IMG/VR virus record: IMGVR_UViG_2778261065_000024
Coordinates: 1-49,328 of that record
DNA from: a virus
Lineage: Duplodnaviria > Heunggongvirae > Uroviricota > Caudoviricetes
Length of the DNA stretch: 49,328 bases
Strand: one strand, 5' to 3'
Made by a program: the position numbers and the translations under genes. Each line of letters begins with the position of its first letter. Positions within the stretch are counted from its first letter, which is position 1. Below, piece after piece: positions 1 through 49,328 of the stretch. The notes beneath the pieces were generated by a model, which saw only the letters and a list, made by a program, of their open reading frames with translations, did not search any database and was not told the DNA's origin.

Positions 1-1521
1 TTATTCAGGCTTTAATTTATTGATAATAGAATCTACCATTTTAATGCCTGCCTCATTGACTATGACTGAATTGACTACTCTATCAAAATAGTCTTCTATA
101 TGGTGGGAAAATAGGAAAGCAGCACTTGATGGTTTTTTGTTCTTTTCAACTGCAGATTGCAAGACTTCATGAGGCGGAATTTTAAACCTTTTGCATGATG
201 CAATGAGATATTCAAACTCTTCAAATGATAGACAAAAAATATTCTCTGTAGGGATATGATAGTTATGTTTAAACTTGTCATATATCTTATTCATCTCATC
301 TTTAGCATAAGTATTAGCTAGGATACTACCATTGCCTAAGAAAAGGTTTTTATATGTAATGCAAATGATATATGAGTTAGCCCTGAATGGAGCTATTATT
401 CGCTCATTAGAGTATATTTCTCGATTAACTTCGTGAGATTGTTCGATTGCTTTTAATACCGATTTCTTTATTTTTCCTGCAATATCCTCAGGGCGTAATG
501 TTACCATGCCTTTTTGGTGTATCTCAACGCCTTTAGCATCAATGAAAATATTTGCCTCAGTATGTGGAATGAAATAATCAACTACTTTATTATCTTTAGG
601 TAGTCGTTCTTTAAGGTATTTTTCGTTATGAAAATCAATTTCGCTTTCTTTTAGTATTAATTCCAGTGCATTTTCAAATACATTTCCAAAGCTATCCATG
701 AACTTCTCGGCATCAGTTCTTCTTAAAAGATCATATATGAACGTCTGTATGCTTGTTGAAGTCAGTTGTGTGTGTATCTGAAAATACTCTGAACCTTTTT
801 TTATTAATGGTTTTTCAAGGAAAGGTGATGATGAGTAGTATTCAAGCAAAGGTTTATCATAGGTTTTTGATTTGCAAAATGTAGATAGTTCATTGTAATT
901 TATTGATATTGCATCAAGAAATTTCTCAATGGTATTTCTAGGAATGATGTCAAATAATATAGTAAATGTATCTACATTCATTTTTCTCACGGGATGCTCT
1001 TCTGTTATGTGAGTTATTAATATGTAAGATAGCTTAAGAAAGTCTTCGATAGATACATTCGTGATAGTAAAAAAACTTGTCTTTATTTTATGGTTTTTTT
1101 CAAGTTCTGAAAATAGAAAGACTTGTCTGCTAATTGTGTTTAGAGCGTCAATTTTCTGGTAGATTCCTTGTTGGTATAGATTATTTCTAATGAAGAAATG
1201 CATGCCATTCTTCCTCTCAAGACCGATAGGAATAATGTTCAAGGTTTCATAAGTTTTTTGGAAGAGTTTTATTGCTTGATTTTTATCGAGGATTTTGAAT
1301 TTTTTATTCTTGCCAGTTACTGACGCAGACCACTTTAGACATAAATTAACAATCCAAGGCATGTGTCGTAACATGTGGATATTATCTTCAAATTTTTGTA
1401 AGTTATATTGCATACAGAATTCGATAAATAAATCAGGGGAATAACCTTGGATTTCTGAACGAATAGCATCCATTCTTAACTTTGCAACCGCATCAGATTG
1501 AATATCTAATTTTTGAATCAC
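1..1521 (-). CDS. hypothetical 506-aa protein; AT-rich cargo gene directly downstream of the prophage integrase; family not recognised
   Basis: Uninterrupted 506-codon ORF (TAA at 1-3) starting 12 bp after the int stop, same strand; visibly AT-rich relative to neighbouring phage genes; C-terminal half has VVDYF...IFIDAKG, which could be a PD-(D/E)xK-like motif (tentative). Confidence 0.7.
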   Translation of the reverse strand: MIQKLDIQSDAVAKLRMDAIRSEIQGYSPDLFIEFCMQYNLQKFEDNIHMLRHMPWIVNLCLKWSASVTGKNKKFKILDKNQAIKLFQKTYETLNIIPIGLERKNGMHFFIRNNLYQQGIYQKIDALNTISRQVFLFSELEKNHKIKTSFFTITNVSIEDFLKLSYILITHITEEHPVRKMNVDTFTILFDIIPRNTIEKFLDAISINYNELSTFCKSKTYDKPLLEYYSSSPFLEKPLIKKGSEYFQIHTQLTSTSIQTFIYDLLRRTDAEKFMDSFGNVFENALELILKESEIDFHNEKYLKERLPKDNKVVDYFIPHTEANIFIDAKGVEIHQKGMVTLRPEDIAGKIKKSVLKAIEQSHEVNREIYSNERIIAPFRANSYIICITYKNLFLGNGSILANTYAKDEMNKIYDKFKHNYHIPTENIFCLSFEEFEYLIASCKRFKIPPHEVLQSAVEKNKKPSSAAFLFSHHIEDYFDRVVNSVIVNEAGIKMVDSIINKLKPE

Positions 1522-1533
1522 AATAGGTCTCCA

Positions 1534-2547
1534 CTACAAATTATAAAGAGGATTTTTAGTCACCGCGTCTTCAAGGTGATCGGGCGAAAAGTGGGCGTAA
1601 ATCATGGTCATTTTTATATCGGCATGACCCAAAATATCACGCAGTACCAGTATGTTTCCGCCGTTCATCATAAAGTGACTGGCGAATGTATGGCGAAGCA
1701 CGTGGGTGCATTGGCCCTCCGGTAGGTCAATACCGGCCCGCTTTACTGCCCGCTCAAAGGCTTTTCTGCATGGCGTGAATAACTTTCTTCTGTTTTTGGG
1801 GAGTTCATCATACAGATCCTGAGATATCGGCACAGTACGGTTTTTCTTGCCTTTTGTTTTTGTATAAGTAATTCGGTATTTCGATATTTGATGGCCCTGC
1901 AGATTTTCGGCTTCACTCCACCGTGCGCCAGTAGCCAGGCATATTTTTGCAATCATTAGTAAGCTAGGGCTTTGAGATTCAGCACATGCCGCCAACAGGC
2001 GCTTGATTTCGTCCGTGGAAAGAAAAGCCAGCTCACCTTCGGCAATTTTGAAGGTCGGAAGTCCTGCCAGCGGGTTTGGTGCTGACCAGTGTCCTAGTTT
2101 TTTTAATGTACCGAACACAGATGATAGATTGCGCTGTTCAAGGTTTACCGTGCGGGGCTTAACGGGCGACATCAGCGTGCCATCTTCATTTCGCACTTCA
2201 CCTTTTAGCCGTGCTTCGCGGTATTTCGTAAAGTCACCGGCAGTCAGCTCTGAAGCGATGGGATCGCCCAGACCATTACAGATAATTCCAAGTTTCGCCA
2301 TGAGTCGCTTGGGGTCTGCGAGTGTTTGACCATACAGGGAATACCACAGCTCAATTAATTCTGATAGGTGTCGCCGATCTTCCTTTTCTCCCAGCCAAGG
2401 TTTCTTGTTTACCTCGTCCATGGTGAAATTCTCAAACGCAATGGCTTCGCCTTTCGTCGCAAATTGTTTGCGTACGCGTTTGCCATCTCGCCCGTTTGGG
2501 TAGCATTCACATAACCACTTTCCGTTCGGCTGTTTTCTGATGGTCAT
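1534..2547 (-). CDS. int: tyrosine integrase, P2/186 family
   Basis: 337 aa; N-terminus MTIRKQPNGKW..GKRVRKQFATKGEA and C-terminal HVLRHTFASHFMMNGGNILVLRDILGH typical of P2-family integrases; sits next to the repressor. Confidence 0.9.
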   Translation of the reverse strand: MTIRKQPNGKWLCECYPNGRDGKRVRKQFATKGEAIAFENFTMDEVNKKPWLGEKEDRRHLSELIELWYSLYGQTLADPKRLMAKLGIICNGLGDPIASELTAGDFTKYREARLKGEVRNEDGTLMSPVKPRTVNLEQRNLSSVFGTLKKLGHWSAPNPLAGLPTFKIAEGELAFLSTDEIKRLLAACAESQSPSLLMIAKICLATGARWSEAENLQGHQISKYRITYTKTKGKKNRTVPISQDLYDELPKNRRKLFTPCRKAFERAVKRAGIDLPEGQCTHVLRHTFASHFMMNGGNILVLRDILGHADIKMTMIYAHFSPDHLEDAVTKNPLYNL

Positions 2548-2548
2548 A

Positions 2549-3181
2549 TCAAAGGCTCTTAATGATTTTCAGTGCGCGGCCTATTACCTCAATGTCATCC
2601 AGTTCGCACTCAAACGATGAATCATCCTGATGCACTACTAATCTGTTTCCCGGGAGTCGTGTCAATTTTACAATGCTTTTTATCCCGTCGATGTCCACTA
2701 ACCACGTACCATTTACTGGTGGTGTTTGGTTGCGATCTATTAAATAAGAATCACCAGAAGTAGTCACCAGCAGCAGGTTGCTTGAGTCTGAGGGGAGTAT
2801 GCTGCTATCAATGATTGCTTTTCCAGCATCGATCAGCAAACCTCCGTTGAGAGTTGCCTTGTCAATTTCAGGAGATACAAGCTCCGAAAGAGGTTTAACT
2901 TTGCTAGAGTTCACGGAATTGATATTTTTTTTAGGGTCAATGTTTGAACCTGGATCGCCCTGTCCGGTAGTTAGCCACAGTAAAGAAACTCCTGTTTCCA
3001 AAGCGCACTGAATCACCCATTCTGCAGGAAAACTATCTCTTAAGTATCTGTTTGCCATAGTGCTTTTTGATGCGCCCAAGTGATCGCAAAGTTGCTGTCT
3101 GGACTTGAAATCATAGGCTGCCATTAGCCTATGGATAGCCTCTCTTCCCCCTGTATTCTCGCCAGCTTTTACTTGTATCAT
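2549..3181 (-). CDS. cI: CI-type immunity repressor (phage 186-like)
   Basis: 210-aa ORF divergent from an Apl-like gene and upstream of int; N-terminal HTH-like region; position and size fit 186 CI; no clear LexA-type cleavage motifs. Confidence 0.65.
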   Translation of the reverse strand: MIQVKAGENTGGREAIHRLMAAYDFKSRQQLCDHLGASKSTMANRYLRDSFPAEWVIQCALETGVSLLWLTTGQGDPGSNIDPKKNINSVNSSKVKPLSELVSPEIDKATLNGGLLIDAGKAIIDSSILPSDSSNLLLVTTSGDSYLIDRNQTPPVNGTWLVDIDGIKSIVKLTRLPGNRLVVHQDDSSFECELDDIEVIGRALKIIKSL

Positions 3182-3192
3182 TTTTTAATCCT

Positions 3193-3221
3193 GTTGACGT
3201 ATCAAATATTGGATCGTAGTA
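3193..3221 (+). promoter_or_regulatory. candidate sigma70 lytic promoter (pR-like): -35 TTGACG, 17-bp spacer, -10 TAGTAT
   Basis: TTGACG at 3193-3198 and TAGTAT at 3216-3221 in the cI/apl divergent intergenic region, pointing towards apl. Confidence 0.45.
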
Positions 3222-3240
3222 TCTTGGTGTATCAAATATT
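3198..3240. promoter_or_regulatory. two direct repeats GTATCAAATATTG (3198-3210, 3228-3240), candidate operator sites
   Basis: Exact 13-bp direct repeat 30 bp apart, overlapping and downstream of the putative promoter between repressor and apl. Confidence 0.4.
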
Positions 3241-3300
3241 GAATCAAATAAAACAAGATAAAACGACGTAAACCAAACCTTAATCGAGAGATACTGCACT

Positions 3301-3549
3301 ATGAGCAACGACATTTCAATTCGTGTACCAAAAGTGATGGCGACACCAGCTGAGTTCGCGGAATGGGAAGGCCGCTCTCGCGGTTCGGTATATCAAATGA
3401 TTCATAATGGTAAACTCGCTAAATTCTTGGAAAGAAAAGAAAAACCGAAAGACAGAGTATGTATACGTTACCTTGAGTACAAAAAGGAACAAGTCAGGAA
3501 AAACATGGGCCAATCCAATTTCAACTTTAATGTCATCGTTGGTGACTAA
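3301..3549 (+). CDS. Apl/Cox-like excisionase and transcriptional regulator
   Basis: 82-aa ORF, first gene of the rightward early operon, divergent from the repressor; position and size fit 186 Apl. Confidence 0.55.
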   Translation: MSNDISIRVPKVMATPAEFAEWEGRSRGSVYQMIHNGKLAKFLERKEKPKDRVCIRYLEYKKEQVRKNMGQSNFNFNVIVGD

Positions 3550-3581
3550 GTTCAATTATGAGAACTTTCTAAGGGGGCAGC

Positions 3582-4091
3582 ATGTTTGATTACAAGATTT
3601 CCAAACATCCGCATTTTGATGAAGCCTGTAGAGCTTTTGCACTACGTCACAATATGGCAAAGCTGGCAGAACGTGCAGGAATGAATGTTCAGACACTGCG
3701 AAACAAACTCAATCCAGAGCAACCGCATCAGCTCACCGCACCAGAAATCTGGTTGCTTACCGATCTGACTGAAGATTCAACGTTGGTAGACGGTTTTCTG
3801 GCACAGATTCATTGTCTGCCATGTGTTCCGATTAATGAGGTGGCAAAAGAGAAACTGCCGCATTACGTCATGAGTGCAACTGCAGAGATCGGGCGTGTTG
3901 CTGCAGGTGCGGTATCTGGCGATGTAAAAACCAGTGCAGGTCGTCGTGATGCTATCAGCAGCATTAACTCTGTAACACGACTGATGGCGCTGGCGGCTGT
4001 TTCATTGCAGGCCCGTTTACAGGCTAATCCTGCGATGGCAAGTGCAGTTGATACTGTAACTGGCCTCGGTGCGTCATTCGGTTTGCTGTGA
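3582..4091 (+). CDS. cII: CII-like lysogeny establishment regulator (186-type)
   Basis: 169 aa, the same length as 186 CII, immediately after the apl-like gene; N-terminal HTH-like region (QTLRNKLNPEQP). Confidence 0.65.
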   Translation: MFDYKISKHPHFDEACRAFALRHNMAKLAERAGMNVQTLRNKLNPEQPHQLTAPEIWLLTDLTEDSTLVDGFLAQIHCLPCVPINEVAKEKLPHYVMSATAEIGRVAAGAVSGDVKTSAGRRDAISSINSVTRLMALAAVSLQARLQANPAMASAVDTVTGLGASFGLL

Positions 4092-4299
4092 GGTGCTTAT
4101 GCTGACGAAAGAACCATCATTTGCATCGCTGCTGGTAAAACAAAGCCCGGCAATGCACTACGGTCACGGCTGGATCATGGGGGAGGATGGTAAACGCTGG
4201 CATCCGTGCCGTTCACAAGATGAATTGCTGGCAGAACTATCTACGAAAAAACGGGGGAACAAATGGCTATTGAAGGCGCTGCGGCGACTGTTCCATTAA
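4069..4299 (+). CDS. hypothetical early protein (76-aa ORF; start uncertain)
   Basis: ORF in the early operon, overlapping neighbours; no recognisable motifs. Confidence 0.35.
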   Translation: MRHSVCCEVLMLTKEPSFASLLVKQSPAMHYGHGWIMGEDGKRWHPCRSQDELLAELSTKKRGNKWLLKALRRLFH

Positions 4300-4604
4300 G
4301 CCCCGGTGAACGCCTGAATGGACTTAACCATATTGCGGAGTTAAGGGCGAAAGTATTTGGCCTGAATATTGAGTCAGAGCTTGAGCGGTTTATTAAAGAT
4401 ATGCGTGATCCACGGGATATCAATAACGAACAAAATAAACGGGCACTGGCTGCTATATTCTTTATGGCAAAAATTCCAGCTGAACGTCATAGCATCAGCA
4501 TTAATGAGCTGACCACTGACGAAAAGCGGGAGTTGATTAAAGCAATGAATCATTTTCGTGCAGTGGTGAGCTTATTTCCCAGACGGCTAACCATGCCGAA
4601 TTAA
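4263..4604 (+). CDS. hypothetical early protein (113 aa)
   Basis: ORF in the early operon between cII and A; start uncertain. Confidence 0.45.
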   Translation: MAIEGAAATVPLSPGERLNGLNHIAELRAKVFGLNIESELERFIKDMRDPRDINNEQNKRALAAIFFMAKIPAERHSISINELTTDEKRELIKAMNHFRAVVSLFPRRLTMPN

Positions 4605-4671
4605 CCAACTAATGAAATTAATGGCGTAAACCCGCCGGGTATCCCTTTATCTAAATTCAGGAGAATTGATT

Positions 4672-4905
4672 ATGCGTAATATTGAAACCCTCACGACTAA
4701 AACCGGACCGGATGATGCAGGGCTTAATATTTTACTGACAGAGGCTCGTCTGGAAGAACGCCGGGCAAGGGCTGAAGCAATGGCAGCTCGCCTTGATAGC
4801 CTGGCGTGTCATATCACATCCCGCCAGCTAAACCACGTCGAAGCAGCAGAACTACTGCGTGTAACTGCTGAAGCAATCCAGAACGAAGCGCAGGAGATCC
4901 ACTAA
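4672..4905 (+). CDS. hypothetical early protein (77 aa)
   Basis: ATG at 4672 preceded by CAGGAG 8 nt upstream; in the early operon. Confidence 0.5.
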   Translation: MRNIETLTTKTGPDDAGLNILLTEARLEERRARAEAMAARLDSLACHITSRQLNHVEAAELLRVTAEAIQNEAQEIH

Positions 4906-5132
4906 TGGCTGATGCAATGGATCTTGTACAGCAGCGCGTTGAAGAAGAACGCCAGCGCCATATCCGTGCTGCCCGTGCCAAAACGCCGGGCGTGTCCCGC
5001 GTGCTTTGCATTGAGTGTGAAGCGCCAATTCCGCCAGCACGCCGCCGCGCCATTCCAGGTGTGCAGCTTTGCATTACCTGTCAGGAAATCGCAGAACTGA
5101 AAGGCAAACATTACAACGGAGGTGCTGTATGA
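4905..5132 (+). CDS. TraR/DksA-family C4 zinc-finger protein
   Basis: 75 aa with CIECE...(17)...CITCQ, i.e. CxxC-x17-CxxC; CAGGAG RBS; stop overlaps the dam start (ATGA). Confidence 0.65.
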   Translation: MADAMDLVQQRVEEERQRHIRAARAKTPGVSRVLCIECEAPIPPARRRAIPGVQLCITCQEIAELKGKHYNGGAV

Positions 5133-5986
5133 GCACCATCCTGAAATGGGCGGGAAATAAAACCGCCATTATGTCCGAACTGAAAAAACACCTTCCTGCT
5201 GGCCCGCGACTGGTTGAACCTTTCGCGGGTTCCTGTGCTGTGATGATGGAGACGGATTACCCCAGCTATCTGGTTGCGGATATTAATCCTGATTTAATCA
5301 ACCTCTATAAAAAGGTTGCCGCTGATTGTGAATCGTTTATATCTCGCGCCAGAGTTTTATTTGAGATCGCAAACAGGGAGGTGGCTTATTACAACATAAG
5401 GCAGGAGTTTAATTACTCCACTGAAATTACTGATTTCATGAAAGCGGTATATTTCCTGTATCTCAATCGTCACGGTTACCGTGGTTTATGTCGCTATAAC
5501 AAGAGCGGGCATTTCAACATTCCCTACGGTAATTATAAAAATCCGTATTTCCCTGAAAAAGAAATTCGCGCATTTGCAGAAAAAGCCCAGCGGGCAACGT
5601 TTATCTGCGCCAGCTTTGATGAAACGCTGGCGATGTTGAAGGCGGGGGATGTGGTGTATTGCGATCCGCCGTATGACGGCACGTTTTCCGGTTATCACAC
5701 TGACGGCTTCACTGAAGATGACCAGTATCACCTGGCATCCGTTCTTGAACATCGGTCATCAGAAGGACATCCGGTCATTGTTTCTAACAGTGACACATCC
5801 CTGATCCGTTCGCTGTATCGCAATTTTACTCACCACTACATCAAGGCAAAACGCAACATCGGTGTGGCAGCTGGCGAGGGTAAATCAGCAACAGAAATCA
5901 TTGCTGTTTCCGGGCCGCGCTGCTGGGTGGGATTTGATTATTCGCGTGGCGTGGACAGTTCTGCCGTGTACGGAGTACGTGCATGA
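5129..5986 (+). CDS. dam: DNA adenine methyltransferase (Dam-like, GATC N6-adenine MTase)
   Basis: N-terminal [16 protein letters not shown] (SAM-binding motif) and catalytic DPPY (VYCDPPYDG); overlaps neighbours as in an operon. Confidence 0.85.
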
Positions 5987-8397
5987 GTCATGCCGATATG
6001 AACAACTGCTGCGGCTTTAACGAGGCTACCGCAGCATTCTCATGGAACAGCCCGAAAAAGGCCATTAACCCTTATCTGGACCCGGCGGAAGTTGCGCCGG
6101 TTTCTGCGCTTTCAAACCTGATCACTCTGTACGCTGCCGATAACGAGCAGGAACAACTGCGCCGTGAGGCACTGAGTGATCAGGTCTGGGAGCGTTATTT
6201 CTTTAATGAATCCCGTGATCCTGTCCAGCGCGAAATGGAGCAGGATAAGCTAATTAGCCGGGCAAAGCTGGCGCATGAGCAGCAGCGTTTTAATCCAGAC
6301 ATGGTCATTCTGGCGGATGTCAACGCCCAGCCTTCCCATATCAGCAAGCCGCTGATGCAACGTATTAAATACTTCAGCAACCTGGGCAGGCCAAAGGCTT
6401 ATTCCCGCTATTTGCGTGAGACGATTAAGCCATGCTTGGAACGACTGGAGCATGTACGCGACAGCCAGCTATCTGCATCTTTTCGTTTTATGGCAAGCCA
6501 TGAAGGGCTGGACGGTCTGCTGATCCTGCCTGAAATGAGTCAGGATCAGGTGAAACGCCTGTCCACCCTTGTCGCTGCGCATATGAGCATGTGTCTTGAT
6601 GCCGCTTGTGGTGATTTGTACGCCTCCGATGATGTTAAGCCGGAAGAAATCCGCAAGACATGGGAAAAGGTGGCAGCAGAAACCCTGCGACTGGATGTCA
6701 TACCGCCTGCGTTTGAGCAACTCCGCCGGAAAAGAAACCGCCGCAAACCTGTGCCCTATGAACTCATTCCGGGTTCGCTGGCGCGTATGCTGTGCGCCGA
6801 CTGGTGGTATCGGAAATTATGGAAGATGCGTTGCGAATGGCGGGAAGAGCAGTTGCGTGCTGTCTGTCTGGTCAGCAAAAAAGCATCTCCCTATGTCAGC
6901 TATGAAGCCGTGATGCATAAACGTGAGCAGCGCCGTAAGTCGCTGGAGTTTTTCCGTTCTCATGAACTGGTGAACGAAGACGGCGACACGCTGGACATGG
7001 AGGATGTGGTAAACGCCAGCAGCAGCAACCCTGCGCATCGCCGCAATGAGATGATGGCCTGTGTTAAAGGCCTGGAGCTTATCGCGGAAATACGCGGTGA
7101 CTGCGCCGTTTTCTACACCATCACCTGTCCGTCACGTTTCCATTCCACGCTAAATAACGGCAGGCCCAACCCGACCTGGACAAATGCGACGGTAAGACAA
7201 AGCAGTGATTATCTGGTTGGCATGTTTGCTGCATTTCGTAAGGCGATGCACAAAGCCGGATTGCGCTGGTATGGCGTGCGGGTGGCTGAGCCGCATCATG
7301 ACGGTACAGTTCACTGGCACCTGTTGTGTTTTATGCGCAAAAAAGATCGCCGCGCCATTACTGCTTTGTTGCGTAAGTTTGCCATTCGTGAAGACCGCGA
7401 GGAGCTGGGGAATAACACGGGACCACGCTTTAAGTCTGAGTTGATTAACCCGCGCAAAGGAACGCCGACAAGCTACATCGCGAAATATATCAGTAAGAAC
7501 ATTGACGGGCGTGGTCTGGCTGGCGAGATCAGCAAGGAAACGGGTAAATCCCTGCGTGATAACGCTGAATACGTGAATGCCTGGGCGTCTCTGCATCGTG
7601 TTCAGCAATTCCGCTTCTTTGGCATTCCGGGGCGTCAGGCTTACCGTGAACTGCGATTGCTGGCTGGTCAGGCGGCAAGGCAACAGGGTGACAAAAAAGC
7701 AGGTGCGCCGGTACTGGATAACCCGCGCCTTGATGCAATCCTGGCTGCTGCTGATGCTGGTTGTTTTGCCACCTACATCATGAAGCAGGGCGGCGTACTG
7801 GTTCCCCGTAAATATCACCTCATCAGAACCGCTTATGAAATCAACGAAGAGCCAACCGCCTATGGCGATCACGGTATTCGTATTTATGGCATCTGGTCAC
7901 CCATTGCAGAGGGCAAGATCTGCACTCATGCAGTGAAGTGGAAAATGGTTCGTAAGGCCGTTGACATTCAGGAGGCGGCAGCCGACCAGGGCGCTTGCGC
8001 CCCTTGGACTCGTGGCAATAACTGTCCCCTTGCTGAAAATTTGAACCAACAGGAGAAAGATAAATCAGCTGATGGGGGCCCCAGAACGGACTTTACCCGC
8101 ATGGATGACAAGGAGTTGCACGATTACCTGCACAGTATGAACAAAAAGGGGCGCCGGGAACTGGCTGCAAGGTTACGTCTGGTGAAACCGAAACGGCGTA
8201 GAGACTACAAACAGCGAATTACAGACCATCAACGACAGCAGCTCGTCTATGAACTGAAATCCAGAGGATTTGATGGCAGCGAGAAAGAGGTCGATTTACT
8301 CCTTCGCGGCGGCAGTATTCCGTCAGGAGCAGGCCTGCGTATCTTCTATCGGAACCAGCGTTTGCAGGAAGATGATAAGTGGCGGAACCTGTATTAA
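5983..8397 (+). CDS. A: replication initiation endonuclease gpA (rolling-circle)
   Basis: 804 aa; conserved block shared with the second copy at 41425-44247 ([36 protein letters not shown]); position after the early genes. Confidence 0.9.
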
Positions 8398-8467
8398 TTA
8401 CGCTGGTTAACAATTCGTGCTCTTAATAATACCAGGCATATCAGGCTGATAAGCGTAAAAAAAACGT

Positions 8468-8510
8468 TTTACATCAGTAAGATTATTATATACTGTAAAT
8501 ATAAACAGTG
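8468..8510 (+). promoter_or_regulatory. SOS-regulated promoter: TTTACA -35, TATACT -10, overlapping LexA box TACTGTAAATATAAACAGTG (8491-8510)
   Basis: CTGT-N8-ACAG core (CTGT 8493-8496, ACAG 8505-8508), close to the LexA consensus TACTGTATATATATACAGTA, 40 bp upstream of the 8552 ORF. Confidence 0.6.
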
Positions 8511-8551
8511 GTTATACATACAGCATTGCGTGTGGTGTCATAGGAGGAAAG

Positions 8552-8740
8552 ATGCAGGACTATTTTTTGGAGTCTTTGAAGCTCCAGCGCATTGATTTTT
8601 TTCTTAAGCTTGTAGCGGCTAGTGAGTGTAGTGATGAAGAGAAGGGGCTGGCTCTGCAGTGGGTTTCTGAATTGACTGATGAACTCATGGCAAAAATCAG
8701 AAGCCACGAATACAACCGCTCAATGGATGTCATCAGCTGA
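8552..8740 (+). CDS. small protein (62 aa), possibly a Tum-like antirepressor N-terminal module
   Basis: ATG preceded by TAGGAGGAAAG; downstream of the LexA box; followed 10 bp later by a DinI-like gene. Confidence 0.45.
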   Translation: MQDYFLESLKLQRIDFFLKLVAASECSDEEKGLALQWVSELTDELMAKIRSHEYNRSMDVIS

Positions 8741-8750
8741 GGTGACTTTT

Positions 8751-8984
8751 ATGCGCATTGAAATAATGATCGATAAAGAGCAGAAGATTAGCCAGTCTAC
8801 CCTGGACGCCCTTGAATCCGAGCTTTACCGCAATCTGCGCCCCCTGTATCCCAAAACGGTAATCCGTATCCGTAAAGGTAGCTCTAACGGTGTGGAACTG
8901 ACCGGACTGCAACTGGACGAAGAAAGAAAACAAGTGATGAAAATTATGCAGAAGGTGTGGGAAGACGACAGCTGGCTGTATTGA
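8751..8984 (+). CDS. DinI-family protein
   Basis: 77 aa MRIEIMIDK....TVIRIRKGSSNGVELTGLQLDEERKQVMKIMQKVWEDDSW, resembling the DinI family fold; GAGGTG RBS. Confidence 0.75.
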   Translation: MRIEIMIDKEQKISQSTLDALESELYRNLRPLYPKTVIRIRKGSSNGVELTGLQLDEERKQVMKIMQKVWEDDSWLY

Positions 8985-9097
8985 TTTTGTCAATAGACGC
9001 TTGTTTTTACTAATCAAAAAGGGTTACATATGAGTGAGAGGCGATGTCAATCAGATATCGCCTTGTTTTTTGTCAAGAAAAGAATAATAGGCTAAAA

Positions 9098-9775
9098 ATG
9101 AAAATTAATAATGTAGCGTTACCAATATCTCTTGCTGTAATCCTAACTGGTTGCGTGCCACATGCTTCTAACCGAAATATCACTGCTATTGAAGTGGTGA
9201 AGCCTGCTATTGGGCAAAGTGCTACCGCCTACATGGGCGATCCCATTATCACATCTGCTACTGGATTTAAAACGGACGTACTAGAACTTGGTGCGGCTAA
9301 TGGTGCATTGTCTTCTATCGCTGCTGGTACATATTGCAGTGAGGGGAATGGAATTTACCGCAATTATCATAACCCTCAAGCTGTTGCGTTAAAAAATCTC
9401 TATGGGCAAATCGGTAACTATGTTGATTATGTTAGTTACGATGCTGCAAAAAATGAGATATCACCGCCAAATGGTACTTCTTATACTGCATCAGAAATTT
9501 CTATCAAACGTGTTCCTGATGGGCTGTGTCGAGTTAGTAACTCATTGGTTAAGACTATCGAATACAATGGAAATGCAGGCGGTGTAATGAAGTTCACCTA
9601 TCGTGAATTTGCAAACGATATGGCTCGTGCAGCATTTACAACAGATTTTTCTGTAGATTCTAAGGGAAGTGACGTTATCGCTTACAAAGGTGCCAAGTTC
9701 AAAGTGAACAAGGCTGATAACTCGTCTATTTCTTATACAATTATTTCTGGCTTTGACAAGGCTGTCACGTTCTAG
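9098..9775 (+). CDS. putative lipoprotein (cargo gene; function unknown)
   Basis: N-terminus MKINNVALPISLAVILTGC with lipobox LTGC; alternative start at 9044 with GAGAGG RBS; moderately AT-rich; lies between A and the packaging genes. Confidence 0.7.
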   Translation: MKINNVALPISLAVILTGCVPHASNRNITAIEVVKPAIGQSATAYMGDPIITSATGFKTDVLELGAANGALSSIAAGTYCSEGNGIYRNYHNPQAVALKNLYGQIGNYVDYVSYDAAKNEISPPNGTSYTASEISIKRVPDGLCRVSNSLVKTIEYNGNAGGVMKFTYREFANDMARAAFTTDFSVDSKGSDVIAYKGAKFKVNKADNSSISYTIISGFDKAVTF

Positions 9776-9879
9776 GTTTCACGCTTACTGAGTATGTTAC
9801 GATTTTGCACATTCTGCATAAGCGCGCATGTCTATGCTGCATGAGATCGCATGATCGTTTGAGGATCTTTTGTGTTAAG

Positions 9880-9904
9880 GCCCGCCAGTTCTGGCGGGCT
9901 TTTG
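9880..9904 (+). terminator. rho-independent terminator candidate downstream of the lipoprotein gene
   Basis: GCCCGCCAG-tt-CTGGCGGGC hairpin followed by TTTTG. Confidence 0.5.
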
Positions 9905-9948
9905 CGTAGATCATGCAGGTGCATGAAAACCACTACATAAAGCGGGCA

Positions 9949-9967
9949 GGCGTGGCGGGGATACGAG
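9949..9967 (+). other. candidate cos (cohesive end) site of the 186-like prophage
   Basis: GGCGTGGCGGGGATACGAG resembles the P2 cos cohesive end GGCGAGGCGGGGAAAGCAC as I recall it; correct strand relative to Q; the recalled sequence is not verified. Confidence 0.3.
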
Positions 9968-10077
9968 CGCGCGCTCATGGTTGAATTAATGAAATTATGG
10001 TGTTAAATAGGCTAGCTTTTTAAGTCGTGAATATTCAATTTTTCAACTCATTTTTTTCATAGGGAGGAGTAATTGAC

Positions 10078-10776
10078 ATGGTTATGTTAGTGGATGACTG
10101 TCCACGATGTGGATCACAAAAAATAGCGTTTGATGTTAATGGGCTGAATTGCACTAGGGTTTACAATGCATTGGGCGGGGGTAAAACATACGAGTACGAG
10201 GTCTATTGTGTTTGCCGAGAGTGTCATAAAACGACAATGTTTCTTTGCAGACCTTTAACGAAAAATAAAACTTTAGATGGCTATAATTGGGAAAGTGGAA
10301 TATTCGGCTTAAAGGAAGTTGCAGAGGTTGTTAGGCCTATATCACCGGCAGACTTAGCAGTAGAGGAGCCACCAGAGTTCTTACCTGAGCATATCAATAG
10401 TGCATATGAGGAAGGGGCGAAATGTTTGGCTATAGGTTGTTATAATGCAGCAGCAACCATGTTTAGGCTTTGCCTTGATTATGCCACAAAAGGACTTCTT
10501 CCTGATGGGGAGCAAGGGCCTGCGCAAAAAATAAGGAGAAGCCTAGGGTTAAGAATGGAGTGGTTATTTGATAATCATCTACTGCCTGAAGCTTTAAGGG
10601 AACTAGCTGAATGCGTTAAAGATGACGGAAATGATGGAGCGCATGAAGGTATTTTGGATAAAGCTGCTGCTGAGGATCTTGAAGATTTTACCTATCTTTT
10701 TTTAGAACGGCTTTACACTGAACCTCAACGCCTTATCGAAGCCAAGACAAGGCGTGAACAAAGAAGAAACAAATAA
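10078..10776 (+). CDS. zinc-ribbon protein with DUF4145-like C-terminal domain (cargo gene, candidate defence)
   Basis: 232 aa; strong RBS AGGGAGGAG; N-terminal CPRCG...CVCRECH (C4 zinc ribbon); C-terminal VKDDGNDGAHEG resembles the GN..AH signature I associate with DUF4145; sits between candidate cos and the Q stop. Confidence 0.75.
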   Translation: MVMLVDDCPRCGSQKIAFDVNGLNCTRVYNALGGGKTYEYEVYCVCRECHKTTMFLCRPLTKNKTLDGYNWESGIFGLKEVAEVVRPISPADLAVEEPPEFLPEHINSAYEEGAKCLAIGCYNAAATMFRLCLDYATKGLLPDGEQGPAQKIRRSLGLRMEWLFDNHLLPEALRELAECVKDDGNDGAHEGILDKAAAEDLEDFTYLFLERLYTEPQRLIEAKTRREQRRNK

Positions 10777-10784
10777 GTTCGGAA

Positions 10785-11822
10785 TTATTCTTCTGAAAGA
10801 ATATAGGGCGTAAATTTAATCACTTCTTCGCCCAGCCAGTCGTTCAGCTCTTGTAGCCTTTTTTGCAAGGGAGTTAATTCATTACGTACAAATACGCGAC
10901 TGGCCTTCTCCACATCCCCAAACCCTCCAACATTATTAGGCATAATCCCCATCATTTGCGGCGGCACGCGGTGCGCAGCCATCATGTCGTCGCGGCTGAC
11001 ATTTTTGATATTCAAAAACTCATCCTTCGCCGCGACTTCTGACAATGGGATGATCTGAAGCCCGTCTTTTTTGCCGTTAGGCGAGTACATAAACAGGTTG
11101 CGGAAGTTGCCTGGACCTTTGGCGCTTTTCATCGCATTGCGGAGGTTGTTCACATCCTCCTGGTTTTGCGCGGCATCGGTCATGTACATGATAAAGCCCG
11201 CATGACTGCCGTTAATGTAATACTTGCGACGGAACAGCGTGGCGGACTCGTTGAGCAGGGCTGACGGAATGGCAGAAAGATAACCGGGCAGGCCGTAGAT
11301 CTCCTGATTAATATCCGGTTCCATCAGATGAAAAATGCTGCCTTTCGTGAACTGATACGGCTGGGTTGTCATACCGTATTGCACAAACCAGTAGGTATCC
11401 AGGTCTAACCCGCGTCGGGTGTATTTTGCCAGTGCAGGCTCAAGGGCGATAACTTCACCGAAGCGGTTCGTGCGTTTCTCCAGGTAGGCGTTACCAAAAA
11501 CCAGATAGTCCTGCACAAAACGCGAAAAAGCCTGCTGGCTGAGCAGCGGGTGAGGGATGTAGGTGCTGGTCAGAATGTTGCACTTTACTGCAATCGGGGA
11601 ACTATGATGCACGGCAGCGCGGAAGGTGCGCGCCAGTCCGTCAAAGCTGACGGGCGGCTCATACCAGCGGTCCATCTGTACGCATTCCACATAATCCAGC
11701 AGTTCTCGGCGGTCCAGAACAGGAACGGGATCGCCGAAGCTGAATGCTTCGGCTGTAGTTTGACTTTTAAGCTGGATCTGTTTCGTCGCCGCAGCGCGGT
11801 TCTTCTTACTCTTTCCCATCAA
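10785..11822 (-). CDS. Q: portal protein gpQ
   Basis: 345 aa; P2 Q-like length and position; paralogous to the 36740-37786 copy (HRVPPQMMG, GDVEKA). Confidence 0.9.
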   Translation of the reverse strand: MMGKSKKNRAAATKQIQLKSQTTAEAFSFGDPVPVLDRRELLDYVECVQMDRWYEPPVSFDGLARTFRAAVHHSSPIAVKCNILTSTYIPHPLLSQQAFSRFVQDYLVFGNAYLEKRTNRFGEVIALEPALAKYTRRGLDLDTYWFVQYGMTTQPYQFTKGSIFHLMEPDINQEIYGLPGYLSAIPSALLNESATLFRRKYYINGSHAGFIMYMTDAAQNQEDVNNLRNAMKSAKGPGNFRNLFMYSPNGKKDGLQIIPLSEVAAKDEFLNIKNVSRDDMMAAHRVPPQMMGIMPNNVGGFGDVEKASRVFVRNELTPLQKRLQELNDWLGEEVIKFTPYILSEE

Positions 11823-13585
11823 AAAATCTCCACAATATTGCTGGTATTGGCGGATTCGCCCTGCAGCGGTTCGTTAAACAGTGCGTGCATCGTTGCCCAG
11901 GCCAGATCGGCGTGGCTGGCTTCTTCGCTGCGGCTGGCTTCATAGGTCGGGCGGTTGCCACTGGCGGTGGTGGCGCGACGGATTGCCATAAAGGACTGCG
12001 CTATGTCGGTGTGTCCGGCGTCAAACTCCAGACGGCGGTGGCTGATAATGTCGTAGGCCTTGAGTACCAGGGCGTTTTTAACGTTGGGGTTGTAGACAAA
12101 CTCCCGGACGGCAGGAAAAAACGCTTTCACGTTCTCGTAAACCCCGTGACCAACGCCGGTTGAGTCGATACCGATATAGGTCACGTTGTACTGTTCGGTC
12201 AGTTTTTTGATGGCGTCAGCCTGGGCGCGGAAGTCCATTCCGCGCCACTGGTGACGCTCAAGAATGCGGAACTTACCGCCCGGCACGGCTGGCGGCGCCA
12301 CCACCACGCATCCGGCGCTGTCGCCGTTCTGCGTACCTTTCGCCGGGTCATATCCGATCCACACTTCGCGCCAGCCAAACGGGCGCAGGGCCAGTGCATG
12401 AAAGTCGGTCCAGACTTCCCAACTGTCCACCATGCACGCCTGCAGCTCGCTGAGCGGGAACACGGACGCGAGATCGTCCACGAACTCGCACATCAGCAGG
12501 TTCTGGTATTCGTCCGGGCTGTACTCCATGCGCAACTGGTCAAGGTCGAACAGGTTACAGCCGCCGCGCACCGCATCTTCCACGGTGACTATCTGGCGGT
12601 ACTGCCCGTCTGCGCACAGCAGGCCGGGGGCCAGATTGCTGTGGGACAGGTCGATGTCCACCTTATCGGCTTTGTTGCGCCCTCGGTTGAACAGCGCACC
12701 GGACCAGAACGGATAAGCACTGTGTGTCAGGCTGGATGGCGTGGAAAAATAGGTTTGTCGCCATTTTTTGTGAATAGCCATACCGGAAGCCACTTTGCGC
12801 AGCTCCTGGAATTTCGGTATCCAGAAATATTCATCCAGATACAGGTTGCCGTGGTAACTCTGGGCCGTGCGGGCATTGGTGCCGAGGAAGTAAAGCGTGG
12901 CCCCGTTAGGAAGCACCATCGGATCGCCTTTCAGCTCCACCTCGACTTCTTTGGCGAAGTCGATGATGTACTGCTTAAAGACGTGGGCCTGTGCCTTACT
13001 GGCGGAAAGGAAAATCTGGTTACGTCCGGTCAGCAGGGCGTCAATCAGGGCTTCACGGGCAAAGTAAAAGGTCGCGCCGATCTGGCGAGACTTCAGCAGG
13101 TTGCGGATGCGATTGGTTTTTCCGGCTTCCCACCAGTGGCGCTGGTAGTTGAACATGGAGGAATGGAAGATTTCTTCCAGCTTCTCAATCTGTTCATCGG
13201 TGAAAACATTCTTTTCCGGCTGACGGCGCGGCCCTTTGTTGCGGTTGGCGACGTTAGGGTTTAAGTCGGCTTCGTTGCCGCCATTGTTAAACTTGCCGAT
13301 CCGCGCGTGGCGCTCCGACTGGCGCGCCAGCAGGTCAATTTCTTTGAAATCTTTCCCTTCTTTGTGCTCCTTCATAATGAGCTGGCAGTAGCGGGCGGCG
13401 GTGGTGAGCTGCATCTGATCCAGCGGCCCATAGTCACCCCACTTGTCGCGTTTTTTCCAGCTGTGAACGGTTGCAACTTTCTCGCCCAGCATTTCAGCAA
13501 TGCGGGCTACGCGGTATCCCTGAAAGTACAGCAGCATGGCCTGCCGACGGGGATCGAGATCTGCGGGTGTCAGTGTGGTGTTCAT
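11819..13585 (-). CDS. P: terminase large (ATPase) subunit gpP
   Basis: 588 aa; paralogous to 34989-36740; conserved LKSRQIGATFYFA block; overlaps the Q start. Confidence 0.9.
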   Translation of the reverse strand: MNTTLTPADLDPRRQAMLLYFQGYRVARIAEMLGEKVATVHSWKKRDKWGDYGPLDQMQLTTAARYCQLIMKEHKEGKDFKEIDLLARQSERHARIGKFNNGGNEADLNPNVANRNKGPRRQPEKNVFTDEQIEKLEEIFHSSMFNYQRHWWEAGKTNRIRNLLKSRQIGATFYFAREALIDALLTGRNQIFLSASKAQAHVFKQYIIDFAKEVEVELKGDPMVLPNGATLYFLGTNARTAQSYHGNLYLDEYFWIPKFQELRKVASGMAIHKKWRQTYFSTPSSLTHSAYPFWSGALFNRGRNKADKVDIDLSHSNLAPGLLCADGQYRQIVTVEDAVRGGCNLFDLDQLRMEYSPDEYQNLLMCEFVDDLASVFPLSELQACMVDSWEVWTDFHALALRPFGWREVWIGYDPAKGTQNGDSAGCVVVAPPAVPGGKFRILERHQWRGMDFRAQADAIKKLTEQYNVTYIGIDSTGVGHGVYENVKAFFPAVREFVYNPNVKNALVLKAYDIISHRRLEFDAGHTDIAQSFMAIRRATTASGNRPTYEASRSEEASHADLAWATMHALFNEPLQGESANTSNIVEIF

Positions 13586-13631
13586 GGCACAAACCTACAG
13601 CCTTGAATGAAGGCTTTCCCCGCCTGCGGTT

Positions 13632-13649
13632 TGTGTGGTTGTCGGTACA
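13632..13649. promoter_or_regulatory. TGT-N12-ACA dyad (Ogr/B-type late activator site) in the divergent P/O late promoter region
   Basis: TGTgtggttgtcggtACA between the P and O start codons. Confidence 0.4.
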
Positions 13650-13727
13650 AATACCGCGCATTGTTTCACTGCCCCCATCACCGCAACCATAAGGCTCCAG
13701 TAAGTTTTTTCTAACGGAGCACGGCTC

Positions 13728-14561
13728 ATGACAGTGAAAGCAAAGCGTTTTCGCATCGGGGTGGAAGGTGCCACTACCGACGGACGCGAAATCCAGCGTG
13801 AATGGCTGGAACAGATGGCAGCCAGCTACAACCCGGCGGTGTATACCGCGCTGATTAACCTTGAGCACATTAAGTCTTATCTGCCGGACAGCACGTTTAA
13901 CCGCTACGGCAAGGTGACGGCGCTGTTTGCTGAAGAAATCGCGGAAGGTCCGCTGGCAGGCAAGATGGCACTGTATGCCGACGTTGAGCCAACGGAGTCC
14001 CTGGTGGAACTGGTGAAAAAAGGCCAGAAATTATTCACCTCTATGGAAGTCAGCCCGAAGTTTGCTGATACGGGCAAAGCCTACCTGGTCGGCCTGGCTG
14101 CCACTGATGATCCCGCCAGTCTGGGTACGGAAATGCTGACATTCAGCGCCAGTGCAGCCCATAACCCGCTGGCAAACCGCAAGCAGAATCCTGCCAATCT
14201 TTTTACCGCTGCAGAGGAAACGGTGATCGAACTGGAAGAAATCCAGGAGGACAAGCCGTCCCTGTTTGCCCGCGTCACGGCGCTGTTTACCAAAAAAGAG
14301 CAGTCCGATGACGTCCGGTTCTCTGATGTGCATAAGGCCGTGGAACTGGTCGCCACTGAGCAGCAGAACCTGAGCACGCGCACCGAAAAATCCCTGTCTG
14401 AGCAGGAAGAACGCCTGTCTGAGCTGGAGACTGCTCTGCAGGAGCAGCAAACCGCCTTTAACGAACTGGTGGATAAGCTGAGTCATGAAGACAGCCGCCA
14501 GGACTACCGCCAGCGTGCAACAGGCGGCAACGCCCCCGCTGACACTCTGACCAATTGCTGA
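13728..14561 (+). CDS. O: capsid scaffolding protein gpO
   Basis: 277 aa; N-terminal FRIGVEGATTDGREI; P2 O-like position before the major capsid gene. Confidence 0.85.
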   Translation: MTVKAKRFRIGVEGATTDGREIQREWLEQMAASYNPAVYTALINLEHIKSYLPDSTFNRYGKVTALFAEEIAEGPLAGKMALYADVEPTESLVELVKKGQKLFTSMEVSPKFADTGKAYLVGLAATDDPASLGTEMLTFSASAAHNPLANRKQNPANLFTAAEETVIELEEIQEDKPSLFARVTALFTKKEQSDDVRFSDVHKAVELVATEQQNLSTRTEKSLSEQEERLSELETALQEQQTAFNELVDKLSHEDSRQDYRQRATGGNAPADTLTNC

Positions 14562-14577
14562 TGGAGCATAAAACCCA

Positions 14578-15636
14578 ATGAAGAAGAATACCCGTTTTGC
14601 TTTTAACGCTTACCTGCAGCAACTGGCGCGTCTGAACGGTGTGGCAGTTGAGGAACTGTCCAGCAAGTTCACCGTAGAGCCGTCTGTGCAGCAGACGCTG
14701 GAAGACCAGATCCAGCAGTCCGCCGCTTTCCTGACGCTGATTAACGTCACGCCAGTGACTGAGCAGTCCGGTCAGCTGCTTGGATTGGGTGTTGGCAGCA
14801 CCATTGCCGGAACCACTGACACCACCGCGAAAGAGCGTGAACCTGTCGATCCGACGCTGATGATCGATGTGGAATACAAATGCGAACAGACCAACTTTGA
14901 CACGGTGCTGACCTACGCGAAGCTGGACCTGTGGGCGAAGTTTCAGGATTTCCAGGTGCGTATCCGTGACGCCATCGTGAAACGCCAGGCACTGGACCGC
15001 ATCATGATCGGCTTTAACGGCGTGAAGCGTGCGAAAACCTCCAACCGTAGCGAAAACCCGCTGCTGCAGGATGTGAACAAAGGCTGGCTGCAGAAAATCC
15101 GTGAGGATGCACCGGATCACGTCATGGGCAGCACCACCACGGGCGGTGAAACCACACCGGGTGCGGTGAAAGTCGGGAAAGGTGGCGAATATGCCAACCT
15201 GGACGCCGTGGTGATGGATGCGGTCAATGAGCTTATCGACGTGGTCTACCAGGACGATGACGATCTGGTGGTGATTTGCGGTCGTGAGCTGCTGTCTGAC
15301 AAGTATTTCCCGCTGGTCAACAAAGAGCAGGAAAACAGTGAAAAACTGGCTGCCGATATGATCATCAGTCAGAAACGCATGGGTGGCCTGCAGGCCGTGC
15401 GTGCGCCGTTCTTCCCGCCGAATGCGCTGCTGATCACCCGTCTGGATAACCTGTCCATTTACTGGCAGGAAGACACCCGCCGCCGTTCGGTTATCGACAA
15501 CCCGAAACGTGACCGGATTGAAAATTTTGAATCCGTTAACGAAGCCTATGTGGTTGAGGACTACCGCTGCGCCGCACTGGTGGAAAACATCCAGATTGGC
15601 GACTTCAGCGCCGCCGCAGCAGAAACCGGAGCGTAA
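14578..15636 (+). CDS. N: major capsid protein gpN
   Basis: 352 aa; paralogous to 32923-33975; P2 N-like length and synteny. Confidence 0.9.
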   Translation: MKKNTRFAFNAYLQQLARLNGVAVEELSSKFTVEPSVQQTLEDQIQQSAAFLTLINVTPVTEQSGQLLGLGVGSTIAGTTDTTAKEREPVDPTLMIDVEYKCEQTNFDTVLTYAKLDLWAKFQDFQVRIRDAIVKRQALDRIMIGFNGVKRAKTSNRSENPLLQDVNKGWLQKIREDAPDHVMGSTTTGGETTPGAVKVGKGGEYANLDAVVMDAVNELIDVVYQDDDDLVVICGRELLSDKYFPLVNKEQENSEKLAADMIISQKRMGGLQAVRAPFFPPNALLITRLDNLSIYWQEDTRRRSVIDNPKRDRIENFESVNEAYVVEDYRCAALVENIQIGDFSAAAAETGA

Positions 15637-15639
15637 ACC

Positions 15640-16290
15640 ATGAGCCTGAGTCCCGCACGGCAGCATCGCCTGCGCGTTCAGGCTGAACAGGCCGCCCGCG
15701 AGGGCGGCAGCGTTCGCCACGCGTCGGGCTATGACCTGATGCTGCTGCAACTGGCAGAAGACCGCCGCCGTCTCAAGGGCGTTCAGTCCACGGTCAAAAA
15801 AGCGGAAATCAAGGTGGAGCTGCTGCCGAAATACGCCGCCTGGGCGGAGGGTGTCCTGGCTGCCGGAGGCGCTCAACAGGATGACGTGCTGATGTACGTG
15901 ATGCTGTGGCGCATTGATGCCGAAGATTATGTCGGAGCGCTGGAGATCGGGCGTCATGCCCTGCGTCATGGCTGGGTGATGCCGCTGGGTAACCGCAACG
16001 TGCAGACCGTGCTGGCAGAGGAAATGGCAGACGCAGCGCAGAGCGCAATGCTTGCCACTACCGGCTTTGATGTCGATCTGCTGCTGCAGACGCTGGAGCT
16101 GACAGACGGTCTGGATATGCCGGACCAGTCACGGGCGCGTCTGCATAAAGCGATTGGCGCTGTCCTGAGTGAAAGTAATCCGGCTTCCGCCCTTAATCAT
16201 CTCAACCATGCGTTACAGCTCGATCCCCGCTGTGGCGTGAAAAAAGACAAACAGCAGCTGGAGCGCAGACTGCGCAATGACAGCCGCTGA
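15640..16290 (+). CDS. M: terminase small/endonuclease subunit gpM
   Basis: 216 aa; synteny O-N-M-L; paralogous to 32077-32877. Confidence 0.85.
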   Translation: MSLSPARQHRLRVQAEQAAREGGSVRHASGYDLMLLQLAEDRRRLKGVQSTVKKAEIKVELLPKYAAWAEGVLAAGGAQQDDVLMYVMLWRIDAEDYVGALEIGRHALRHGWVMPLGNRNVQTVLAEEMADAAQSAMLATTGFDVDLLLQTLELTDGLDMPDQSRARLHKAIGAVLSESNPASALNHLNHALQLDPRCGVKKDKQQLERRLRNDSR

Positions 16291-16385
16291 CAGAACGTGC
16301 CCCCGCGCACGGGCGGCACGGGGTGGCGAAAGGCACTGCCACATCAAAACCCCGTCCACCGCCCTTTATTTCAGGAGAAAGCAGC

Positions 16386-16850
16386 ATGAAGTTTGTTGCG
16401 CCAGAACAGGCACCGGAACAGGCGGAAATCATCAGAAATACGCCGTTCTGGCCTGATGTGGACCTGTCGGAGTTTCGCAGTGTCATGCGCACTGACGGCA
16501 CGGTGACGCAGCCGCGTTTAAAGCAGGTTGCGCTGTCGGCAATTTCGGAGGTCAACGCAGAGCTGTATGAGTTTCGCAGACGCCAGCAGATGCTGGGGTA
16601 TGCCTCGCTGGCAGAAGTCCCGGCGGAACAACTGGACGGCAAAAGCGAGCGCATTCAGCACTATTTCAACGCGGTTTACTGCTGGGCACGCGCCATGCTC
16701 AACGAACGTTACCAGGACTATGACGCCACGGCATCCGGTGCGAAGCGAGGCGAGGAACTGGCGGAAGCAAGCGGTGATTTATGGCGTGACGCCCGCTGGG
16801 CCATCAGCCGGGTGCAGGATGCGCCGCACTGCACAGTGGAGCTTATCTGA
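16386..16850 (+). CDS. L: head completion protein gpL
   Basis: ATG at 16386 after AGGAGAAAG; synteny; paralogous to 31479-31973. Confidence 0.85.
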   Translation: MKFVAPEQAPEQAEIIRNTPFWPDVDLSEFRSVMRTDGTVTQPRLKQVALSAISEVNAELYEFRRRQQMLGYASLAEVPAEQLDGKSERIQHYFNAVYCWARAMLNERYQDYDATASGAKRGEELAEASGDLWRDARWAISRVQDAPHCTVELI

Positions 16851-17053
16851 TGAAAGTGCGTGCGCATCAGTATGACACGGTGGACGCACTTTGCTGGCGT
16901 CATTACGGGCGCACGCAGGGTGTCACGGAGCAGGTACTGAAGGCAAATCCGGGGCTTGCCGAATACGGCCCCTTTTTACCTCACGGGCTGCAGGTGGAGC
17001 TGCCGGACATTCCGACAACCACCACCGTGCAGACCGTCCAGCTATGGGACTGA
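16850..17053 (+). CDS. X: tail protein gpX
   Basis: 67 aa MKVRAHQYDTVDALCWRHYGRTQGVTEQVLKANPGL; paralogous to 31279-31479. Confidence 0.8.
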   Translation: MKVRAHQYDTVDALCWRHYGRTQGVTEQVLKANPGLAEYGPFLPHGLQVELPDIPTTTTVQTVQLWD

Positions 17054-17056
17054 ATT

Positions 17057-17272
17057 ATGACGCTTGAGCGAATCAGCGCCTTTATCACGTATTGCATCGC
17101 CGTCGTGCTGGCCTGGCTGGGCGATTTGTCCATCAAGGATGCCTCAACGCTGGGCGGCCTGATGATTGGTGTGCTGATGCTGGCTATCAACTGGTACTAC
17201 AAACACAAAGCCTACCAGCTTCTGCGCGACGGGCAGATTTCGCGGGAGGACTATGAATCCATCAATCGTTAA
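17057..17272 (+). CDS. holin (small membrane protein)
   Basis: 71 aa with hydrophobic helices, immediately upstream of the endolysin. Confidence 0.6.
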   Translation: MTLERISAFITYCIAVVLAWLGDLSIKDASTLGGLMIGVLMLAINWYYKHKAYQLLRDGQISREDYESINR

Positions 17273-17768
17273 ACGCTGCCTTGTCGGAGCCGTGCTGGCT
17301 ATTGCTGCCACGCTGCCGGGGTTTCAGCAGCTTCACACCTCCGTGGAGGGGCTGAAACTGATTGCCGATTACGAAGGTTGTCGTCTGCAGCCGTATCAGT
17401 GCAGCGCGGGTGTCTGGACCGACGGCATTGGAAATACGTCGGGCGTCATTCCCGGCAAAACAATCACGGAACGACAGGCAGCAGAAGGGCTTATTTCCAA
17501 CGTGCTGCGTGTGGAGCGGGCGCTGGAAAGGTGTGTGAAGCAACAGCCGCCGCAGAAGGTATATGACGCTACGGTGTCGTTTGCCTTCAACGTGGGAACG
17601 GGCAATGCCTGCAGTTCTACGCTGGTGAAATTGCTCAATCAGCGGCGCTGGGCAGAAGCGTGCCGACAGTTGCCGCGCTGGGTTTATGTGAAAGGTGTGT
17701 TTAATCAGGGGCTGGATAACCGCCGTGCGCGGGAGATGGCCTGGTGCCTTAAAGGAGCTGGATTATGA
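17253..17768 (+). CDS. endolysin, lysozyme with SAR-type N-terminal hydrophobic anchor
   Basis: N-terminal LVGAVLAIAATL; lysozyme catalytic-region pattern DYEG...TDGIGNT; lysis cassette position. Confidence 0.8.
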   Translation: MNPSIVKRCLVGAVLAIAATLPGFQQLHTSVEGLKLIADYEGCRLQPYQCSAGVWTDGIGNTSGVIPGKTITERQAAEGLISNVLRVERALERCVKQQPPQKVYDATVSFAFNVGTGNACSSTLVKLLNQRRWAEACRQLPRWVYVKGVFNQGLDNRRAREMAWCLKGAGL

Positions 17769-18193
17769 CGCGTGCGCTGGCGGTAGTGGCGGCGCTGGCA
17801 CTCGTTGCGCTGGGCTGGCAGTCGTGGCGGCTTAACAGCGCCAGCCACACCATCGAAACGCAGCGCGCGGCGCTGAAAAGTAAAGCGCACGAACTAACGA
17901 AGAAAAATAGCCAGCTGATCAGTCTGTCCATTCTGGCTGAAACCAATAACAGGGAGCAGGCGCGGCTCTATGCCGAAGCAGAACAGACCAGCGCGCTGCT
18001 GAGACAACGACAACACCGGATCGAGGAACTGAAACGTGAGAACGAGGATTTACGCCGCTGGGCTGATACTCCTTTGCCTGCTGACATTATCCGGCTGCGG
18101 GAACGTCCGGCACTCACCGGAGGTGCAGCTTACCGTCAGTGGTTGTCCGCGAGTGACGCCGTGTCGGCTGGAGCAGGCAGCGCCGCGCACTAA
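17765..18193 (+). CDS. i-spanin (Rz/LysB-like)
   Basis: N-terminal TM helix, charged coiled-coil-like body; follows the endolysin; embeds the start of an overlapping lipoprotein ORF. Confidence 0.6.
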   Translation: MTRALAVVAALALVALGWQSWRLNSASHTIETQRAALKSKAHELTKKNSQLISLSILAETNNREQARLYAEAEQTSALLRQRQHRIEELKRENEDLRRWADTPLPADIIRLRERPALTGGAAYRQWLSASDAVSAGAGSAAH

Positions 18194-18326
18194 CGGTGAT
18201 CTGAACGCATTGCTGGATGAAACGGAGGCCGCCTGGGCGGTCTGTGCAGACAAAGTGGACATGATTATTGCGTGTCAGGAGCGAAACAGTGAACAAACCA
18301 CAATCCCTGCGCCACGCCCTCAATAA
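18036..18326 (+). CDS. o-spanin (Rz1/LysC-like lipoprotein)
   Basis: GTG start; signal peptide with lipobox LSGC; overlaps the 3' end of the i-spanin gene in another frame. Confidence 0.5.
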   Translation: MRTRIYAAGLILLCLLTLSGCGNVRHSPEVQLTVSGCPRVTPCRLEQAAPRTNGDLNALLDETEAAWAVCADKVDMIIACQERNSEQTTIPAPRPQ

Positions 18327-18720
18327 AGCAGTGCCTTATGTCCGCAATAACCCGGATAAGCTGCATCTGTTTGTGGATAACGGTTCGCTGGTTGCCACGG
18401 GGGCCAGCTCCATGTCATGGGAGTACCGTTATACCCTCAACGTGGTGATTGAGGATTTCAGCGGCGACCAGAATCTGCTGATGGCCCCGGTTTTGCTGTG
18501 GCTGCGTGATAACCAGCCCGATGCCATCAATAATCCGGCGTTACGGGAAAAGTTATTCACCTTTGAGGTGGATATTCTGCGCAACGATGTCTGTGATATC
18601 AGCCTCAACCTGCAACTGACGGAACGTGTGCTGGTCAGCACTGACGGAAGTGTGTCGAGCGTTGAAGCAGTAGCGGAACCCGATGAACCTGAAGAAATGT
18701 GGACGGTGAAACGTGGCTGA
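18289..18720 (+). CDS. R: tail completion protein gpR
   Basis: GTG at 18289 after AGGAG; aligns with the paralogue at 29344-29811 (YRY, LLxWLxxNQP); alternative TTG start at 18268. Confidence 0.8.
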   Translation: MNKPQSLRHALNKAVPYVRNNPDKLHLFVDNGSLVATGASSMSWEYRYTLNVVIEDFSGDQNLLMAPVLLWLRDNQPDAINNPALREKLFTFEVDILRNDVCDISLNLQLTERVLVSTDGSVSSVEAVAEPDEPEEMWTVKRG

Positions 18721-19165
18721 ACTGCAGAAGGTGGACGACTGGCTGAGTGCTTTGCTGGCGAATCTGGAACCAGCCGCAAGAAGCCGAATGATGCGCCAGC
18801 TGGCGCAGGAACTGCGCCGGACACAGCAGCAGAATATCAGGATGCAGCGCAATCCAGATGGCAGCAGTTATGAGCCGCGCAGGGTAACAGCACGCAGCAA
18901 GAAGGGGCGCATCAAACGTCAGATGTTTGCAAAGCTGCGCACCACAAAATACCTGAGAACTGCCGCCAGCGCGGATTCTGCCAGCGTACAGTTTGAAGGT
19001 AAGGTACAGCGTATTGCCCGTGTTCATCACTACGGTCTGCGCGATCGCGTCAGTCCAAAGGGGGGAGTCATTAAGTATCCATCCCGAAAATTGCTGGGTT
19101 TAAATGAACATACTGAAAATGAAGTAAGAGATTTACTTTTAAAGTATTTATTGATGAAAAATTAG
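18713..19165 (+). CDS. S: tail completion protein gpS
   Basis: 150 aa; GTG start overlapping the R stop; paralogous to 28716-29360 (IARVH, LLG). Confidence 0.85.
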   Translation: MAELQKVDDWLSALLANLEPAARSRMMRQLAQELRRTQQQNIRMQRNPDGSSYEPRRVTARSKKGRIKRQMFAKLRTTKYLRTAASADSASVQFEGKVQRIARVHHYGLRDRVSPKGGVIKYPSRKLLGLNEHTENEVRDLLLKYLLMKN

Positions 19166-19170
19166 AATGT

Positions 19171-19701
19171 TTACGCTCTTAATAAACTTAAATAACTTTT
19201 TATGCTTTGGCAAAAAGGGAAAAGGTCTATTTTAATTTTCCAGTTTTTTTTGTTTTGAACCCCAGAAGCAATAATAGAACCGTCCCAATATTTTATTCCA
19301 TTTTTGCCGGTCTTTTTTGTTAACTCAAAACTTAATGCGTGAATAATTTTATTGCAGCATTCGCGTATAGAATCTTTAACATGACCATCTATAACAAAAA
19401 GTATATTTTCATGTTCTTCAAATGCTTCTTTCTCAGGTGAGTAATCTGGGTTCCACTCATGTTCACTAGTGTCTTGGAGAATTCGTAGTTTTGTACAAAG
19501 GCTAATAAGATTGTTGCTAATGGTATATTCCAACCATCCGTTGTACGATAACTCCTCCATTTCAAATTCAGTTACTATAGAACCATCATATACTTTCTGT
19601 GTGGAATATATACGCTGTAAATAAAATTCAGATGAACAGCATAATTGCTCAATTATTCTTGCGTGTTCTTCTATAGCGTAATAATCAATTGGATGGCTCA
19701 T
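19171..19701 (-). CDS. hypothetical protein (AT-rich moron between S and V, antisense to the late operon)
   Basis: 176 aa from ATG 19701 (ORF extends to 19740); markedly AT-rich; opposite strand to the flanking tail genes; no recognisable family. Confidence 0.7.
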   Translation of the reverse strand: MSHPIDYYAIEEHARIIEQLCCSSEFYLQRIYSTQKVYDGSIVTEFEMEELSYNGWLEYTISNNLISLCTKLRILQDTSEHEWNPDYSPEKEAFEEHENILFVIDGHVKDSIRECCNKIIHALSFELTKKTGKNGIKYWDGSIIASGVQNKKNWKIKIDLFPFCQSIKSYLSLLRA

Positions 19702-19732
19702 TCTTTTACCTTTCTTTGATTGGAATTGTATT

Positions 19733-19750
19733 TGTGTCATTTACCACACA
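19733..19750. promoter_or_regulatory. TGT-N12-ACA dyad upstream of gene V (late promoter activator site candidate)
   Basis: TGTgtcatttaccacACA about 50 bp upstream of the V start. Confidence 0.35.
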
Positions 19751-19796
19751 AGGACGTATTGATGCCATAGATTCAAGGTCCGTGCAACCTAACCCT

Positions 19797-20375
19797 ATGA
19801 ACGCACAACTAACCGAAATCATGCGCCTTATCACCAACCTGATCCGCACTGGTGTAGTCACCGAAGTGGACCGGGAAAACTGGCTTTGCCGGGTTAAAAC
19901 GGGCGAGCTTGAAACCAACTGGATCAGCTGGCTGACGCTGCGTGCCGGGAATGCCCGCACATGGTGGCGACCATCGGAAGGTGAGCAGGTGGTGCTGCTG
20001 AGTCTGGGCGGCAATCTGGAAACTGCCTTTGCGCTGCCCGCTGTCTATTCGAATCAGTTCGCACCACCGTCGACGTCGGCAGACGCCTGCGTGACAGAAC
20101 ATCCTGACGGCGGCTGGTTTGAATACGAACCCACTACCGGGCGCTGGTATGTCAGGGGCATCAAATCAATGGTCATTGAGGCCGCTGACAACATCACCAT
20201 GAAAACCAGTGAGTTTGTACTGGAGGCTGACCGCACGCGCATTAACAGCGAAGTGGTGATCAATGGTGGCGTTACCCAGGGCGGCGGAGCGATGAGTTCT
20301 AACGGGATCGTGGTTGATGCGCATCAGCATACTGACGTCCTGAAAGGCGGCGACACAACCGGAGGCCCGGTATGA
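19797..20375 (+). CDS. V: baseplate spike/assembly protein gpV
   Basis: N-terminus aligns with the paralogue at 28138-28719 (MRLxxNxIRTG..EVD); C-terminal HxH..GG motifs. Confidence 0.85.
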   Translation: MNAQLTEIMRLITNLIRTGVVTEVDRENWLCRVKTGELETNWISWLTLRAGNARTWWRPSEGEQVVLLSLGGNLETAFALPAVYSNQFAPPSTSADACVTEHPDGGWFEYEPTTGRWYVRGIKSMVIEAADNITMKTSEFVLEADRTRINSEVVINGGVTQGGGAMSSNGIVVDAHQHTDVLKGGDTTGGPV

Positions 20376-20731
20376 CGCTTTATAGCGGGATGAACAATAC
20401 CAGCGGTAAAGCCATTACTGATATTGATCATCTGCGCCAGTCGGTGCGGGACATTTTGCTGACGCCGCAGGGTAGCCGCATTGCCCGTCGGGAATATGGT
20501 TCCCTGCTGTCGGCACTGATAGACCAGCCACAAAATCCGGCATTACGCCTGCAGGTCATGTCGGCAGTGTATGTGGCGCTGAGTCGCTGGGAGCCACGGC
20601 TGACGCTGGATTCCATCACCATTAACAGCAATTTTGACGGTTCAATGGTGGTGGAGCTGACCGGGCGGCGTAATAACGGTGTGCCTGTTTCCCTTTCCGT
20701 ATCAACAGGAGCAGAGAATGGCAGTGATTGA
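20372..20731 (+). CDS. W: baseplate protein gpW
   Basis: 119 aa; paralogous to 27791-28141 (RREYGSL, LTRWEPR). Confidence 0.85.
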   Translation: MTLYSGMNNTSGKAITDIDHLRQSVRDILLTPQGSRIARREYGSLLSALIDQPQNPALRLQVMSAVYVALSRWEPRLTLDSITINSNFDGSMVVELTGRRNNGVPVSLSVSTGAENGSD

Positions 20732-21626
20732 CCTTTCGCAGTTGCCTGCGCCGCAGATTGTGGATGTGCCGGACTTTGAGACGCTGCTTGCCGAACGCAA
20801 GGCAGAATTTGTGGCGCTTCATCCGAAAGATGAGCAGGAAGCAGTGATCCGCACGCTGGAACTGGAATCTGAACCCGTCACCAAATTGTTGCAGGAGAAT
20901 GCTTACCGTGAGTTGCTTCTGCGCCAGCGCATTAACGAAGCCGCGCAGGCGGTGATGGTGGCTTATGCCATAGGGGGCGATCTGGACCAGCTCGCCGCCA
21001 ACTACAACGTGAAACGCCTGACGGTGACGCCTGCTGATAATGACGCTGTGCCGCCCGTTGCAGCTGTGATGGAAAGCGATGAAGCGTTACGCCTGCGTGT
21101 GCCTGCAGCCTTTGAAGGGCTTTCAGTTGCGGGGCCAACTGCAGCTTATGAATTTCATGCCCGAAGCGCCGACGGTCGGGTGGCGGATGCCAGTGCAACC
21201 AGCCCAGCACCTGCAGAGGTGGTGCTGACTGTCCTTAGCCGCGAAGGCGATGGAACTGCAGAAAAAGACCTGCTGGACGTGGTGAAAAAAGCTCTGAACA
21301 GTGAGAACGTCCGCCCGGTGGCTGACCGTCTTACGGTTCGCAGCGCAGAAATCATCCCGTATCGCGTGGAAGCCACCATTTTTCTCTATCCGGGACCGGA
21401 AGCAGAGCCGGTAATGGCAGCGGCAAAAGCCAGTCTGCAGAAGTACATTGCCAGCCAGACGAGGCTTGGTCGGGATATTCGCCGTAGCGCCATCTTTGCT
21501 GCTCTGCATGTTGAGGGTGTTCAACGTGTGGAACTGGCTTCTCCGCTGGCGGATGTGGTCCTGAACAAAACACAGGCGGCATCATGTACGCAGTGGAGCG
21601 TAACCAACGGAGGAACGGATGAATAG
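20718..21626 (+). CDS. J: baseplate assembly protein gpJ
   Basis: ATG at 20718 after AGGAGCAGAGA; paralogous to 26891-27787. Confidence 0.9.
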   Translation: MAVIDLSQLPAPQIVDVPDFETLLAERKAEFVALHPKDEQEAVIRTLELESEPVTKLLQENAYRELLLRQRINEAAQAVMVAYAIGGDLDQLAANYNVKRLTVTPADNDAVPPVAAVMESDEALRLRVPAAFEGLSVAGPTAAYEFHARSADGRVADASATSPAPAEVVLTVLSREGDGTAEKDLLDVVKKALNSENVRPVADRLTVRSAEIIPYRVEATIFLYPGPEAEPVMAAAKASLQKYIASQTRLGRDIRRSAIFAALHVEGVQRVELASPLADVVLNKTQAASCTQWSVTNGGTDE

Positions 21627-22224
21627 TCTGCTGCCACCGGGTTCAACTTCACTGGAGCGCCGACTGGCGCAAACCTGTAGCGGGATTTCTGATCTGCAGG
21701 TGCCGCTGCGTGACTTGTGGAATCCGGCTACCTGTCCGGTCAGCTTCCTGCCTTATCTCGCCTGGGCGTTCTCTGTGGATCGCTGGGACGAGGGCTGGAC
21801 AGAAAGCGTCAAACGCCAGGTAGTGAAGGATGCTTTTTATATTCATCAGCATAAAGGAACTACCAGTGCCGTGCGGCGGGTGGTGGAACCGTTCGGATTC
21901 CTGATCCGCATTATTGAGTGGTGGCAGACCGGAGAAACACCGGGCACGTTTCGCCTGGATATCGGCGTGCAGGACCAGGGCATCACTGAAGATACCTATC
22001 TGGAACTTGAGCGGCTGATAAGCGATGCCAAACCATGTAGCCGTCACATGATCGGCATGTCCATCAATCTGCAGACCAGCGGTCCGCATTGGGTGGGGGC
22101 CGCCAGCTATCTTGGCGAAGAAATCACGATCTATCCGTATATCAACGAAACAATTATTTCCGGCGGCACCGCGCATGAAGGCGGGGCGGTCCATGTTATT
22201 GACACAATGAGAGTGAATCCATGA
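21619..22224 (+). CDS. I: baseplate/tail protein gpI
   Basis: 201 aa; paralogous to 26290-26931 (LPYLAWAFSVDRWD). Confidence 0.85.
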   Translation: MNSLLPPGSTSLERRLAQTCSGISDLQVPLRDLWNPATCPVSFLPYLAWAFSVDRWDEGWTESVKRQVVKDAFYIHQHKGTTSAVRRVVEPFGFLIRIIEWWQTGETPGTFRLDIGVQDQGITEDTYLELERLISDAKPCSRHMIGMSINLQTSGPHWVGAASYLGEEITIYPYINETIISGGTAHEGGAVHVIDTMRVNP

Positions 22225-23642
22225 GCACAAAATTTTATACCCTGCTGACGGATATTGGCGCGGCGAAACTTGCCAGCGCCGCCGCGCTCGGTGTGCCGCT
22301 AAAAATTACCCATATGGCGGTGGGCGATGGCGGCGGAACATTGCCAACGCCGGACGCCAAGCAGACAGCATTGGTAAATGAGAAACGCCGGGCTGCGCTG
22401 AATATGCTCTATATCGACCCGCAGAACAGCAGCCAGATTATTGCTGAACAGGTGATCCCTGAAAACGAGGGCGGTTGGTGGATACGTGAAGTGGGCCTGT
22501 TTGATGAGTCCGGGGCATTGATTGCCGTGGGCAACTGCCCGGAAAGCTATAAGCCGCAACTGGCTGAAGGCAGCGGGCGTACCCAGACCGTGCGCATGGT
22601 GCTGATTACCAGCAGCACGGACAATATCACCCTGAAAATCGACCCTGCCGTAGTGCTGGCAACCCGCAAGTATGTGGATGACAAGGTACTGGAGCTGAAG
22701 GTGTACGTGGATGATCAGATGGCAAAACATCTTGCCGCACCGGACCCGCATTCACAGTATGCACCCAAAGAAAGTCCGACGTTTACCGGGACACCAAAAG
22801 CGCCAACTCCAGCGGCAGGGAATAACACCACGCAGGTTGCGACCACCGCGTTTGTTCAGGCGGCACTGACGGCTCTTATTAATGGTGCGCCAGCCACGCT
22901 GGACACGCTGAAAGAAATAGCCGCAGCCATTAACAATGATCCGAATTTCAGTACCACCATTAACAATGCGCTGGCACTGAAAGCGCCGTTGTCGAGTCCG
23001 GCACTCACCGGAACGCCAACAGCCCCCACTGCTGCACAGTCGGTCAACAATACACAGATTGCCACCACGGCTTTTGTGAAATCGGCGATTGCAGCAATGG
23101 TAGGTTCTGCACCTGCGGCACTGGATACACTGAACGAACTGGCGTCGGCGTTGGGGAATGATCCGAACTTTGCCACGACAATGCTTAATGCGCTGGCAGG
23201 TAAACAACCGCTGGACAATACGCTGACTAATTTGAGTGGAAAGGATGTCGCTGGTCTTCTCGCATACCTTGGTTTGGGAGAAGCGGCAAAACGGGAGGTG
23301 GGGACAGGGGAAAATCAGATACCGGACATGGCTTCTTTTGCCAGTGGTGATGGATGGATGAAATTACCCAACGGGAAAATCCTGCAATATGGTCGAGGTG
23401 CGGTTACGCCAACATTATCGACGCAAACAATGAGAATTACATTCAGCATCCCTTTTCCTAAAAAAGTGGACTGCGCCATGCTTACCCATTCTGGTGATGG
23501 TGGTGCGCCTTTAGGCGCTGGACGGGGATTCGTGATGACTGCAGAAGGTCCAACACTAACCGGTTTTAATTCCGCTTACAGAACTGCATCAACCAGCTCC
23601 ACAGTATCGATGAATTACAGTTGGTGGGCTGTTGGTGAGTAA
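22221..23642 (+). CDS. H: tail fibre protein gpH
   Basis: 473 aa; conserved N-terminal about 150 aa shared with 24680-26293; repeated NDPNF / ATTAFV motifs. Confidence 0.85.
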   Translation: MSTKFYTLLTDIGAAKLASAAALGVPLKITHMAVGDGGGTLPTPDAKQTALVNEKRRAALNMLYIDPQNSSQIIAEQVIPENEGGWWIREVGLFDESGALIAVGNCPESYKPQLAEGSGRTQTVRMVLITSSTDNITLKIDPAVVLATRKYVDDKVLELKVYVDDQMAKHLAAPDPHSQYAPKESPTFTGTPKAPTPAAGNNTTQVATTAFVQAALTALINGAPATLDTLKEIAAAINNDPNFSTTINNALALKAPLSSPALTGTPTAPTAAQSVNNTQIATTAFVKSAIAAMVGSAPAALDTLNELASALGNDPNFATTMLNALAGKQPLDNTLTNLSGKDVAGLLAYLGLGEAAKREVGTGENQIPDMASFASGDGWMKLPNGKILQYGRGAVTPTLSTQTMRITFSIPFPKKVDCAMLTHSGDGGAPLGAGRGFVMTAEGPTLTGFNSAYRTASTSSTVSMNYSWWAVGE

Positions 23643-23662
23643 TTTTATTCAGGGTGATTTAT

Positions 23663-24106
23663 ATGAACGAATATGTTTATAGCGCAAGGCATAATGCTTT
23701 TTTCCCTGTGGATATGATTGATAAATATAAATCAGAGGGATGGGATTTATCAGATGCAAAGGAGGTGAATCAAAATATTATCAGTGAGTTTATGGCTGAA
23801 CCGCCACAAGGAAAAATCCGTATTGCCGGAGATGATGGGCTGCCTGCGTGGGCAGATATTCCTCTACCCACGCATGAAGAGCTTATTGAAATTACTGAAT
23901 CAGAAAGACAGCTACTAATTAACCAGGCCAACGAATACATGAACAGTAAGCAATGGCCCGGTAAAGCCGCTATTGGTCGTCTGAAAGGTGAGGAACTGGC
24001 GCAATATAATTTGTGGCTGGATTATCTGGATGCACTGGAGCTGGTTGATACCTCCAGTGCACCAGATATTGAATGGCCTACGCCTCCAGCAGTACAGGCC
24101 AGATGA
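23663..24106 (+). CDS. G: tail fibre assembly protein gpG
   Basis: Follows H; C-terminal ...SAPDIEWPTPP resembles the C-terminus of the convergent paralogue; ORF opens with GTG at 23654. Confidence 0.75.
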   Translation: MNEYVYSARHNAFFPVDMIDKYKSEGWDLSDAKEVNQNIISEFMAEPPQGKIRIAGDDGLPAWADIPLPTHEELIEITESERQLLINQANEYMNSKQWPGKAAIGRLKGEELAQYNLWLDYLDALELVDTSSAPDIEWPTPPAVQAR

Positions 24107-24680
24107 CCTCCGGCGCGGTGCTGGTATCTGTTGCCGTCACCGCGTCAATGTAATCCAGCACGGCGTTAAGTCGGGTTGTTTCTGCCTGCGTCAACTTCCG
24201 TCCGGCCTGCAATTTCAGTTGAATCAGACTGATGGAGGCCATCGCAGCATCAATCAGTGACTGGCGCTGTGCTTCTGCTGCTTCTACTGCGGCGTTATGC
24301 TGTGCCTCAGTATCTGTCACCCATTTCTCACCATCCCATTTATCGTATAGCGTTAACGGGGCGATAGTGGTTGTATTTTCAGGGTAATTACCCGGCACCG
24401 TGATTTCTTTTGCTTCTCCTGTTTCGGTGCTATAGATAATTTCACCGCGATGGTCTGGCATATATTCCCATGAGTTTAAATCTACTGAACGGCAGATTGC
24501 ATAACCAGCCTTATATGTGCCAGGAGCATCTAAACAGGAATATGCCGGGATACCGACACCAACAGCAAGATATTCATTTGAAGTGGAAATATATTCCCGT
24601 GTTTCACCATCATAGTTATAGACGGTAATATTCCCCGCCTTCGTGGCAATAAGTTCGCTATTTAATACGGCTTTATCCAT
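24078..24680 (-). CDS. G: tail fibre assembly protein gpG (second prophage segment)
   Basis: 200 aa, downstream of the second H gene; C-terminal ...STAPEVIWPVLLEA; 3' end overlaps the other G ORF by 29 bp. Confidence 0.8.
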   Translation of the reverse strand: MDKAVLNSELIATKAGNITVYNYDGETREYISTSNEYLAVGVGIPAYSCLDAPGTYKAGYAICRSVDLNSWEYMPDHRGEIIYSTETGEAKEITVPGNYPENTTTIAPLTLYDKWDGEKWVTDTEAQHNAAVEAAEAQRQSLIDAAMASISLIQLKLQAGRKLTQAETTRLNAVLDYIDAVTATDTSTAPEVIWPVLLEA

Positions 24681-26293
24681 TATGCAGCTCTCACGATATA
24701 GTTAAATGCAATATTTCGTGGACGGGTTTCGCTCCCACCTGTGTTACCAATACTCCCTCGTGTATGTAGCGTTGGTGATGGAATCAGAGTTCCTCCGACA
24801 TCGGCAGCATCAAGCCCCCGGCCTTGCGTATATGCTCTTCTGAAGATTGTCGCCAGTTCCCATTCCTCTTTTGAATCATACCCATCGTTGGCAACAACAA
24901 TATGGCGGTGCTTCTCCAGCATCCCAGTCTGAATGCTCAATAAAGCACGTCCAGCATCAACGCCTCGTCCGTCATCCCAGCCACGAATAAACTCACCACG
25001 GAGATCAGGTAGTTTCCCTGATGGATATGCTGTAGCAAGATGGGGATATTTAACCTTATCAAAGGCGGCGCCATTGCATTTCAACCAGCCTGTCGGCAAA
25101 GTGGCTGAAGGCCATGGAACAGGCACACCAACGGGTAATGCAGAGCCTTCTCCCAAACCAAGGTAATCAAGAACCCCCTGCGTGCTGGGCTTACTAAGAA
25201 TGGCACGTCCAACACTTGTCAGTGCGGTTAACGCGGCGCGATCTGCACCTGTAAAATAAGGGAGTTTATCTGCTGCTGTAGCAAGTCCTGCCAGCGCCGT
25301 CAGGGTAGCATCCTTCGGTTGCTTACCCGCAAGCGCGTTAGTCATGGTTGTCGCAAAATTCGGGTCGTTACCCAGCGCCGCCGCCAGCTCGTTCAGCGTG
25401 TTCAGTGCGTCAGGTGACGAGTCTACAAGCGCGGCAATCGCGGCCATAACATAAGCCGTGCTTGCGATCTGAGTATTATTAGTCCCCTGTGGCGCTGTTG
25501 GCGTTGTTGGCGTTCCGGTCAGTGCCGGGCTGTTTAATGGGGCTTTCTTGTTTGTTTCATCCATTACCACCTTAACGGCTTTTGGTGTCGCTGCCAGTGT
25601 TTCAGACGTGCTGTTCGTGGCGCTACTGAGCTGAACAATCCCTTTTTGTGTTGTGGTGGCATTCTGGGCGGTATATTTCCCGCTAGCCAGGTCATATGCA
25701 GCCTTAACCGCTTTCGGTGTTGCGGCCAGTGTTTCTGATTCACTGTTAATTGCACTGCTTAACTGAGTGAAACCTTTTGCGGTCAGCGAGGCGTCCGGGT
25801 GGCGTCGTGACTGTTCGTGCTCTGAGATTTTGTCATCCACATATTTGCGGGTTGCCAGAACCACAGACGGGTCGATTTTCAGCGTGATAGCTTCGGTATT
25901 CGTGACAACCAGAATCATGCGGATAGTCTGGGTACGACCACTGCCTTCCTGCAACTGCGGTTTGTACGTTTCCGGGCAGTTCGCCACCGCAATGAGTACG
26001 CCTTCATCATCATAAAGCCCAATCTCACGTATCCAGAATCCGCCCTCGTTCTCAGGGATGATTTGCTCCGCAATAATCTGGTTCTGGTTGTTCGGGTCAA
26101 CACTCAGAAGATTCAGCGGTGCAATGCGTTTCTGGTTAATCAGTTTTGTTTGTGCAGGGTCTGGTGTTGGTAACACACCATTTGCATCACCAACGGCCAT
26201 TTGCGTCAGATTCAGCTTACTGCCGAGCATCGTCGCGTTAGCCAGTCGTGCCGCGCCCTGATTAGTCAGAATGGCGTAGTATTTCACTGTCAT
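24680..26293 (-). CDS. H: tail fibre protein gpH (second segment)
   Basis: 537 aa; conserved N-terminus (AVGD..LPTPD, IPENEGG.WIRE) shared with 22221-23642. Confidence 0.85.
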   Translation of the reverse strand: MTVKYYAILTNQGAARLANATMLGSKLNLTQMAVGDANGVLPTPDPAQTKLINQKRIAPLNLLSVDPNNQNQIIAEQIIPENEGGFWIREIGLYDDEGVLIAVANCPETYKPQLQEGSGRTQTIRMILVVTNTEAITLKIDPSVVLATRKYVDDKISEHEQSRRHPDASLTAKGFTQLSSAINSESETLAATPKAVKAAYDLASGKYTAQNATTTQKGIVQLSSATNSTSETLAATPKAVKVVMDETNKKAPLNSPALTGTPTTPTAPQGTNNTQIASTAYVMAAIAALVDSSPDALNTLNELAAALGNDPNFATTMTNALAGKQPKDATLTALAGLATAADKLPYFTGADRAALTALTSVGRAILSKPSTQGVLDYLGLGEGSALPVGVPVPWPSATLPTGWLKCNGAAFDKVKYPHLATAYPSGKLPDLRGEFIRGWDDGRGVDAGRALLSIQTGMLEKHRHIVVANDGYDSKEEWELATIFRRAYTQGRGLDAADVGGTLIPSPTLHTRGSIGNTGGSETRPRNIAFNYIVRAA

Positions 26294-26931
26294 GCGTTTA
26301 CTCTCAGATTATCAATTAAATGAATGGCCGGGGCAGGGAAATAATCCCCTTCGACAATAATGGACTCCGGGGTGTAGGGATAAACCGTCAGGGCATCGCC
26401 GTGATAGCATCCCGTACCAACGAAAATCTTTCCGTTCACACTCAGACTGATCGCCAGCCCTGTCAGATGGCGACTTACTGGTTTTGCATCCGCAATAAGG
26501 CGCTCAAGTTCCTGATACATTTCATCGGTGATGCCCTGATCAAGTACTCCGACAACAATGCGAAATGTTCCTGGCTCCTCGTTGAGTTGCCACCACTCCT
26601 TTACTTCAATCAGGTAGCCGAGAGGCTCCACGGCTCTTCGCAGTGCGCTGATGGTCCCTTTGTGTCGGTGTATCAGCCATGCATCACGAATCACCTGTCG
26701 CTTTGTCTCTTCCGGCCAGTTGCGATCCCAGCGGTCAACGGAAAACGCCCAGGCGAGATAAGGCAGCAGATGCGCCGGGCAGGTGTCCGGCGACCACAGC
26801 GTGTTGAGGTCTACCGGAATGTCTGTAATGCGTGTTCCGACGGCTTCGGCACAACGCATGAAATTGCTGGCTGATGGTGGTAACAGTGAATTACTCATTA
26901 CGCCCACCTTCGCTGATGGTGAATGACTCAC
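26290..26931 (-). CDS. I: baseplate/tail protein gpI (second segment)
   Basis: 213 aa; paralogue of 21619-22224. Confidence 0.85.
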   Translation of the reverse strand: MSHSPSAKVGVMSNSLLPPSASNFMRCAEAVGTRITDIPVDLNTLWSPDTCPAHLLPYLAWAFSVDRWDRNWPEETKRQVIRDAWLIHRHKGTISALRRAVEPLGYLIEVKEWWQLNEEPGTFRIVVGVLDQGITDEMYQELERLIADAKPVSRHLTGLAISLSVNGKIFVGTGCYHGDALTVYPYTPESIIVEGDYFPAPAIHLIDNLRVNA

Positions 26932-27787
26932 AGCGCGCCGCCTGTATGTCGCTGATGGCCATATTCTGTGTGGGTTCGATTATCTCCACGCGTTGCACAC
27001 CGTGCACATGCAGTGCGGCAGCAATGGCGGACAACGCCACGTCCTGACCGATAAGCCCCTGCTCAGCCAGCCACTTCCTGAACGACGATTCAGCCGCAGC
27101 CAGAATAGGTTCGGATTCCGGGCCGGGGTAAAAGTACAGTTTTGCATTCAGCCGCCATGTCACGATTCTGGCGCTCTGTACGGTCAGGCGGTCGGCCACC
27201 GGGCGGGTATCCTCTGCATTCAGAACGGCGCGAACGGTATTAAGCAACGCCTCCGTTGCTGTGCCGTCGCCTTCAGTGGACAGGATGGAAACCGTCACAT
27301 TTGCCGGAGACGGACTGATAGCCCGCGCATCACGCACCAGACCACTGGCGCTGCGGGCAAAATACTCGTATGCACCTGACGGGCCAGCAACACTCAGGCC
27401 GTCGTACGCCCGCTGCGCCCGCAGTCTCAGCGAGGTGTCGCTCTCCATCACCGCGTCGGTGGTATCCGTTGCCGGAGTGATAACCAGGCGCTTTGTGTTC
27501 ATATTGCCCGCGAGGTTGTCCAGGTCTGTCCCGGCGCTGTGGCTTAACATGCAGGCGCGTGCACCCTCATTGACCCGCTGGCGTAACAGCATTTCACGAA
27601 ACGCTGTTGTCTGGGCGATAACGTTCAGGGGTTCCGATTCCAGCTCCAGCGCGGCGGAGACGGCTTCACGCTGTTCGGCGGGATAAGCTGCAATCATCAT
27701 GGCCTTTGTGTCAGCCAGAATTGCCTCAAAATCAGGCTCCGCGATGATGGCGGGTTCCGGTAACTGGGAAAGGTCAACGGCAGGCAT
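26891..27787 (-). CDS. J: baseplate assembly protein gpJ (second segment)
   Basis: 298 aa; paralogue of 20718-21626. Confidence 0.9.
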   Translation of the reverse strand: MPAVDLSQLPEPAIIAEPDFEAILADTKAMMIAAYPAEQREAVSAALELESEPLNVIAQTTAFREMLLRQRVNEGARACMLSHSAGTDLDNLAGNMNTKRLVITPATDTTDAVMESDTSLRLRAQRAYDGLSVAGPSGAYEYFARSASGLVRDARAISPSPANVTVSILSTEGDGTATEALLNTVRAVLNAEDTRPVADRLTVQSARIVTWRLNAKLYFYPGPESEPILAAAESSFRKWLAEQGLIGQDVALSAIAAALHVHGVQRVEIIEPTQNMAISDIQAARCESFTISEGGRNE

Positions 27788-27790
27788 GAT

Positions 27791-28141
27791 TTACTCTCTC
27801 AGCGTGATGGTTAATTCAACATTCTGCATGGTCTGCATGACGGTGCCCGACAGCGTCACCCCGGCGCGGCCTCCTGCCTTCCAGACAACATCGATGGCAT
27901 CCAGGGCAATGCGGGGTTCCCATCGTGTCAGTGCAATCACGGCAGCACTCATGCATTGCAGACGCGTGGTGTTATTCATGGGTTCGTCAATCAAATCAGG
28001 CACAAGGCTGCCATATTCCCGTCGCATAACCCGGCTTGCCAGCGGGGTGGTCAGGATGTCCCTGACTGACTGTTTCAGGTGCTCCGTATCGTTCAGGTTT
28101 CCCGTCCCGTCCGGATTCATTCCTGTGTAGCGGGTTGTCAC
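27791..28141 (-). CDS. W: baseplate protein gpW (second segment)
   Basis: 116 aa; paralogue of 20372-20731. Confidence 0.85.
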   Translation of the reverse strand: MTTRYTGMNPDGTGNLNDTEHLKQSVRDILTTPLASRVMRREYGSLVPDLIDEPMNNTTRLQCMSAAVIALTRWEPRIALDAIDVVWKAGGRAGVTLSGTVMQTMQNVELTITLRE

Positions 28142-28719
28142 TGCGGGCCTCCTGTCGAATCGCTGCCGCCTTTCACGCCACCGTGTTTATGCGTATGCAC
28201 GGTAATGCCGTTTGAGGTGAAGTTGCCGCCGCTGTGCGTGATATTGCCGCTCATCTTTCCTCCTTTTGTGACGTCAAGCGTCGCCGTTCTCAGAAGGTTT
28301 GTGCATTCCACGACGGGCGTATCCAGTTTCACGCTGACGGATGCCTGCAAAGTGGCCGTTTTCATGCCGCTGGCGCTCAGTGCGCCTGCGTCCGCGTCGT
28401 AGCGGAACACCGCGCCATCCGGCGCGCTGACCACGATTTCTTTCAGGCTTTTGCCGGGTGCCGGAATGGCATCACTCCACAGACTGCCAATTATCATGGC
28501 GGTTTCCGGGTTGCCGCCGATGCAGGCAATTACCACCTGTTCGCCGGGTGATGGCGGCAGCCACACATTGAAGGCACCCGCGCGCGTGGTGTTCCAGCGC
28601 AGCCAGCCTGTTTCCAGTTCGCCGCTGCGAACGCGCACGCGCCAGGATTCCTCATCAACTTCAGAGATGATCCCGGTGCGGATGATATTGCTCAGCAGTC
28701 GCATGAGTTCTGCGCTCAC
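28138..28719 (-). CDS. V: baseplate spike/assembly protein gpV (second segment)
   Basis: 193 aa; paralogue of 19797-20375. Confidence 0.85.
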   Translation of the reverse strand: MSAELMRLLSNIIRTGIISEVDEESWRVRVRSGELETGWLRWNTTRAGAFNVWLPPSPGEQVVIACIGGNPETAMIIGSLWSDAIPAPGKSLKEIVVSAPDGAVFRYDADAGALSASGMKTATLQASVSVKLDTPVVECTNLLRTATLDVTKGGKMSGNITHSGGNFTSNGITVHTHKHGGVKGGSDSTGGPQ

Positions 28720-29360
28720 CGTACAGCCTCCGCAATCCGGCCCAGCACCGTGTTATAAATCAGGCGCTCATCTGCCTGGCTGATACCCAGCAGCTCACGT
28801 ACCGGGTAATCGGTGAAAATGCCCGGCGCAACCTGATCGCGCTCACCGAACTGATGAACGCGGGCAATACGTGCGGCCACGCCGCTGTAACCCACCGTCA
28901 CACCGGAAGCATCTGCACGGGCTTTCAGGTAGCGGGCGGTGCGCAGTTTTACGAACATGGGGACGCGCTTTGTGCTATCCTGGTTGATGCGCCGGGTGCG
29001 TATTTCCAGAAAACGGTCGATGTCATCCCGGTAAAACGTGCGGATATTGTTTTTATCCTCATCCCACCCGGTAATGGTTCGCCCGTATTTCCCCGTGTCG
29101 TGATGCCAGTTTTTCAGCGTGCGTGCTTCGTTATTCCAGATAAAGCGAATGCGCTCCTGTATCCGGGTTACGCGGCGTCTGCGTGGTGTCCACGCGGTCC
29201 CGTCCGGCGCTTTCTGTGACCGGATACGCGCCTGCTGGGCGCGGCGTAAATCCTGTGCCAGCTTTCTGGCGATGTTATTGATGGCCTGCTGATTCAGGCT
29301 GTCGCGGATGGCCTCAAAGGTTTCATCCACGCGGATGAATGCCTTATCCATCGCTTTCAC
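28716..29360 (-). CDS. S: tail completion protein gpS carrying an in-frame internal insertion of about 60 aa
   Basis: 214 aa against 150 aa for the other copy; both ends align with gpS but a block (RIRFIWNNEARTLKNWHHDTGKYGRTITGWDEDKNNIRTFYRDDIDRFLEIRTRR) is inserted. Confidence 0.8.
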   Translation of the reverse strand: MKAMDKAFIRVDETFEAIRDSLNQQAINNIARKLAQDLRRAQQARIRSQKAPDGTAWTPRRRRVTRIQERIRFIWNNEARTLKNWHHDTGKYGRTITGWDEDKNNIRTFYRDDIDRFLEIRTRRINQDSTKRVPMFVKLRTARYLKARADASGVTVGYSGVAARIARVHQFGERDQVAPGIFTDYPVRELLGISQADERLIYNTVLGRIAEAVR

Positions 29361-29811
29361 CCCACGTCACATCCTGGAATACATGCGACCAGTCGCCTTC
29401 GGAAGAGGGCAGGCGGGGTTTTGGCTCCGGCAGGTGTTCTGCCTGCGGTGTACCCTGACTGCTGCGCGTGATGCGAACGCGTTCCCGCAGGGGGAGCGTA
29501 AACAGGAGATCGGCGCTGTCATCGTCATTGATAACGGCAGAAAATTTGATGTCCTGATTACGCTCCGGATTGAGCAACAACTGTGGCTGATTTTCGGATA
29601 ACCACGCCAGCAGCGGCAGCGTGAGGTCGTCCAGCTCTCCGGCGTAATCCATGACAAACATCACCATCTGATAGCGGTAAACAAACGAGGGAGTTTCTCC
29701 GGTCGTTTCAATATTGCCGCTCTCCACGAAAATGGTGAATTTTTCCGGGTTGGCCTGACACCATCGGCATGAACGGGTCATGGCTTCACGCAGGGAATCA
29801 GTTTTCAGCAT
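29344..29811 (-). CDS. R: tail completion protein gpR (second segment)
   Basis: 155 aa; P2 R-like; paralogue of 18289-18720. Confidence 0.8.
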   Translation of the reverse strand: MLKTDSLREAMTRSCRWCQANPEKFTIFVESGNIETTGETPSFVYRYQMVMFVMDYAGELDDLTLPLLAWLSENQPQLLLNPERNQDIKFSAVINDDDSADLLFTLPLRERVRITRSSQGTPQAEHLPEPKPRLPSSEGDWSHVFQDVTWGESDG

Positions 29812-30088
29812 GGTTGTTATCCTCGTTGTTCAGTCGTTGCAGCCTGCGCTGTTCCAGTAATTCAATGGCCCGTTTATCCGCGTTACAGGTTTCCAGTGCA
29901 TCCAGAAGGCGGTCGCCCCATATACCGAGATTTCCCCATGTGGGAGTATCAGGGAAGGGGGGAGGCGTTACCGGTATGGTCAGCGTCTGCGGTATAAGCC
30001 GGACTGACGGCGCTGGCCGTGGCGCGTTCTGCGTGCCTGCGCAACCTGTCAGTAAAACGAGCGTCAGGCAAAGCGTGGGCGCATTCAT
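29798..30088 (-). CDS. lysC: o-spanin (LysC/Rz1-like lipoprotein)
   Basis: MNAPTLCLTLVLLTGC with lipobox LTGC; proline-rich body; overlaps the i-spanin 3' end. Confidence 0.55.
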   Translation of the reverse strand: MNAPTLCLTLVLLTGCAGTQNAPRPAPSVRLIPQTLTIPVTPPPFPDTPTWGNLGIWGDRLLDALETCNADKRAIELLEQRRLQRLNNEDNNHAEN

Positions 30089-30356
30089 CTTTTGCAATAT
30101 CGTTGCGTAGCTGTTCACGTCTGGCCTCTCCGTCCTGATTTCTCTGTTGATTTTCCACGCGGAGTTGCGCCAGCACCTGCTGCATATCCTGTACCCCGGT
30201 GCTGATGATATTCAGGGTGTCGACGGTACTTTTCAGGGTGCTGGCCTGCGCTTCGTTTCTGGCGTTCTCCCGGCCCAGCGACCACGACAGACGCATGGAT
30301 GTTCCCCATGCGGCAATCAGAAGAAAAGCGACGCCCAGAGAAGTCCATAACCTCAT
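29949..30356 (-). CDS. lysB: i-spanin (LysB/Rz-like)
   Basis: 135 aa; N-terminal TM helix (LGVAFLLIAAWG); follows the endolysin. Confidence 0.6.
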   Translation of the reverse strand: MRLWTSLGVAFLLIAAWGTSMRLSWSLGRENARNEAQASTLKSTVDTLNIISTGVQDMQQVLAQLRVENQQRNQDGEARREQLRNDIAKDECAHALPDARFTDRLRRHAERATASAVSPAYTADADHTGNASPLP

Positions 30357-30898
30357 GCTGCCACGCGTTCCTTTATCCAGCCGTAGACAAACGACTCGTT
30401 GGCTTCGCGTTTTTCCGCCAGCTCCAGATAGCGTTCACCCTGTGTACAGTTCAGTGCTGTTAACATCACCATCTCGCCGTCCCGACCGCGTTTTTCCAGA
30501 TATGCACACAATGCGTTAATCGTGCGTGGGCCAGTGCGTCCGTCCGTGTCCATATCGGGATACAGTTTCCCGCCCTGATTGAATGCGTTCAGCCAGCGCT
30601 GAAGCATTCTGGTTGCCACAGACGGTCCCATATTTACTCCGGTGTCACACAGTTCTGCGGCAATATCCGGGGACAGCTTCGCTATCTGATCAAAACGCGG
30701 TCCGTACCAGTAATCAGCTTCAAGGATTTCCAGTGCCTGTCCGCGCGTTAAATCACGCATATCGCCACGGTATCCGTGCGCCCGTGCCACCTTTTCAGTG
30801 ATGCCCCATTTTGTCGGACCGCCTCTGTCATCCGGGTGATTGACGTAGCCGCCTTCTTTGCCAAGAACGGCATCAAAAATTTCGTCTTTCGATTTCAT
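30353..30898 (-). CDS. endolysin, GH108-type N-terminal domain plus peptidoglycan-binding C-terminal domain
   Basis: N-terminal EGGYVNHPDDRGGPTKWGIT pattern typical of the GH108 family; lysis cassette position. Confidence 0.8.
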   Translation of the reverse strand: MKSKDEIFDAVLGKEGGYVNHPDDRGGPTKWGITEKVARAHGYRGDMRDLTRGQALEILEADYWYGPRFDQIAKLSPDIAAELCDTGVNMGPSVATRMLQRWLNAFNQGGKLYPDMDTDGRTGPRTINALCAYLEKRGRDGEMVMLTALNCTQGERYLELAEKREANESFVYGWIKERVAA

Positions 30899-30952
30899 TT
30901 CGTCACCTCTGTGAATGATTTTTATGGTGATTACCGGCTTTAAGCCTGCGAC

Positions 30953-31276
30953 TTATTCATCTCCCTTTTGGGTTATGCGGTTAAAGGCGGCAATGATCTT
31001 GTCGCGTGCTTTTTCTGCGCCCATAAAACCGATAGATGCGCCGAAAAACGTCACGGCATCTTCAGGAACTCCGAAGAAGCGCAACGACCCGGCCACGGCC
31101 ATGGCAAGAACGCCGCACGCCAGCGATCCCGTTACGGTCTGAACCAGCGTTCGTCCGTCATAAAGACTCATCAGCGCGGAAATGCTGACCGCCGCGCCTG
31201 CTGCATACACCGTTGGCAGGTGGTCAAAGAGCCACGCAATAACCTGCTCTGTGATCCCTGTTTGAATGGTGCTCAC
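30953..31276 (-). CDS. holin (start assigned to GTG at 31276)
   Basis: About 107 aa with hydrophobic helices; between X and the endolysin; the track ORF extends upstream through the X gene in another frame. Confidence 0.55.
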   Translation of the reverse strand: MSTIQTGITEQVIAWLFDHLPTVYAAGAAVSISALMSLYDGRTLVQTVTGSLACGVLAMAVAGSLRFFGVPEDAVTFFGASIGFMGAEKARDKIIAAFNRITQKGDE

Positions 31277-31278
31277 TA

Positions 31279-31479
31279 CTACCCCCCCCACAACTGAATC
31301 ATTTCTCGTTTCTTCTTCTCCGGCTCCGGCATCTCCACGTCCTGCCCGGCGTCCAGAAATACCTGCTGACAGAGTCCGGGGTTGGCATCCAGTACCTTTT
31401 CGGTGACGCCCTGCGTCGTGCCGTAGTACCGGAAACAGAGCGAATCCACGGTGTCGCCTTCCTGTGCCTTCACTTTCAT
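31279..31479 (-). CDS. X: tail protein gpX (second segment)
   Basis: 66 aa MKVKAQEGDTVDSLCFRYYGTTQGVTEKVLDANPGL; paralogue of 16850-17053; ATG overlaps the L stop (ATGA). Confidence 0.75.
   Translation of the reverse strand: MKVKAQEGDTVDSLCFRYYGTTQGVTEKVLDANPGLCQQVFLDAGQDVEMPEPEKKKREMIQLWGG
31282..31289. repeat. C8 (G8 on the coding strand) homopolymer at the 3' end of gene X, at the X/holin junction
   Basis: cccccccc at 31282-31289; on the minus strand it encodes W-G-G followed by TAG. Confidence 0.9.
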
Positions 31480-31973
31480 CAGCACAGCTCCGCAAAGATT
31501 CGCGGGCGGCACAGAATGTCAGAGATGGCCCAGCTCACATCGCGCCACAAATCCGATGTCTGTATATCCAGTGCGTCCGCCCGGCGGTCGCCCTTGTCCG
31601 TTGTGTCCGCATCGCGGTAACGCTCCAGAATCAGGGCGCGTGTGGCGGTATAAACAGCATTGCGCCAGTGCCAGAGATTGACGCTTTCTCCGTTAATTAC
31701 GGGTGCCGGAACATCGGCCAGCGTCTGATGGCCAGCCGCCTGCTGTTCCTGCTGCCATGCTTCCAGCTCGCGGGTAACGTGAGCCACGGCCCCGGTGGCA
31801 GTATGCAGCAGGCGGGAGGTGGTCACGCGGCCCGGCAGTCGTACCGCCAGACGCAGCTCGCGCAGCACAATATCCGGCCAGAATGCACCTGCTGAAATGC
31901 GAGTGTCGCCATCATCGGTATCGGTGATGTCGTCCTCTGCGGGTCTTGGTTCAGTTCTGGCAACCATACTCAT
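31479..31973 (-). CDS. L: head completion protein gpL (second segment)
   Basis: ATG at 31973 after AGGAGTG; paralogue of 16386-16850 (SDLWRD, WAIS). Confidence 0.8.
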   Translation of the reverse strand: MSMVARTEPRPAEDDITDTDDGDTRISAGAFWPDIVLRELRLAVRLPGRVTTSRLLHTATGAVAHVTRELEAWQQEQQAAGHQTLADVPAPVINGESVNLWHWRNAVYTATRALILERYRDADTTDKGDRRADALDIQTSDLWRDVSWAISDILCRPRIFAELC

Positions 31974-32076
31974 GGGGTTCACTCCTGAAAAAAAATCGGG
32001 CGGTGGGTGCGCGGTGTAAACGGTCACGGAGTCAAACCGGAACACCGCGCACGCCGCCCGCTGACGGGGTCAGTCG

Positions 32077-32877
32077 TTAACCGCGCTTCGCTTTCTGCGT
32101 CGCGGTGGTTTTTCGTGTTGCAGGCTTCCGCGTTGTCTTTTTACTTTTGCTGCTTTCGTCCTGCGCCTGCTGTGCGCTGGCGTCTTCTGATGCGTCTGCG
32201 GAATCGGCTTTTTTCAGGGCGCGGGAAAGGGTTGCAATCTCGCGTTTCACACCTGCGTTCGGGTTCAGGTGCATCGCTTCGCGCAGCAGCTTCAGTGATG
32301 AGGCCATGCTGTCTGCATCGGTCAGGCCACGACGGGCAAAGGCACACGCCTTGCATAATTTGGCGCGCACTTCGTCCGGCATGTCCTGGTTGGCGACAAT
32401 TTCCCAAAGTGTGTCCAGTGGTTCGATAAAGGCGGATAAATCCGCGTCGGCATCCGTCCCGGCCTGCGTCAGTACCGGGTTGCAGATTTCTTCGGTCAGT
32501 ACCGTGGCAGCAGTACGTCCAAAGTTATCCGGCATGATGAGGTTGTGACGGACCACATATGCACCAATACGCAGCGCCAGCGGAAGATCGCCGCAGTCAA
32601 TCGCCCACACCATCAGCGTGGCAATCACTTCATCCTGCTGCCCGCCGTCAGCCTCCAGCGTTCCCTCAATCCAGCCGGAAAAGTCCGGCAATAACTCTTT
32701 TTTGATGGCGGCTTTCGCGCTTCTGGCCTGTACGCCCTTAAGCCGGGCCTGTGCCAGACGCAGACGATACAGCACCTCTTCATGCGCGGTACGCGCGGCG
32801 TGGTCCACGCCTTCATTCGCCCGGCCTGCGCGCTGTGCCATCACGTTCTGCCAGTGTTGCTGTGCAGGAGTAATCAT
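32077..32877 (-). CDS. M: terminase small/endonuclease subunit gpM (second segment)
   Basis: 266 aa; synteny; basic C-terminal tail. Confidence 0.85.
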   Translation of the reverse strand: MITPAQQHWQNVMAQRAGRANEGVDHAARTAHEEVLYRLRLAQARLKGVQARSAKAAIKKELLPDFSGWIEGTLEADGGQQDEVIATLMVWAIDCGDLPLALRIGAYVVRHNLIMPDNFGRTAATVLTEEICNPVLTQAGTDADADLSAFIEPLDTLWEIVANQDMPDEVRAKLCKACAFARRGLTDADSMASSLKLLREAMHLNPNAGVKREIATLSRALKKADSADASEDASAQQAQDESSKSKKTTRKPATRKTTATQKAKRG

Positions 32878-32922
32878 TTTTTCTCTCCGTTACAGGCGGG
32901 CATGATGCCCGCCGTGAGTTGA

Positions 32923-33975
32923 TTAGCTGTCGGCGAACTTCAGGCCAGTGACCATCGCGCACTTGCCATAGTCTTCAACGACATAAGCGTCATTGATGGA
33001 CTGGTAGGTGGCGATGCGGTTGTATTCCGGTTCGTCTTTCATCAGACGACGCATTGAACCTTTCTGCCAGTAAATCGACAGGTTGTTGAACGAGGTGATC
33101 AGCATCGTTGCATCCGGGAAGAACGGCGCAAGGAACACGCCCAGCCCGCCAATGGTGCGCGATGACAGGATGAGCTGCCCGGCAAGTAATTCCGCATTGG
33201 GATTCTGGCCGCTGATGCTGTTCAGCACGGGCAGACGCAGCGAGTTAAACAGGTTGCGCCCCATAATCACCACGAGGTCGTCAGCTTCCTTGTGCCATTC
33301 ATCCAGCAGGGATGAGCGTGCGTCCTGTACCAGTGCATCAGCGTTCGCATACTTACCCGCGTGCGCCACGGTGTTGTCCATGTTGCGGGAGGTCAGCGTC
33401 ACGTCATTCATAACGCGCTCGCTGGCGTCGGTTCTGATGTGCTCCAGCCAGCCCACGTTAACGTCCTGAAGCAGCTTGTTGGTGCTGAAGTTGGACTCAT
33501 CCGCGTGAGACGTGCCGTTGAAACCGATCATGATGCGGTCAAGTGCCACCTGCCGGGCAATCTGTGCGCTGATGCGGGACTGAAAATCAGGGTGTGCCGA
33601 CCAGGCATCAAGCTGCGGATATGAAATAAACGTGTCGTAGTTCACCTGTTCGCACTGGTATTTGCGGTTTTTCAGATCAACCACGTTATTCGGGTTACGG
33701 CGTTTTGTGCCGTCATAACTGGTATTCGTGCGCGCAATCGGTCCTGTGGTGTCCAGGAGGATTTTTTCGCCTTTCTGGTCGGTCACGCCGATCACGTTAA
33801 TTCTTTTCGTAAATTCGGTACTTTCCTTTGAGGCGTTTTCAAAACGCTGCTGCACTGCGGGTTCCACGGTAAATCGCGATACCAGTGCAGAAACCGGGAT
33901 ATTGTTAAGCGACGCCTGCTGCGCCATATAGCAACCCAGCTTGTTGCGGGTAATATCTGACATCACCAGATTCAT
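32923..33975 (-). CDS. N: major capsid protein gpN (second segment)
   Basis: 350 aa; paralogue of 14578-15636. Confidence 0.9.
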   Translation of the reverse strand: MNLVMSDITRNKLGCYMAQQASLNNIPVSALVSRFTVEPAVQQRFENASKESTEFTKRINVIGVTDQKGEKILLDTTGPIARTNTSYDGTKRRNPNNVVDLKNRKYQCEQVNYDTFISYPQLDAWSAHPDFQSRISAQIARQVALDRIMIGFNGTSHADESNFSTNKLLQDVNVGWLEHIRTDASERVMNDVTLTSRNMDNTVAHAGKYANADALVQDARSSLLDEWHKEADDLVVIMGRNLFNSLRLPVLNSISGQNPNAELLAGQLILSSRTIGGLGVFLAPFFPDATMLITSFNNLSIYWQKGSMRRLMKDEPEYNRIATYQSINDAYVVEDYGKCAMVTGLKFADS

Positions 33976-33997
33976 AAAAATTTGCTCCTTTGTCTTA

Positions 33998-34834
33998 TCA
34001 GAAGTCAGCCAGCTGGTCGGAGGCTGCGCCCGTTGCGGTGAACCGGTTCTGCGGATCGCCGTCCTGCGTGCGCAGTTTTTCCTTCAGTGCTGCCAGCTCT
34101 GTGGTCAGTGACGTGATTTTCTGGCGGTCCTGCTGATGGCGGGTTTCCAGCACATTAAAACGGTCGATAATGTCGGCCTGTGACGTTGCGACGCTTTCCA
34201 CCGCTTCCTGAATACGGGAGAAACTGGCGTCATCCGCTTTGCGGCCACGACCAATAATCCCCATTACGCGGTTAAACCACTGGGTGCCTTCTTCCTGGCG
34301 TTGTTCTGCCATTTCGATGATTTCAGACTCGATGGCTTCGGAGATAAGCGGTGCTTCACCCTGGATACTGTTGAACGTCATCACCGCCTGACGTTGCTGT
34401 GCCGTGAATTTCAGGCGCTCAGTGCCCAGGCTTGCCGGGGTGTCGGTCATCGCCAGCCCGACCAGATAGGCGCGCCCGTTAACGGAGAACTGCGGGTGCA
34501 GTTCGATACTGGAATAGATTTTCTTGCCGTCAGCGACAAGCTGCTTCATGCGCTCGGTCGGTTCGATTTCTGCATACAGCGCAGTACGTCCGGCCAGCGG
34601 GCCTTCCGTAATATCTTCCGTACTCAGCGCGGTGACATCGCCCATTGCGGAAAATTCGCTTGACGGGCATGGCGAGAGATAGTGCTCAACGTTCACGCGG
34701 GCAGCGTAAACATCCGGGTTGAAGTTCTCGGCGGCTTCACGCAGATGTACCGGGCTGATTTCGCGGCCATCAACAGTTGATCCGGAGACAGCCACGCGAA
34801 ACTTTTTGCGGGATGTCTTTTTTTCATTAGCCAT
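33998..34834 (-). CDS. O: capsid scaffolding protein gpO (second segment)
   Basis: ATG at 34834 after AGAGGGG; N-terminus MANEKKTSRKKFRVAVSGSTVDGREI; ORF extends to 34867. Confidence 0.85.
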   Translation of the reverse strand: MANEKKTSRKKFRVAVSGSTVDGREISPVHLREAAENFNPDVYAARVNVEHYLSPCPSSEFSAMGDVTALSTEDITEGPLAGRTALYAEIEPTERMKQLVADGKKIYSSIELHPQFSVNGRAYLVGLAMTDTPASLGTERLKFTAQQRQAVMTFNSIQGEAPLISEAIESEIIEMAEQRQEEGTQWFNRVMGIIGRGRKADDASFSRIQEAVESVATSQADIIDRFNVLETRHQQDRQKITSLTTELAALKEKLRTQDGDPQNRFTATGAASDQLADF

Positions 34835-34988
34835 AGTTTTTGCCCCTCTGACTGGTTCTTCAGTCATGATGGCAAAGCGTAACAGGCTGATACAAAGGGC
34901 TTTTGTTGTAAGAAAACGGCCAGAACAGGGGGTTAAGGAGAACGGTTTCGCGCGCGGGTAATCTTCCTGTAATTACTCAGGGGGAGCA

Positions 34989-36740
34989 ATGATTCAGGAC
35001 GCTTTTGTGCGCCAGCGTGCGCGGCAACTTTACTGGCAGGGTTATCCGCCCGCAGAAATATCACGTCTGATGGGAATAAACCCGAACACGATTTATGCGT
35101 GGAAAAAACGCGACCAGTGGGATGAAACGCCACCCGTGCAGCGTGTCACGCAGTCCATCGATGCGCGCCTCATCCAGCTTACTGAAAAACAGAATAAAAC
35201 AGGCGGTGACTTTAAGGAAATAGACCTGCTGACCCGGCAGCTTAAAAAGCTGCATGATGGCCAGCCGGATGTGATGGCCGCAGGAAAGAAAGGCCGGGCG
35301 AAAAAACTCAAAAATCATTTCACGCCGGAACAGATTGCCGCACTGCGGGAAAAAATCATCAGCAGGCTGGAGTGGCATCAGCGGGGCTGGTTTGACTCCC
35401 TGACCCTTTGCAGGGAAGCCGGGATACGTAACAGGATGATCCTGAAATCCCGACAGATTGGGGCGACCTGGTATTTTGCACAGGAAGCTCTGCTGATGGC
35501 GTTGCGTGACGATGTGGCGCAACCTTACCAGCGTAACCAGATTTTTTTGTCTGCGTCGCGTCGTCAGGCGTTCCAGTTTAAAAGCATTATTCAGAAGGCC
35601 GCGGCTGAAGTTGATGTGGAGCTGAAAGGGGGCGATAAAATCATCCTCTCCAACGGCGCAGAGCTGCATTTTCTCGGCACTTCTGCTGCGTCGGCACAGT
35701 CCTATACGGGCAATTTTTATTTTGATGAATTTTTCTGGGTCAGTCGCTTTGCTGAACTGCGCAAGGTGGCTGGCGCTATGGCAACCCTCAGCGGACTGCG
35801 GCGCACCTACTTCTCCACGCCATCCACCGAAACGCACGAGGCATACGCCTACTGGAACGGCGACCGCTGGAACGAGAAAAAGGCCTCGCATAAACGCCAG
35901 CGTTTTTCTGTGGACTGGAAAACGCTGCATAACGGGCTTATCTGCCCTGACCGGACGTGGCGGCAAATTGTTACGCTGGAAGATGTGGTTAATCACGGCT
36001 GGAAACACACCGATATTGACGAAATCCGTGATGAAAACACCGAAGACGAGTTCCTCAATCTCTATATGTGTGAGTTTGTTCGCGAAGGGGAATCGGCATT
36101 TAACCTGAATATCCTGATTGGCTGCGGTGTTGACGGATACGACGACTGGAAAGACTGGAAACCTTTTGCTCCCCGCCCGATGGGGAATCGTCCGGTATGG
36201 ATTGGGTATGACGCAAACGGCAGCAGTGGCAACGGCGACAGCGGCGCTGTGTCCGTGGTGGTTCCTCCGGCTGTTCCTGGTGGCCGTTTTCGAACGGTGG
36301 AGACGCGACGCGTTCAGGGGCTGGAGTTTGAAGAACAGGCCAGAGTCATTGAAGAGTTCACGTGTCGCTACAACGTGGAACACATCGGCATTGATGTGAC
36401 GGGCGGGAACGGGGAGGCTGTTTATCAGATAGTGAAGCGGTTTTTCCCTGCTGCTATTCCGTACACCTTCACGCTGTCATCCAAACGGTCGCTGGTACTG
36501 AAAATGCTGCAAATAATGCGTGCCGGACGGTGGGAATACGATCGCGCCGAACGCGAGCTGGTCGCGGCCTTTAACGCCGTGCGTAAGGTGAAAACACCGG
36601 GCGGCTTTATCACTTACGAAACGGACCGCGCGAGGGGGATCAGCCACGGCGACCTTGCGTGGGCAACCATGCTTGCTGTCATTAACGAACCGATTGGCGG
36701 CGAAGGAGAAAACGAGCGTTTCACGGTTATGGAGTTCTGA
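34989..36740 (+). CDS. P: terminase large (ATPase) subunit gpP (second segment)
   Basis: 583 aa; paralogue of 11819-13585. Confidence 0.9.
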   Translation: MIQDAFVRQRARQLYWQGYPPAEISRLMGINPNTIYAWKKRDQWDETPPVQRVTQSIDARLIQLTEKQNKTGGDFKEIDLLTRQLKKLHDGQPDVMAAGKKGRAKKLKNHFTPEQIAALREKIISRLEWHQRGWFDSLTLCREAGIRNRMILKSRQIGATWYFAQEALLMALRDDVAQPYQRNQIFLSASRRQAFQFKSIIQKAAAEVDVELKGGDKIILSNGAELHFLGTSAASAQSYTGNFYFDEFFWVSRFAELRKVAGAMATLSGLRRTYFSTPSTETHEAYAYWNGDRWNEKKASHKRQRFSVDWKTLHNGLICPDRTWRQIVTLEDVVNHGWKHTDIDEIRDENTEDEFLNLYMCEFVREGESAFNLNILIGCGVDGYDDWKDWKPFAPRPMGNRPVWIGYDANGSSGNGDSGAVSVVVPPAVPGGRFRTVETRRVQGLEFEEQARVIEEFTCRYNVEHIGIDVTGGNGEAVYQIVKRFFPAAIPYTFTLSSKRSLVLKMLQIMRAGRWEYDRAERELVAAFNAVRKVKTPGGFITYETDRARGISHGDLAWATMLAVINEPIGGEGENERFTVMEF

Positions 36741-37786
36741 TGAGCAGAAAAAATAAAAAAGCGCGCATGAGTTCACGCATTGATCTCGCTGATGCGCTCA
36801 GGAAAGAATCATCGCTCAGTGCATTCACATTTGATGGTCCTTATCGCCTGACCGGGCATGACCTGCTGGACAATATGTACTGTGCTGATAACGGGCGGTG
36901 GTATGAAACCCCGGTGGACTGGTACGGTCTGGCAAGAGCAGCCCGGCAAACGTCCTGGCATCAGTCTGCGCTTTACTTTAAGCGCAATGTATTACTCGGT
37001 TGCTACATCCCGCACCCGCTGCTTTCCCGGCAGGATTTCTCGGCGCTGGCGCTGGACTGGTTTGTGTTCGGTAACGCATTCCTTGAGCTTCGAAGCAATA
37101 TGCTCGGCGAACCGCTTAAATTACGGCACGCACTGGCGAAATACATGCGACGCGGAAGCGATCTTGAATCATGGTGGTATGTGCAGGATGGCAAGGACGC
37201 GTTCCAGTTTCGCCCTGGCAAAGTGTGCCACCTGATGAATCCTGACATTAGCCAGGAAATCTACGGCATGCCGGAATATCTCGGCGCATTACTCTCGGCC
37301 AGCCTGTCTCATTCGGCGGACATGTTCAGAAAACTGTATTACGACAACGGATCCCACGCCGGGTGCATCATCTACATCGGTGCAGCGCAGGTAAACCGCG
37401 AAAGCATGGACTCCCTGAAAGAAACGTTACAGGGTGCGCGCGGTGGTGGCGCGTTTAAAAACGTGCTCATCCATGCGCCCAACGGGGGCAAAGAGGGGGT
37501 GCAAATTTTGCCGTTCCAGCAGATCACCGCAAAGGATGAGTTCATGAATGTTAAGGCGGCATCCCGTGATGATGTGCTGGCTGCGCACCGCGTTCCGCCG
37601 CAACTGATGGGGGCGATGCCGGGCGAAAAAAGTGCGTTTGGTGATGTGGAGAAGGCCGCGCGGGTTTACGCAATTAACGAGCTGATGCCCGTCATGGAGG
37701 CCATGAAGCACATCAATGACTGGCTTGGCGAAGAGGTGATCCGCTTTAACCCTTACGCACTGTTAGACACCCAGCCCACATCCTGA
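36740..37786 (+). CDS. Q: portal protein gpQ (second segment)
   Basis: 348 aa; paralogue of 10785-11822. Confidence 0.9.
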   Translation: MSRKNKKARMSSRIDLADALRKESSLSAFTFDGPYRLTGHDLLDNMYCADNGRWYETPVDWYGLARAARQTSWHQSALYFKRNVLLGCYIPHPLLSRQDFSALALDWFVFGNAFLELRSNMLGEPLKLRHALAKYMRRGSDLESWWYVQDGKDAFQFRPGKVCHLMNPDISQEIYGMPEYLGALLSASLSHSADMFRKLYYDNGSHAGCIIYIGAAQVNRESMDSLKETLQGARGGGAFKNVLIHAPNGGKEGVQILPFQQITAKDEFMNVKAASRDDVLAAHRVPPQLMGAMPGEKSAFGDVEKAARVYAINELMPVMEAMKHINDWLGEEVIRFNPYALLDTQPTS

Positions 37787-37803
37787 CGCGCTTCGCTTGT
37801 CTG

Positions 37804-37846
37804 CTGCTTCGCCGGGGCATAAAAAATTTATGCCCCGGCGAAGCAG
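37804..37846. terminator. perfect 20-bp inverted repeat with 3-nt spacer downstream of Q (terminator-like or structural site)
   Basis: CTGCTTCGCCGGGGCATAAA-aaa-TTTATGCCCCGGCGAAGCAG. Confidence 0.5.
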
Positions 37847-38097
37847 CTCCTGTATCAGTCAGATAATTTCACGACGCTTTCCTGCTGATTGCCATCATCG
37901 ACAGTCAGACTCTTACGCAATTCCACCGCGTTGACTGCATGTTTTCGCCGTCTCAGTGCGATTTTGACGGCCTTACCTTTCACCCCATCAAATCAAAAGC
38001 CCTCACGTCTTTTTCACGCTCAGCGTGAGAAATACAGCCATTCTGTTGTATCTCTGCGACATCGTTCAGGGAATGCTATTTACCCCCTGAAACGCGG

Positions 38098-38121
38098 GCT
38101 GTTCCCCCGTCACCTGCGCGC
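38098..38121 (-). other. possible cos-like element of the second segment (very tentative)
   Basis: gctgttcccccgtcacctgcgcgc loosely resembles the reverse complement of the candidate cos at 9949-9967. Confidence 0.2.
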
Positions 38122-38210
38122 AGAAAAAACGCGTTTTTTTGTGCACGCACGGATCCCTGACGGATCCAGCCGCCACGCGGGCCGGAAGGGCAAAAAGTCG
38201 TTCAAAAAAA

Positions 38211-38240
38211 TTGTGCAAATTTGTGCACTATTGTGCAACA
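38211..38240. repeat. three tandem 10-bp repeats TTGTGCA(aat/cta/aca)
   Basis: ttgtgcaaat ttgtgcacta ttgtgcaaca, helical-turn periodicity, in the Q / cargo intergenic region. Confidence 0.6.
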
Positions 38241-38263
38241 GAGAAAGAAGGCCAGGAAGAAAG

Positions 38264-38290
38264 AAAAGCCGCCTTTAAAAGGCAGCTTTT
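38264..38290 (-). terminator. rho-independent terminator candidate for the cargo operon
   Basis: Imperfect hairpin AGCCGCCTTT/AAAGGCAGCT followed on the minus strand by a T-rich run; just downstream of the toxin gene stop. Confidence 0.45.
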
Positions 38291-38328
38291 CAGATTAGTA
38301 AGGGATTGATAGATAGTCGTCGCAAAAC

Positions 38329-38709
38329 TCAAAAAGAAGACTGGAACTCTTCTGCTCTGCGCTCAATTTCTGCCATGTAGGATGTACGGGCTAACTCATG
38401 CGCATTGGGTGTCATAATGCTGATTAGCTGATACTTATCTGGATATAAGAAATGGCGGGAGTAAACAAGATAACTGTTTGATTTACGCGAGGCGGCAGGT
38501 AGCTTTGCAGGCCACGGCTGTTCATCAGGTAAACGAATGTGAATCTTAAAAACAAAAGAATCACGAAGACGCCCGCTATCTTCCCACTGCCCTTCGTTGC
38601 CAAAGACTGAGGGTAAAGATCCGCCGTTTTTCCATGACTGCAAAGCATGTGCATATTTACGAGCAACTGCGGGGAGTTCTATGTCATTGTGGACAGAGAC
38701 TTTAATCAT
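38329..38709 (-). CDS. YafO-family toxin (ribosome-dependent mRNA interferase family)
   Basis: 126 aa; blocks GSLPSVFGNEGQWEDS, FKIHI, SYLVYSRHF..YQLISIMTPNAHELAR..MAEIERRAEEF align with E. coli YafO as I recall it. Confidence 0.75.
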   Translation of the reverse strand: MIKVSVHNDIELPAVARKYAHALQSWKNGGSLPSVFGNEGQWEDSGRLRDSFVFKIHIRLPDEQPWPAKLPAASRKSNSYLVYSRHFLYPDKYQLISIMTPNAHELARTSYMAEIERRAEEFQSSF

Positions 38710-38718
38710 GGCCCTGCC

Positions 38719-39312
38719 TTAATGGAACGTTGGATCTTCAAGGCCCAGCTTTTTATGTTCACTGCGGATAAGTGCGTGAACCTGATCGGCGGTAACACCC
38801 AGATCAGCATCTGAAGTTTTCTTCGGCACATGCGTGCTTTCAATGAAGGATAAAATATCTTCAATCGTATAGCGAAGCGTCGCAGCGGAACGAGCAAAAG
38901 CGACAATCTCTTTTCTCAGTTCCGCGTTACTTTCAGGTACGCTTTTCAGCGCAACCTTTGCAGCCTCGACAAAACTTGCACATACCGCAATATGACGGAA
39001 AAGGCTTTCAAACCCTTCCTGAGTCTCTTTTTTCTGATTTTTCAGAATAATAGGGAGCTGCTTTTCTTCCCATTCGATGCGAAGGTTTGCCCTGTGTGTC
39101 TTCATCCTATCAGCCAGGTTAAGCATATAACTGGTGGCCTCATCAATAGGAAGGTATGCCACAGAATCCTTTACGTCCTGGAGGGATAGCGTAGACGTAC
39201 TGTGCCGGGAGATTGATAAGTCATGATGCACAATGCTACTGGCAGGAACAGGGGCGAGAGCCACCGCCAGCGCTGCGGCCATAGATGTTATTTTATTTTT
39301 TTTACTGCTCAT
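38719..39312 (-). CDS. hypothetical protein with signal-peptide-like N-terminus, co-oriented 10 bp upstream of the YafO-family toxin
   Basis: ATG at 39312 after AGGAAAGG; N-terminus MSSKKNKITSMAAALAVALAPVPASS; ORF opens at 39363; unlike YafN. Confidence 0.6.
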   Translation of the reverse strand: MSSKKNKITSMAAALAVALAPVPASSIVHHDLSISRHSTSTLSLQDVKDSVAYLPIDEATSYMLNLADRMKTHRANLRIEWEEKQLPIILKNQKKETQEGFESLFRHIAVCASFVEAAKVALKSVPESNAELRKEIVAFARSAATLRYTIEDILSFIESTHVPKKTSDADLGVTADQVHALIRSEHKKLGLEDPTFH

Positions 39313-39484
39313 AATTGCCTTTCCTGCCAATAATCGTGAACCACTGCCGGAATGATAGCGCAAAAAATCACCCGCTGAAACGAATTATCCTTGCGGCAAA
39401 ACTAGCCCGCGTCAACCTCATACCACGCCAGCGTCGATTGATAGTTTTGTGCCGCCTCGCGTAATGCCTGATAGTCAATCTTGC

Positions 39485-40012
39485 TCACTGGTTGCCTCCT
39501 TTGCGGAGTAGCGCCAGCTCTTCCTGCGCCTGCATCATGCGATTGACCTGAACGCGTGTGCGTCGAACGGCAAAATTAAATTGAAACATGAGCCGGAACA
39601 TTTCTGAGGCTTCCGTGTGAACATCATGGAGAGGTGACAGGCGGTACAGTTCTGCCTCCGTAGCTTGTTGAATCAATGACAGATCAAATTGAAGTGCGGG
39701 TCTGGTACATTTTGCACATCTGGCAGCAAGCTCCGGCATCAGTTTCTTAACGAAGGTGTTTTGCACCGCTTTGTTGAGTTGTGTCTGCATCCAAATCGCA
39801 AATTTCAGCGAACGCATAAATTTGATAGCCTCGGGCAGCGGCAGATAGATCATGCTAGTAGATTTGGGTGGTTGGTGAATCATCTTCACGGATACGCGAT
39901 TTCGCAGCGTTCGGAAAATCGTGTTCCCAACAACAGCTTCTACGGATACAGGACAGGGAGCCAGACCAGCCCGCAGTGCTTCTTTCATTAGCATGTATTC
40001 GTATTTTTTCAT
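39485..40012 (-). CDS. hypothetical protein (175 aa) downstream of parR
   Basis: ORF co-oriented with parMR; no recognisable motifs. Confidence 0.55.
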   Translation of the reverse strand: MKKYEYMLMKEALRAGLAPCPVSVEAVVGNTIFRTLRNRVSVKMIHQPPKSTSMIYLPLPEAIKFMRSLKFAIWMQTQLNKAVQNTFVKKLMPELAARCAKCTRPALQFDLSLIQQATEAELYRLSPLHDVHTEASEMFRLMFQFNFAVRRTRVQVNRMMQAQEELALLRKGGNQ

Positions 40013-40072
40013 TGTGTTTTCCTCGTGCGGGGCGACAGTGCGCCCCGATAAAATTAAAAGCCGTCAAATTCG

Positions 40073-40384
40073 TCATTCAGGAAATAATGCCCGGATATTC
40101 CCTGCCATCTGGCTGGTTATCTGTGCGGTTGGTGCTGTCTGTGACGCGAGGCGTTCTGTCCTGGTTTGTGTCACTGATAACGCCTCATCGTCAGCCCATG
40201 CGGCCAGTCGGTAAGCCTCTGCCGGATTCATTTTCAGAAGTGCCAGCCCGGCCAGAAAAGCCATGCGTTGGACGCTTTTGCGGGCTTCTGGTGTAAGGCT
40301 GTCCAGCCAGGCGCATGCTTCGCCTTCGTTCTTGACGGCGGCGGGCTTCAGATAGAAACTTATCCGTCTGGTTGGTGTCGTCAT
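40073..40384 (-). CDS. parR: ParR/StbB-like centromere-binding partition protein
   Basis: 103 aa; ISFYLKPAAV...LDSLTPEARKSVQRMAFLAGLAL resembles R1 ParR; immediately downstream of parM. Confidence 0.7.
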   Translation of the reverse strand: MTTPTRRISFYLKPAAVKNEGEACAWLDSLTPEARKSVQRMAFLAGLALLKMNPAEAYRLAAWADDEALSVTQTRTERLASQTAPTAQITSQMAGNIRALFPE

Positions 40385-40388
40385 TGGT

Positions 40389-41348
40389 TTACTCCTTGTT
40401 CATTGCGTACAGCCCATTAACCAGAGCAAACTGTGGCACCCCGTCCGCGATGAAAGTCGCATTAACTCCGCAGGCTTCGCGGATAGCGGGTGCCACAATC
40501 TCCGCTCCTCCACCGACAACCATCACCCGCCCGTAACCGGAAAAACCCGCCAGCACGCGGATCACACGTTGTTTCAGTGTTTCTTCCTTTTCACGAATAA
40601 CCGCCACCAGGCTGGCGTAATGCGCGTCATTGTGGATGTGCTGGCGCAGCCAGGCTTCATCATGGCGATGTTCGATAATGGTATTGGCGATGTGGTGACT
40701 GGTACGCATACCGTTAGTGGCCATCACCGACAGTACGGCATCGGCCATCAGGGAAACGCCTACGTGTGGATCGCAAAACACCTGGCTGATACCTGCCAGT
40801 TGTCCCTGAACCTTTGCCACATCCAGCGTGGTTCCGCCTAAATCCACAATCAGCAGGGATTCAAACGGACTCATGTCAGCCAGTGCTTTAAAACCAGCCG
40901 GAATGGATTCAGGCATAACCCGTACGTTACGGATAGTGAATGCTTTTCCGTTCTGGTATTCCACCGGGCGCATGACGTTTGCTTTTTTGCGGTTGATGTT
41001 GGCCATGTCCGGCTGTGCGTTTGTGTCGAAATACTCGCTCAGTGGCAGGGTGACAACCACATCCACCTCCTGTGGTGTGATGCCTGATTTGACCAGCGCG
41101 TGATGAATGGCAATGACATTCACATCGCTGTACTGGTATTGCGTGTCGGTCGTCTGGACAAAGCGATCGCTGACCGGATCAAAACCATAGCGCACGCCAT
41201 CAAGCATGTAGTTCGCGGGCTGCGTGCCACCGAACGGCGCAGACCATTCCGACTTGAAGCTGTTCGGGCTGATAGCGTTGCGGCGTTCGCCGTTCTCAGT
41301 CCATGCCAGCTTGATGTTGGTGGAGCCGTCGTCGATACAAATTTTCAT
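40389..41348 (-). CDS. parM: ParM/StbA actin-like partition ATPase
   Basis: 319 aa; MKICIDDGSTNIKLAW, SPNSFK, YSDVNVIAIHHAL, VMPESIPAGF, LIVDLGGTTLDV, VMVVGGGAEI match ParM/StbA conserved blocks. Confidence 0.9.
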   Translation of the reverse strand: MKICIDDGSTNIKLAWTENGERRNAISPNSFKSEWSAPFGGTQPANYMLDGVRYGFDPVSDRFVQTTDTQYQYSDVNVIAIHHALVKSGITPQEVDVVVTLPLSEYFDTNAQPDMANINRKKANVMRPVEYQNGKAFTIRNVRVMPESIPAGFKALADMSPFESLLIVDLGGTTLDVAKVQGQLAGISQVFCDPHVGVSLMADAVLSVMATNGMRTSHHIANTIIEHRHDEAWLRQHIHNDAHYASLVAVIREKEETLKQRVIRVLAGFSGYGRVMVVGGGAEIVAPAIREACGVNATFIADGVPQFALVNGLYAMNKE

Positions 41349-41379
41349 GTCGCTTTTCCTTATGTTGATTAATTAATCG

Positions 41380-41492
41380 TTTACGGGATTCTGAAATCCC
41401 GTTTTTGCCTGTTTTGTGCGCGCTTCATATATCGCTGCGCGTTTTTTGGTCATTTACGGGATTCGTGAGTCCCGTTTCTGTCTGTTTTTTGT
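41380..41492. repeat. two about 40-bp direct repeats, each with a palindromic core (ACGGGATTC..AATCCCGT), upstream of parM; candidate parC-like site
   Basis: tttacgggattctgaaatcccgtttttgcctgttttgtg (41380-41418) and tttacgggattcgtgagtcccgtttctgtctgttttttgt (41453-41492); the second lies within the 3' end of the A ORF. Confidence 0.5.
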
Positions 41493-44247
41493 TTCCGCTG
41501 GTCAGGCCACCCCGCAGCAGGTCTGCTTTGCGGCTGGCGCGTTCAGTGGTTTCACTGATTCTCTGTGCGTGCTCTGCGTCGCGGATGGCGCGCAGCATGT
41601 CAGAAAGCACGGTAACGGGTGTTTTCATGGTGTTCTGGTCCTGCTGAAGTGTGGATGCCAGGCGTGCGGCGGCTTCAGGGTCTGATGCCCCCAGCTGTGC
41701 CAGATAGCTGGCGACCGGGTTATGGCGGATCTCCGTGCTGCTTACGCCATGATTACGGCTCAGGCGCTGCCAGAGCTGCGTGATTCGGCTGTCCGGGCGG
41801 GTATCCGGTTTGCGTACAATTTCAAATCCCTGCGGTGCAATGATGCTGCCGTCAACGTACAGACTGCCGCCCCGTAACAGGTGCTGCATCTGTTGTTCAC
41901 CGATATGCAGGCCGAGAGATTCAGCAGACTCCCGCCATTCTTTAGCGAGTAACTCGTGGTTATCAGGCAAAGGTCGCGGCTGTTTGCGGCTCTGTGTCCA
42001 GTTCTGCATTTCATCGCTGCTGTTTTTTGCCTGTTTGTCACGAAGCGAACGCATCAGCGCCCGGCGTTCGTGTCGTTTCAGTGAGCGCATCCATTCATTC
42101 ACTTCAACGCCGTCAGGGATCTGCGGCCACGGTGCTGGCCGTTCTTCCGGCTGTTCTGTCCCGTTGTTGTCCGTTTCCTGTGCACGGGGACAGTTATTGC
42201 CACGAGTCCAAGGGGCGGCAGGGCCGCCCTGAAGGTCAAAACCATTTTCGTGGGTGCTGTCTTCCGCTTCCGGTTTACGTCTTACCAGCTTCCAGTTATC
42301 CGGGTGCGTGCACACACGGGAGGATTCCCCGATGAGTGGCGACCAGATCCCGTAAATCTGTACACTCTGTTCGCCGTAATCGTTCAGCTCATCTGCGAGG
42401 TCGTAGGCTGTGCGAATCAGGTAGTCCTTGCGCGGAACAAGTACGCCACCCTGTTTTTCAATGTAGGTGGCAAAACACCCGGCATCAGCGGCAGCAAGAA
42501 CCGCATCCATTGCGTCATCCTTCAGCCGTTGCGGGCCCTCCGGGTTGCGTGCCATCTGGCTGGCAAGGCGGCGGAGTTCACGCCACACCTGACGGGAGGG
42601 AATGCCAAAGAACTGGAACTGGCGGACCCGGTGAAGGCGCGCCCAGCCGATGGCGCGCTCCACGCTCTCGGCCATTGATTTTCCTGTTTCGTGGTCAACG
42701 CGTGGTTTGCCCGTTTTCGGGTCGATGCCATCCACGGCGCGGCTGTCCAGGTTCTTTCCGATGTAGGTGGCGATGTAGCTGGTTGGCGTGCCTTTTGAGC
42801 CGTCTACATACTCCGCCTTAAAGCGCGGAGTAATATCATCGCCCAGCTCGTGACGATCTTCCTGAATGGCAATATCGCGGGTGTGGGACACAATGGTGTC
42901 GATTTCTTCCGGATGGGCAAAGACCATCATATGCCAGTGCACGGTTCCGTCATGGTGAGGCTCCACCGTGCGGATGCCATACCAGCGCAGGCCGTCGCGG
43001 TTCAGTTTTTTGCGGACCGCCGCAAAAAACGTGTTAACCAGGTAATCGCTGGAGTCGCGCATGGTGGCCCCGTTCCATTTGGGGTTCGGATGACCGTTCT
43101 CCGTTGTTGCGTGGTATTTTGACGGGCAGGTGACAGTCAGAAACACCGCTCTGTCGCCACGGGCTTCGGCCAGAAGTTCCAGTCCCTTCATGGTGGCCAT
43201 CATTTCTGCCTTACGGTGAACCGGGTTACTTACTCCCGCGTAATACACTGTCTCGAGATCAATCGTGAACCCGTCTTCATTTTCCAGCATGAAACTTTTC
43301 AGGAAATCGCGTGTTTTCTCGCGCTGTGCGCGAAACTCGCTTAACGCGTCCTGGCTCAGATAGGGTGATGTTTTTCTGGAAACCAGACAGGCGGCGCGGA
43401 GTTGTTCTTCTCTCCACTCGCAACGTAACAGCCACAGTTTGCGTTTCCACCATTCCGCACAGGTCAGGCGAAGGATTGCGCCCGGCAGCAGCTCCGTGTC
43501 CGGTTCGTTCCTCCGGTCTTTGTCTGTTGTCAGTGCGTCATAATGTGGAGGCATGGCGTGCAGGTGTAACGCCATGCGGGCCAGCATCTGATACGCCTTC
43601 AGCGTTACATCCATGGTCAGTTCGCCATCAGTCGCGCCAAAGCCATCGCAGAGTTTTTCGAAGGTGCTGCTGAACATCGCCGCCGTCATGGTGGCCAGCG
43701 TCTGTATCTGGTGCTTGTTGAGCTGCGGCAGGTAAAGCAAATCATCCAGGCGTTCGCGTCCGGCAAGGGAGCGATAACCCGGTGTCAGCCAGCGGTGGTC
43801 GGTGCGGTCCAGACGTTCGAATATTTTGCGCAGGGTTCCGCGCGCGTAGCGTTCAGCCTGCCAGCTCTTTTTGCCTTTCCGGCGATCGACTTCCTGTTTT
43901 TTGCGCAGGAAGGAGAGGTGGCGAATAAGCGGATCGCGCAGATAGGACGGCAGCAGGCGCAGCGAGGCCATGGCTTCATCCACCGCGCCGCGTGCCTGTT
44001 TTCTGGCGTCTCCTGCCAGTGTGATGGTTTTGTCCTGTTTTTCCTGTGCATCCAGGCTTTTATTAATCAGGTTGCCCAGCGGCGTGGCGGAGAACGCCGC
44101 ATCAGCCATTTCCTGGCGGCGCTCGTTCTCTGCCCGGTAGGCATCCAGCCAGGAGGAAAGCGCAGATTCAGGAACGGGGATCCCCGTTCCTTCACGTCCC
44201 ACTGCGTGGCGCGGTTGTTGCCAGTCCCTGATGTACTCTGCCGTCAT
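41425..44247 (-). CDS. A: replication initiation endonuclease gpA (second segment)
   Basis: 940 aa; paralogue of 5983-8397 with the same conserved blocks. Confidence 0.9.
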   Translation of the reverse strand: MTAEYIRDWQQPRHAVGREGTGIPVPESALSSWLDAYRAENERRQEMADAAFSATPLGNLINKSLDAQEKQDKTITLAGDARKQARGAVDEAMASLRLLPSYLRDPLIRHLSFLRKKQEVDRRKGKKSWQAERYARGTLRKIFERLDRTDHRWLTPGYRSLAGRERLDDLLYLPQLNKHQIQTLATMTAAMFSSTFEKLCDGFGATDGELTMDVTLKAYQMLARMALHLHAMPPHYDALTTDKDRRNEPDTELLPGAILRLTCAEWWKRKLWLLRCEWREEQLRAACLVSRKTSPYLSQDALSEFRAQREKTRDFLKSFMLENEDGFTIDLETVYYAGVSNPVHRKAEMMATMKGLELLAEARGDRAVFLTVTCPSKYHATTENGHPNPKWNGATMRDSSDYLVNTFFAAVRKKLNRDGLRWYGIRTVEPHHDGTVHWHMMVFAHPEEIDTIVSHTRDIAIQEDRHELGDDITPRFKAEYVDGSKGTPTSYIATYIGKNLDSRAVDGIDPKTGKPRVDHETGKSMAESVERAIGWARLHRVRQFQFFGIPSRQVWRELRRLASQMARNPEGPQRLKDDAMDAVLAAADAGCFATYIEKQGGVLVPRKDYLIRTAYDLADELNDYGEQSVQIYGIWSPLIGESSRVCTHPDNWKLVRRKPEAEDSTHENGFDLQGGPAAPWTRGNNCPRAQETDNNGTEQPEERPAPWPQIPDGVEVNEWMRSLKRHERRALMRSLRDKQAKNSSDEMQNWTQSRKQPRPLPDNHELLAKEWRESAESLGLHIGEQQMQHLLRGGSLYVDGSIIAPQGFEIVRKPDTRPDSRITQLWQRLSRNHGVSSTEIRHNPVASYLAQLGASDPEAAARLASTLQQDQNTMKTPVTVLSDMLRAIRDAEHAQRISETTERASRKADLLRGGLTSGNKKQTETGLTNPVNDQKTRSDI

Positions 44248-44253
44248 AGTGAT

Positions 44254-44619
44254 TTACTTCGTCATGCCATTCAGGGTGTCGCGGCAGACGGCAGCCAGCC
44301 GCTGAATTTCCAGCACGGTGTCTTCTGTGTCGGCATGGCGATGTGTGATGCGGATGCTGTCGGCAATCACATCGACGATTGCAGAGGATGAGCGCTGGTA
44401 AATGCCAATAACGGACGGGGTGCCACCTTCAATGCGGTAAAGCCTGTAATTTCCCTCGTGGCTGTCAATCATGTAGCGACCATCAATAACAATCTTTCCG
44501 TCAGCGAGCTGCGGTACAGGCAGGGATTTCAGGTACATGTCATAACGATCACGCACGCGAGCGGCAAGATCACGTTCTGTGTTGAGCAGGTATTCAAGAA
44601 AGTCGTTGGCGAGAATCAT
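44254..44619 (-). CDS. hypothetical early protein (121 aa)
   Basis: ORF directly upstream of A in the early operon. Confidence 0.55.
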   Translation of the reverse strand: MILANDFLEYLLNTERDLAARVRDRYDMYLKSLPVPQLADGKIVIDGRYMIDSHEGNYRLYRIEGGTPSVIGIYQRSSSAIVDVIADSIRITHRHADTEDTVLEIQRLAAVCRDTLNGMTK

Positions 44620-44691
44620 TGCGGCAATCCTCTTGTTACAGATGTGCGAAGGCCTCCCGCCGCAAGGTGCAGGAAAGGCCCGGAACAGGAA

Positions 44692-44922
44692 TTAATGGAG
44701 TTTGTTTTGCTGCTGGATGAGCTGTTGAAGCTCGCGCAGATCATCCGCCAGATAGCTGAAAACAGCGGATGAATAGAGGTTTGAAAGTTCGCAGCTACGC
44801 TCATGCAGCATATTGATGTGCATGATTTTAGCGACGCGGAATGCGCGGGAAAGTCTGCGGTTGATTTCAGTCTGGATGTGACGACGCTCCGCGATAGTGC
44901 GGTGCTGTTTGCGGTTTGCCAT
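44692..44922 (-). CDS. hypothetical early protein (76 aa)
   Basis: ORF in the early operon; basic N-terminus. Confidence 0.45.
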   Translation of the reverse strand: MANRKQHRTIAERRHIQTEINRRLSRAFRVAKIMHINMLHERSCELSNLYSSAVFSYLADDLRELQQLIQQQNKLH

Positions 44923-45244
44923 GATATGTGGCCTCTTGTAGTAAGTTGTGAAAACTCACCATCCAGAGCTGCGAAACTGTGGGTGGCGAGACGTACGAGG
45001 TTCGCAGTACCGGCTACAAGAGATCCCGGCCCGACCGAAGTCGGCCCCGTACGCCCCGCCATAATTCTGACGCGAAAAAAACGTGGCAATACAGTACGCA
45101 CAAAAAAACCGCTGGCGCGGTTGTGCGCTCTTGTAGTCAGCAGGCTGCGAAACCCGGCACCCGTTTTATGAGGTGCAGCGGAAATGTAACCTGACTGATT
45201 GCGGCATGGCAAGCGGTTTTTTTGTGTGTGCATGCTCTGGTTTC

Positions 45245-45544
45245 TTACTGGTTCAAAAAAAAATCAAAAACCTTGTCAATACGTTGCAGCAGCTCTTGCT
45301 GTATTGCTTCCGGCGTTTCCGGTTCGCCTGGCACCTCCAATGTCGCGCAGAAATCAGCGATTTCATGATGGAGCGTCAGGCGAATGGCAGGAGCCGTGGT
45401 TCTGGCGTGCTCCAGCTCATCCAGCAATGCCAGCGCAGCAGACGGCGAGAGCATTGCGCGAAATGCCAGTAATTTTTGAGGTGTTGCCATTCGTTGCAGG
45501 GCAAATGCCAGTTCGCGTAGCTTCTGGTGGTTGATGGTGCTCAT
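45245..45544 (-). CDS. hypothetical early protein (99 aa)
   Basis: ORF whose start overlaps the stop of the upstream ORF. Confidence 0.5.
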   Translation of the reverse strand: MSTINHQKLRELAFALQRMATPQKLLAFRAMLSPSAALALLDELEHARTTAPAIRLTLHHEIADFCATLEVPGEPETPEAIQQELLQRIDKVFDFFLNQ

Positions 45545-45807
45545 GTTCTGGCTTCCTTCAGTAGCTGGTTAAACATGTGAGTAAGTGGATTGCTACACCC
45601 GAACGGCATCGGGTTTACGTGGTAAGAAGCCTGGCCTCCAGTTTTGCGAGCGCGACCACCTGTGCTGCGGTTTGTTCTGATGACTAAGCCGCCGCGCCAA
45701 AGTTGGCGTAACTCAGCATTAATGGCTGTGGTTGGAGTATTCAGTGCTGCGGCGATCTCTCCGCCGCTACACCCCGGATGAGTAGCGATGTAGTCCAGAA
45801 TGGTCAT
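45541..45807 (-). CDS. hypothetical protein, possible winged-helix DNA-binding domain (88 aa)
   Basis: ORF with overlapping start/stop on both sides (operon coupling). Confidence 0.5.
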   Translation of the reverse strand: MTILDYIATHPGCSGGEIAAALNTPTTAINAELRQLWRGGLVIRTNRSTGGRARKTGGQASYHVNPMPFGCSNPLTHMFNQLLKEART

Positions 45808-46007
45808 CTGCGTGGCTCCTGTACCTGTCGGATAAGGTTTACCCGCGCCACATTAGTGGCGCAGAAGTAAGTGCCGTCAGTGAGGTAGATGTGGTGTGCA
45901 TCCTTTTCCGAACGATGTTTGTCGATAGTGGTAATCAGGCGTTCGTCGACCTCGTATTCGCGCCCTCTGGAGGTAAAGCGAACGACGGGAAAATGCTTAA
46001 TTGCCAT
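45804..46007 (-). CDS. hypothetical early protein (67 aa)
   Basis: Coupled ORF in the early operon. Confidence 0.45.
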   Translation of the reverse strand: MAIKHFPVVRFTSRGREYEVDERLITTIDKHRSEKDAHHIYLTDGTYFCATNVARVNLIRQVQEPRR

Positions 46008-46030
46008 TGCGCCCCCTTTGTCCAGTAACT

Positions 46031-46441
46031 CTATGCGTTAAATACGGTGCACTGTGCGTCATCAATGAATGCGACTTGAGAGCGCTCTATCAGGCGGAGA
46101 TTTGTCAGAATTTCTGATTCCCTTATGGGGTGAGGAGTGATCAGGTATTTATCCTGTAACCCGGCGATAATGGTGTATCGCTGTAGCTCCGGGCCAATTG
46201 TGTAAATAAGGCGTCCGGTGTTAGACAAATCCAGTCCGGTGACTGGTTGTGTTCTGAGAACCGCCAGTTCAGCATCCTGTTTTGCGATAATTTCGGCTGC
46301 TTCTGCCGTGACTCTTGCGACTATCAGTGTGTGGGTTGCGACGTCCATATGATTATTTGCTATGGCTTTTTTCGCTACTTCGTTTTCTGTCTTTGAAATT
46401 TCTTTCAGTGCTCTGATGATACCTTCTTCTTTTGCGTGCAT
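46031..46441 (-). CDS. hypothetical early protein (136 aa)
   Basis: ORF in the early operon. Confidence 0.55.
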   Translation of the reverse strand: MHAKEEGIIRALKEISKTENEVAKKAIANNHMDVATHTLIVARVTAEAAEIIAKQDAELAVLRTQPVTGLDLSNTGRLIYTIGPELQRYTIIAGLQDKYLITPHPIRESEILTNLRLIERSQVAFIDDAQCTVFNA

Positions 46442-46534
46442 TTTTGTATCTCCGTTATTTGCGTGTGCGAATACCTCCGTTAATACGGATGGTTTTCACG
46501 TTTTCTTATTTAATTTGATGTTTTATTTGTATCG

Positions 46535-46648
46535 TTATTCACCAGTGAAAAAACGTTCAATCTTTTTTACTGAATGAATAATTCGCATAATTCCAATGGC
46601 GCAGGCCACCGAAATAATCAGAACAAGCCATGAGATAAATATACTCAT
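46535..46648 (-). CDS. small hydrophobic peptide (37 aa, MSIFISWLVLIISVACAIGIMRIIHSVKKIERFFTGE), not in the ORF track
   Basis: ATG overlaps the TGA of the upstream 80-aa ORF (ATGA coupling); one predicted TM helix then a basic tail; TAA stop at 46535-46537. Confidence 0.45.
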   Translation of the reverse strand: MSIFISWLVLIISVACAIGIMRIIHSVKKIERFFTGE

Positions 46649-46887
46649 GCGATATTCCCCAGCTTATACGGTTCAATATGTTCCCCGCATTCTGCGGCAC
46701 AGATCAGCTCGGAAAGTTCGTTAAGTGCATCCAGATCATCAGCGTAAAAAGCGACGTCATACAAACTCCGGATTGCCCTGGTCAATGAGTCACGGGCTGC
46801 ACGTTCAGCATGAGCGCCTGATGCACTTAAGCGAAAATAAAATCGTTCAAGTGCTTTGTTAATGAGAGTTTTATATTCTTTGCCCAT
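46645..46887 (-). CDS. hypothetical early protein (80 aa)
   Basis: ORF in the early operon. Confidence 0.5.
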   Translation of the reverse strand: MGKEYKTLINKALERFYFRLSASGAHAERAARDSLTRAIRSLYDVAFYADDLDALNELSELICAAECGEHIEPYKLGNIA

Positions 46888-46898
46888 CGCAACGCCCT

Positions 46899-47177
46899 TT
46901 AATCTGCTTTCTGAATTTCAGCTTCTGAATCCATACAAATAATTTCGATATATGGTTCATCGCCATTAACCTGACGTGCCTTTTCAGCTTCGCTAATGAT
47001 TTCTCGCACGGTCTGGTACAGAAGCTCCACAGTCAGGCGCGTACCGTTCAGATAAACGTAAGTAGCTGCGTTTTTTTCGGATGGAACAACTCCGTCAATG
47101 GCTGATGCGCGTAATAACAGTTCACCGCGAAAATCAATAAAACGGATAAATACACCTTGTGCATGCTCTTTGGTCAT
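46899..47177 (-). CDS. hypothetical early protein (about 92 aa; ORF extends to 47237)
   Basis: ATG at 47177 after AGGTG, 11 bp after the upstream stop. Confidence 0.5.
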   Translation of the reverse strand: MTKEHAQGVFIRFIDFRGELLLRASAIDGVVPSEKNAATYVYLNGTRLTVELLYQTVREIISEAEKARQVNGDEPYIEIICMDSEAEIQKAD

Positions 47178-47187
47178 AAAGCACCTG

Positions 47188-47529
47188 TTATAAATCAGCC
47201 TGTTTAATAAAACTTTGCCCACGAAGCAGACGATCAACCGTGCGAAGTGCTTCGTATAATGTGAAATCCTGCCCGAATTGATTGTCGCCGCAGCTCAATG
47301 CAAAAATGCGGTTTCCGGTAAACGGATTGCGTGGGCATTTGTGGACCACGATTCCAGCTTTCTCAATCAGCCAGGCATGCTCGCCGATTTGTTTTACTGG
47401 GTAGCCATCCGGCGTTGCGTGTGTATCACTCAGGCTGTAGCGGATGTTGCTGCGTGATGCACTGGTAGCGAAACGGTTAGCGTGGCGTTCAGCACCATTA
47501 CGAAAGCGTGAATTACGTTGCTGTTTCAT
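47188..47529 (-). CDS. hypothetical early protein (113 aa)
   Basis: ORF immediately downstream of the cox-like gene. Confidence 0.55.
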   Translation of the reverse strand: MKQQRNSRFRNGAERHANRFATSASRSNIRYSLSDTHATPDGYPVKQIGEHAWLIEKAGIVVHKCPRNPFTGNRIFALSCGDNQFGQDFTLYEALRTVDRLLRGQSFIKQADL

Positions 47530-47547
47530 ATCAAAACTCCCTGCATC

Positions 47548-47874
47548 TCATGCAGCAAAATTAAGAAAGCCTAATCCCAAATCTTCCGCCAGCTTCTTGG
47601 CTTTCTTAAGCCAGTGATTGCGCCAATCTTTACGCTCAGGAGGAAGCTGTTTCGTTGCGTCATAGACCATTTCGAGCCACTCATTCCAAAGGATGAGAAG
47701 ACGGCGCGAACTCCCTTCCTCGCCTAAAACCTCGCGCTCAGTAGTTAGAGGGATGAGTCGACGCTCTACCAACTTTCTTACGGCTGATTCGGTCTTACCT
47801 GTGCGGCGGGAAAACTCATCGACGGTGATGGGGTCTGGGATCTTAAACAATGCCCTCAATAGTTCTTCATTCAT
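47548..47874 (-). CDS. Cox-like regulator/excisionase candidate (108 aa)
   Basis: ATG at 47874 after AGGGAGA; first gene of the early operon, divergent from the C repressor; call rests on position. Confidence 0.45.
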   Translation of the reverse strand: MNEELLRALFKIPDPITVDEFSRRTGKTESAVRKLVERRLIPLTTEREVLGEEGSSRRLLILWNEWLEMVYDATKQLPPERKDWRNHWLKKAKKLAEDLGLGFLNFAA

Positions 47875-47888
47875 GTGATAATCTCCCT

Positions 47889-47920
47889 GTTTGGGGTATT
47901 TCTTGCGACGGATGCCCCAA
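47889..47920. promoter_or_regulatory. inverted repeat TTTGGGG...CCCCAAA in the C/cox divergent promoter region (operator candidate)
   Basis: 7-bp inverted repeat arms at 47889-47895 and 47914-47920 between the divergent start codons. Confidence 0.3.
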
Positions 47921-47969
47921 ATCAAACTCATTTGTATAAACATTAATACAGACGTTGGAGAATTGCAAC

Positions 47970-48272
47970 ATGCGTATGACTATTGGAGAGCGCATAAAAA
48001 TCATGCGTGAAAGCGAGAGACTTACTAGCCTCCCGGATACAGCAAAAATGCTTGGTTTAAACCGTGATGCTCTGTGGAGATATGAAAGCGGTAAAACTAT
48101 CCCTAATGCTGAAGTAATTGAGCAAATACTAAACAACCCCAGATTTGAGAAATATGCGTTGTGGTTTATGACTGGGAAAATTGCGCCTGAATCCGGGCAG
48201 ATAGCTCCGGCTCTCGCACACTATGGGCAAGAGCCAACGGACTTACCCCCATCCGAAAGGAAAATTGGCTAA
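47970..48272 (+). CDS. C: immunity repressor C (P2 C-like)
   Basis: 100 aa; RFEKYALWFMTGKIAPESGQIAPALAHYGQ closely matches the P2 C repressor C-terminus as I recall it; GGAG RBS; upstream of int. Confidence 0.8.
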   Translation: MRMTIGERIKIMRESERLTSLPDTAKMLGLNRDALWRYESGKTIPNAEVIEQILNNPRFEKYALWFMTGKIAPESGQIAPALAHYGQEPTDLPPSERKIG

Positions 48273-48338
48273 CCCTTTATTATTCTTACGTTTTACAAAC
48301 TGGAAATGTCTTTCCTCGTTTCACCGGAGGGCTTGCCA

Positions 48339-49328
48339 ATGGCAATTAAAGCGCTCGATGGTGGACGGTATAAAGTGGATGTTAGACCGCGTGGCCGAAG
48401 TGGACGTCGGATTCAGCGGATTTTTAAGAAAAAGGCAGATGCAGTGGCCTTTGAGCGTTATGTTCTCAGCCACATGCACGATAAGGAATGGCTTGAAAAG
48501 CCAACAGAGCAACGTCATCTCTCAGATCTGCTTCCGTTATGGTGGGAATTGGGTGGACGCAATAAGCCATATGCTAACGGCGTTCTAACCAGGTTGAAAA
48601 AAATCATCAAAGAAATGAATGATCCAAGGGTTAGCCAGATTAATGCTCGTTTCATGGCCGCTTATCGAAGCTCCCGTTTATCCTTGGGAGTAAAAGAGTC
48701 TACTGTTCGGCGTGATGAGTCGGATCTCGGAGGAATGTTTACACTCCTGGCAAATGCCGGGGAATTTCACGGAGAAAATCCGCTCCGCGCCCTCCCCTCT
48801 TTGAAACGAAAATCACCCGAAATGACGTATCTCACCACGGAAGAAATCGCCAAATTACTGGATGCAGTAAGCGGTGATGCCCGGCGGATTACGCTACTTT
48901 GTCTCAGTACTGGGGCGAGATGGGGAGAAGCGAAAAATCTGCGCGCGGAACACATCATCAATAATCGCGTGACGTTTAACAAAACTAAAAACGGAAAAGT
49001 TCGAATTATTCCTGTCTCTGATGAAGTTGTTAGTGAGATCAAAACAAAGAAATCCGGCCTTTTGTTTGACGTCAATTATGAGGAATATCGCAAGGTGCTT
49101 CGCAGTGTTAAGCCAGACCTACCAAAAGGACAGGCTGTACATGTTCTACGCCATACCTTTGCTGCTCACTTTATGATTAATGGAGGAAATATACTTACGC
49201 TCCAGCGAATTATGGGGCACGCCACGATCCAGCAAACTATGACCTATGCGCACCTCGCTCCTGATTTCCTCCAGGATGCAATTTCACTTAATCCGTTAAA
49301 AGGAGGCATCCACATTTCATCCACATAA
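48339..49328 (+). CDS. int: tyrosine integrase, P2 family (second segment)
   Basis: MAIKALDGGRYKVDVRPRGRSGRRIQRIF N-terminus like P2 Int; C-terminal HVLRHTFAAHFMINGGNILTLQRIMGH; ORF opens at 48306; TAA at the window end. Confidence 0.9.
   Translation: MAIKALDGGRYKVDVRPRGRSGRRIQRIFKKKADAVAFERYVLSHMHDKEWLEKPTEQRHLSDLLPLWWELGGRNKPYANGVLTRLKKIIKEMNDPRVSQINARFMAAYRSSRLSLGVKESTVRRDESDLGGMFTLLANAGEFHGENPLRALPSLKRKSPEMTYLTTEEIAKLLDAVSGDARRITLLCLSTGARWGEAKNLRAEHIINNRVTFNKTKNGKVRIIPVSDEVVSEIKTKKSGLLFDVNYEEYRKVLRSVKPDLPKGQAVHVLRHTFAAHFMINGGNILTLQRIMGHATIQQTMTYAHLAPDFLQDAISLNPLKGGIHISST

Follow-up and report, generated by a model that had tools for sequence, protein, structure and literature searches.

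In the window, meaning the whole 49,328-nucleotide stretch of DNA that was analysed, a YafO-family toxin gene and a partner gene directly upstream of it are encoded on the minus strand of a P2-like prophage, in the gpA–gpQ hotspot flanked by portal gene Q and replication gene A (gpA). This agrees with the location given in the original prediction, which had put the pair into the accessory slot from cos to A of the P2-like segment, beside parMR. The features of the locus are as follows.

36740–37786, plus strand: portal gene Q (window layout)
38242–39456, minus strand: swapped-in cassette of 1215 bp, comprising promoter, partner gene, toxin gene and terminator (blastn against L001)
38263–38291, minus strand: intrinsic terminator-like hairpin with a 13-bp stem and a T-rich tail (terminator scan)
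38329–38709, minus strand: YafO-family toxin gene, 126 aa, predicted RelE/HigB-fold mRNA endonuclease
38710–38718, minus strand: intergenic spacer, 9 nt (read from the sequence)
38719–39312, minus strand: partner gene, 197 aa, ATG start, apparently of a new small family
39241–39312, minus strand: partner codons 1–24, MSSKKNKITSMAAALAVALAPVPA, with a basic n-region, an Ala-rich uncharged h-region and a V-P-A c-region
39352–39384, minus strand: putative cassette promoter, conserved block TTCGTTTCAG-N-TTTTTGCGCTATCAT
39417–39488, minus strand: remnant of an ead/Ea22-like gene, first 24 codons (PGAP pseudogene in NZ_CP169399.1)
39485–40012: 175-aa orphan ORF between the pair and gene A
40073–40384: ParR-like Plasmid_stab_B protein between the pair and gene A
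40389–41348: ParM, adjoining the pair, between it and gene A
41425–44247, minus strand: gpA, replication gene A (window layout)

Comparison by blastn with a closely related P2-like prophage on the Salmonella plasmid pS2122_1 (L001) revealed 97–98% identity up to position 38241 and again from position 39457, with a 594-bp ead/Ea22-like gene in place of the intervening DNA. The cassette is therefore a 1.2-kb replacement. The ead/Ea22-like remnant in the window is not part of the module and marks the upstream edge of this replacement; neither the remnant nor the 175-aa ORF (39485–40012) is conserved with the pair in other contexts, and both were rejected as parts of the system. Positions 38250–39480 of the window are 100% identical to an E. 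coli chromosome (NZ_CP169399.1). The cassette is rare, being present in 7 of 5426 complete E. coli genomes, and no copy at high identity was found in phage and plasmid collections. The same slot holds the pair in Erwinia and metagenomic P2-like prophages.

The cassette appears to carry its own control elements. The terminator-like hairpin lies 38 nt past the toxin stop codon, inside cassette-specific DNA. At the other end, the putative promoter has a −10-like TATCAT at 39357–39352 and a weak −35; the block TTCGTTTCAG-N-TTTTTGCGCTATCAT is nearly identical 5′ of the Erwinia pyrifoliae homologue, whose proteins share only 60% identity, and at an equal distance most homologous loci have a −10-like hexamer. 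Because a strict sigma-70 promoter scan found none in the cassette, this promoter is one that we infer. No credible Rfam match pointed to a hidden RNA antitoxin or a known RNA element in the cassette. The gap between the two genes, first put at 10 bp, is 9 nt and leaves them in the same frame; a Shine–Dalgarno-like AAGGCAGGG overlaps the partner stop codon, so that, judged from these letters, translational coupling of the toxin gene to the partner gene is plausible. The best explanation of the pair is a self-contained, horizontally mobile two-gene operon.

The toxin matches the Pfam family YafO_toxin (PF13957) with an E value of 2.3e-27 and 95.5 bits (gathering cut-off 25), over profile positions 2–100 of 101, and shares 34% identity with E. 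coli K-12 YafO across 106 aa (E 1e-13), as expected from the family assignment that had been made without database searches. PGAP names an identical protein (WP_000598767.1) “type II toxin-antitoxin system YafO family toxin”. Against NF007377, the NCBIfam equivalog of K-12 YafO, the toxin scores 59.4 bits, below the cut-off of 153 bits, and it therefore belongs to a separate subfamily and is not a K-12 orthologue. It had no match in PADLOC-DB v2. K55, H57, R75, H86 and H104 are among its invariant residues. The predicted fold matches that of RelE/HigB toxins, although the toxin is only 6–16% identical in sequence to the mRNA interferases RelE, HigB, YafQ and YoeB of the RelE/ParE superfamily. 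On this modelled fold, we predict the toxin to be a ribosome-dependent mRNA endonuclease.

The mechanically longest ORF of the partner starts at a TTG at position 39363, which is where the original prediction had set the end of the pair. We rejected this start: homologues are nearly all 190–208 aa long and begin at a Met equivalent to the ATG at 39312, which is preceded by a good ribosome-binding site, AGGAAAGG, at 6-nt spacing. Translation of the partner therefore likely starts at 39312. With this start the upstream protein belongs to no recognisable antitoxin family, and the partner has no significant match in Pfam, NCBIfam, PADLOC (PADLOC-DB v2), PHROGs, PDB sequences or fold libraries. The suggestion that it does not resemble YafN or Phd holds: alignment with K-12 YafN by hhalign has a probability of 0.4%, and no Phd/YefM Pfam match was found. 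Nor is a DNA-binding domain (RHH, HTH, Phd/YefM, AbrB) recognisable in Pfam, NCBIfam or the AF2 model. A search of 5.8 billion proteins returned 23 partner clusters, 20 of them exactly 197 aa long and the source-named ones enterobacterial, and an exhaustive profile search across 1.84 billion representatives yielded no more than 33 members or fragments of the partner family and no link to any known family. By sequence comparison, then, the toxin falls within the YafO Pfam family, and the partner appears to form a new small family outside YafN/Phd and the described antitoxin families.

The AF2 model of the partner (pLDDT 77.7) shows a bundle of helices, for which structural comparison gave generic matches only. 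Its layout runs from the signal-like N-terminus through a variable linker and a three-helix bundle to a conserved C-terminal helix and tail. The modelled elements and the conserved islands of the family are listed by residue.

Residues 2–16: N-terminal helix (AF2)
Residues 19–24: conserved island [L/M]-A-P-V-P-A
Residues 19–23, 40–42 and 51–55: short strands (AF2)
Residues 29–48: low-confidence linker (AF2)
L54-P55: conserved island
Residues 56–84, 95–124 and 130–159: three long helices (AF2)
F139..A144: conserved island
Residues about 160–174: flexible stretch (AF2)
Residues 175–189: conserved C-terminal helix, followed by the tail (AF2)
C-terminal I..EH..LG motif: conserved island

The family divides into two subfamilies, one with MSSKKNKISSMAAALAVALAPVPASS and the other with MKQKSTSAAVAAIVASLSASLAPVPAKS.

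The N-terminus of the partner is built like a Sec-type (signal peptidase I) signal peptide: an n-region MSSKKNK (+3), then ITSMAAALAVALAPV, then V-P-A↓S, with 21 uncharged residues after MSSKKNK, ending VPA↓SS. Among 55 distinct full-length members of the family, the median n-region net charge is +3 and the median uncharged stretch is 21 residues, ending in V-P-A and followed by a polar or charged residue. A basic tip with 14–32 uncharged residues is kept in about 52 of the 55, and position −1 is a small residue in almost every member, position −3 in the majority. The h-region sequence is wholly different between subfamilies; its apolar, small-residue character is kept. Distant members carry textbook, strongly hydrophobic leaders (MKAVKNKTLARLPAIIAAGMGVVPA↓HG and MKTLQYHKKLPRLVTLISMGLATVPA↓ES). 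The LAPVPA segment is near-invariant, with codons that vary freely at synonymous sites, and the first 27 codons combine a dN of 0 and a saturated dS for one subfamily pair and have a dN of 0.035 for the other two. Synonymous variation together with low dN indicates that the constraint acts at the peptide level. The same dN values against saturated dS, and the synonymous variation in the motif codons, contradict an internal downstream start that would leave out the leader, and this alternative was rejected.

Signal-less relatives were considered as proof that the leader is dispensable and were rejected as such. P0102 and P0086 truly lack it, and both also lack the toxin gene and look like remnants, while the apparent loss in P0100 comes from a mis-called start. 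The pair has in fact been catalogued before, as system 123 (“YafO_toxin”) in the P2 gpA–gpQ hotspot, where it has 24 occurrences and the annotation “signal peptide: protein 1”, called by Phobius (Rousset et al., 2022, PMC9122126, Table S5B). Protein 2 of system 123 is identical to the toxin and protein 1 about 97% identical to the partner, so that the pair is less new than first implied. YafO is not mentioned in the main text of that study, and neither the main text nor the supplements (PMC9122126) indicate that system 123 was cloned or tested. With its conserved anatomy and the Phobius call, the signal-peptide-like N-terminus that had been noticed in the letters survives correction of the start, and we consider it probable that the leader works as a signal, of one kind or another, for membrane targeting or export.

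The model complicates this picture at one point. AF2 places residues 19–23 (LAPVP) in a small beta-sheet with residues 40–42 and/or 51–55 and gives residues 11–20 a pLDDT of 83, which hints that the LAPVP segment could belong to the folded partner and not to a cleaved leader. Near-invariance of LAPVPA is also atypical for an ordinary cleavage region.

Analysis of homologous loci revealed that toxin and partner travel together. The toxin-based search gave 54 clusters, and a scan of one genome per species gave 25 loci. An intact partner-family ORF of 192–214 aa (HMM E 1e-109 to 1e-20) lies directly upstream on the same strand in 21 of the 22 loci with a full-length toxin; the sole exception, in Serratia symbiotica, has a frameshifted partner, and the remaining three loci hold a 5′-truncated toxin or toxin fragments. 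Because it recurs in 21 of 22 independent full-length-toxin genome loci, the pairing is far beyond chance. From the other side, a YafO_toxin gene follows each of the three partner homologues that were looked up (Serratia marcescens, Erwinia pyrifoliae and metagenomes), most of them in the gpA–portal slot of a P2-like prophage; one YafO_toxin gene missed by the gene caller was recovered by tblastn. The partner–toxin gap ranges from −4 to +26 nt across homologous loci. Small, adjacent, co-oriented genes with the partner upstream and tight spacing are thus found here, as in the gene organisation of type II systems.

The two genes evolve at different rates, with a mean pairwise identity of 37.5% for the partners vs 62% for the toxins, and partner divergence runs in step with toxin divergence (r = 0.90). 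Both are under purifying selection, with a dN/dS of about 0.02 for the toxin and 0.13–0.34 for the partner. The pair is intact and syntenic across several enterobacterial families. Degraded copies of the cassette exist, and where the toxin gene has been lost the partner decays too.

Type II toxin–antitoxin systems are cytoplasmic protein pairs in which a protease-labile, DNA-binding antitoxin restrains the toxin. The pair resembles YafN–YafO of the E. coli K-12 dinB operon in having a PF13957 toxin and a partner gene directly upstream on the same strand across a tiny gap. Unlike YafN (97 aa), the partner has 197 aa, no Phd/YefM domain and a signal-like N-terminus, whose conservation casts doubt on a cytoplasmic location; nor does it resemble the antitoxins RelB, HigA, DinJ and YefM, which are cytoplasmic DNA-binding proteins. 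We propose that the pair is a toxin–antitoxin-like exclusion or addiction module in which a Sec-targeted pre-protein serves as neutraliser, a picture whose mechanism we infer and to which we give about an even chance. By analogy with K-12 YafO, the toxin would act in the cytoplasm, cutting mRNA on the ribosome and stopping translation, and the partner would be its obligate, faster-evolving neutraliser (antitoxin). RelB, YefM and Phd act through C-terminal segments. In the partner the helix and tail at the C-terminus (about residues 175–197) rank among the best conserved parts and would probably bind the toxin, with the LAPVPA segment possibly a further contact. A partner that was exported, or anchored with its N-terminus in and its C-terminus out, would lie across the membrane from a ribosome-targeting toxin and could not bind it; given the conserved Sec-type leader, neutralisation would thus have to fall to the cytoplasmic pre-protein. 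This pre-protein step is an assumption that reconciles the signal-like leader with a ribosome-targeting toxin.

Membrane targeting or export would drain or relocate the pre-protein pool. If partner synthesis stopped or its handling changed, as on phage takeover or when the element is lost, freed toxin would arrest the cell. Competing phages would thereby be excluded (abortive infection) and/or the P2-like element with its ParMR genes would be stabilised; these are the biological roles that we hold to be most likely. An addiction or abortive-infection reading fits the position in the gpA–gpQ defence hotspot and the conserved pairing; in P2 this slot holds old and tin, and it also houses other validated anti-phage systems (Rousset et al., 2022, PMC9122126). 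A more specific version, which we hold to be doubtful, is that the partner is an export-labile antitoxin, removed by the Sec pathway and not by Lon/Clp proteolysis, with LAPVPA in dual use as c-region and masked toxin contact. If true, toxin release would depend on how synthesis of the partner is balanced against its membrane targeting, a balance that phage takeover or envelope damage would upset, and the partner would be a previously undescribed kind of unstable half in a toxin–antitoxin or abortive-infection switch.

The modelled sheet that joins residues 19–23 to 40–42 and/or 51–55, and the pLDDT of 83 at residues 11–20, could also be read in another way, namely that the pair is a conventional cytoplasmic type II system with a new antitoxin family. 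The N-terminus would then have a structural or toxin-binding role, or act as a degron, and would have been mistaken for a signal peptide both by Phobius and by eye. That LAPVPA and L54-P55 are among the few invariant positions would suit a toxin contact surface; a toxin of this kind must be neutralised in the cytoplasm, and gene order, spacing and evolutionary rates are those of a classic type II pair. Yet the leader pattern persists in about 52 of 55 members despite turnover of the h-region, which is how signal peptides evolve and not how packed helices do. The strongly hydrophobic classic leaders of distant members and the Phobius prediction likewise argue against false positives, and no type II antitoxin DNA-binding domain was detected in the partner. 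We regard the conventional system as possible but on balance unlikely. At the opposite pole, the partner may be exported or membrane-tethered and never neutralise the toxin directly. It could then be an envelope-side sensor or superinfection-exclusion factor beside a YafO-like effector controlled otherwise (by low expression or infection-only activation), or else a block of Sec or of the proton-motive force by infection could let the precursor accumulate and so activate the toxin. The signal-like anatomy and the Phobius call are as expected of such a protein; its Ala/Ser/Thr-rich, weakly hydrophobic h-regions look like the signal-anchor-release domains of phage lysis regulators, and the hotspot also houses the single-protein exclusion genes old and tin. 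However, an N-in topology leaves only about seven poorly conserved residues in the cytoplasm and no obvious signalling route, whereas direct binding is the simplest account of strict pairing, tight spacing and co-divergence, and loss of the toxin gene is accompanied by decay of the partner. A partner that never neutralises the toxin directly is improbable.

The rarity of the cassette in complete E. coli genomes, the existence of degraded copies and the lack of a known function for the partner could be taken to mean that the two genes do nothing together and are prophage cargo in decay or without function, or an artefact of annotation. This reading is disfavoured, and we think it highly improbable: the purifying selection on both genes, the intact and syntenic pair in several enterobacterial families, and the retention of a conserved promoter block and a terminator of its own all speak against it.

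The interest of the locus lies in a well-conserved, predicted RelE-fold mRNase paired, in a phage locus that houses defence genes, with a leader-bearing protein that lacks type II antitoxin hallmarks. If the partner is Sec-targeted and nevertheless controls the toxin, translation arrest would be linked to the secretion machinery or the state of the envelope, which would give abortive infection or addiction a new principle of sensing and lability. Should the leader prove to be something other than an export signal, the partner would still be a new family of YafO antitoxins, and a caution about signal-peptide calls for Ala-rich N-termini. At 1.2 kb the system is compact and self-contained and lends itself to testing.

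We found no literature on exported, periplasmic or membrane-bound antitoxins, none that links YafO to phage defence beyond prophage surveys, and no papers with both YafO and NetFlax. In toxin–antitoxin–chaperone (TAC) systems, which include a SecB-like chaperone, what becomes of the antitoxin depends on a component akin to the protein-export machinery. The cassette has neither a third gene nor a SecB homologue, unlike TAC, and the export-related feature is the partner's own signal-like sequence; we claim no TAC membership for the pair. The P2 genes old and tin occupy the same slot as the pair but are unrelated to it in sequence and encode single-protein exclusion factors. In contrast to K-12 yafNO, which is part of the SOS dinB operon, the present pair is phage-borne.

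Two P2/186-like prophage segments lie in the window (1–24106 and 24078–47000) and run in opposite directions; their junction is near 24.1 kb, at the tail-fibre and tail-fibre-assembly genes of each. The first carries integrase, CI, CII, Fil, DinI, gpA (5983–8397) and portal (10785–11822) genes, and the YafO cassette belongs to the second. The top-matching genomes of the two halves differ (NZ_CP169309.1 for 1–12000 and NZ_CP169399.1 for the cassette region), suggesting that this layout is recombinant or rearranged. Features outside the cassette are as follows.

1–1521, minus strand: ORF for a GapS1 family protein, as annotated in NZ_CP169309.1 (100% identical)
8400–10785: gpA–portal hotspot of the first prophage; cargo, by a related record's annotation, a DinI family protein, a hypothetical protein (~9098–9775) and a DUF4145-domain protein (10078–10776)
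37803–37847: hairpin directly downstream of the portal gene Q
39485–40012, minus strand: 175-aa ORF flanked by ParR on one side and the Ea22 remnant on the other
40073–41348, minus strand: ParM/ParR-type plasmid partition pair inside a chromosomal P2-like prophage

The cassette is also carried by three homologous loci (L010, L011 and L012) from assemblies labelled Mixta mediterraneensis, Izhakiella australiensis and Serratia marcescens, with a toxin 98–99% identical to the Escherichia coli version and the upstream block shared as well. Such near-identity across the labelled genera implies that the cassette moved between genera very recently, on P2-like phages, or else that the contigs are mislabelled or contaminated. 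Comparison of 38329–39312 with these three loci revealed a synonymous divergence 2–7 times higher in the toxin gene than in the partner gene of the same locus pairs; between the window and L012, dS is 0.58 for the toxin gene and 0.21 for the partner gene. Since toxin dS exceeds partner dS between the same loci, the sequences hint at recombination breakpoints within the cassette.

Elsewhere in P2-like hotspots, a partner-family remnant lacking both the leader and a YafO gene adjoins hicA/hicB, and in Erwinia pyrifoliae a hicAB pair lies beside an intact YafO cassette (loci concerned: L037, 3001–3600; L038, 241–840; L005, 3656–4287). It seems that this slot accumulates toxin–antitoxin modules side by side and replaces them over time.

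The hotspot of the first prophage has cargo unlike that of the second and gave no matches against NCBIfam; an IS21 insertion found at this site in the related genome that supplied the cargo annotation is absent from the window. The ORF at the left edge of the window adjoins this prophage's integrase and is a candidate defence gene at the prophage's end.

A partition pair is present in about a quarter of P2-like phages (Rousset et al. 2022, PMC9122126), and its arrangement inside a P2-like prophage is also found on the Salmonella IncHI2 plasmid pS2122_1. There the 175-aa ORF, which had no match in Pfam, NCBIfam or PADLOC, is kept together with the parMR flank and not with the YafO cassette.

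The hairpin, near the expected cos region, is a 35-bp inverted match to the related prophage of pS2122_1 in the blastn comparison and a terminator-like site in the terminator scan. Its matches to miRNA families in Rfam are spurious, and it is probably the Q-side terminator.

Follow-up and report, generated by a model that had tools for sequence, protein, structure and literature searches.

A Predicted ParM/ParR Partition Cassette with a Candidate Centromere in the Backbone of Integrating P88-Like Phages of Escherichia coli

The integrating P2-like phages related to P88 carry, as a conserved core part of their genome, an actin-type (type II) partition cassette. Our analysis confirmed that this cassette, as predicted from its sequence, is a complete DNA-segregation locus made of centromere repeats, an actin-like ATPase (ParM), and an adaptor (ParR). 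It is already annotated in this common E. coli phage family and is functionally unstudied: in the literature searched for functional work on it, we found annotations alone. We characterized it in a 49,328-nt stretch of DNA, hereafter the window, in which a P88-like prophage is fused to a second P2-like prophage at an invertible tail-fibre segment. Similarity over the cassette and the 3' end of gene A assigns the source phage to the P88-like group (genus Xuanwuvirus, Peduoviridae), as parR, parM, and this end of gene A are 96–98% identical to P88 and other Xuanwuvirus records.

Organization of the Cassette

An earlier note on this DNA had described a type II parM/parR pair directly behind gene A in an integrase-bearing prophage, and all these elements are present at that place. 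The interval that it delimited, 39485–41492, contains the cassette but also a 175-aa ORF that is not part of it. The features of the locus are the following.

41425–44247, minus strand: gene A, 940 aa, P2-type rolling-circle replication initiator (Pfam Phage_GPA, 5.4e-131)
41450–41491, minus strand: candidate parC repeat 2 (distal), 42 nt
41419–41449, minus strand: spacer between the repeats, 31 nt, holding the gene A stop codon (41425–41427)
41377–41418, minus strand: candidate parC repeat 1 (proximal), 42 nt
40389–41348, minus strand: parM, 319 aa, actin-fold filament-forming ATPase (Pfam, phmmer)
40073–40384, minus strand: parR, 103 aa, putative centromere-binding adaptor (Pfam PF10784, profile match)
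39485–40012: 175-aa ORF, variable cargo, outside the cassette

The parMR genes lie directly downstream of gene A on the same strand, after a gap of 76 nt, and the parR ORF begins 4 nt past the parM stop codon. ParM matches the Pfam StbA_N domain (3.8e-82) and the ParM C-terminal domain (5.3e-68), and it aligns with ParM of plasmid R1 (PDB 1mwk) across residues 2–316 (phmmer, E 1.3e-92). The nucleotide-binding blocks IDDGSTNIKL, DLGGTTLD, and GGGAE are included in this alignment, and the phosphate- and adenosine-binding motifs of an actin-fold ATPase are kept. The protein is assigned to PHROG 691 "partition protein," and databases label the cassette "plasmid segregation protein." The identity of ParM to R1-type StbA is 47%, and that to the closest plasmid ParM does not exceed 52%.

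ParR, encoded immediately downstream of parM as a small adaptor would be, matches Pfam PF10784 Plasmid_stab_B (2.5e-24) and is assigned to PHROG 2515. A profile built from its homologs also matches ParR of pB171 (2jd3) with an E value of 0.0017. The protein consists of a conserved N-terminal domain (residues 1–65), a hypervariable linker (66–92), and a conserved C-terminal motif. The motif RRISFYLKP is invariant in the N-terminal domain, which is predicted to bind DNA. Despite the hypervariable linker, the C-terminal motif NI(R/Q)x(L/F)FP varies little or not at all among 62 ParR variants, and it resembles the sequence NIKNLFP at the C-terminus of an IncI ParR. ParR is divided into divergent allelic classes, with most of the differences in the linker and no change in the putative DNA-binding strand or in the repeats. 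An AF2 model of the monomer, of low confidence (mean pLDDT 57), has helices at residues 20–29, 32–52, and 54–61 and leaves the N-terminal strand unformed; a ribbon-helix-helix fold needs a dimer.

Two Direct Repeats as Candidate Centromere

Upstream of parM we identified two direct repeats of 42 nt each, 81% identical and 73 nt apart from start to start. Both carry a 16-bp palindrome, GGGAYT-N4-AATCCC, that is absent elsewhere in the window. Repeat 2 is composed of an A/C-rich flank, the palindrome GGGACT-CACG-AATCCC, and GTAAATGA, and falls within the final 22 codons of gene A. In repeat 1 the palindrome is GGGATT-TCAG-AATCCC, and 28 nt separate the end of this repeat from the parM start codon, so that the pair spans 28–142 nt upstream of parM. 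In the candidate centromere, the ends of successive A3+C/T tracts are 10, 22, 11, 30, 10, and 22 nt apart. The pair is well above chance: the best direct-repeat score in the region 39300–41700 is 18, compared with 11.2 ± 1.0 (maximum 14) for 100 dinucleotide shuffles. A search for a further repeat family near parMR found none.

The inheritance of these repeats follows that of parMR. Repeat 1 is nearly invariant across 67 distinct upstream sequences, and repeat 2 is conserved in E. coli, E. albertii, Salmonella, and the Hafnia relatives; in Hafnia, the repeats are conserved although their flanks have diverged. In two loci with an unrelated upstream gene (L073 and L098), homology begins at the left edge of repeat 2. 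Conversely, the second P2-like prophage of the window has a gene A and lacks both parMR and the repeats. In L083, a natural parMR deletion, repeat 1 is still present. The palindrome stems never vary and hence give no covariation-type support. Because they are co-inherited with parMR under an unrelated upstream gene and are absent from the prophage lacking parMR, the repeats are best assigned to the parMR module and not to gene A. They are the best candidate for the centromere (parC). The earlier note had pointed to two repeats with palindromic cores as a possible centromere, and this proposal gains from their co-inheritance; its own counter-hypothesis, that they are a feature of the 3' end of gene A in P2-like phages, does not hold.

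Distribution and Conservation

Of 5426 complete E. coli genomes, 1304 (24%) have the cassette, with 1450 chromosomal copies and 2 on plasmids. Its carriers include EC958 and O145, O103, and O157 strains. The cassette is also carried, at 96.6% identity, by PhiSM. In experiments, this phage lysogenized K-12 through integration at pdxB (PMC6456863), and mitomycin C induces P88 (PMC6456863 and PMC5285337). Both parM and parR are intact in 58 of 62 loci (94%). With a median dN of 0.008 and a median dS of 0.095 (dN/dS 0.086), parM is under purifying selection. Relatives from Hafnia and a phage lineage whose gene A differs have kept the module, in a comparison set that is phylogenetically shallow, consisting mostly of E. 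coli loci with Hafnia as the only distant case. The ParM search of genome contigs returned near-identical loci alone, and phylogenetic depth was therefore taken from ParR homologs. The cassette is a conserved and vertically inherited part of the backbone of the whole P88/Xuanwuvirus group. Natural deletions or disruptions of the module (L083, L075, L120, and L123) show that the prophage state, at least, does not require it.

These data bear on the premise, made in the earlier note, that type II partition systems are foreign to integrating P2-like phages. The premise finds no support, given a cassette that belongs to the Xuanwuvirus backbone, occurs in about a quarter of the E. coli genomes, and is found in the integrating PhiSM. 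The proposal that the block was acquired from a plasmid finds no counterpart in the plasmid sequences either. In PLSDB, the ParR type and the centromere were found solely in a handful of records, which have a match to the phage gene A/parM/parR block as well. As, in addition, identity to plasmid ParM proteins stays at or below 52%, we reject a recent capture from a plasmid.

A hypervariable cargo site starts right after parR, with at least 18 unrelated versions among 59 loci, whereas ParM is 97–99% conserved across loci. The 175-aa ORF, for which no family match was found, belongs to this variable cargo. A YafO-like toxin pair lies in the same site and is not shared with P88. The toxin module that had been linked to the partition cassette is therefore variable cargo. 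PADLOC matched none of its defence models to the two partition proteins, to the 175-aa ORF, or to the YafO pair, and we dropped a defence-system reading for this reason.

Transcription Signals

A sigma-70 promoter scan at a threshold of at least 9 of 12 positions found no promoter in the candidate centromere. By eye, two weak candidates matching 8 of 12 positions can be recognized, TTCAGA-16-ATTAAT and ATGACC-16-TATATG; the latter lies in the 31-nt spacer, where it might act as a promoter. As the promoter scan was negative, we do not claim an autoregulated parMR promoter. The terminator scan found no gene-strand terminator between gene A and parMR. On the plus strand, both palindromes scored as terminator-like, each forming an 8-bp stem with a T-rich tail behind it. 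Given the location on the same strand as gene A, with neither a gene-strand terminator nor a strong promoter of its own, expression of parMR by read-through from the early (replication) operon fits these data.

Comparison with Known Partition Systems

The organization of the P88-like cassette resembles that of the ParMRC system (parA locus) of plasmids R1 and NR1. They share the order centromere-parM-parR, repeats immediately upstream of parM, an A/C-rich centromere with a phasing of roughly 10–11 bp, and a small ParR, assigned to one Pfam family in both cases, whose DNA-binding part (predicted here) is at the N-terminus and which ends in a C-terminal tail. The P88-like ParR is, however, only 27% identical to that of R1 and 14 residues shorter. 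The R1 parC is made of ten 11-bp iterons. These are short A/C-rich direct iterons flanking a promoter, whereas the P88-like candidate centromere has two 42-bp repeats with 16-bp palindromes, contains no consensus promoter, and overlaps the coding end of gene A with its distal half. Lastly, the P88-like cassette is found in an integrating prophage and not in a plasmid.

Among phages, the 91-kb phage record D6, which we take to be a P1-like plasmid prophage, encodes a StbA-type ParM 48% identical to the P88-like protein. KS14 of Burkholderia is a P2-like plasmid prophage with a RepB plasmid initiator, a type I ParA, and a serine recombinase (PMC3091744). Compared with KS14 and D6, the P88-like phages have a tyrosine integrase and gpA rolling-circle replication and are found integrated.

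Two systems from integrated elements are more informative with respect to function. The srpMRC module of the SXT/R391 ICEs lowers the loss of the excised form and stabilizes a single-copy plasmid (Carraro et al. 2015; PMC4489591). As in the P88-like phages, it is an actin-type partition module in a normally integrated element with rolling-circle replication only when excised, and it is the closest functional model for the role proposed here. Nevertheless, SXT/R391 is a conjugative element, the relationship of SrpM to R1 ParM is distant, and a ParR domain cannot be recognized in SrpR; srpMRC is cotranscribed with int under SetCD control, whereas the P88-like module follows the replication gene (PMC4489591). 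The second system is AlpAC of the integrated Corynebacterium glutamicum prophage CGP3, an actin-like filament protein encoded with an adaptor. It is expressed early upon induction, and the circular phage DNA depends on it to replicate efficiently (Donovan et al. 2015; PMC4446434). The AlpAC/alpS adaptor binds sites upstream of its own operon (PMC4446434), as ParR would bind the repeats here. AlpAC differs by its Gram-positive host and by a very divergent actin-like protein, and in the AlpAC/alpS locus the adaptor gene comes first and its product has no sequence relationship to ParR.

A Probable Role on the Free Phage Circle

We consider it probable that the cassette is a functional type II ParMRC segregation module, vertically conserved in the core of P88-like temperate phages, that acts on the free circular genome. 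P2 replicates to, and packages from, monomeric circles. For the P88-like module, we infer ParR–repeat binding, ParR–ParM contact, a timing of expression, and a biological pay-off as follows. ParR dimers would bind the pair of 42-bp repeats that precedes parM; in each of these, A-tracts in helical phase flank the 16-bp palindrome. The ends of ParM filaments would be captured by the conserved tail at the ParR C-terminus, and the growing filaments would push the ParR-bound DNA molecules apart. Their substrate would be the phage genome as a free circle, either after infection and before integration, or after excision, with gpA rolling-circle replication making circular copies. By this means both daughter cells may retain a copy during the transient phase, and/or replicating genomes may be spread for efficient replication and packaging. 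In a stable lysogen, with the phage integrated, the module would be idle or held low by ParR.

A more permanent extrachromosomal phase, in which P88-like phages would persist for many generations as a ParMRC-partitioned low-copy episome, for example where attB is missing or occupied, seems unlikely to us. It would account for the cassette, as a low-copy episome needs a complete, selected partition system, and KS14 provides a P2-like precedent (PMC3091744). However, KS14 has a plasmid RepB initiator and ParA, whereas gpA is the only replication protein identified beside the cassette. A complete circular record of 34,461 bp, pZ1323PEC0009-2, carries a whole P88-like genome in which the attP core ATCCTTGTTGATGAAAA is uninterrupted; yet PLSDB assigns it no replicon type, and another strain of the same study has a phage of 99.9% identity in the integrated state. 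Because of this near-identical twin, the circle may represent phage DNA that had been excised or was replicating. Strain Z1323PEC0009 lies outside the E. coli collection and its chromosome thus outside our comparison. Within this collection, 1450 of the 1452 copies are chromosomal, and an uninterrupted attP was found in none of the 440 genomes with a pdxB-type integrase, as every match of the 749-nt attP-junction query breaks near position 343. PhiSM lysogens are integrated as well. Stable extrachromosomal maintenance, as put forward in the earlier note, has this single 34.4-kb circular record as its sole hint. Overall, that note identified a genuine pair and a candidate centromere, while our data do not support its plasmid premise, a recently acquired plasmid block, the toxin link, or stable episomal maintenance. 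If P88-like phages did have a dual lifestyle, either integrating or persisting as gpA-replicated, ParMRC-partitioned low-copy circles, which we doubt, a latent phage-plasmid would be present in one of every four E. coli genomes, and its episomal phase would so far have escaped notice.

Three other explanations are less likely still. ParR and/or ParM made by the integrated prophage could interfere with incoming related phages or plasmids, through centromere competition or ParR repression, or act on the chromosome, to the benefit of host or prophage. The cassette adjoins a P2-type cargo and defence hotspot, and divergent ParR allelic classes might be expected under conflict. We nevertheless regard such a lysogen function as very unlikely: the ParR classes differ mainly in the linker while the DNA-binding strand and the repeats are constant, the cassette is invariant, unlike the neighbouring cargo, and neither protein has a PADLOC defence model. 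Moreover, since the centromere and the ParR type are absent from PLSDB outside the few phage-block records, no plasmid target is apparent. There is similarly little chance that the repeats are tandem intrinsic terminators blocking antisense (plus-strand) transcription into gene A, with the real ParR sites, if any, elsewhere. Both terminator-like palindromes fold at about −10 kcal/mol, and the single arm polymorphism of repeat 2 gives a G-U wobble in the plus-strand RNA and a C-A mismatch in the gene-strand RNA. However, the similarity between the two copies spans 42 nt, well past hairpin plus tail, the pair travels with parMR as a unit at the place expected for parC, and no other repeat family exists near parMR; terminator and centromere roles are also compatible. 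Finally, the cassette might be an inert passenger, once of plasmid origin, hitchhiking with gene A and useless to the phage, as the prophages with natural deletions or disruptions could suggest. This is highly improbable in view of the selection on parM, the 94% of intact loci, the conservation of the ParR C-terminal motif despite a free-running linker, and the persistence of the module in relatives from Hafnia and in a phage lineage whose gene A differs.

Implications

In teaching, partition systems of the actin type are assigned to plasmids. The predicted ParMRC module described here, complete and under selection, is part of the backbone of a genus of integrating P2-like phages and lies in the chromosome of about 24% of completely sequenced E. 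coli. As a consequence, parM/parR matches alone should not class a contig as a plasmid or a phage-plasmid. P88 and PhiSM, which are inducible, form plaques, and infect K-12, offer a tractable E. coli system. The finding raises the question of why an integrating rolling-circle virus retains a segregation motor. Inheritance of the pre-integration or excised circle, or the spatial organization of replication and packaging, may be the answer; such roles have been shown in the SXT/R391 ICEs and in CGP3.

Organization of the Cassette

The parM and parR genes were placed directly downstream of the replication gene A by the earlier note, and their coordinates and homologies bear this out. The features of the region are as follows.

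Features of the cassette and its surroundings
41425–44247, minus strand, gene A, 940 aa (Pfam Phage_GPA, 5.4e-131)
41450–41491, minus strand, repeat 2 (distal to parM), 42 nt with a 16-bp palindrome, within the last 22 codons of gene A
41377–41418, minus strand, repeat 1 (proximal to parM), 42 nt with a 16-bp palindrome
40389–41348, minus strand, parM, 319 aa (two Pfam ParM domains, 3.8e-82 and 5.3e-68)
40073–40384, minus strand, parR, 103 aa (Pfam PF10784 Plasmid_stab_B, 2.5e-24)
39485–40012, minus strand, 175-aa ORF without family match
39417–40012, minus strand, the 175-aa ORF together with the truncated ead/Ea22-like fragment that follows it (fragment by annotation)
38329–39363, minus strand, YafO-family toxin (126 aa, Pfam 2.3e-27) and partner ORF of 198–214 aa

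Gene A and parM are separated by 76 nt, and the parR ORF begins 4 nt past the parM stop codon. The ParM of R1, whose structure is solved, matches the window protein over its full length (1.3e-92), and the DDGSTN, DLGGTTLD, and GGGAE blocks of the two align. A profile of ParR homologs matched pB171 ParR (2jd3) over the DNA-binding domain (E 0.0017). Of the interval initially assigned to the cassette, the two genes stand, and the 175-aa ORF, for which Pfam, NCBIfam, PHROGs, and PADLOC all gave no match, falls outside it.

The two direct repeats with palindromic cores are real. They are 81% identical, start 73 nt apart, and reach an ungapped score of 18, above all of 100 dinucleotide shuffles (11.2 ± 1.0, maximum 14). 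Each carries the palindrome GGGAYT-N4-AATCCC, of which the 49-kb window holds no further copy. The A-tracts in and around them have end-to-end spacings of 10, 22, 11, 30, 10, and 22 nt, which places them in helical phase; the A/C-rich iterons in the R1 parC sequence, used for comparison, are phased likewise. On the plus strand, both palindromes read as terminator-like hairpins that could stop antisense transcripts; they might thus be antisense terminators, a role compatible with that of a centromere.

The Repeats Belong to parMR

The repeats could have been a feature of gene A in P2-like phages devoid of parMR, but this is not what we observed. Scanning the collection for the palindrome gave 119 viral contigs. 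Almost all have it between a homolog of gene A and the parM-parR pair, apart from one chance match, contigs ending at the motif, and one deletion. Two loci, L073 and L098, have upstream regions unrelated to that of the window (in L073, the gene A product is only 31% identical), and their homology to it sets in with the left end of the distal repeat and extends across parM (97% identical). The left P2-family prophage of the window provides an internal control: its gene A (5983–8397, 804 aa) is accompanied by an integrase gene (1534–2547) and by CI-type repressor, CII, and Dam genes, and its cargo region leads straight into Q/P, with both parMR and the palindrome absent. Hafnia relatives also keep the repeats, although the 3' end of their gene A has diverged past easy alignment. 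Together, these comparisons show that repeat 2, spacer, repeat 1, parM, and parR form one unit, into which the gene A reading frame of P88-type phages simply extends. Gene A is 940 aa long here and 804 aa in the neighboring prophage, and L073-type phages have a 773-aa gene A and a separate 159-aa ORF ahead of the repeats (41425–41900, minus strand, compared with L073:6460–6939).

Conservation of parM and Evolution of ParR

Compared with 96 other alleles, parM shows a median dN of 0.008 and dS of 0.095 (ratio 0.086). Among the 62 loci with enough sequence, parM is intact in 59 and both genes in 58. One locus, L083 (5000–5410), has a clean natural deletion from parM codon 14 to just beyond parR that leaves both repeats, and parM or parR is also disrupted in L075, L120, and L123. 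The 62 distinct ParR sequences have an almost invariant N-terminal stretch of 65 residues, including RRISFYLKP, a linker (residues 66–92) diverged beyond recognition, and a conserved C-terminus, NI(R/Q)x(L/F)FP, resembling the NIKNLFPDDE end of an IncI-plasmid ParR. Known ParR proteins (R1, pB171) combine an N-terminal ribbon-helix-helix domain with a flexible region whose tip binds ParM, and this pattern of conservation points to the same layout in the window protein; the monomer modeled by AF2 came out with low confidence. The same repeats accompany all ParR classes, which fits the shared DNA-binding strand of ParR. At least two allelic classes, ∼51–56% mutually identical, are distinguishable (window 40073–40384; L017–L135), and their 25-residue linker is hypervariable; it turns over while ParM stays 97–99% identical and the repeats remain constant.

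Neighboring Cargo and Prophage Structure

Across 59 loci, the 300 nt past parR come in no fewer than 18 mutually unrelated sequence types; the known P2-type cargo hotspot therefore starts directly after parR. In the window it holds the 175-aa ORF, the Ea22-like gene fragment, and the YafO-family toxin with its upstream partner. This partner ORF has no family match and may be an unusual antitoxin; the pair has no PADLOC match. These cargo genes are unlinked to parMR in other phages, and the earlier note's pairing of partition system and toxin module as a sign of extrachromosomal maintenance fails. The short ead/Ea22-like fragment has ∼92% identical counterparts in many phages of the Stx and lambdoid types, a sign that recombination may have left a scar in the hotspot. 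Besides two small ORFs, the hotspot of the left prophage (8400–10780, plus strand) has an ORF of 243 aa with no match in Pfam and encodes a 232-aa DUF4145 protein. The RefSeq names under the 23-kb match include "GapS1 family protein"; this hotspot may be a defense locus at a position equivalent to parMR and its cargo.

The window consists of two P2-family prophages in opposite orientation, joined tail fibre to tail fibre at ∼23265–25164. A 186-like prophage of strain MFDS1019527 matches positions 1–23264 with 100% identity, and 23265–25164 is an invertible tail-fibre segment, flipped relative to the MFDS1022581 record. Within the window, both prophages lack their sheath, tube, tape-measure, D, and ogr genes. 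The junction looks like the product of either a large inversion, through invertase-mediated recombination of two prophages, or chimeric assembly.

Distribution and Integrated State

Positions 25147–49328 are 100% identical to a chromosomal prophage of Escherichia coli MFDS1022581 that adjoins pheL/pheA and has an integrase gene at its end. The closest phages are P88 and other members of Xuanwuvirus (Peduoviridae), with 96–98% identity over parR, parM, and the 3' end of gene A; similarity breaks off at the end of parR. The cassette is present in 1304 of 5426 complete E. coli genomes. Locus L007 (NZ_JBQPOM010000071.1), labelled Vagococcus sp. (a Firmicute), carries it with a 97% identical ParM and is probably enterobacterial contamination or a mislabelled assembly.

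The cassette had been read as a sign of plasmid life, which its distribution does not support: it occupies 1450 chromosomal places versus two on plasmids. A search with a sequence across the attP of the pdxB-type integrase hit 440 genomes, every match being broken at the core. Mitomycin C induces P88 from the chromosome (PMC5285337), and PhiSM of Citrobacter rodentium, which bears the cassette, was shown experimentally to lysogenize K-12 by integration at a 17-bp site in pdxB (PMC6456863). The sole exception to this integrated picture is pZ1323PEC0009-2 (NZ_CP148288.1), a complete circle of 34,461 bp from a cat E. coli isolate, deposited as a plasmid, which contains a whole P88-like phage genome with the published attP core uninterrupted. 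As a 99.9% identical phage is integrated in the human isolate Z1323HEC0067 of the same study, this circle may be excised or replicating phage DNA, or else a true episome. Long-term plasmid maintenance of P88-like phages has a P2-like precedent in KS14, but KS14 itself carries RepB and ParA (PMC3091744), and we consider such maintenance improbable.

A recent plasmid origin of the block finds no support in PLSDB. ParM matches in PLSDB are either 95–99% identical (six records) or below 60%; the high-band records examined, one of them a 34.4-kb circle, share the phage gene A/parM/parR block as well, and no plasmid ParM more than 52% identical was found. Searches with ParR (tblastn) and the 152-nt centromere (blastn) retrieved no plasmid records beyond that same handful.

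Possible Role in the Phage

Judging from its parts and their conservation, the cassette most likely encodes a working ParMRC machine. An inert passenger and a lysogen-side exclusion function both fit these conservation data poorly. The parMR genes lie downstream of gene A on the same strand, and a scan between gene A and parM found neither a gene-strand terminator nor a consensus promoter, which suggests that they would be expressed as part of the early replication operon, while the phage genome is circular and free. In P2-type phages, gpA-initiated rolling circles yield monomeric circles. ParR bound to the repeats would be captured by ParM filaments, which would push the bound DNA molecules apart.

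Two modules of normally integrated elements offer parallels. In SXT/R391 ICEs, srpMRC lessens loss of the excised form, which replicates as a rolling circle, and stabilizes a single-copy plasmid (PMC4489591). AlpAC of prophage CGP3 is induced early, couples the circular DNA of the phage to actin-like filaments, and is required for efficient phage replication (PMC4446434). By analogy, the P88-type cassette would belong to the same class and serve the inheritance and/or spatial organization of the free circular genome. GenBank, RefSeq, and PHROGs already label its products as partition proteins, and we found no functional work on it in the literature searched. Both the system and the type of context are known, and the cassette represents a separate lineage of that system; what makes it of interest is how abundant it is and the question of its role in the phage.

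Follow-up and report, generated by a model that had tools for sequence, protein, structure and literature searches.

The stretch of DNA analysed here, which comprises 49,328 nt and is referred to as the window, corresponds to a P88-like Escherichia coli prophage (genus Xuanwuvirus, Peduoviridae, P2/186 family) that adjoins pheA/pheL in a 100% identical genome. The integrase gene (48306 onward) and the gene of a C-type repressor are encoded on the plus strand, opposite to the early operon. On the minus strand, this operon leads from a cox-like gene through a DUF4761 gene, a gene for 92 aa and a DUF4754 gene to an open reading frame (ORF) of 37 aa. It continues with genes for 136 aa and 67 aa, a MarR-like wHTH gene, an Ead/Ea22-like gene and a derepression-protein gene, and reaches replication endonuclease A after a further gene for 121 aa. 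The 37-aa short ORF (sORF) points in the same direction as the cox-side early operon and is packed inside it, between cox and gene A, in agreement with the early-operon location that a first-pass annotation of the window had proposed.

The sORF occupies positions 46535..46648 on the minus strand and consists of an ATG start, 37 codons and a TAA stop. Its translation, MSIFISWLVLIISVACAIGIMRIIHSVKKIERFFTGE, is an exact match to the peptide quoted in the first-pass annotation, which gave no strand. The start codon (46646-46648) overlaps the TGA (46645-46647) of an upstream 80-aa ORF (46645..46887, minus strand), which is assigned to DUF4754 (PF15946) with a Pfam E value of 2.8e-54. Start and stop together form the sequence ATGA (46645..46648, minus strand), and a Shine-Dalgarno-like GGGGAA (46655..46660, minus strand; -12..-7) lies 6 nt before the sORF ATG, within the final DUF4754 codons. 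The overlap of the ATG with the upstream stop, which had been described before, can be read directly from the sequence, and ORF, overlap and Shine-Dalgarno-like motif are kept in 96/96 related loci, even where the DUF4754 partner is only 35-40% identical. At all of these loci the motif is a G-rich sequence at -17..-5, with forms such as GGGGA, GGGAA, GAGGAG, GAGGTGG, AAGGGG and CAGGAGG, and it persists despite differing C-termini of the DUF4754 proteins (KLGNIA, LIEELA, LIEGET, FTEVAA).

Annotation and distribution

The sORF had been called unannotated, which does not hold. RefSeq lists it as WP_000021656.1, a 'hypothetical protein', and the entry WP_000021655.1 of the EDL933-derived O157:H7 strain WS4202 carries the same label. 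Gene gp07 of phage P88 (YP_009113050.1), labelled 'membrane protein', is the same gene, the counterpart in phage vB_EcoM-569R5 is a 'putative membrane protein', and related UniRef members are named 'Prophage membrane protein'. The gene was missed only through the length cut-off of the first-pass annotation, and we recommend that short ORFs below a six-frame length cut-off be checked in public annotation before they are termed unannotated. Judged by its sequence, the sORF is a gene of the already annotated but undescribed P88 gp07 peptide family. We found no literature on the peptide, its accessions or DUF4754, and nothing specific on CP-933T or on ribosome profiling of EDL933.

The exact peptide is encoded on more than 1000 contigs of E. 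coli, Salmonella and Shigella and belongs to a cluster of 183 members. A 461-bp region was found in 1386/5426 complete E. coli genomes, which places DUF4754 and the peptide in about a quarter of them, including O157:H7 EDL933-type strains. In a tblastn search, the peptide was 100% identical to its counterparts in P88 and Citrobacter phage PhiSM. The genes gp06-gp07 of P88 (DUF4754 and peptide) share the ATGA overlap and the operon position with the window, while the gene downstream of them differs, coding for 136 aa here and for 67 aa in P88. P88 was induced from strain K88 (PMC5285337), and PhiSM is released spontaneously and forms plaques (PMC6456863). Both were isolated as active viruses, and both retain the gene.

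The sORF as a protein-coding gene

ORFs of 37 codons are common by chance, and since a 5.3-kb stretch contains 83 ORFs of 25 aa or more, ORF length by itself is uninformative. The sORF could be a non-functional accident of a T-rich spacer, conserved by nucleotide constraint on an RNA element or a recombination linker, or simply by recent ancestry. The conserved RNA hairpin that lies just downstream, next to a mosaic boundary, would suit this explanation, as would the tolerance of the C-terminal tail to frameshifts. Moreover, most of the fetched loci are close relatives: the 80 viral-contig loci all carried a 100% identical DUF4754, and diversity came from contigs encoding distant peptide homologues.

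The substitution pattern, however, speaks for selection on the encoded amino acids. In a pooled Nei-Gojobori analysis of 65 distinct close sequences, pN/pS was 0.22 in the frame of the sORF, whereas the two remaining sense frames gave 1.05 and 1.48; an antisense frame with the same wobble positions reached 0.285, mirroring the sORF frame as expected. The in-frame variants comprise 16 synonymous and 16 non-synonymous changes and 0 stops, where a synonymous fraction of 0.27 was expected (binomial p=0.004), whereas the remaining frames and the spacer downstream display no synonymous excess and do contain stop variants.

Distant homologues point in the same direction. An exhaustive HMMER search of 1.84 billion cluster representatives recovered nine related clusters (22-59 aa), among them a 22-aa fragment, and the relatives of 37-59 aa form a compact family that shares the N-terminal helix. 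The 41-aa relatives are 54-68% identical to the peptide and the 59-aa relative is 47% identical. Distant pairs are heavily diverged to near saturation at synonymous sites (pS 0.44-0.81, versus pN 0.19-0.31), yet the frame has stayed open and the start has remained fixed on the ATGA. Helix substitutions among related loci are mostly conservative swaps between I, V, L, M, F and A, so that amino-acid changes keep the hydrophobicity. The peptide is also better conserved across distant prophages than the Pfam-recognised gene upstream, with 20-25/37 identical residues versus 28-32/80 (35-40%) in DUF4754. In the close set, DUF4754 is under the stronger selection, with a pN/pS of 0.054.

We accept the coding status on account of this conservation and substitution pattern, not of ORF length, and regard the sORF as almost certainly a real coding gene; we conclude that its product is under purifying selection as a protein. 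Both the conservation across related prophages and the ratio of synonymous to non-synonymous changes fit the protein-coding nature assumed in the first-pass annotation, and a non-functional ORF is a very improbable explanation.

The tail of the peptide is nevertheless variable in length. A T6 run in codons 32-34 (46548..46553, minus strand) is shortened to T5 in some alleles, visible as a gap column in the T run, and these alleles encode 45-aa peptides ending in ...ERFSLVNNDTNKTSN. This 45-aa form with its unrelated, out-of-frame tail occurs in 7/96 loci. The clusters P0002 and P0003 likewise contain a 45-aa form with an unrelated out-of-frame tail; from the peptide sequences we infer a frameshift in the A6 run of codons 27-29 (46563..46568, minus strand), where the loss of one A would give 45-aa alleles ending in ...SVKRLNAFSL.... 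Either the far C-terminus is less constrained, or the prophages that carry 45-aa alleles are decaying.

A predicted single-pass membrane peptide

The first-pass annotation described a hydrophobic peptide with one transmembrane (TM) helix and a basic tail, and our predictions agree. The top 19-residue Kyte-Doolittle window, with a value of 2.68, covers residues 3-21, and AlphaFold models a single continuous helix over residues 2-34 (pLDDT 92). The two-residue N-terminus bears no charge, and four K/R versus two D/E follow the helix. The tail RIIHSVKKIERFF has a helical hydrophobic moment of 2.12 and a pI of about 10, compared with a moment of 0.19 for the TM segment. These models make a single-pass membrane peptide very probable, with a predicted TM segment at residues 3-21, R22 as a putative anchor and residues 22-34 as a basic, amphipathic tail. 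Membrane topology is commonly predicted from the positive-inside rule. Since the N-terminus is uncharged and four K/R follow the helix, the peptide should adopt an N-out/C-in topology in the inner membrane, with the basic amphipathic helix on the cytoplasmic face.

Throughout the family, M1, S6, W7, L10 and I24 are invariant, with F4, I11, A17, G19, I20, I23 and K28 close to invariant. Position 22 retains R, K or Q, and the 37- and 41-aa forms preserve the tail motif I-E-x-x-F-T-G-(E/D). The position of the small residues S/A13, A17 and G19 on one helix face suggests a helix-packing surface; together with the invariant W7, these conserved residues give an indirect hint of specific binding to a larger membrane protein. 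Small membrane-protein regulators are presumed to act by packing of their TM helix on a larger membrane protein. Like AcrZ, MgrB, MgtS, CydX and Blr (class reviewed in PMC12648545), the peptide has fewer than 50 aa, a single predicted TM helix and a short charged tail; unlike these proteins, to which it has no sequence similarity, it is phage-encoded and arranged in a coupled layout with a soluble partner. The predicted architecture fits a known kind of protein, the small single-pass membrane proteins of phages and bacteria. Family and sequence scans revealed no homology to any characterised small membrane protein, and the peptide has no family match in Pfam, PHROGs, NCBIfam, PADLOC or PDB sequences. 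A match of the 41-aa form to TatA (E=0.11) was dismissed as a hydrophobic-helix artefact.

A small hydrophobic peptide of this kind could also be a membrane-damaging toxin, type I-toxin-like or holin-like, which oligomerises in the inner membrane, dissipates the proton-motive force and kills or arrests the host; this corresponds to the membrane-depolarising toxin named in the first-pass annotation. Hok, TisB, Ldr and holin-type peptides are small and hydrophobic and have a charged tail, a pattern that the size, the very hydrophobic single helix and the charged C-terminal tail of our peptide match. Its location on a mobile element is a further likeness to type I toxins, including the prophage-borne BsrG/TxpA/CD group, and prophages are a well-documented source of type I membrane toxins (PMC12648545). 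The genetic layout is a different one, since the sORF is embedded in a long operon with an ATGA-coupled arrangement and lacks a separate promoter or leader. Sites resembling promoters do not exceed chance here (2 observed vs 3.5 expected), and none of them defines an antisense RNA over the sORF. We rejected a type I toxin-antitoxin layout, as the scan for promoters and terminators and the Rfam search gave no antisense RNA; the latter (E<=10) returned only sub-threshold chance matches and none to an antitoxin or sRNA. PADLOC and NCBIfam contained no matching toxin family. The TM helix, moreover, lacks a polar face, while pore-lining peptides are usually amphipathic; the sORF lies outside the late lysis cassette; and depolarisation early in the lytic cycle would presumably hinder phage replication. 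A membrane-damaging toxin is consequently improbable, and non-specific pore formation seems the less likely mode of action for this peptide.

Association with DUF4754

Every peptide homologue whose context was read lies directly 3' of an 80-aa DUF4754-type gene, with an overlap of 4 nt, while the surrounding genes vary. In a tblastn search of a phage collection, both genes were present in the same 14 records, and neither matched 186, P2 or any other classical phage record. By this comparison, peptide and DUF4754 form an inseparable two-gene module, of which the peptide is the better conserved half across distant prophages. The DUF4754 family itself is narrow and centred on Escherichia.

The translational coupling that had been claimed for the sORF is borne out as regards its layout, an ATGA with an internal Shine-Dalgarno-like motif at each of the 96 loci; coupling itself is deduced from that layout and is, in our estimate, probable. 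Ribosomes that terminate on DUF4754 would re-initiate on the sORF and thereby deliver both products at a fixed ratio.

DUF4754 is predicted to be a soluble, all-helical protein with helices at residues 4-48 and 52-66 (AF2 pLDDT 90). Its N-terminal half is basic (pI 10.5) and its C-terminal half acidic (pI 4.05), the latter being charge-complementary to the basic tail of the peptide. Foldseek searches of PDB and BFVD gave no informative fold neighbour (all E >=0.5), and no host target can therefore be named from the fold. DUF4754 proteins of 103-128 aa were considered as natural in-frame fusions with the peptide and rejected, as they are frameshifted or mis-started calls.

A functional partnership of the two proteins seems fairly likely to us. 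Caution is called for on two points. The loci L091 and L092 contain DNA-identical sORFs beside DUF4754 alleles that differ at a pN of 0.42, which implies a recombination breakpoint exactly at the junction and a pairing that is not allele-specific; this makes a tight complex of co-evolving partners less convincing. In addition, the 45-aa alleles may mean that the peptide tail, the proposed DUF4754-binding part, is dispensable; alternatively, the prophages with these alleles may be in decay.

Possible role in early lytic growth

As the overall explanation, we lean towards a coding gene for a coupled membrane peptide that acts together with DUF4754 on a host process. The peptide would insert into the inner membrane in N-out/C-in orientation, so that its basic amphipathic helix faces the cytoplasm, and its TM helix would pack onto a larger protein or complex there. 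The peptide could then anchor cytoplasmic DUF4754 to the membrane or display it on the surface, or the two could work in concert, and the pair might alter a membrane-associated process of the host early in lytic growth. The leading candidates for this process would be cell division or envelope synthesis, by analogy with Fil of phage 186 and Gp11 of phage PhiNM1.

In phage 186, the annotation of fil reads 'overexpression blocks cell division' and that of dhr 'inhibits host DNA replication'. These genes are an overlapping small-gene pair after cII in the early lytic operon, followed by the terminator tR1, and hold an equivalent position to the module described here. The likeness is positional only: in both cases an overlapping pair of small genes follows a lysogeny-establishment gene and precedes a structured RNA element. 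The overlap between fil and dhr extends over 14 nt, compared with the ATGA in the window, and Fil (75 aa) and Dhr (66 aa), unlike the peptide, have no TM-grade segment (maximum Kyte-Doolittle values of 1.26 and 0.49). Homology to Fil or Dhr was rejected, as BLASTP with a word size of 2 and E<=100 yielded matches of only 6 and 3 residues; the best match to Fil (IRIVHF vs MRIIHS in the peptide, 6 residues; E=0.29 in a two-sequence search) is not significant.

A second parallel comes from Staphylococcus phage PhiNM1, whose Gp11, a small membrane protein made early in infection, stops cell division by way of MurG and DivIC (PMC11237401). Like Gp11, which binds host membrane-associated proteins, our peptide is a small and, by prediction, membrane-embedded early phage protein. 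The two differ in that PhiNM1 infects a host of another phylum, that homology was not detected and that Gp11 has no reported DUF4754-like partner; furthermore, toxicity and targets of Gp11 are experimental, whereas the peptide is known from its sequence. The positional analogy with fil-dhr is the only pointer towards the host-killing, division-inhibiting or depolarising role that the first-pass annotation had suggested. A toxin or division-inhibitor function is plausible, while inhibition of a host process by the peptide is a tentative and rather doubtful assignment.

The peptide, together with DUF4754, might instead mediate superinfection exclusion by altering an inner-membrane component that incoming phage DNA makes use of, which would shield the infected cell from a second infection. 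Small inner-membrane proteins are numerous among exclusion proteins, with T4 Imm and HK97 gp15 as examples; early expression would be compatible with exclusion in the lytic phase, as for T4 imm, and the limitation of the family to Escherichia-type hosts would fit a host- or phage-specific interaction. The sORF, however, is part of a repressor-controlled early operon and is not a lysogenically expressed moron, so that a lysogen would presumably not benefit from it, and no independent promoter was found. PADLOC gave no defence-model match for the peptide and only E=0.012 for DUF4754, which we take as chance, and no evidence was found that ties DUF4754 to exclusion. We consider exclusion as improbable as the membrane-damaging toxin, and continue with joint action of the peptide and DUF4754 on a host process.

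If this joint action is taken further, the two genes could be a hitherto overlooked host-takeover module with two components in P2-family phages of Escherichia, a non-homologous replacement of fil-dhr with a new host target, in which the hairpin that follows the module would be a possible processing or antitermination site setting the expression of the variable downstream genes. The peptide would recruit or activate DUF4754 at the inner membrane and thereby shut down division, envelope synthesis or membrane-associated replication. This far-reaching proposal is speculative and, in our view, unlikely. Should it be true, it would expose a new weak point of the E. coli inner membrane or divisome that phages exploit, and provide a tractable case of a small membrane protein with a soluble partner; should the module have no phenotype, the sORF would be merely another correctly annotated hypothetical gene.

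RNA elements downstream of the sORF

The spacer after the sORF holds a conserved RNA hairpin (46467..46499, minus strand) with the core AUCCGU-AUUA-ACGGAGG at 46476-46489. The 5 bp of the core stem are formed in 65/65 cells, which represent 13 distinct sequences. The closing pair is compensatory (CG:9, UA:4), two G.U changes are valid only on the operon (sense) strand, and the fold of the spacer has a z of -3.67. A role of the sORF as a regulatory leader of this hairpin is unlikely in our judgement: in the 37-aa alleles, about 44 nt separate its stop codon from the hairpin, and it is the amino-acid sequence that is under selection. Further down the operon, a stretch of about 320 nt that is unannotated in RefSeq holds isrK and the C4 antisense RNA. 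The hairpin travels with the module and is located just before a mosaic boundary, with homology to P88-type phages ending at approximately position 46461.

Conserved hairpin and recombination around the sORF

The 37-codon sORF (46535-46648, minus strand) is followed by a conserved RNA hairpin of the form AUCCGY-loop-RCGGAGG (46467-46499, core 46476-46489, minus strand), located in the spacer ~44 nt 3' of its stop codon. This hairpin is kept across nearly all loci, both related and distant, with 100% pairing in the core stem, one compensatory pair (CG/UA) and G.U changes that are valid on the operon strand only. The spacer itself yields a folding z of -3.67, and Rfam contains no match for the hairpin. 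By position the structure recalls tR1, which follows the fil-dhr gene pair in phage 186, and a mosaic boundary lies directly beyond it at ~46461.

On the other side of the sORF, its ATG overlaps the stop codon of the DUF4754 gene (46645-46887, minus strand) as ATGA. In L091 and L092, two loci with a 41-aa allele, the sORFs are identical at the DNA level and the DUF4754 genes are far apart (pN 0.42), a pattern which places a recombination breakpoint exactly at this junction (locus position 4001). The two halves of the module are open to reassortment.

The sORF further contains two homopolymer runs on the minus strand, A6 (46563-46568) and T6 (46548-46553). T5 alleles of the latter were observed among the fetched loci, and the peptide sequences of the database clusters P0002 and P0003 suggest that one A was lost from the A6 run. 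Whichever run is shortened, translation continues in one shared alternative frame, which produces 45-aa peptides with a polar tail unrelated to the normal one; these forms occur in 7 of the 96 loci and in the two database clusters.

Regulatory elements of the early operon

Upstream, a cox-like gene (47548-47943, minus strand) has a longest ORF of 131 aa, shortened to 108 aa by the later RefSeq start. Its product scores slightly below the gathering score of Pfam Phage_Cox (24.6 versus 27.5 bits) and is therefore a putative divergent regulator of the Cox/Apl type. Further along the operon, a ~320-nt region without RefSeq annotation includes isrK RNA (45102-45176; Rfam, 66.7 bits) and C4 antisense RNA (44979-45066; 81.1 bits), both on the minus strand and directly upstream of a derepression-protein gene (44692-44922). 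This layout resembles the C4-antirepressor control of P1 and P7, here within a P2-family early operon.

Unusual records

The E. coli prophage module is also present in a 226-kb contig (NZ_JBQPOM010000071.1) of an assembly labelled as the Gram-positive Vagococcus sp. WN89Y, with 98% DUF4754 identity and an identical sORF peptide, most likely due to contamination or mislabelling. Of the 1516 matching places, 2 are counted as plasmid-borne. NZ_CP183151.1 (E. coli strain 455, 129 kb), which matches with 99.9% identity at positions 2428-3129, may be one of these, and the P88-like element may thus reside on a plasmid or within a mis-assembled replicon.
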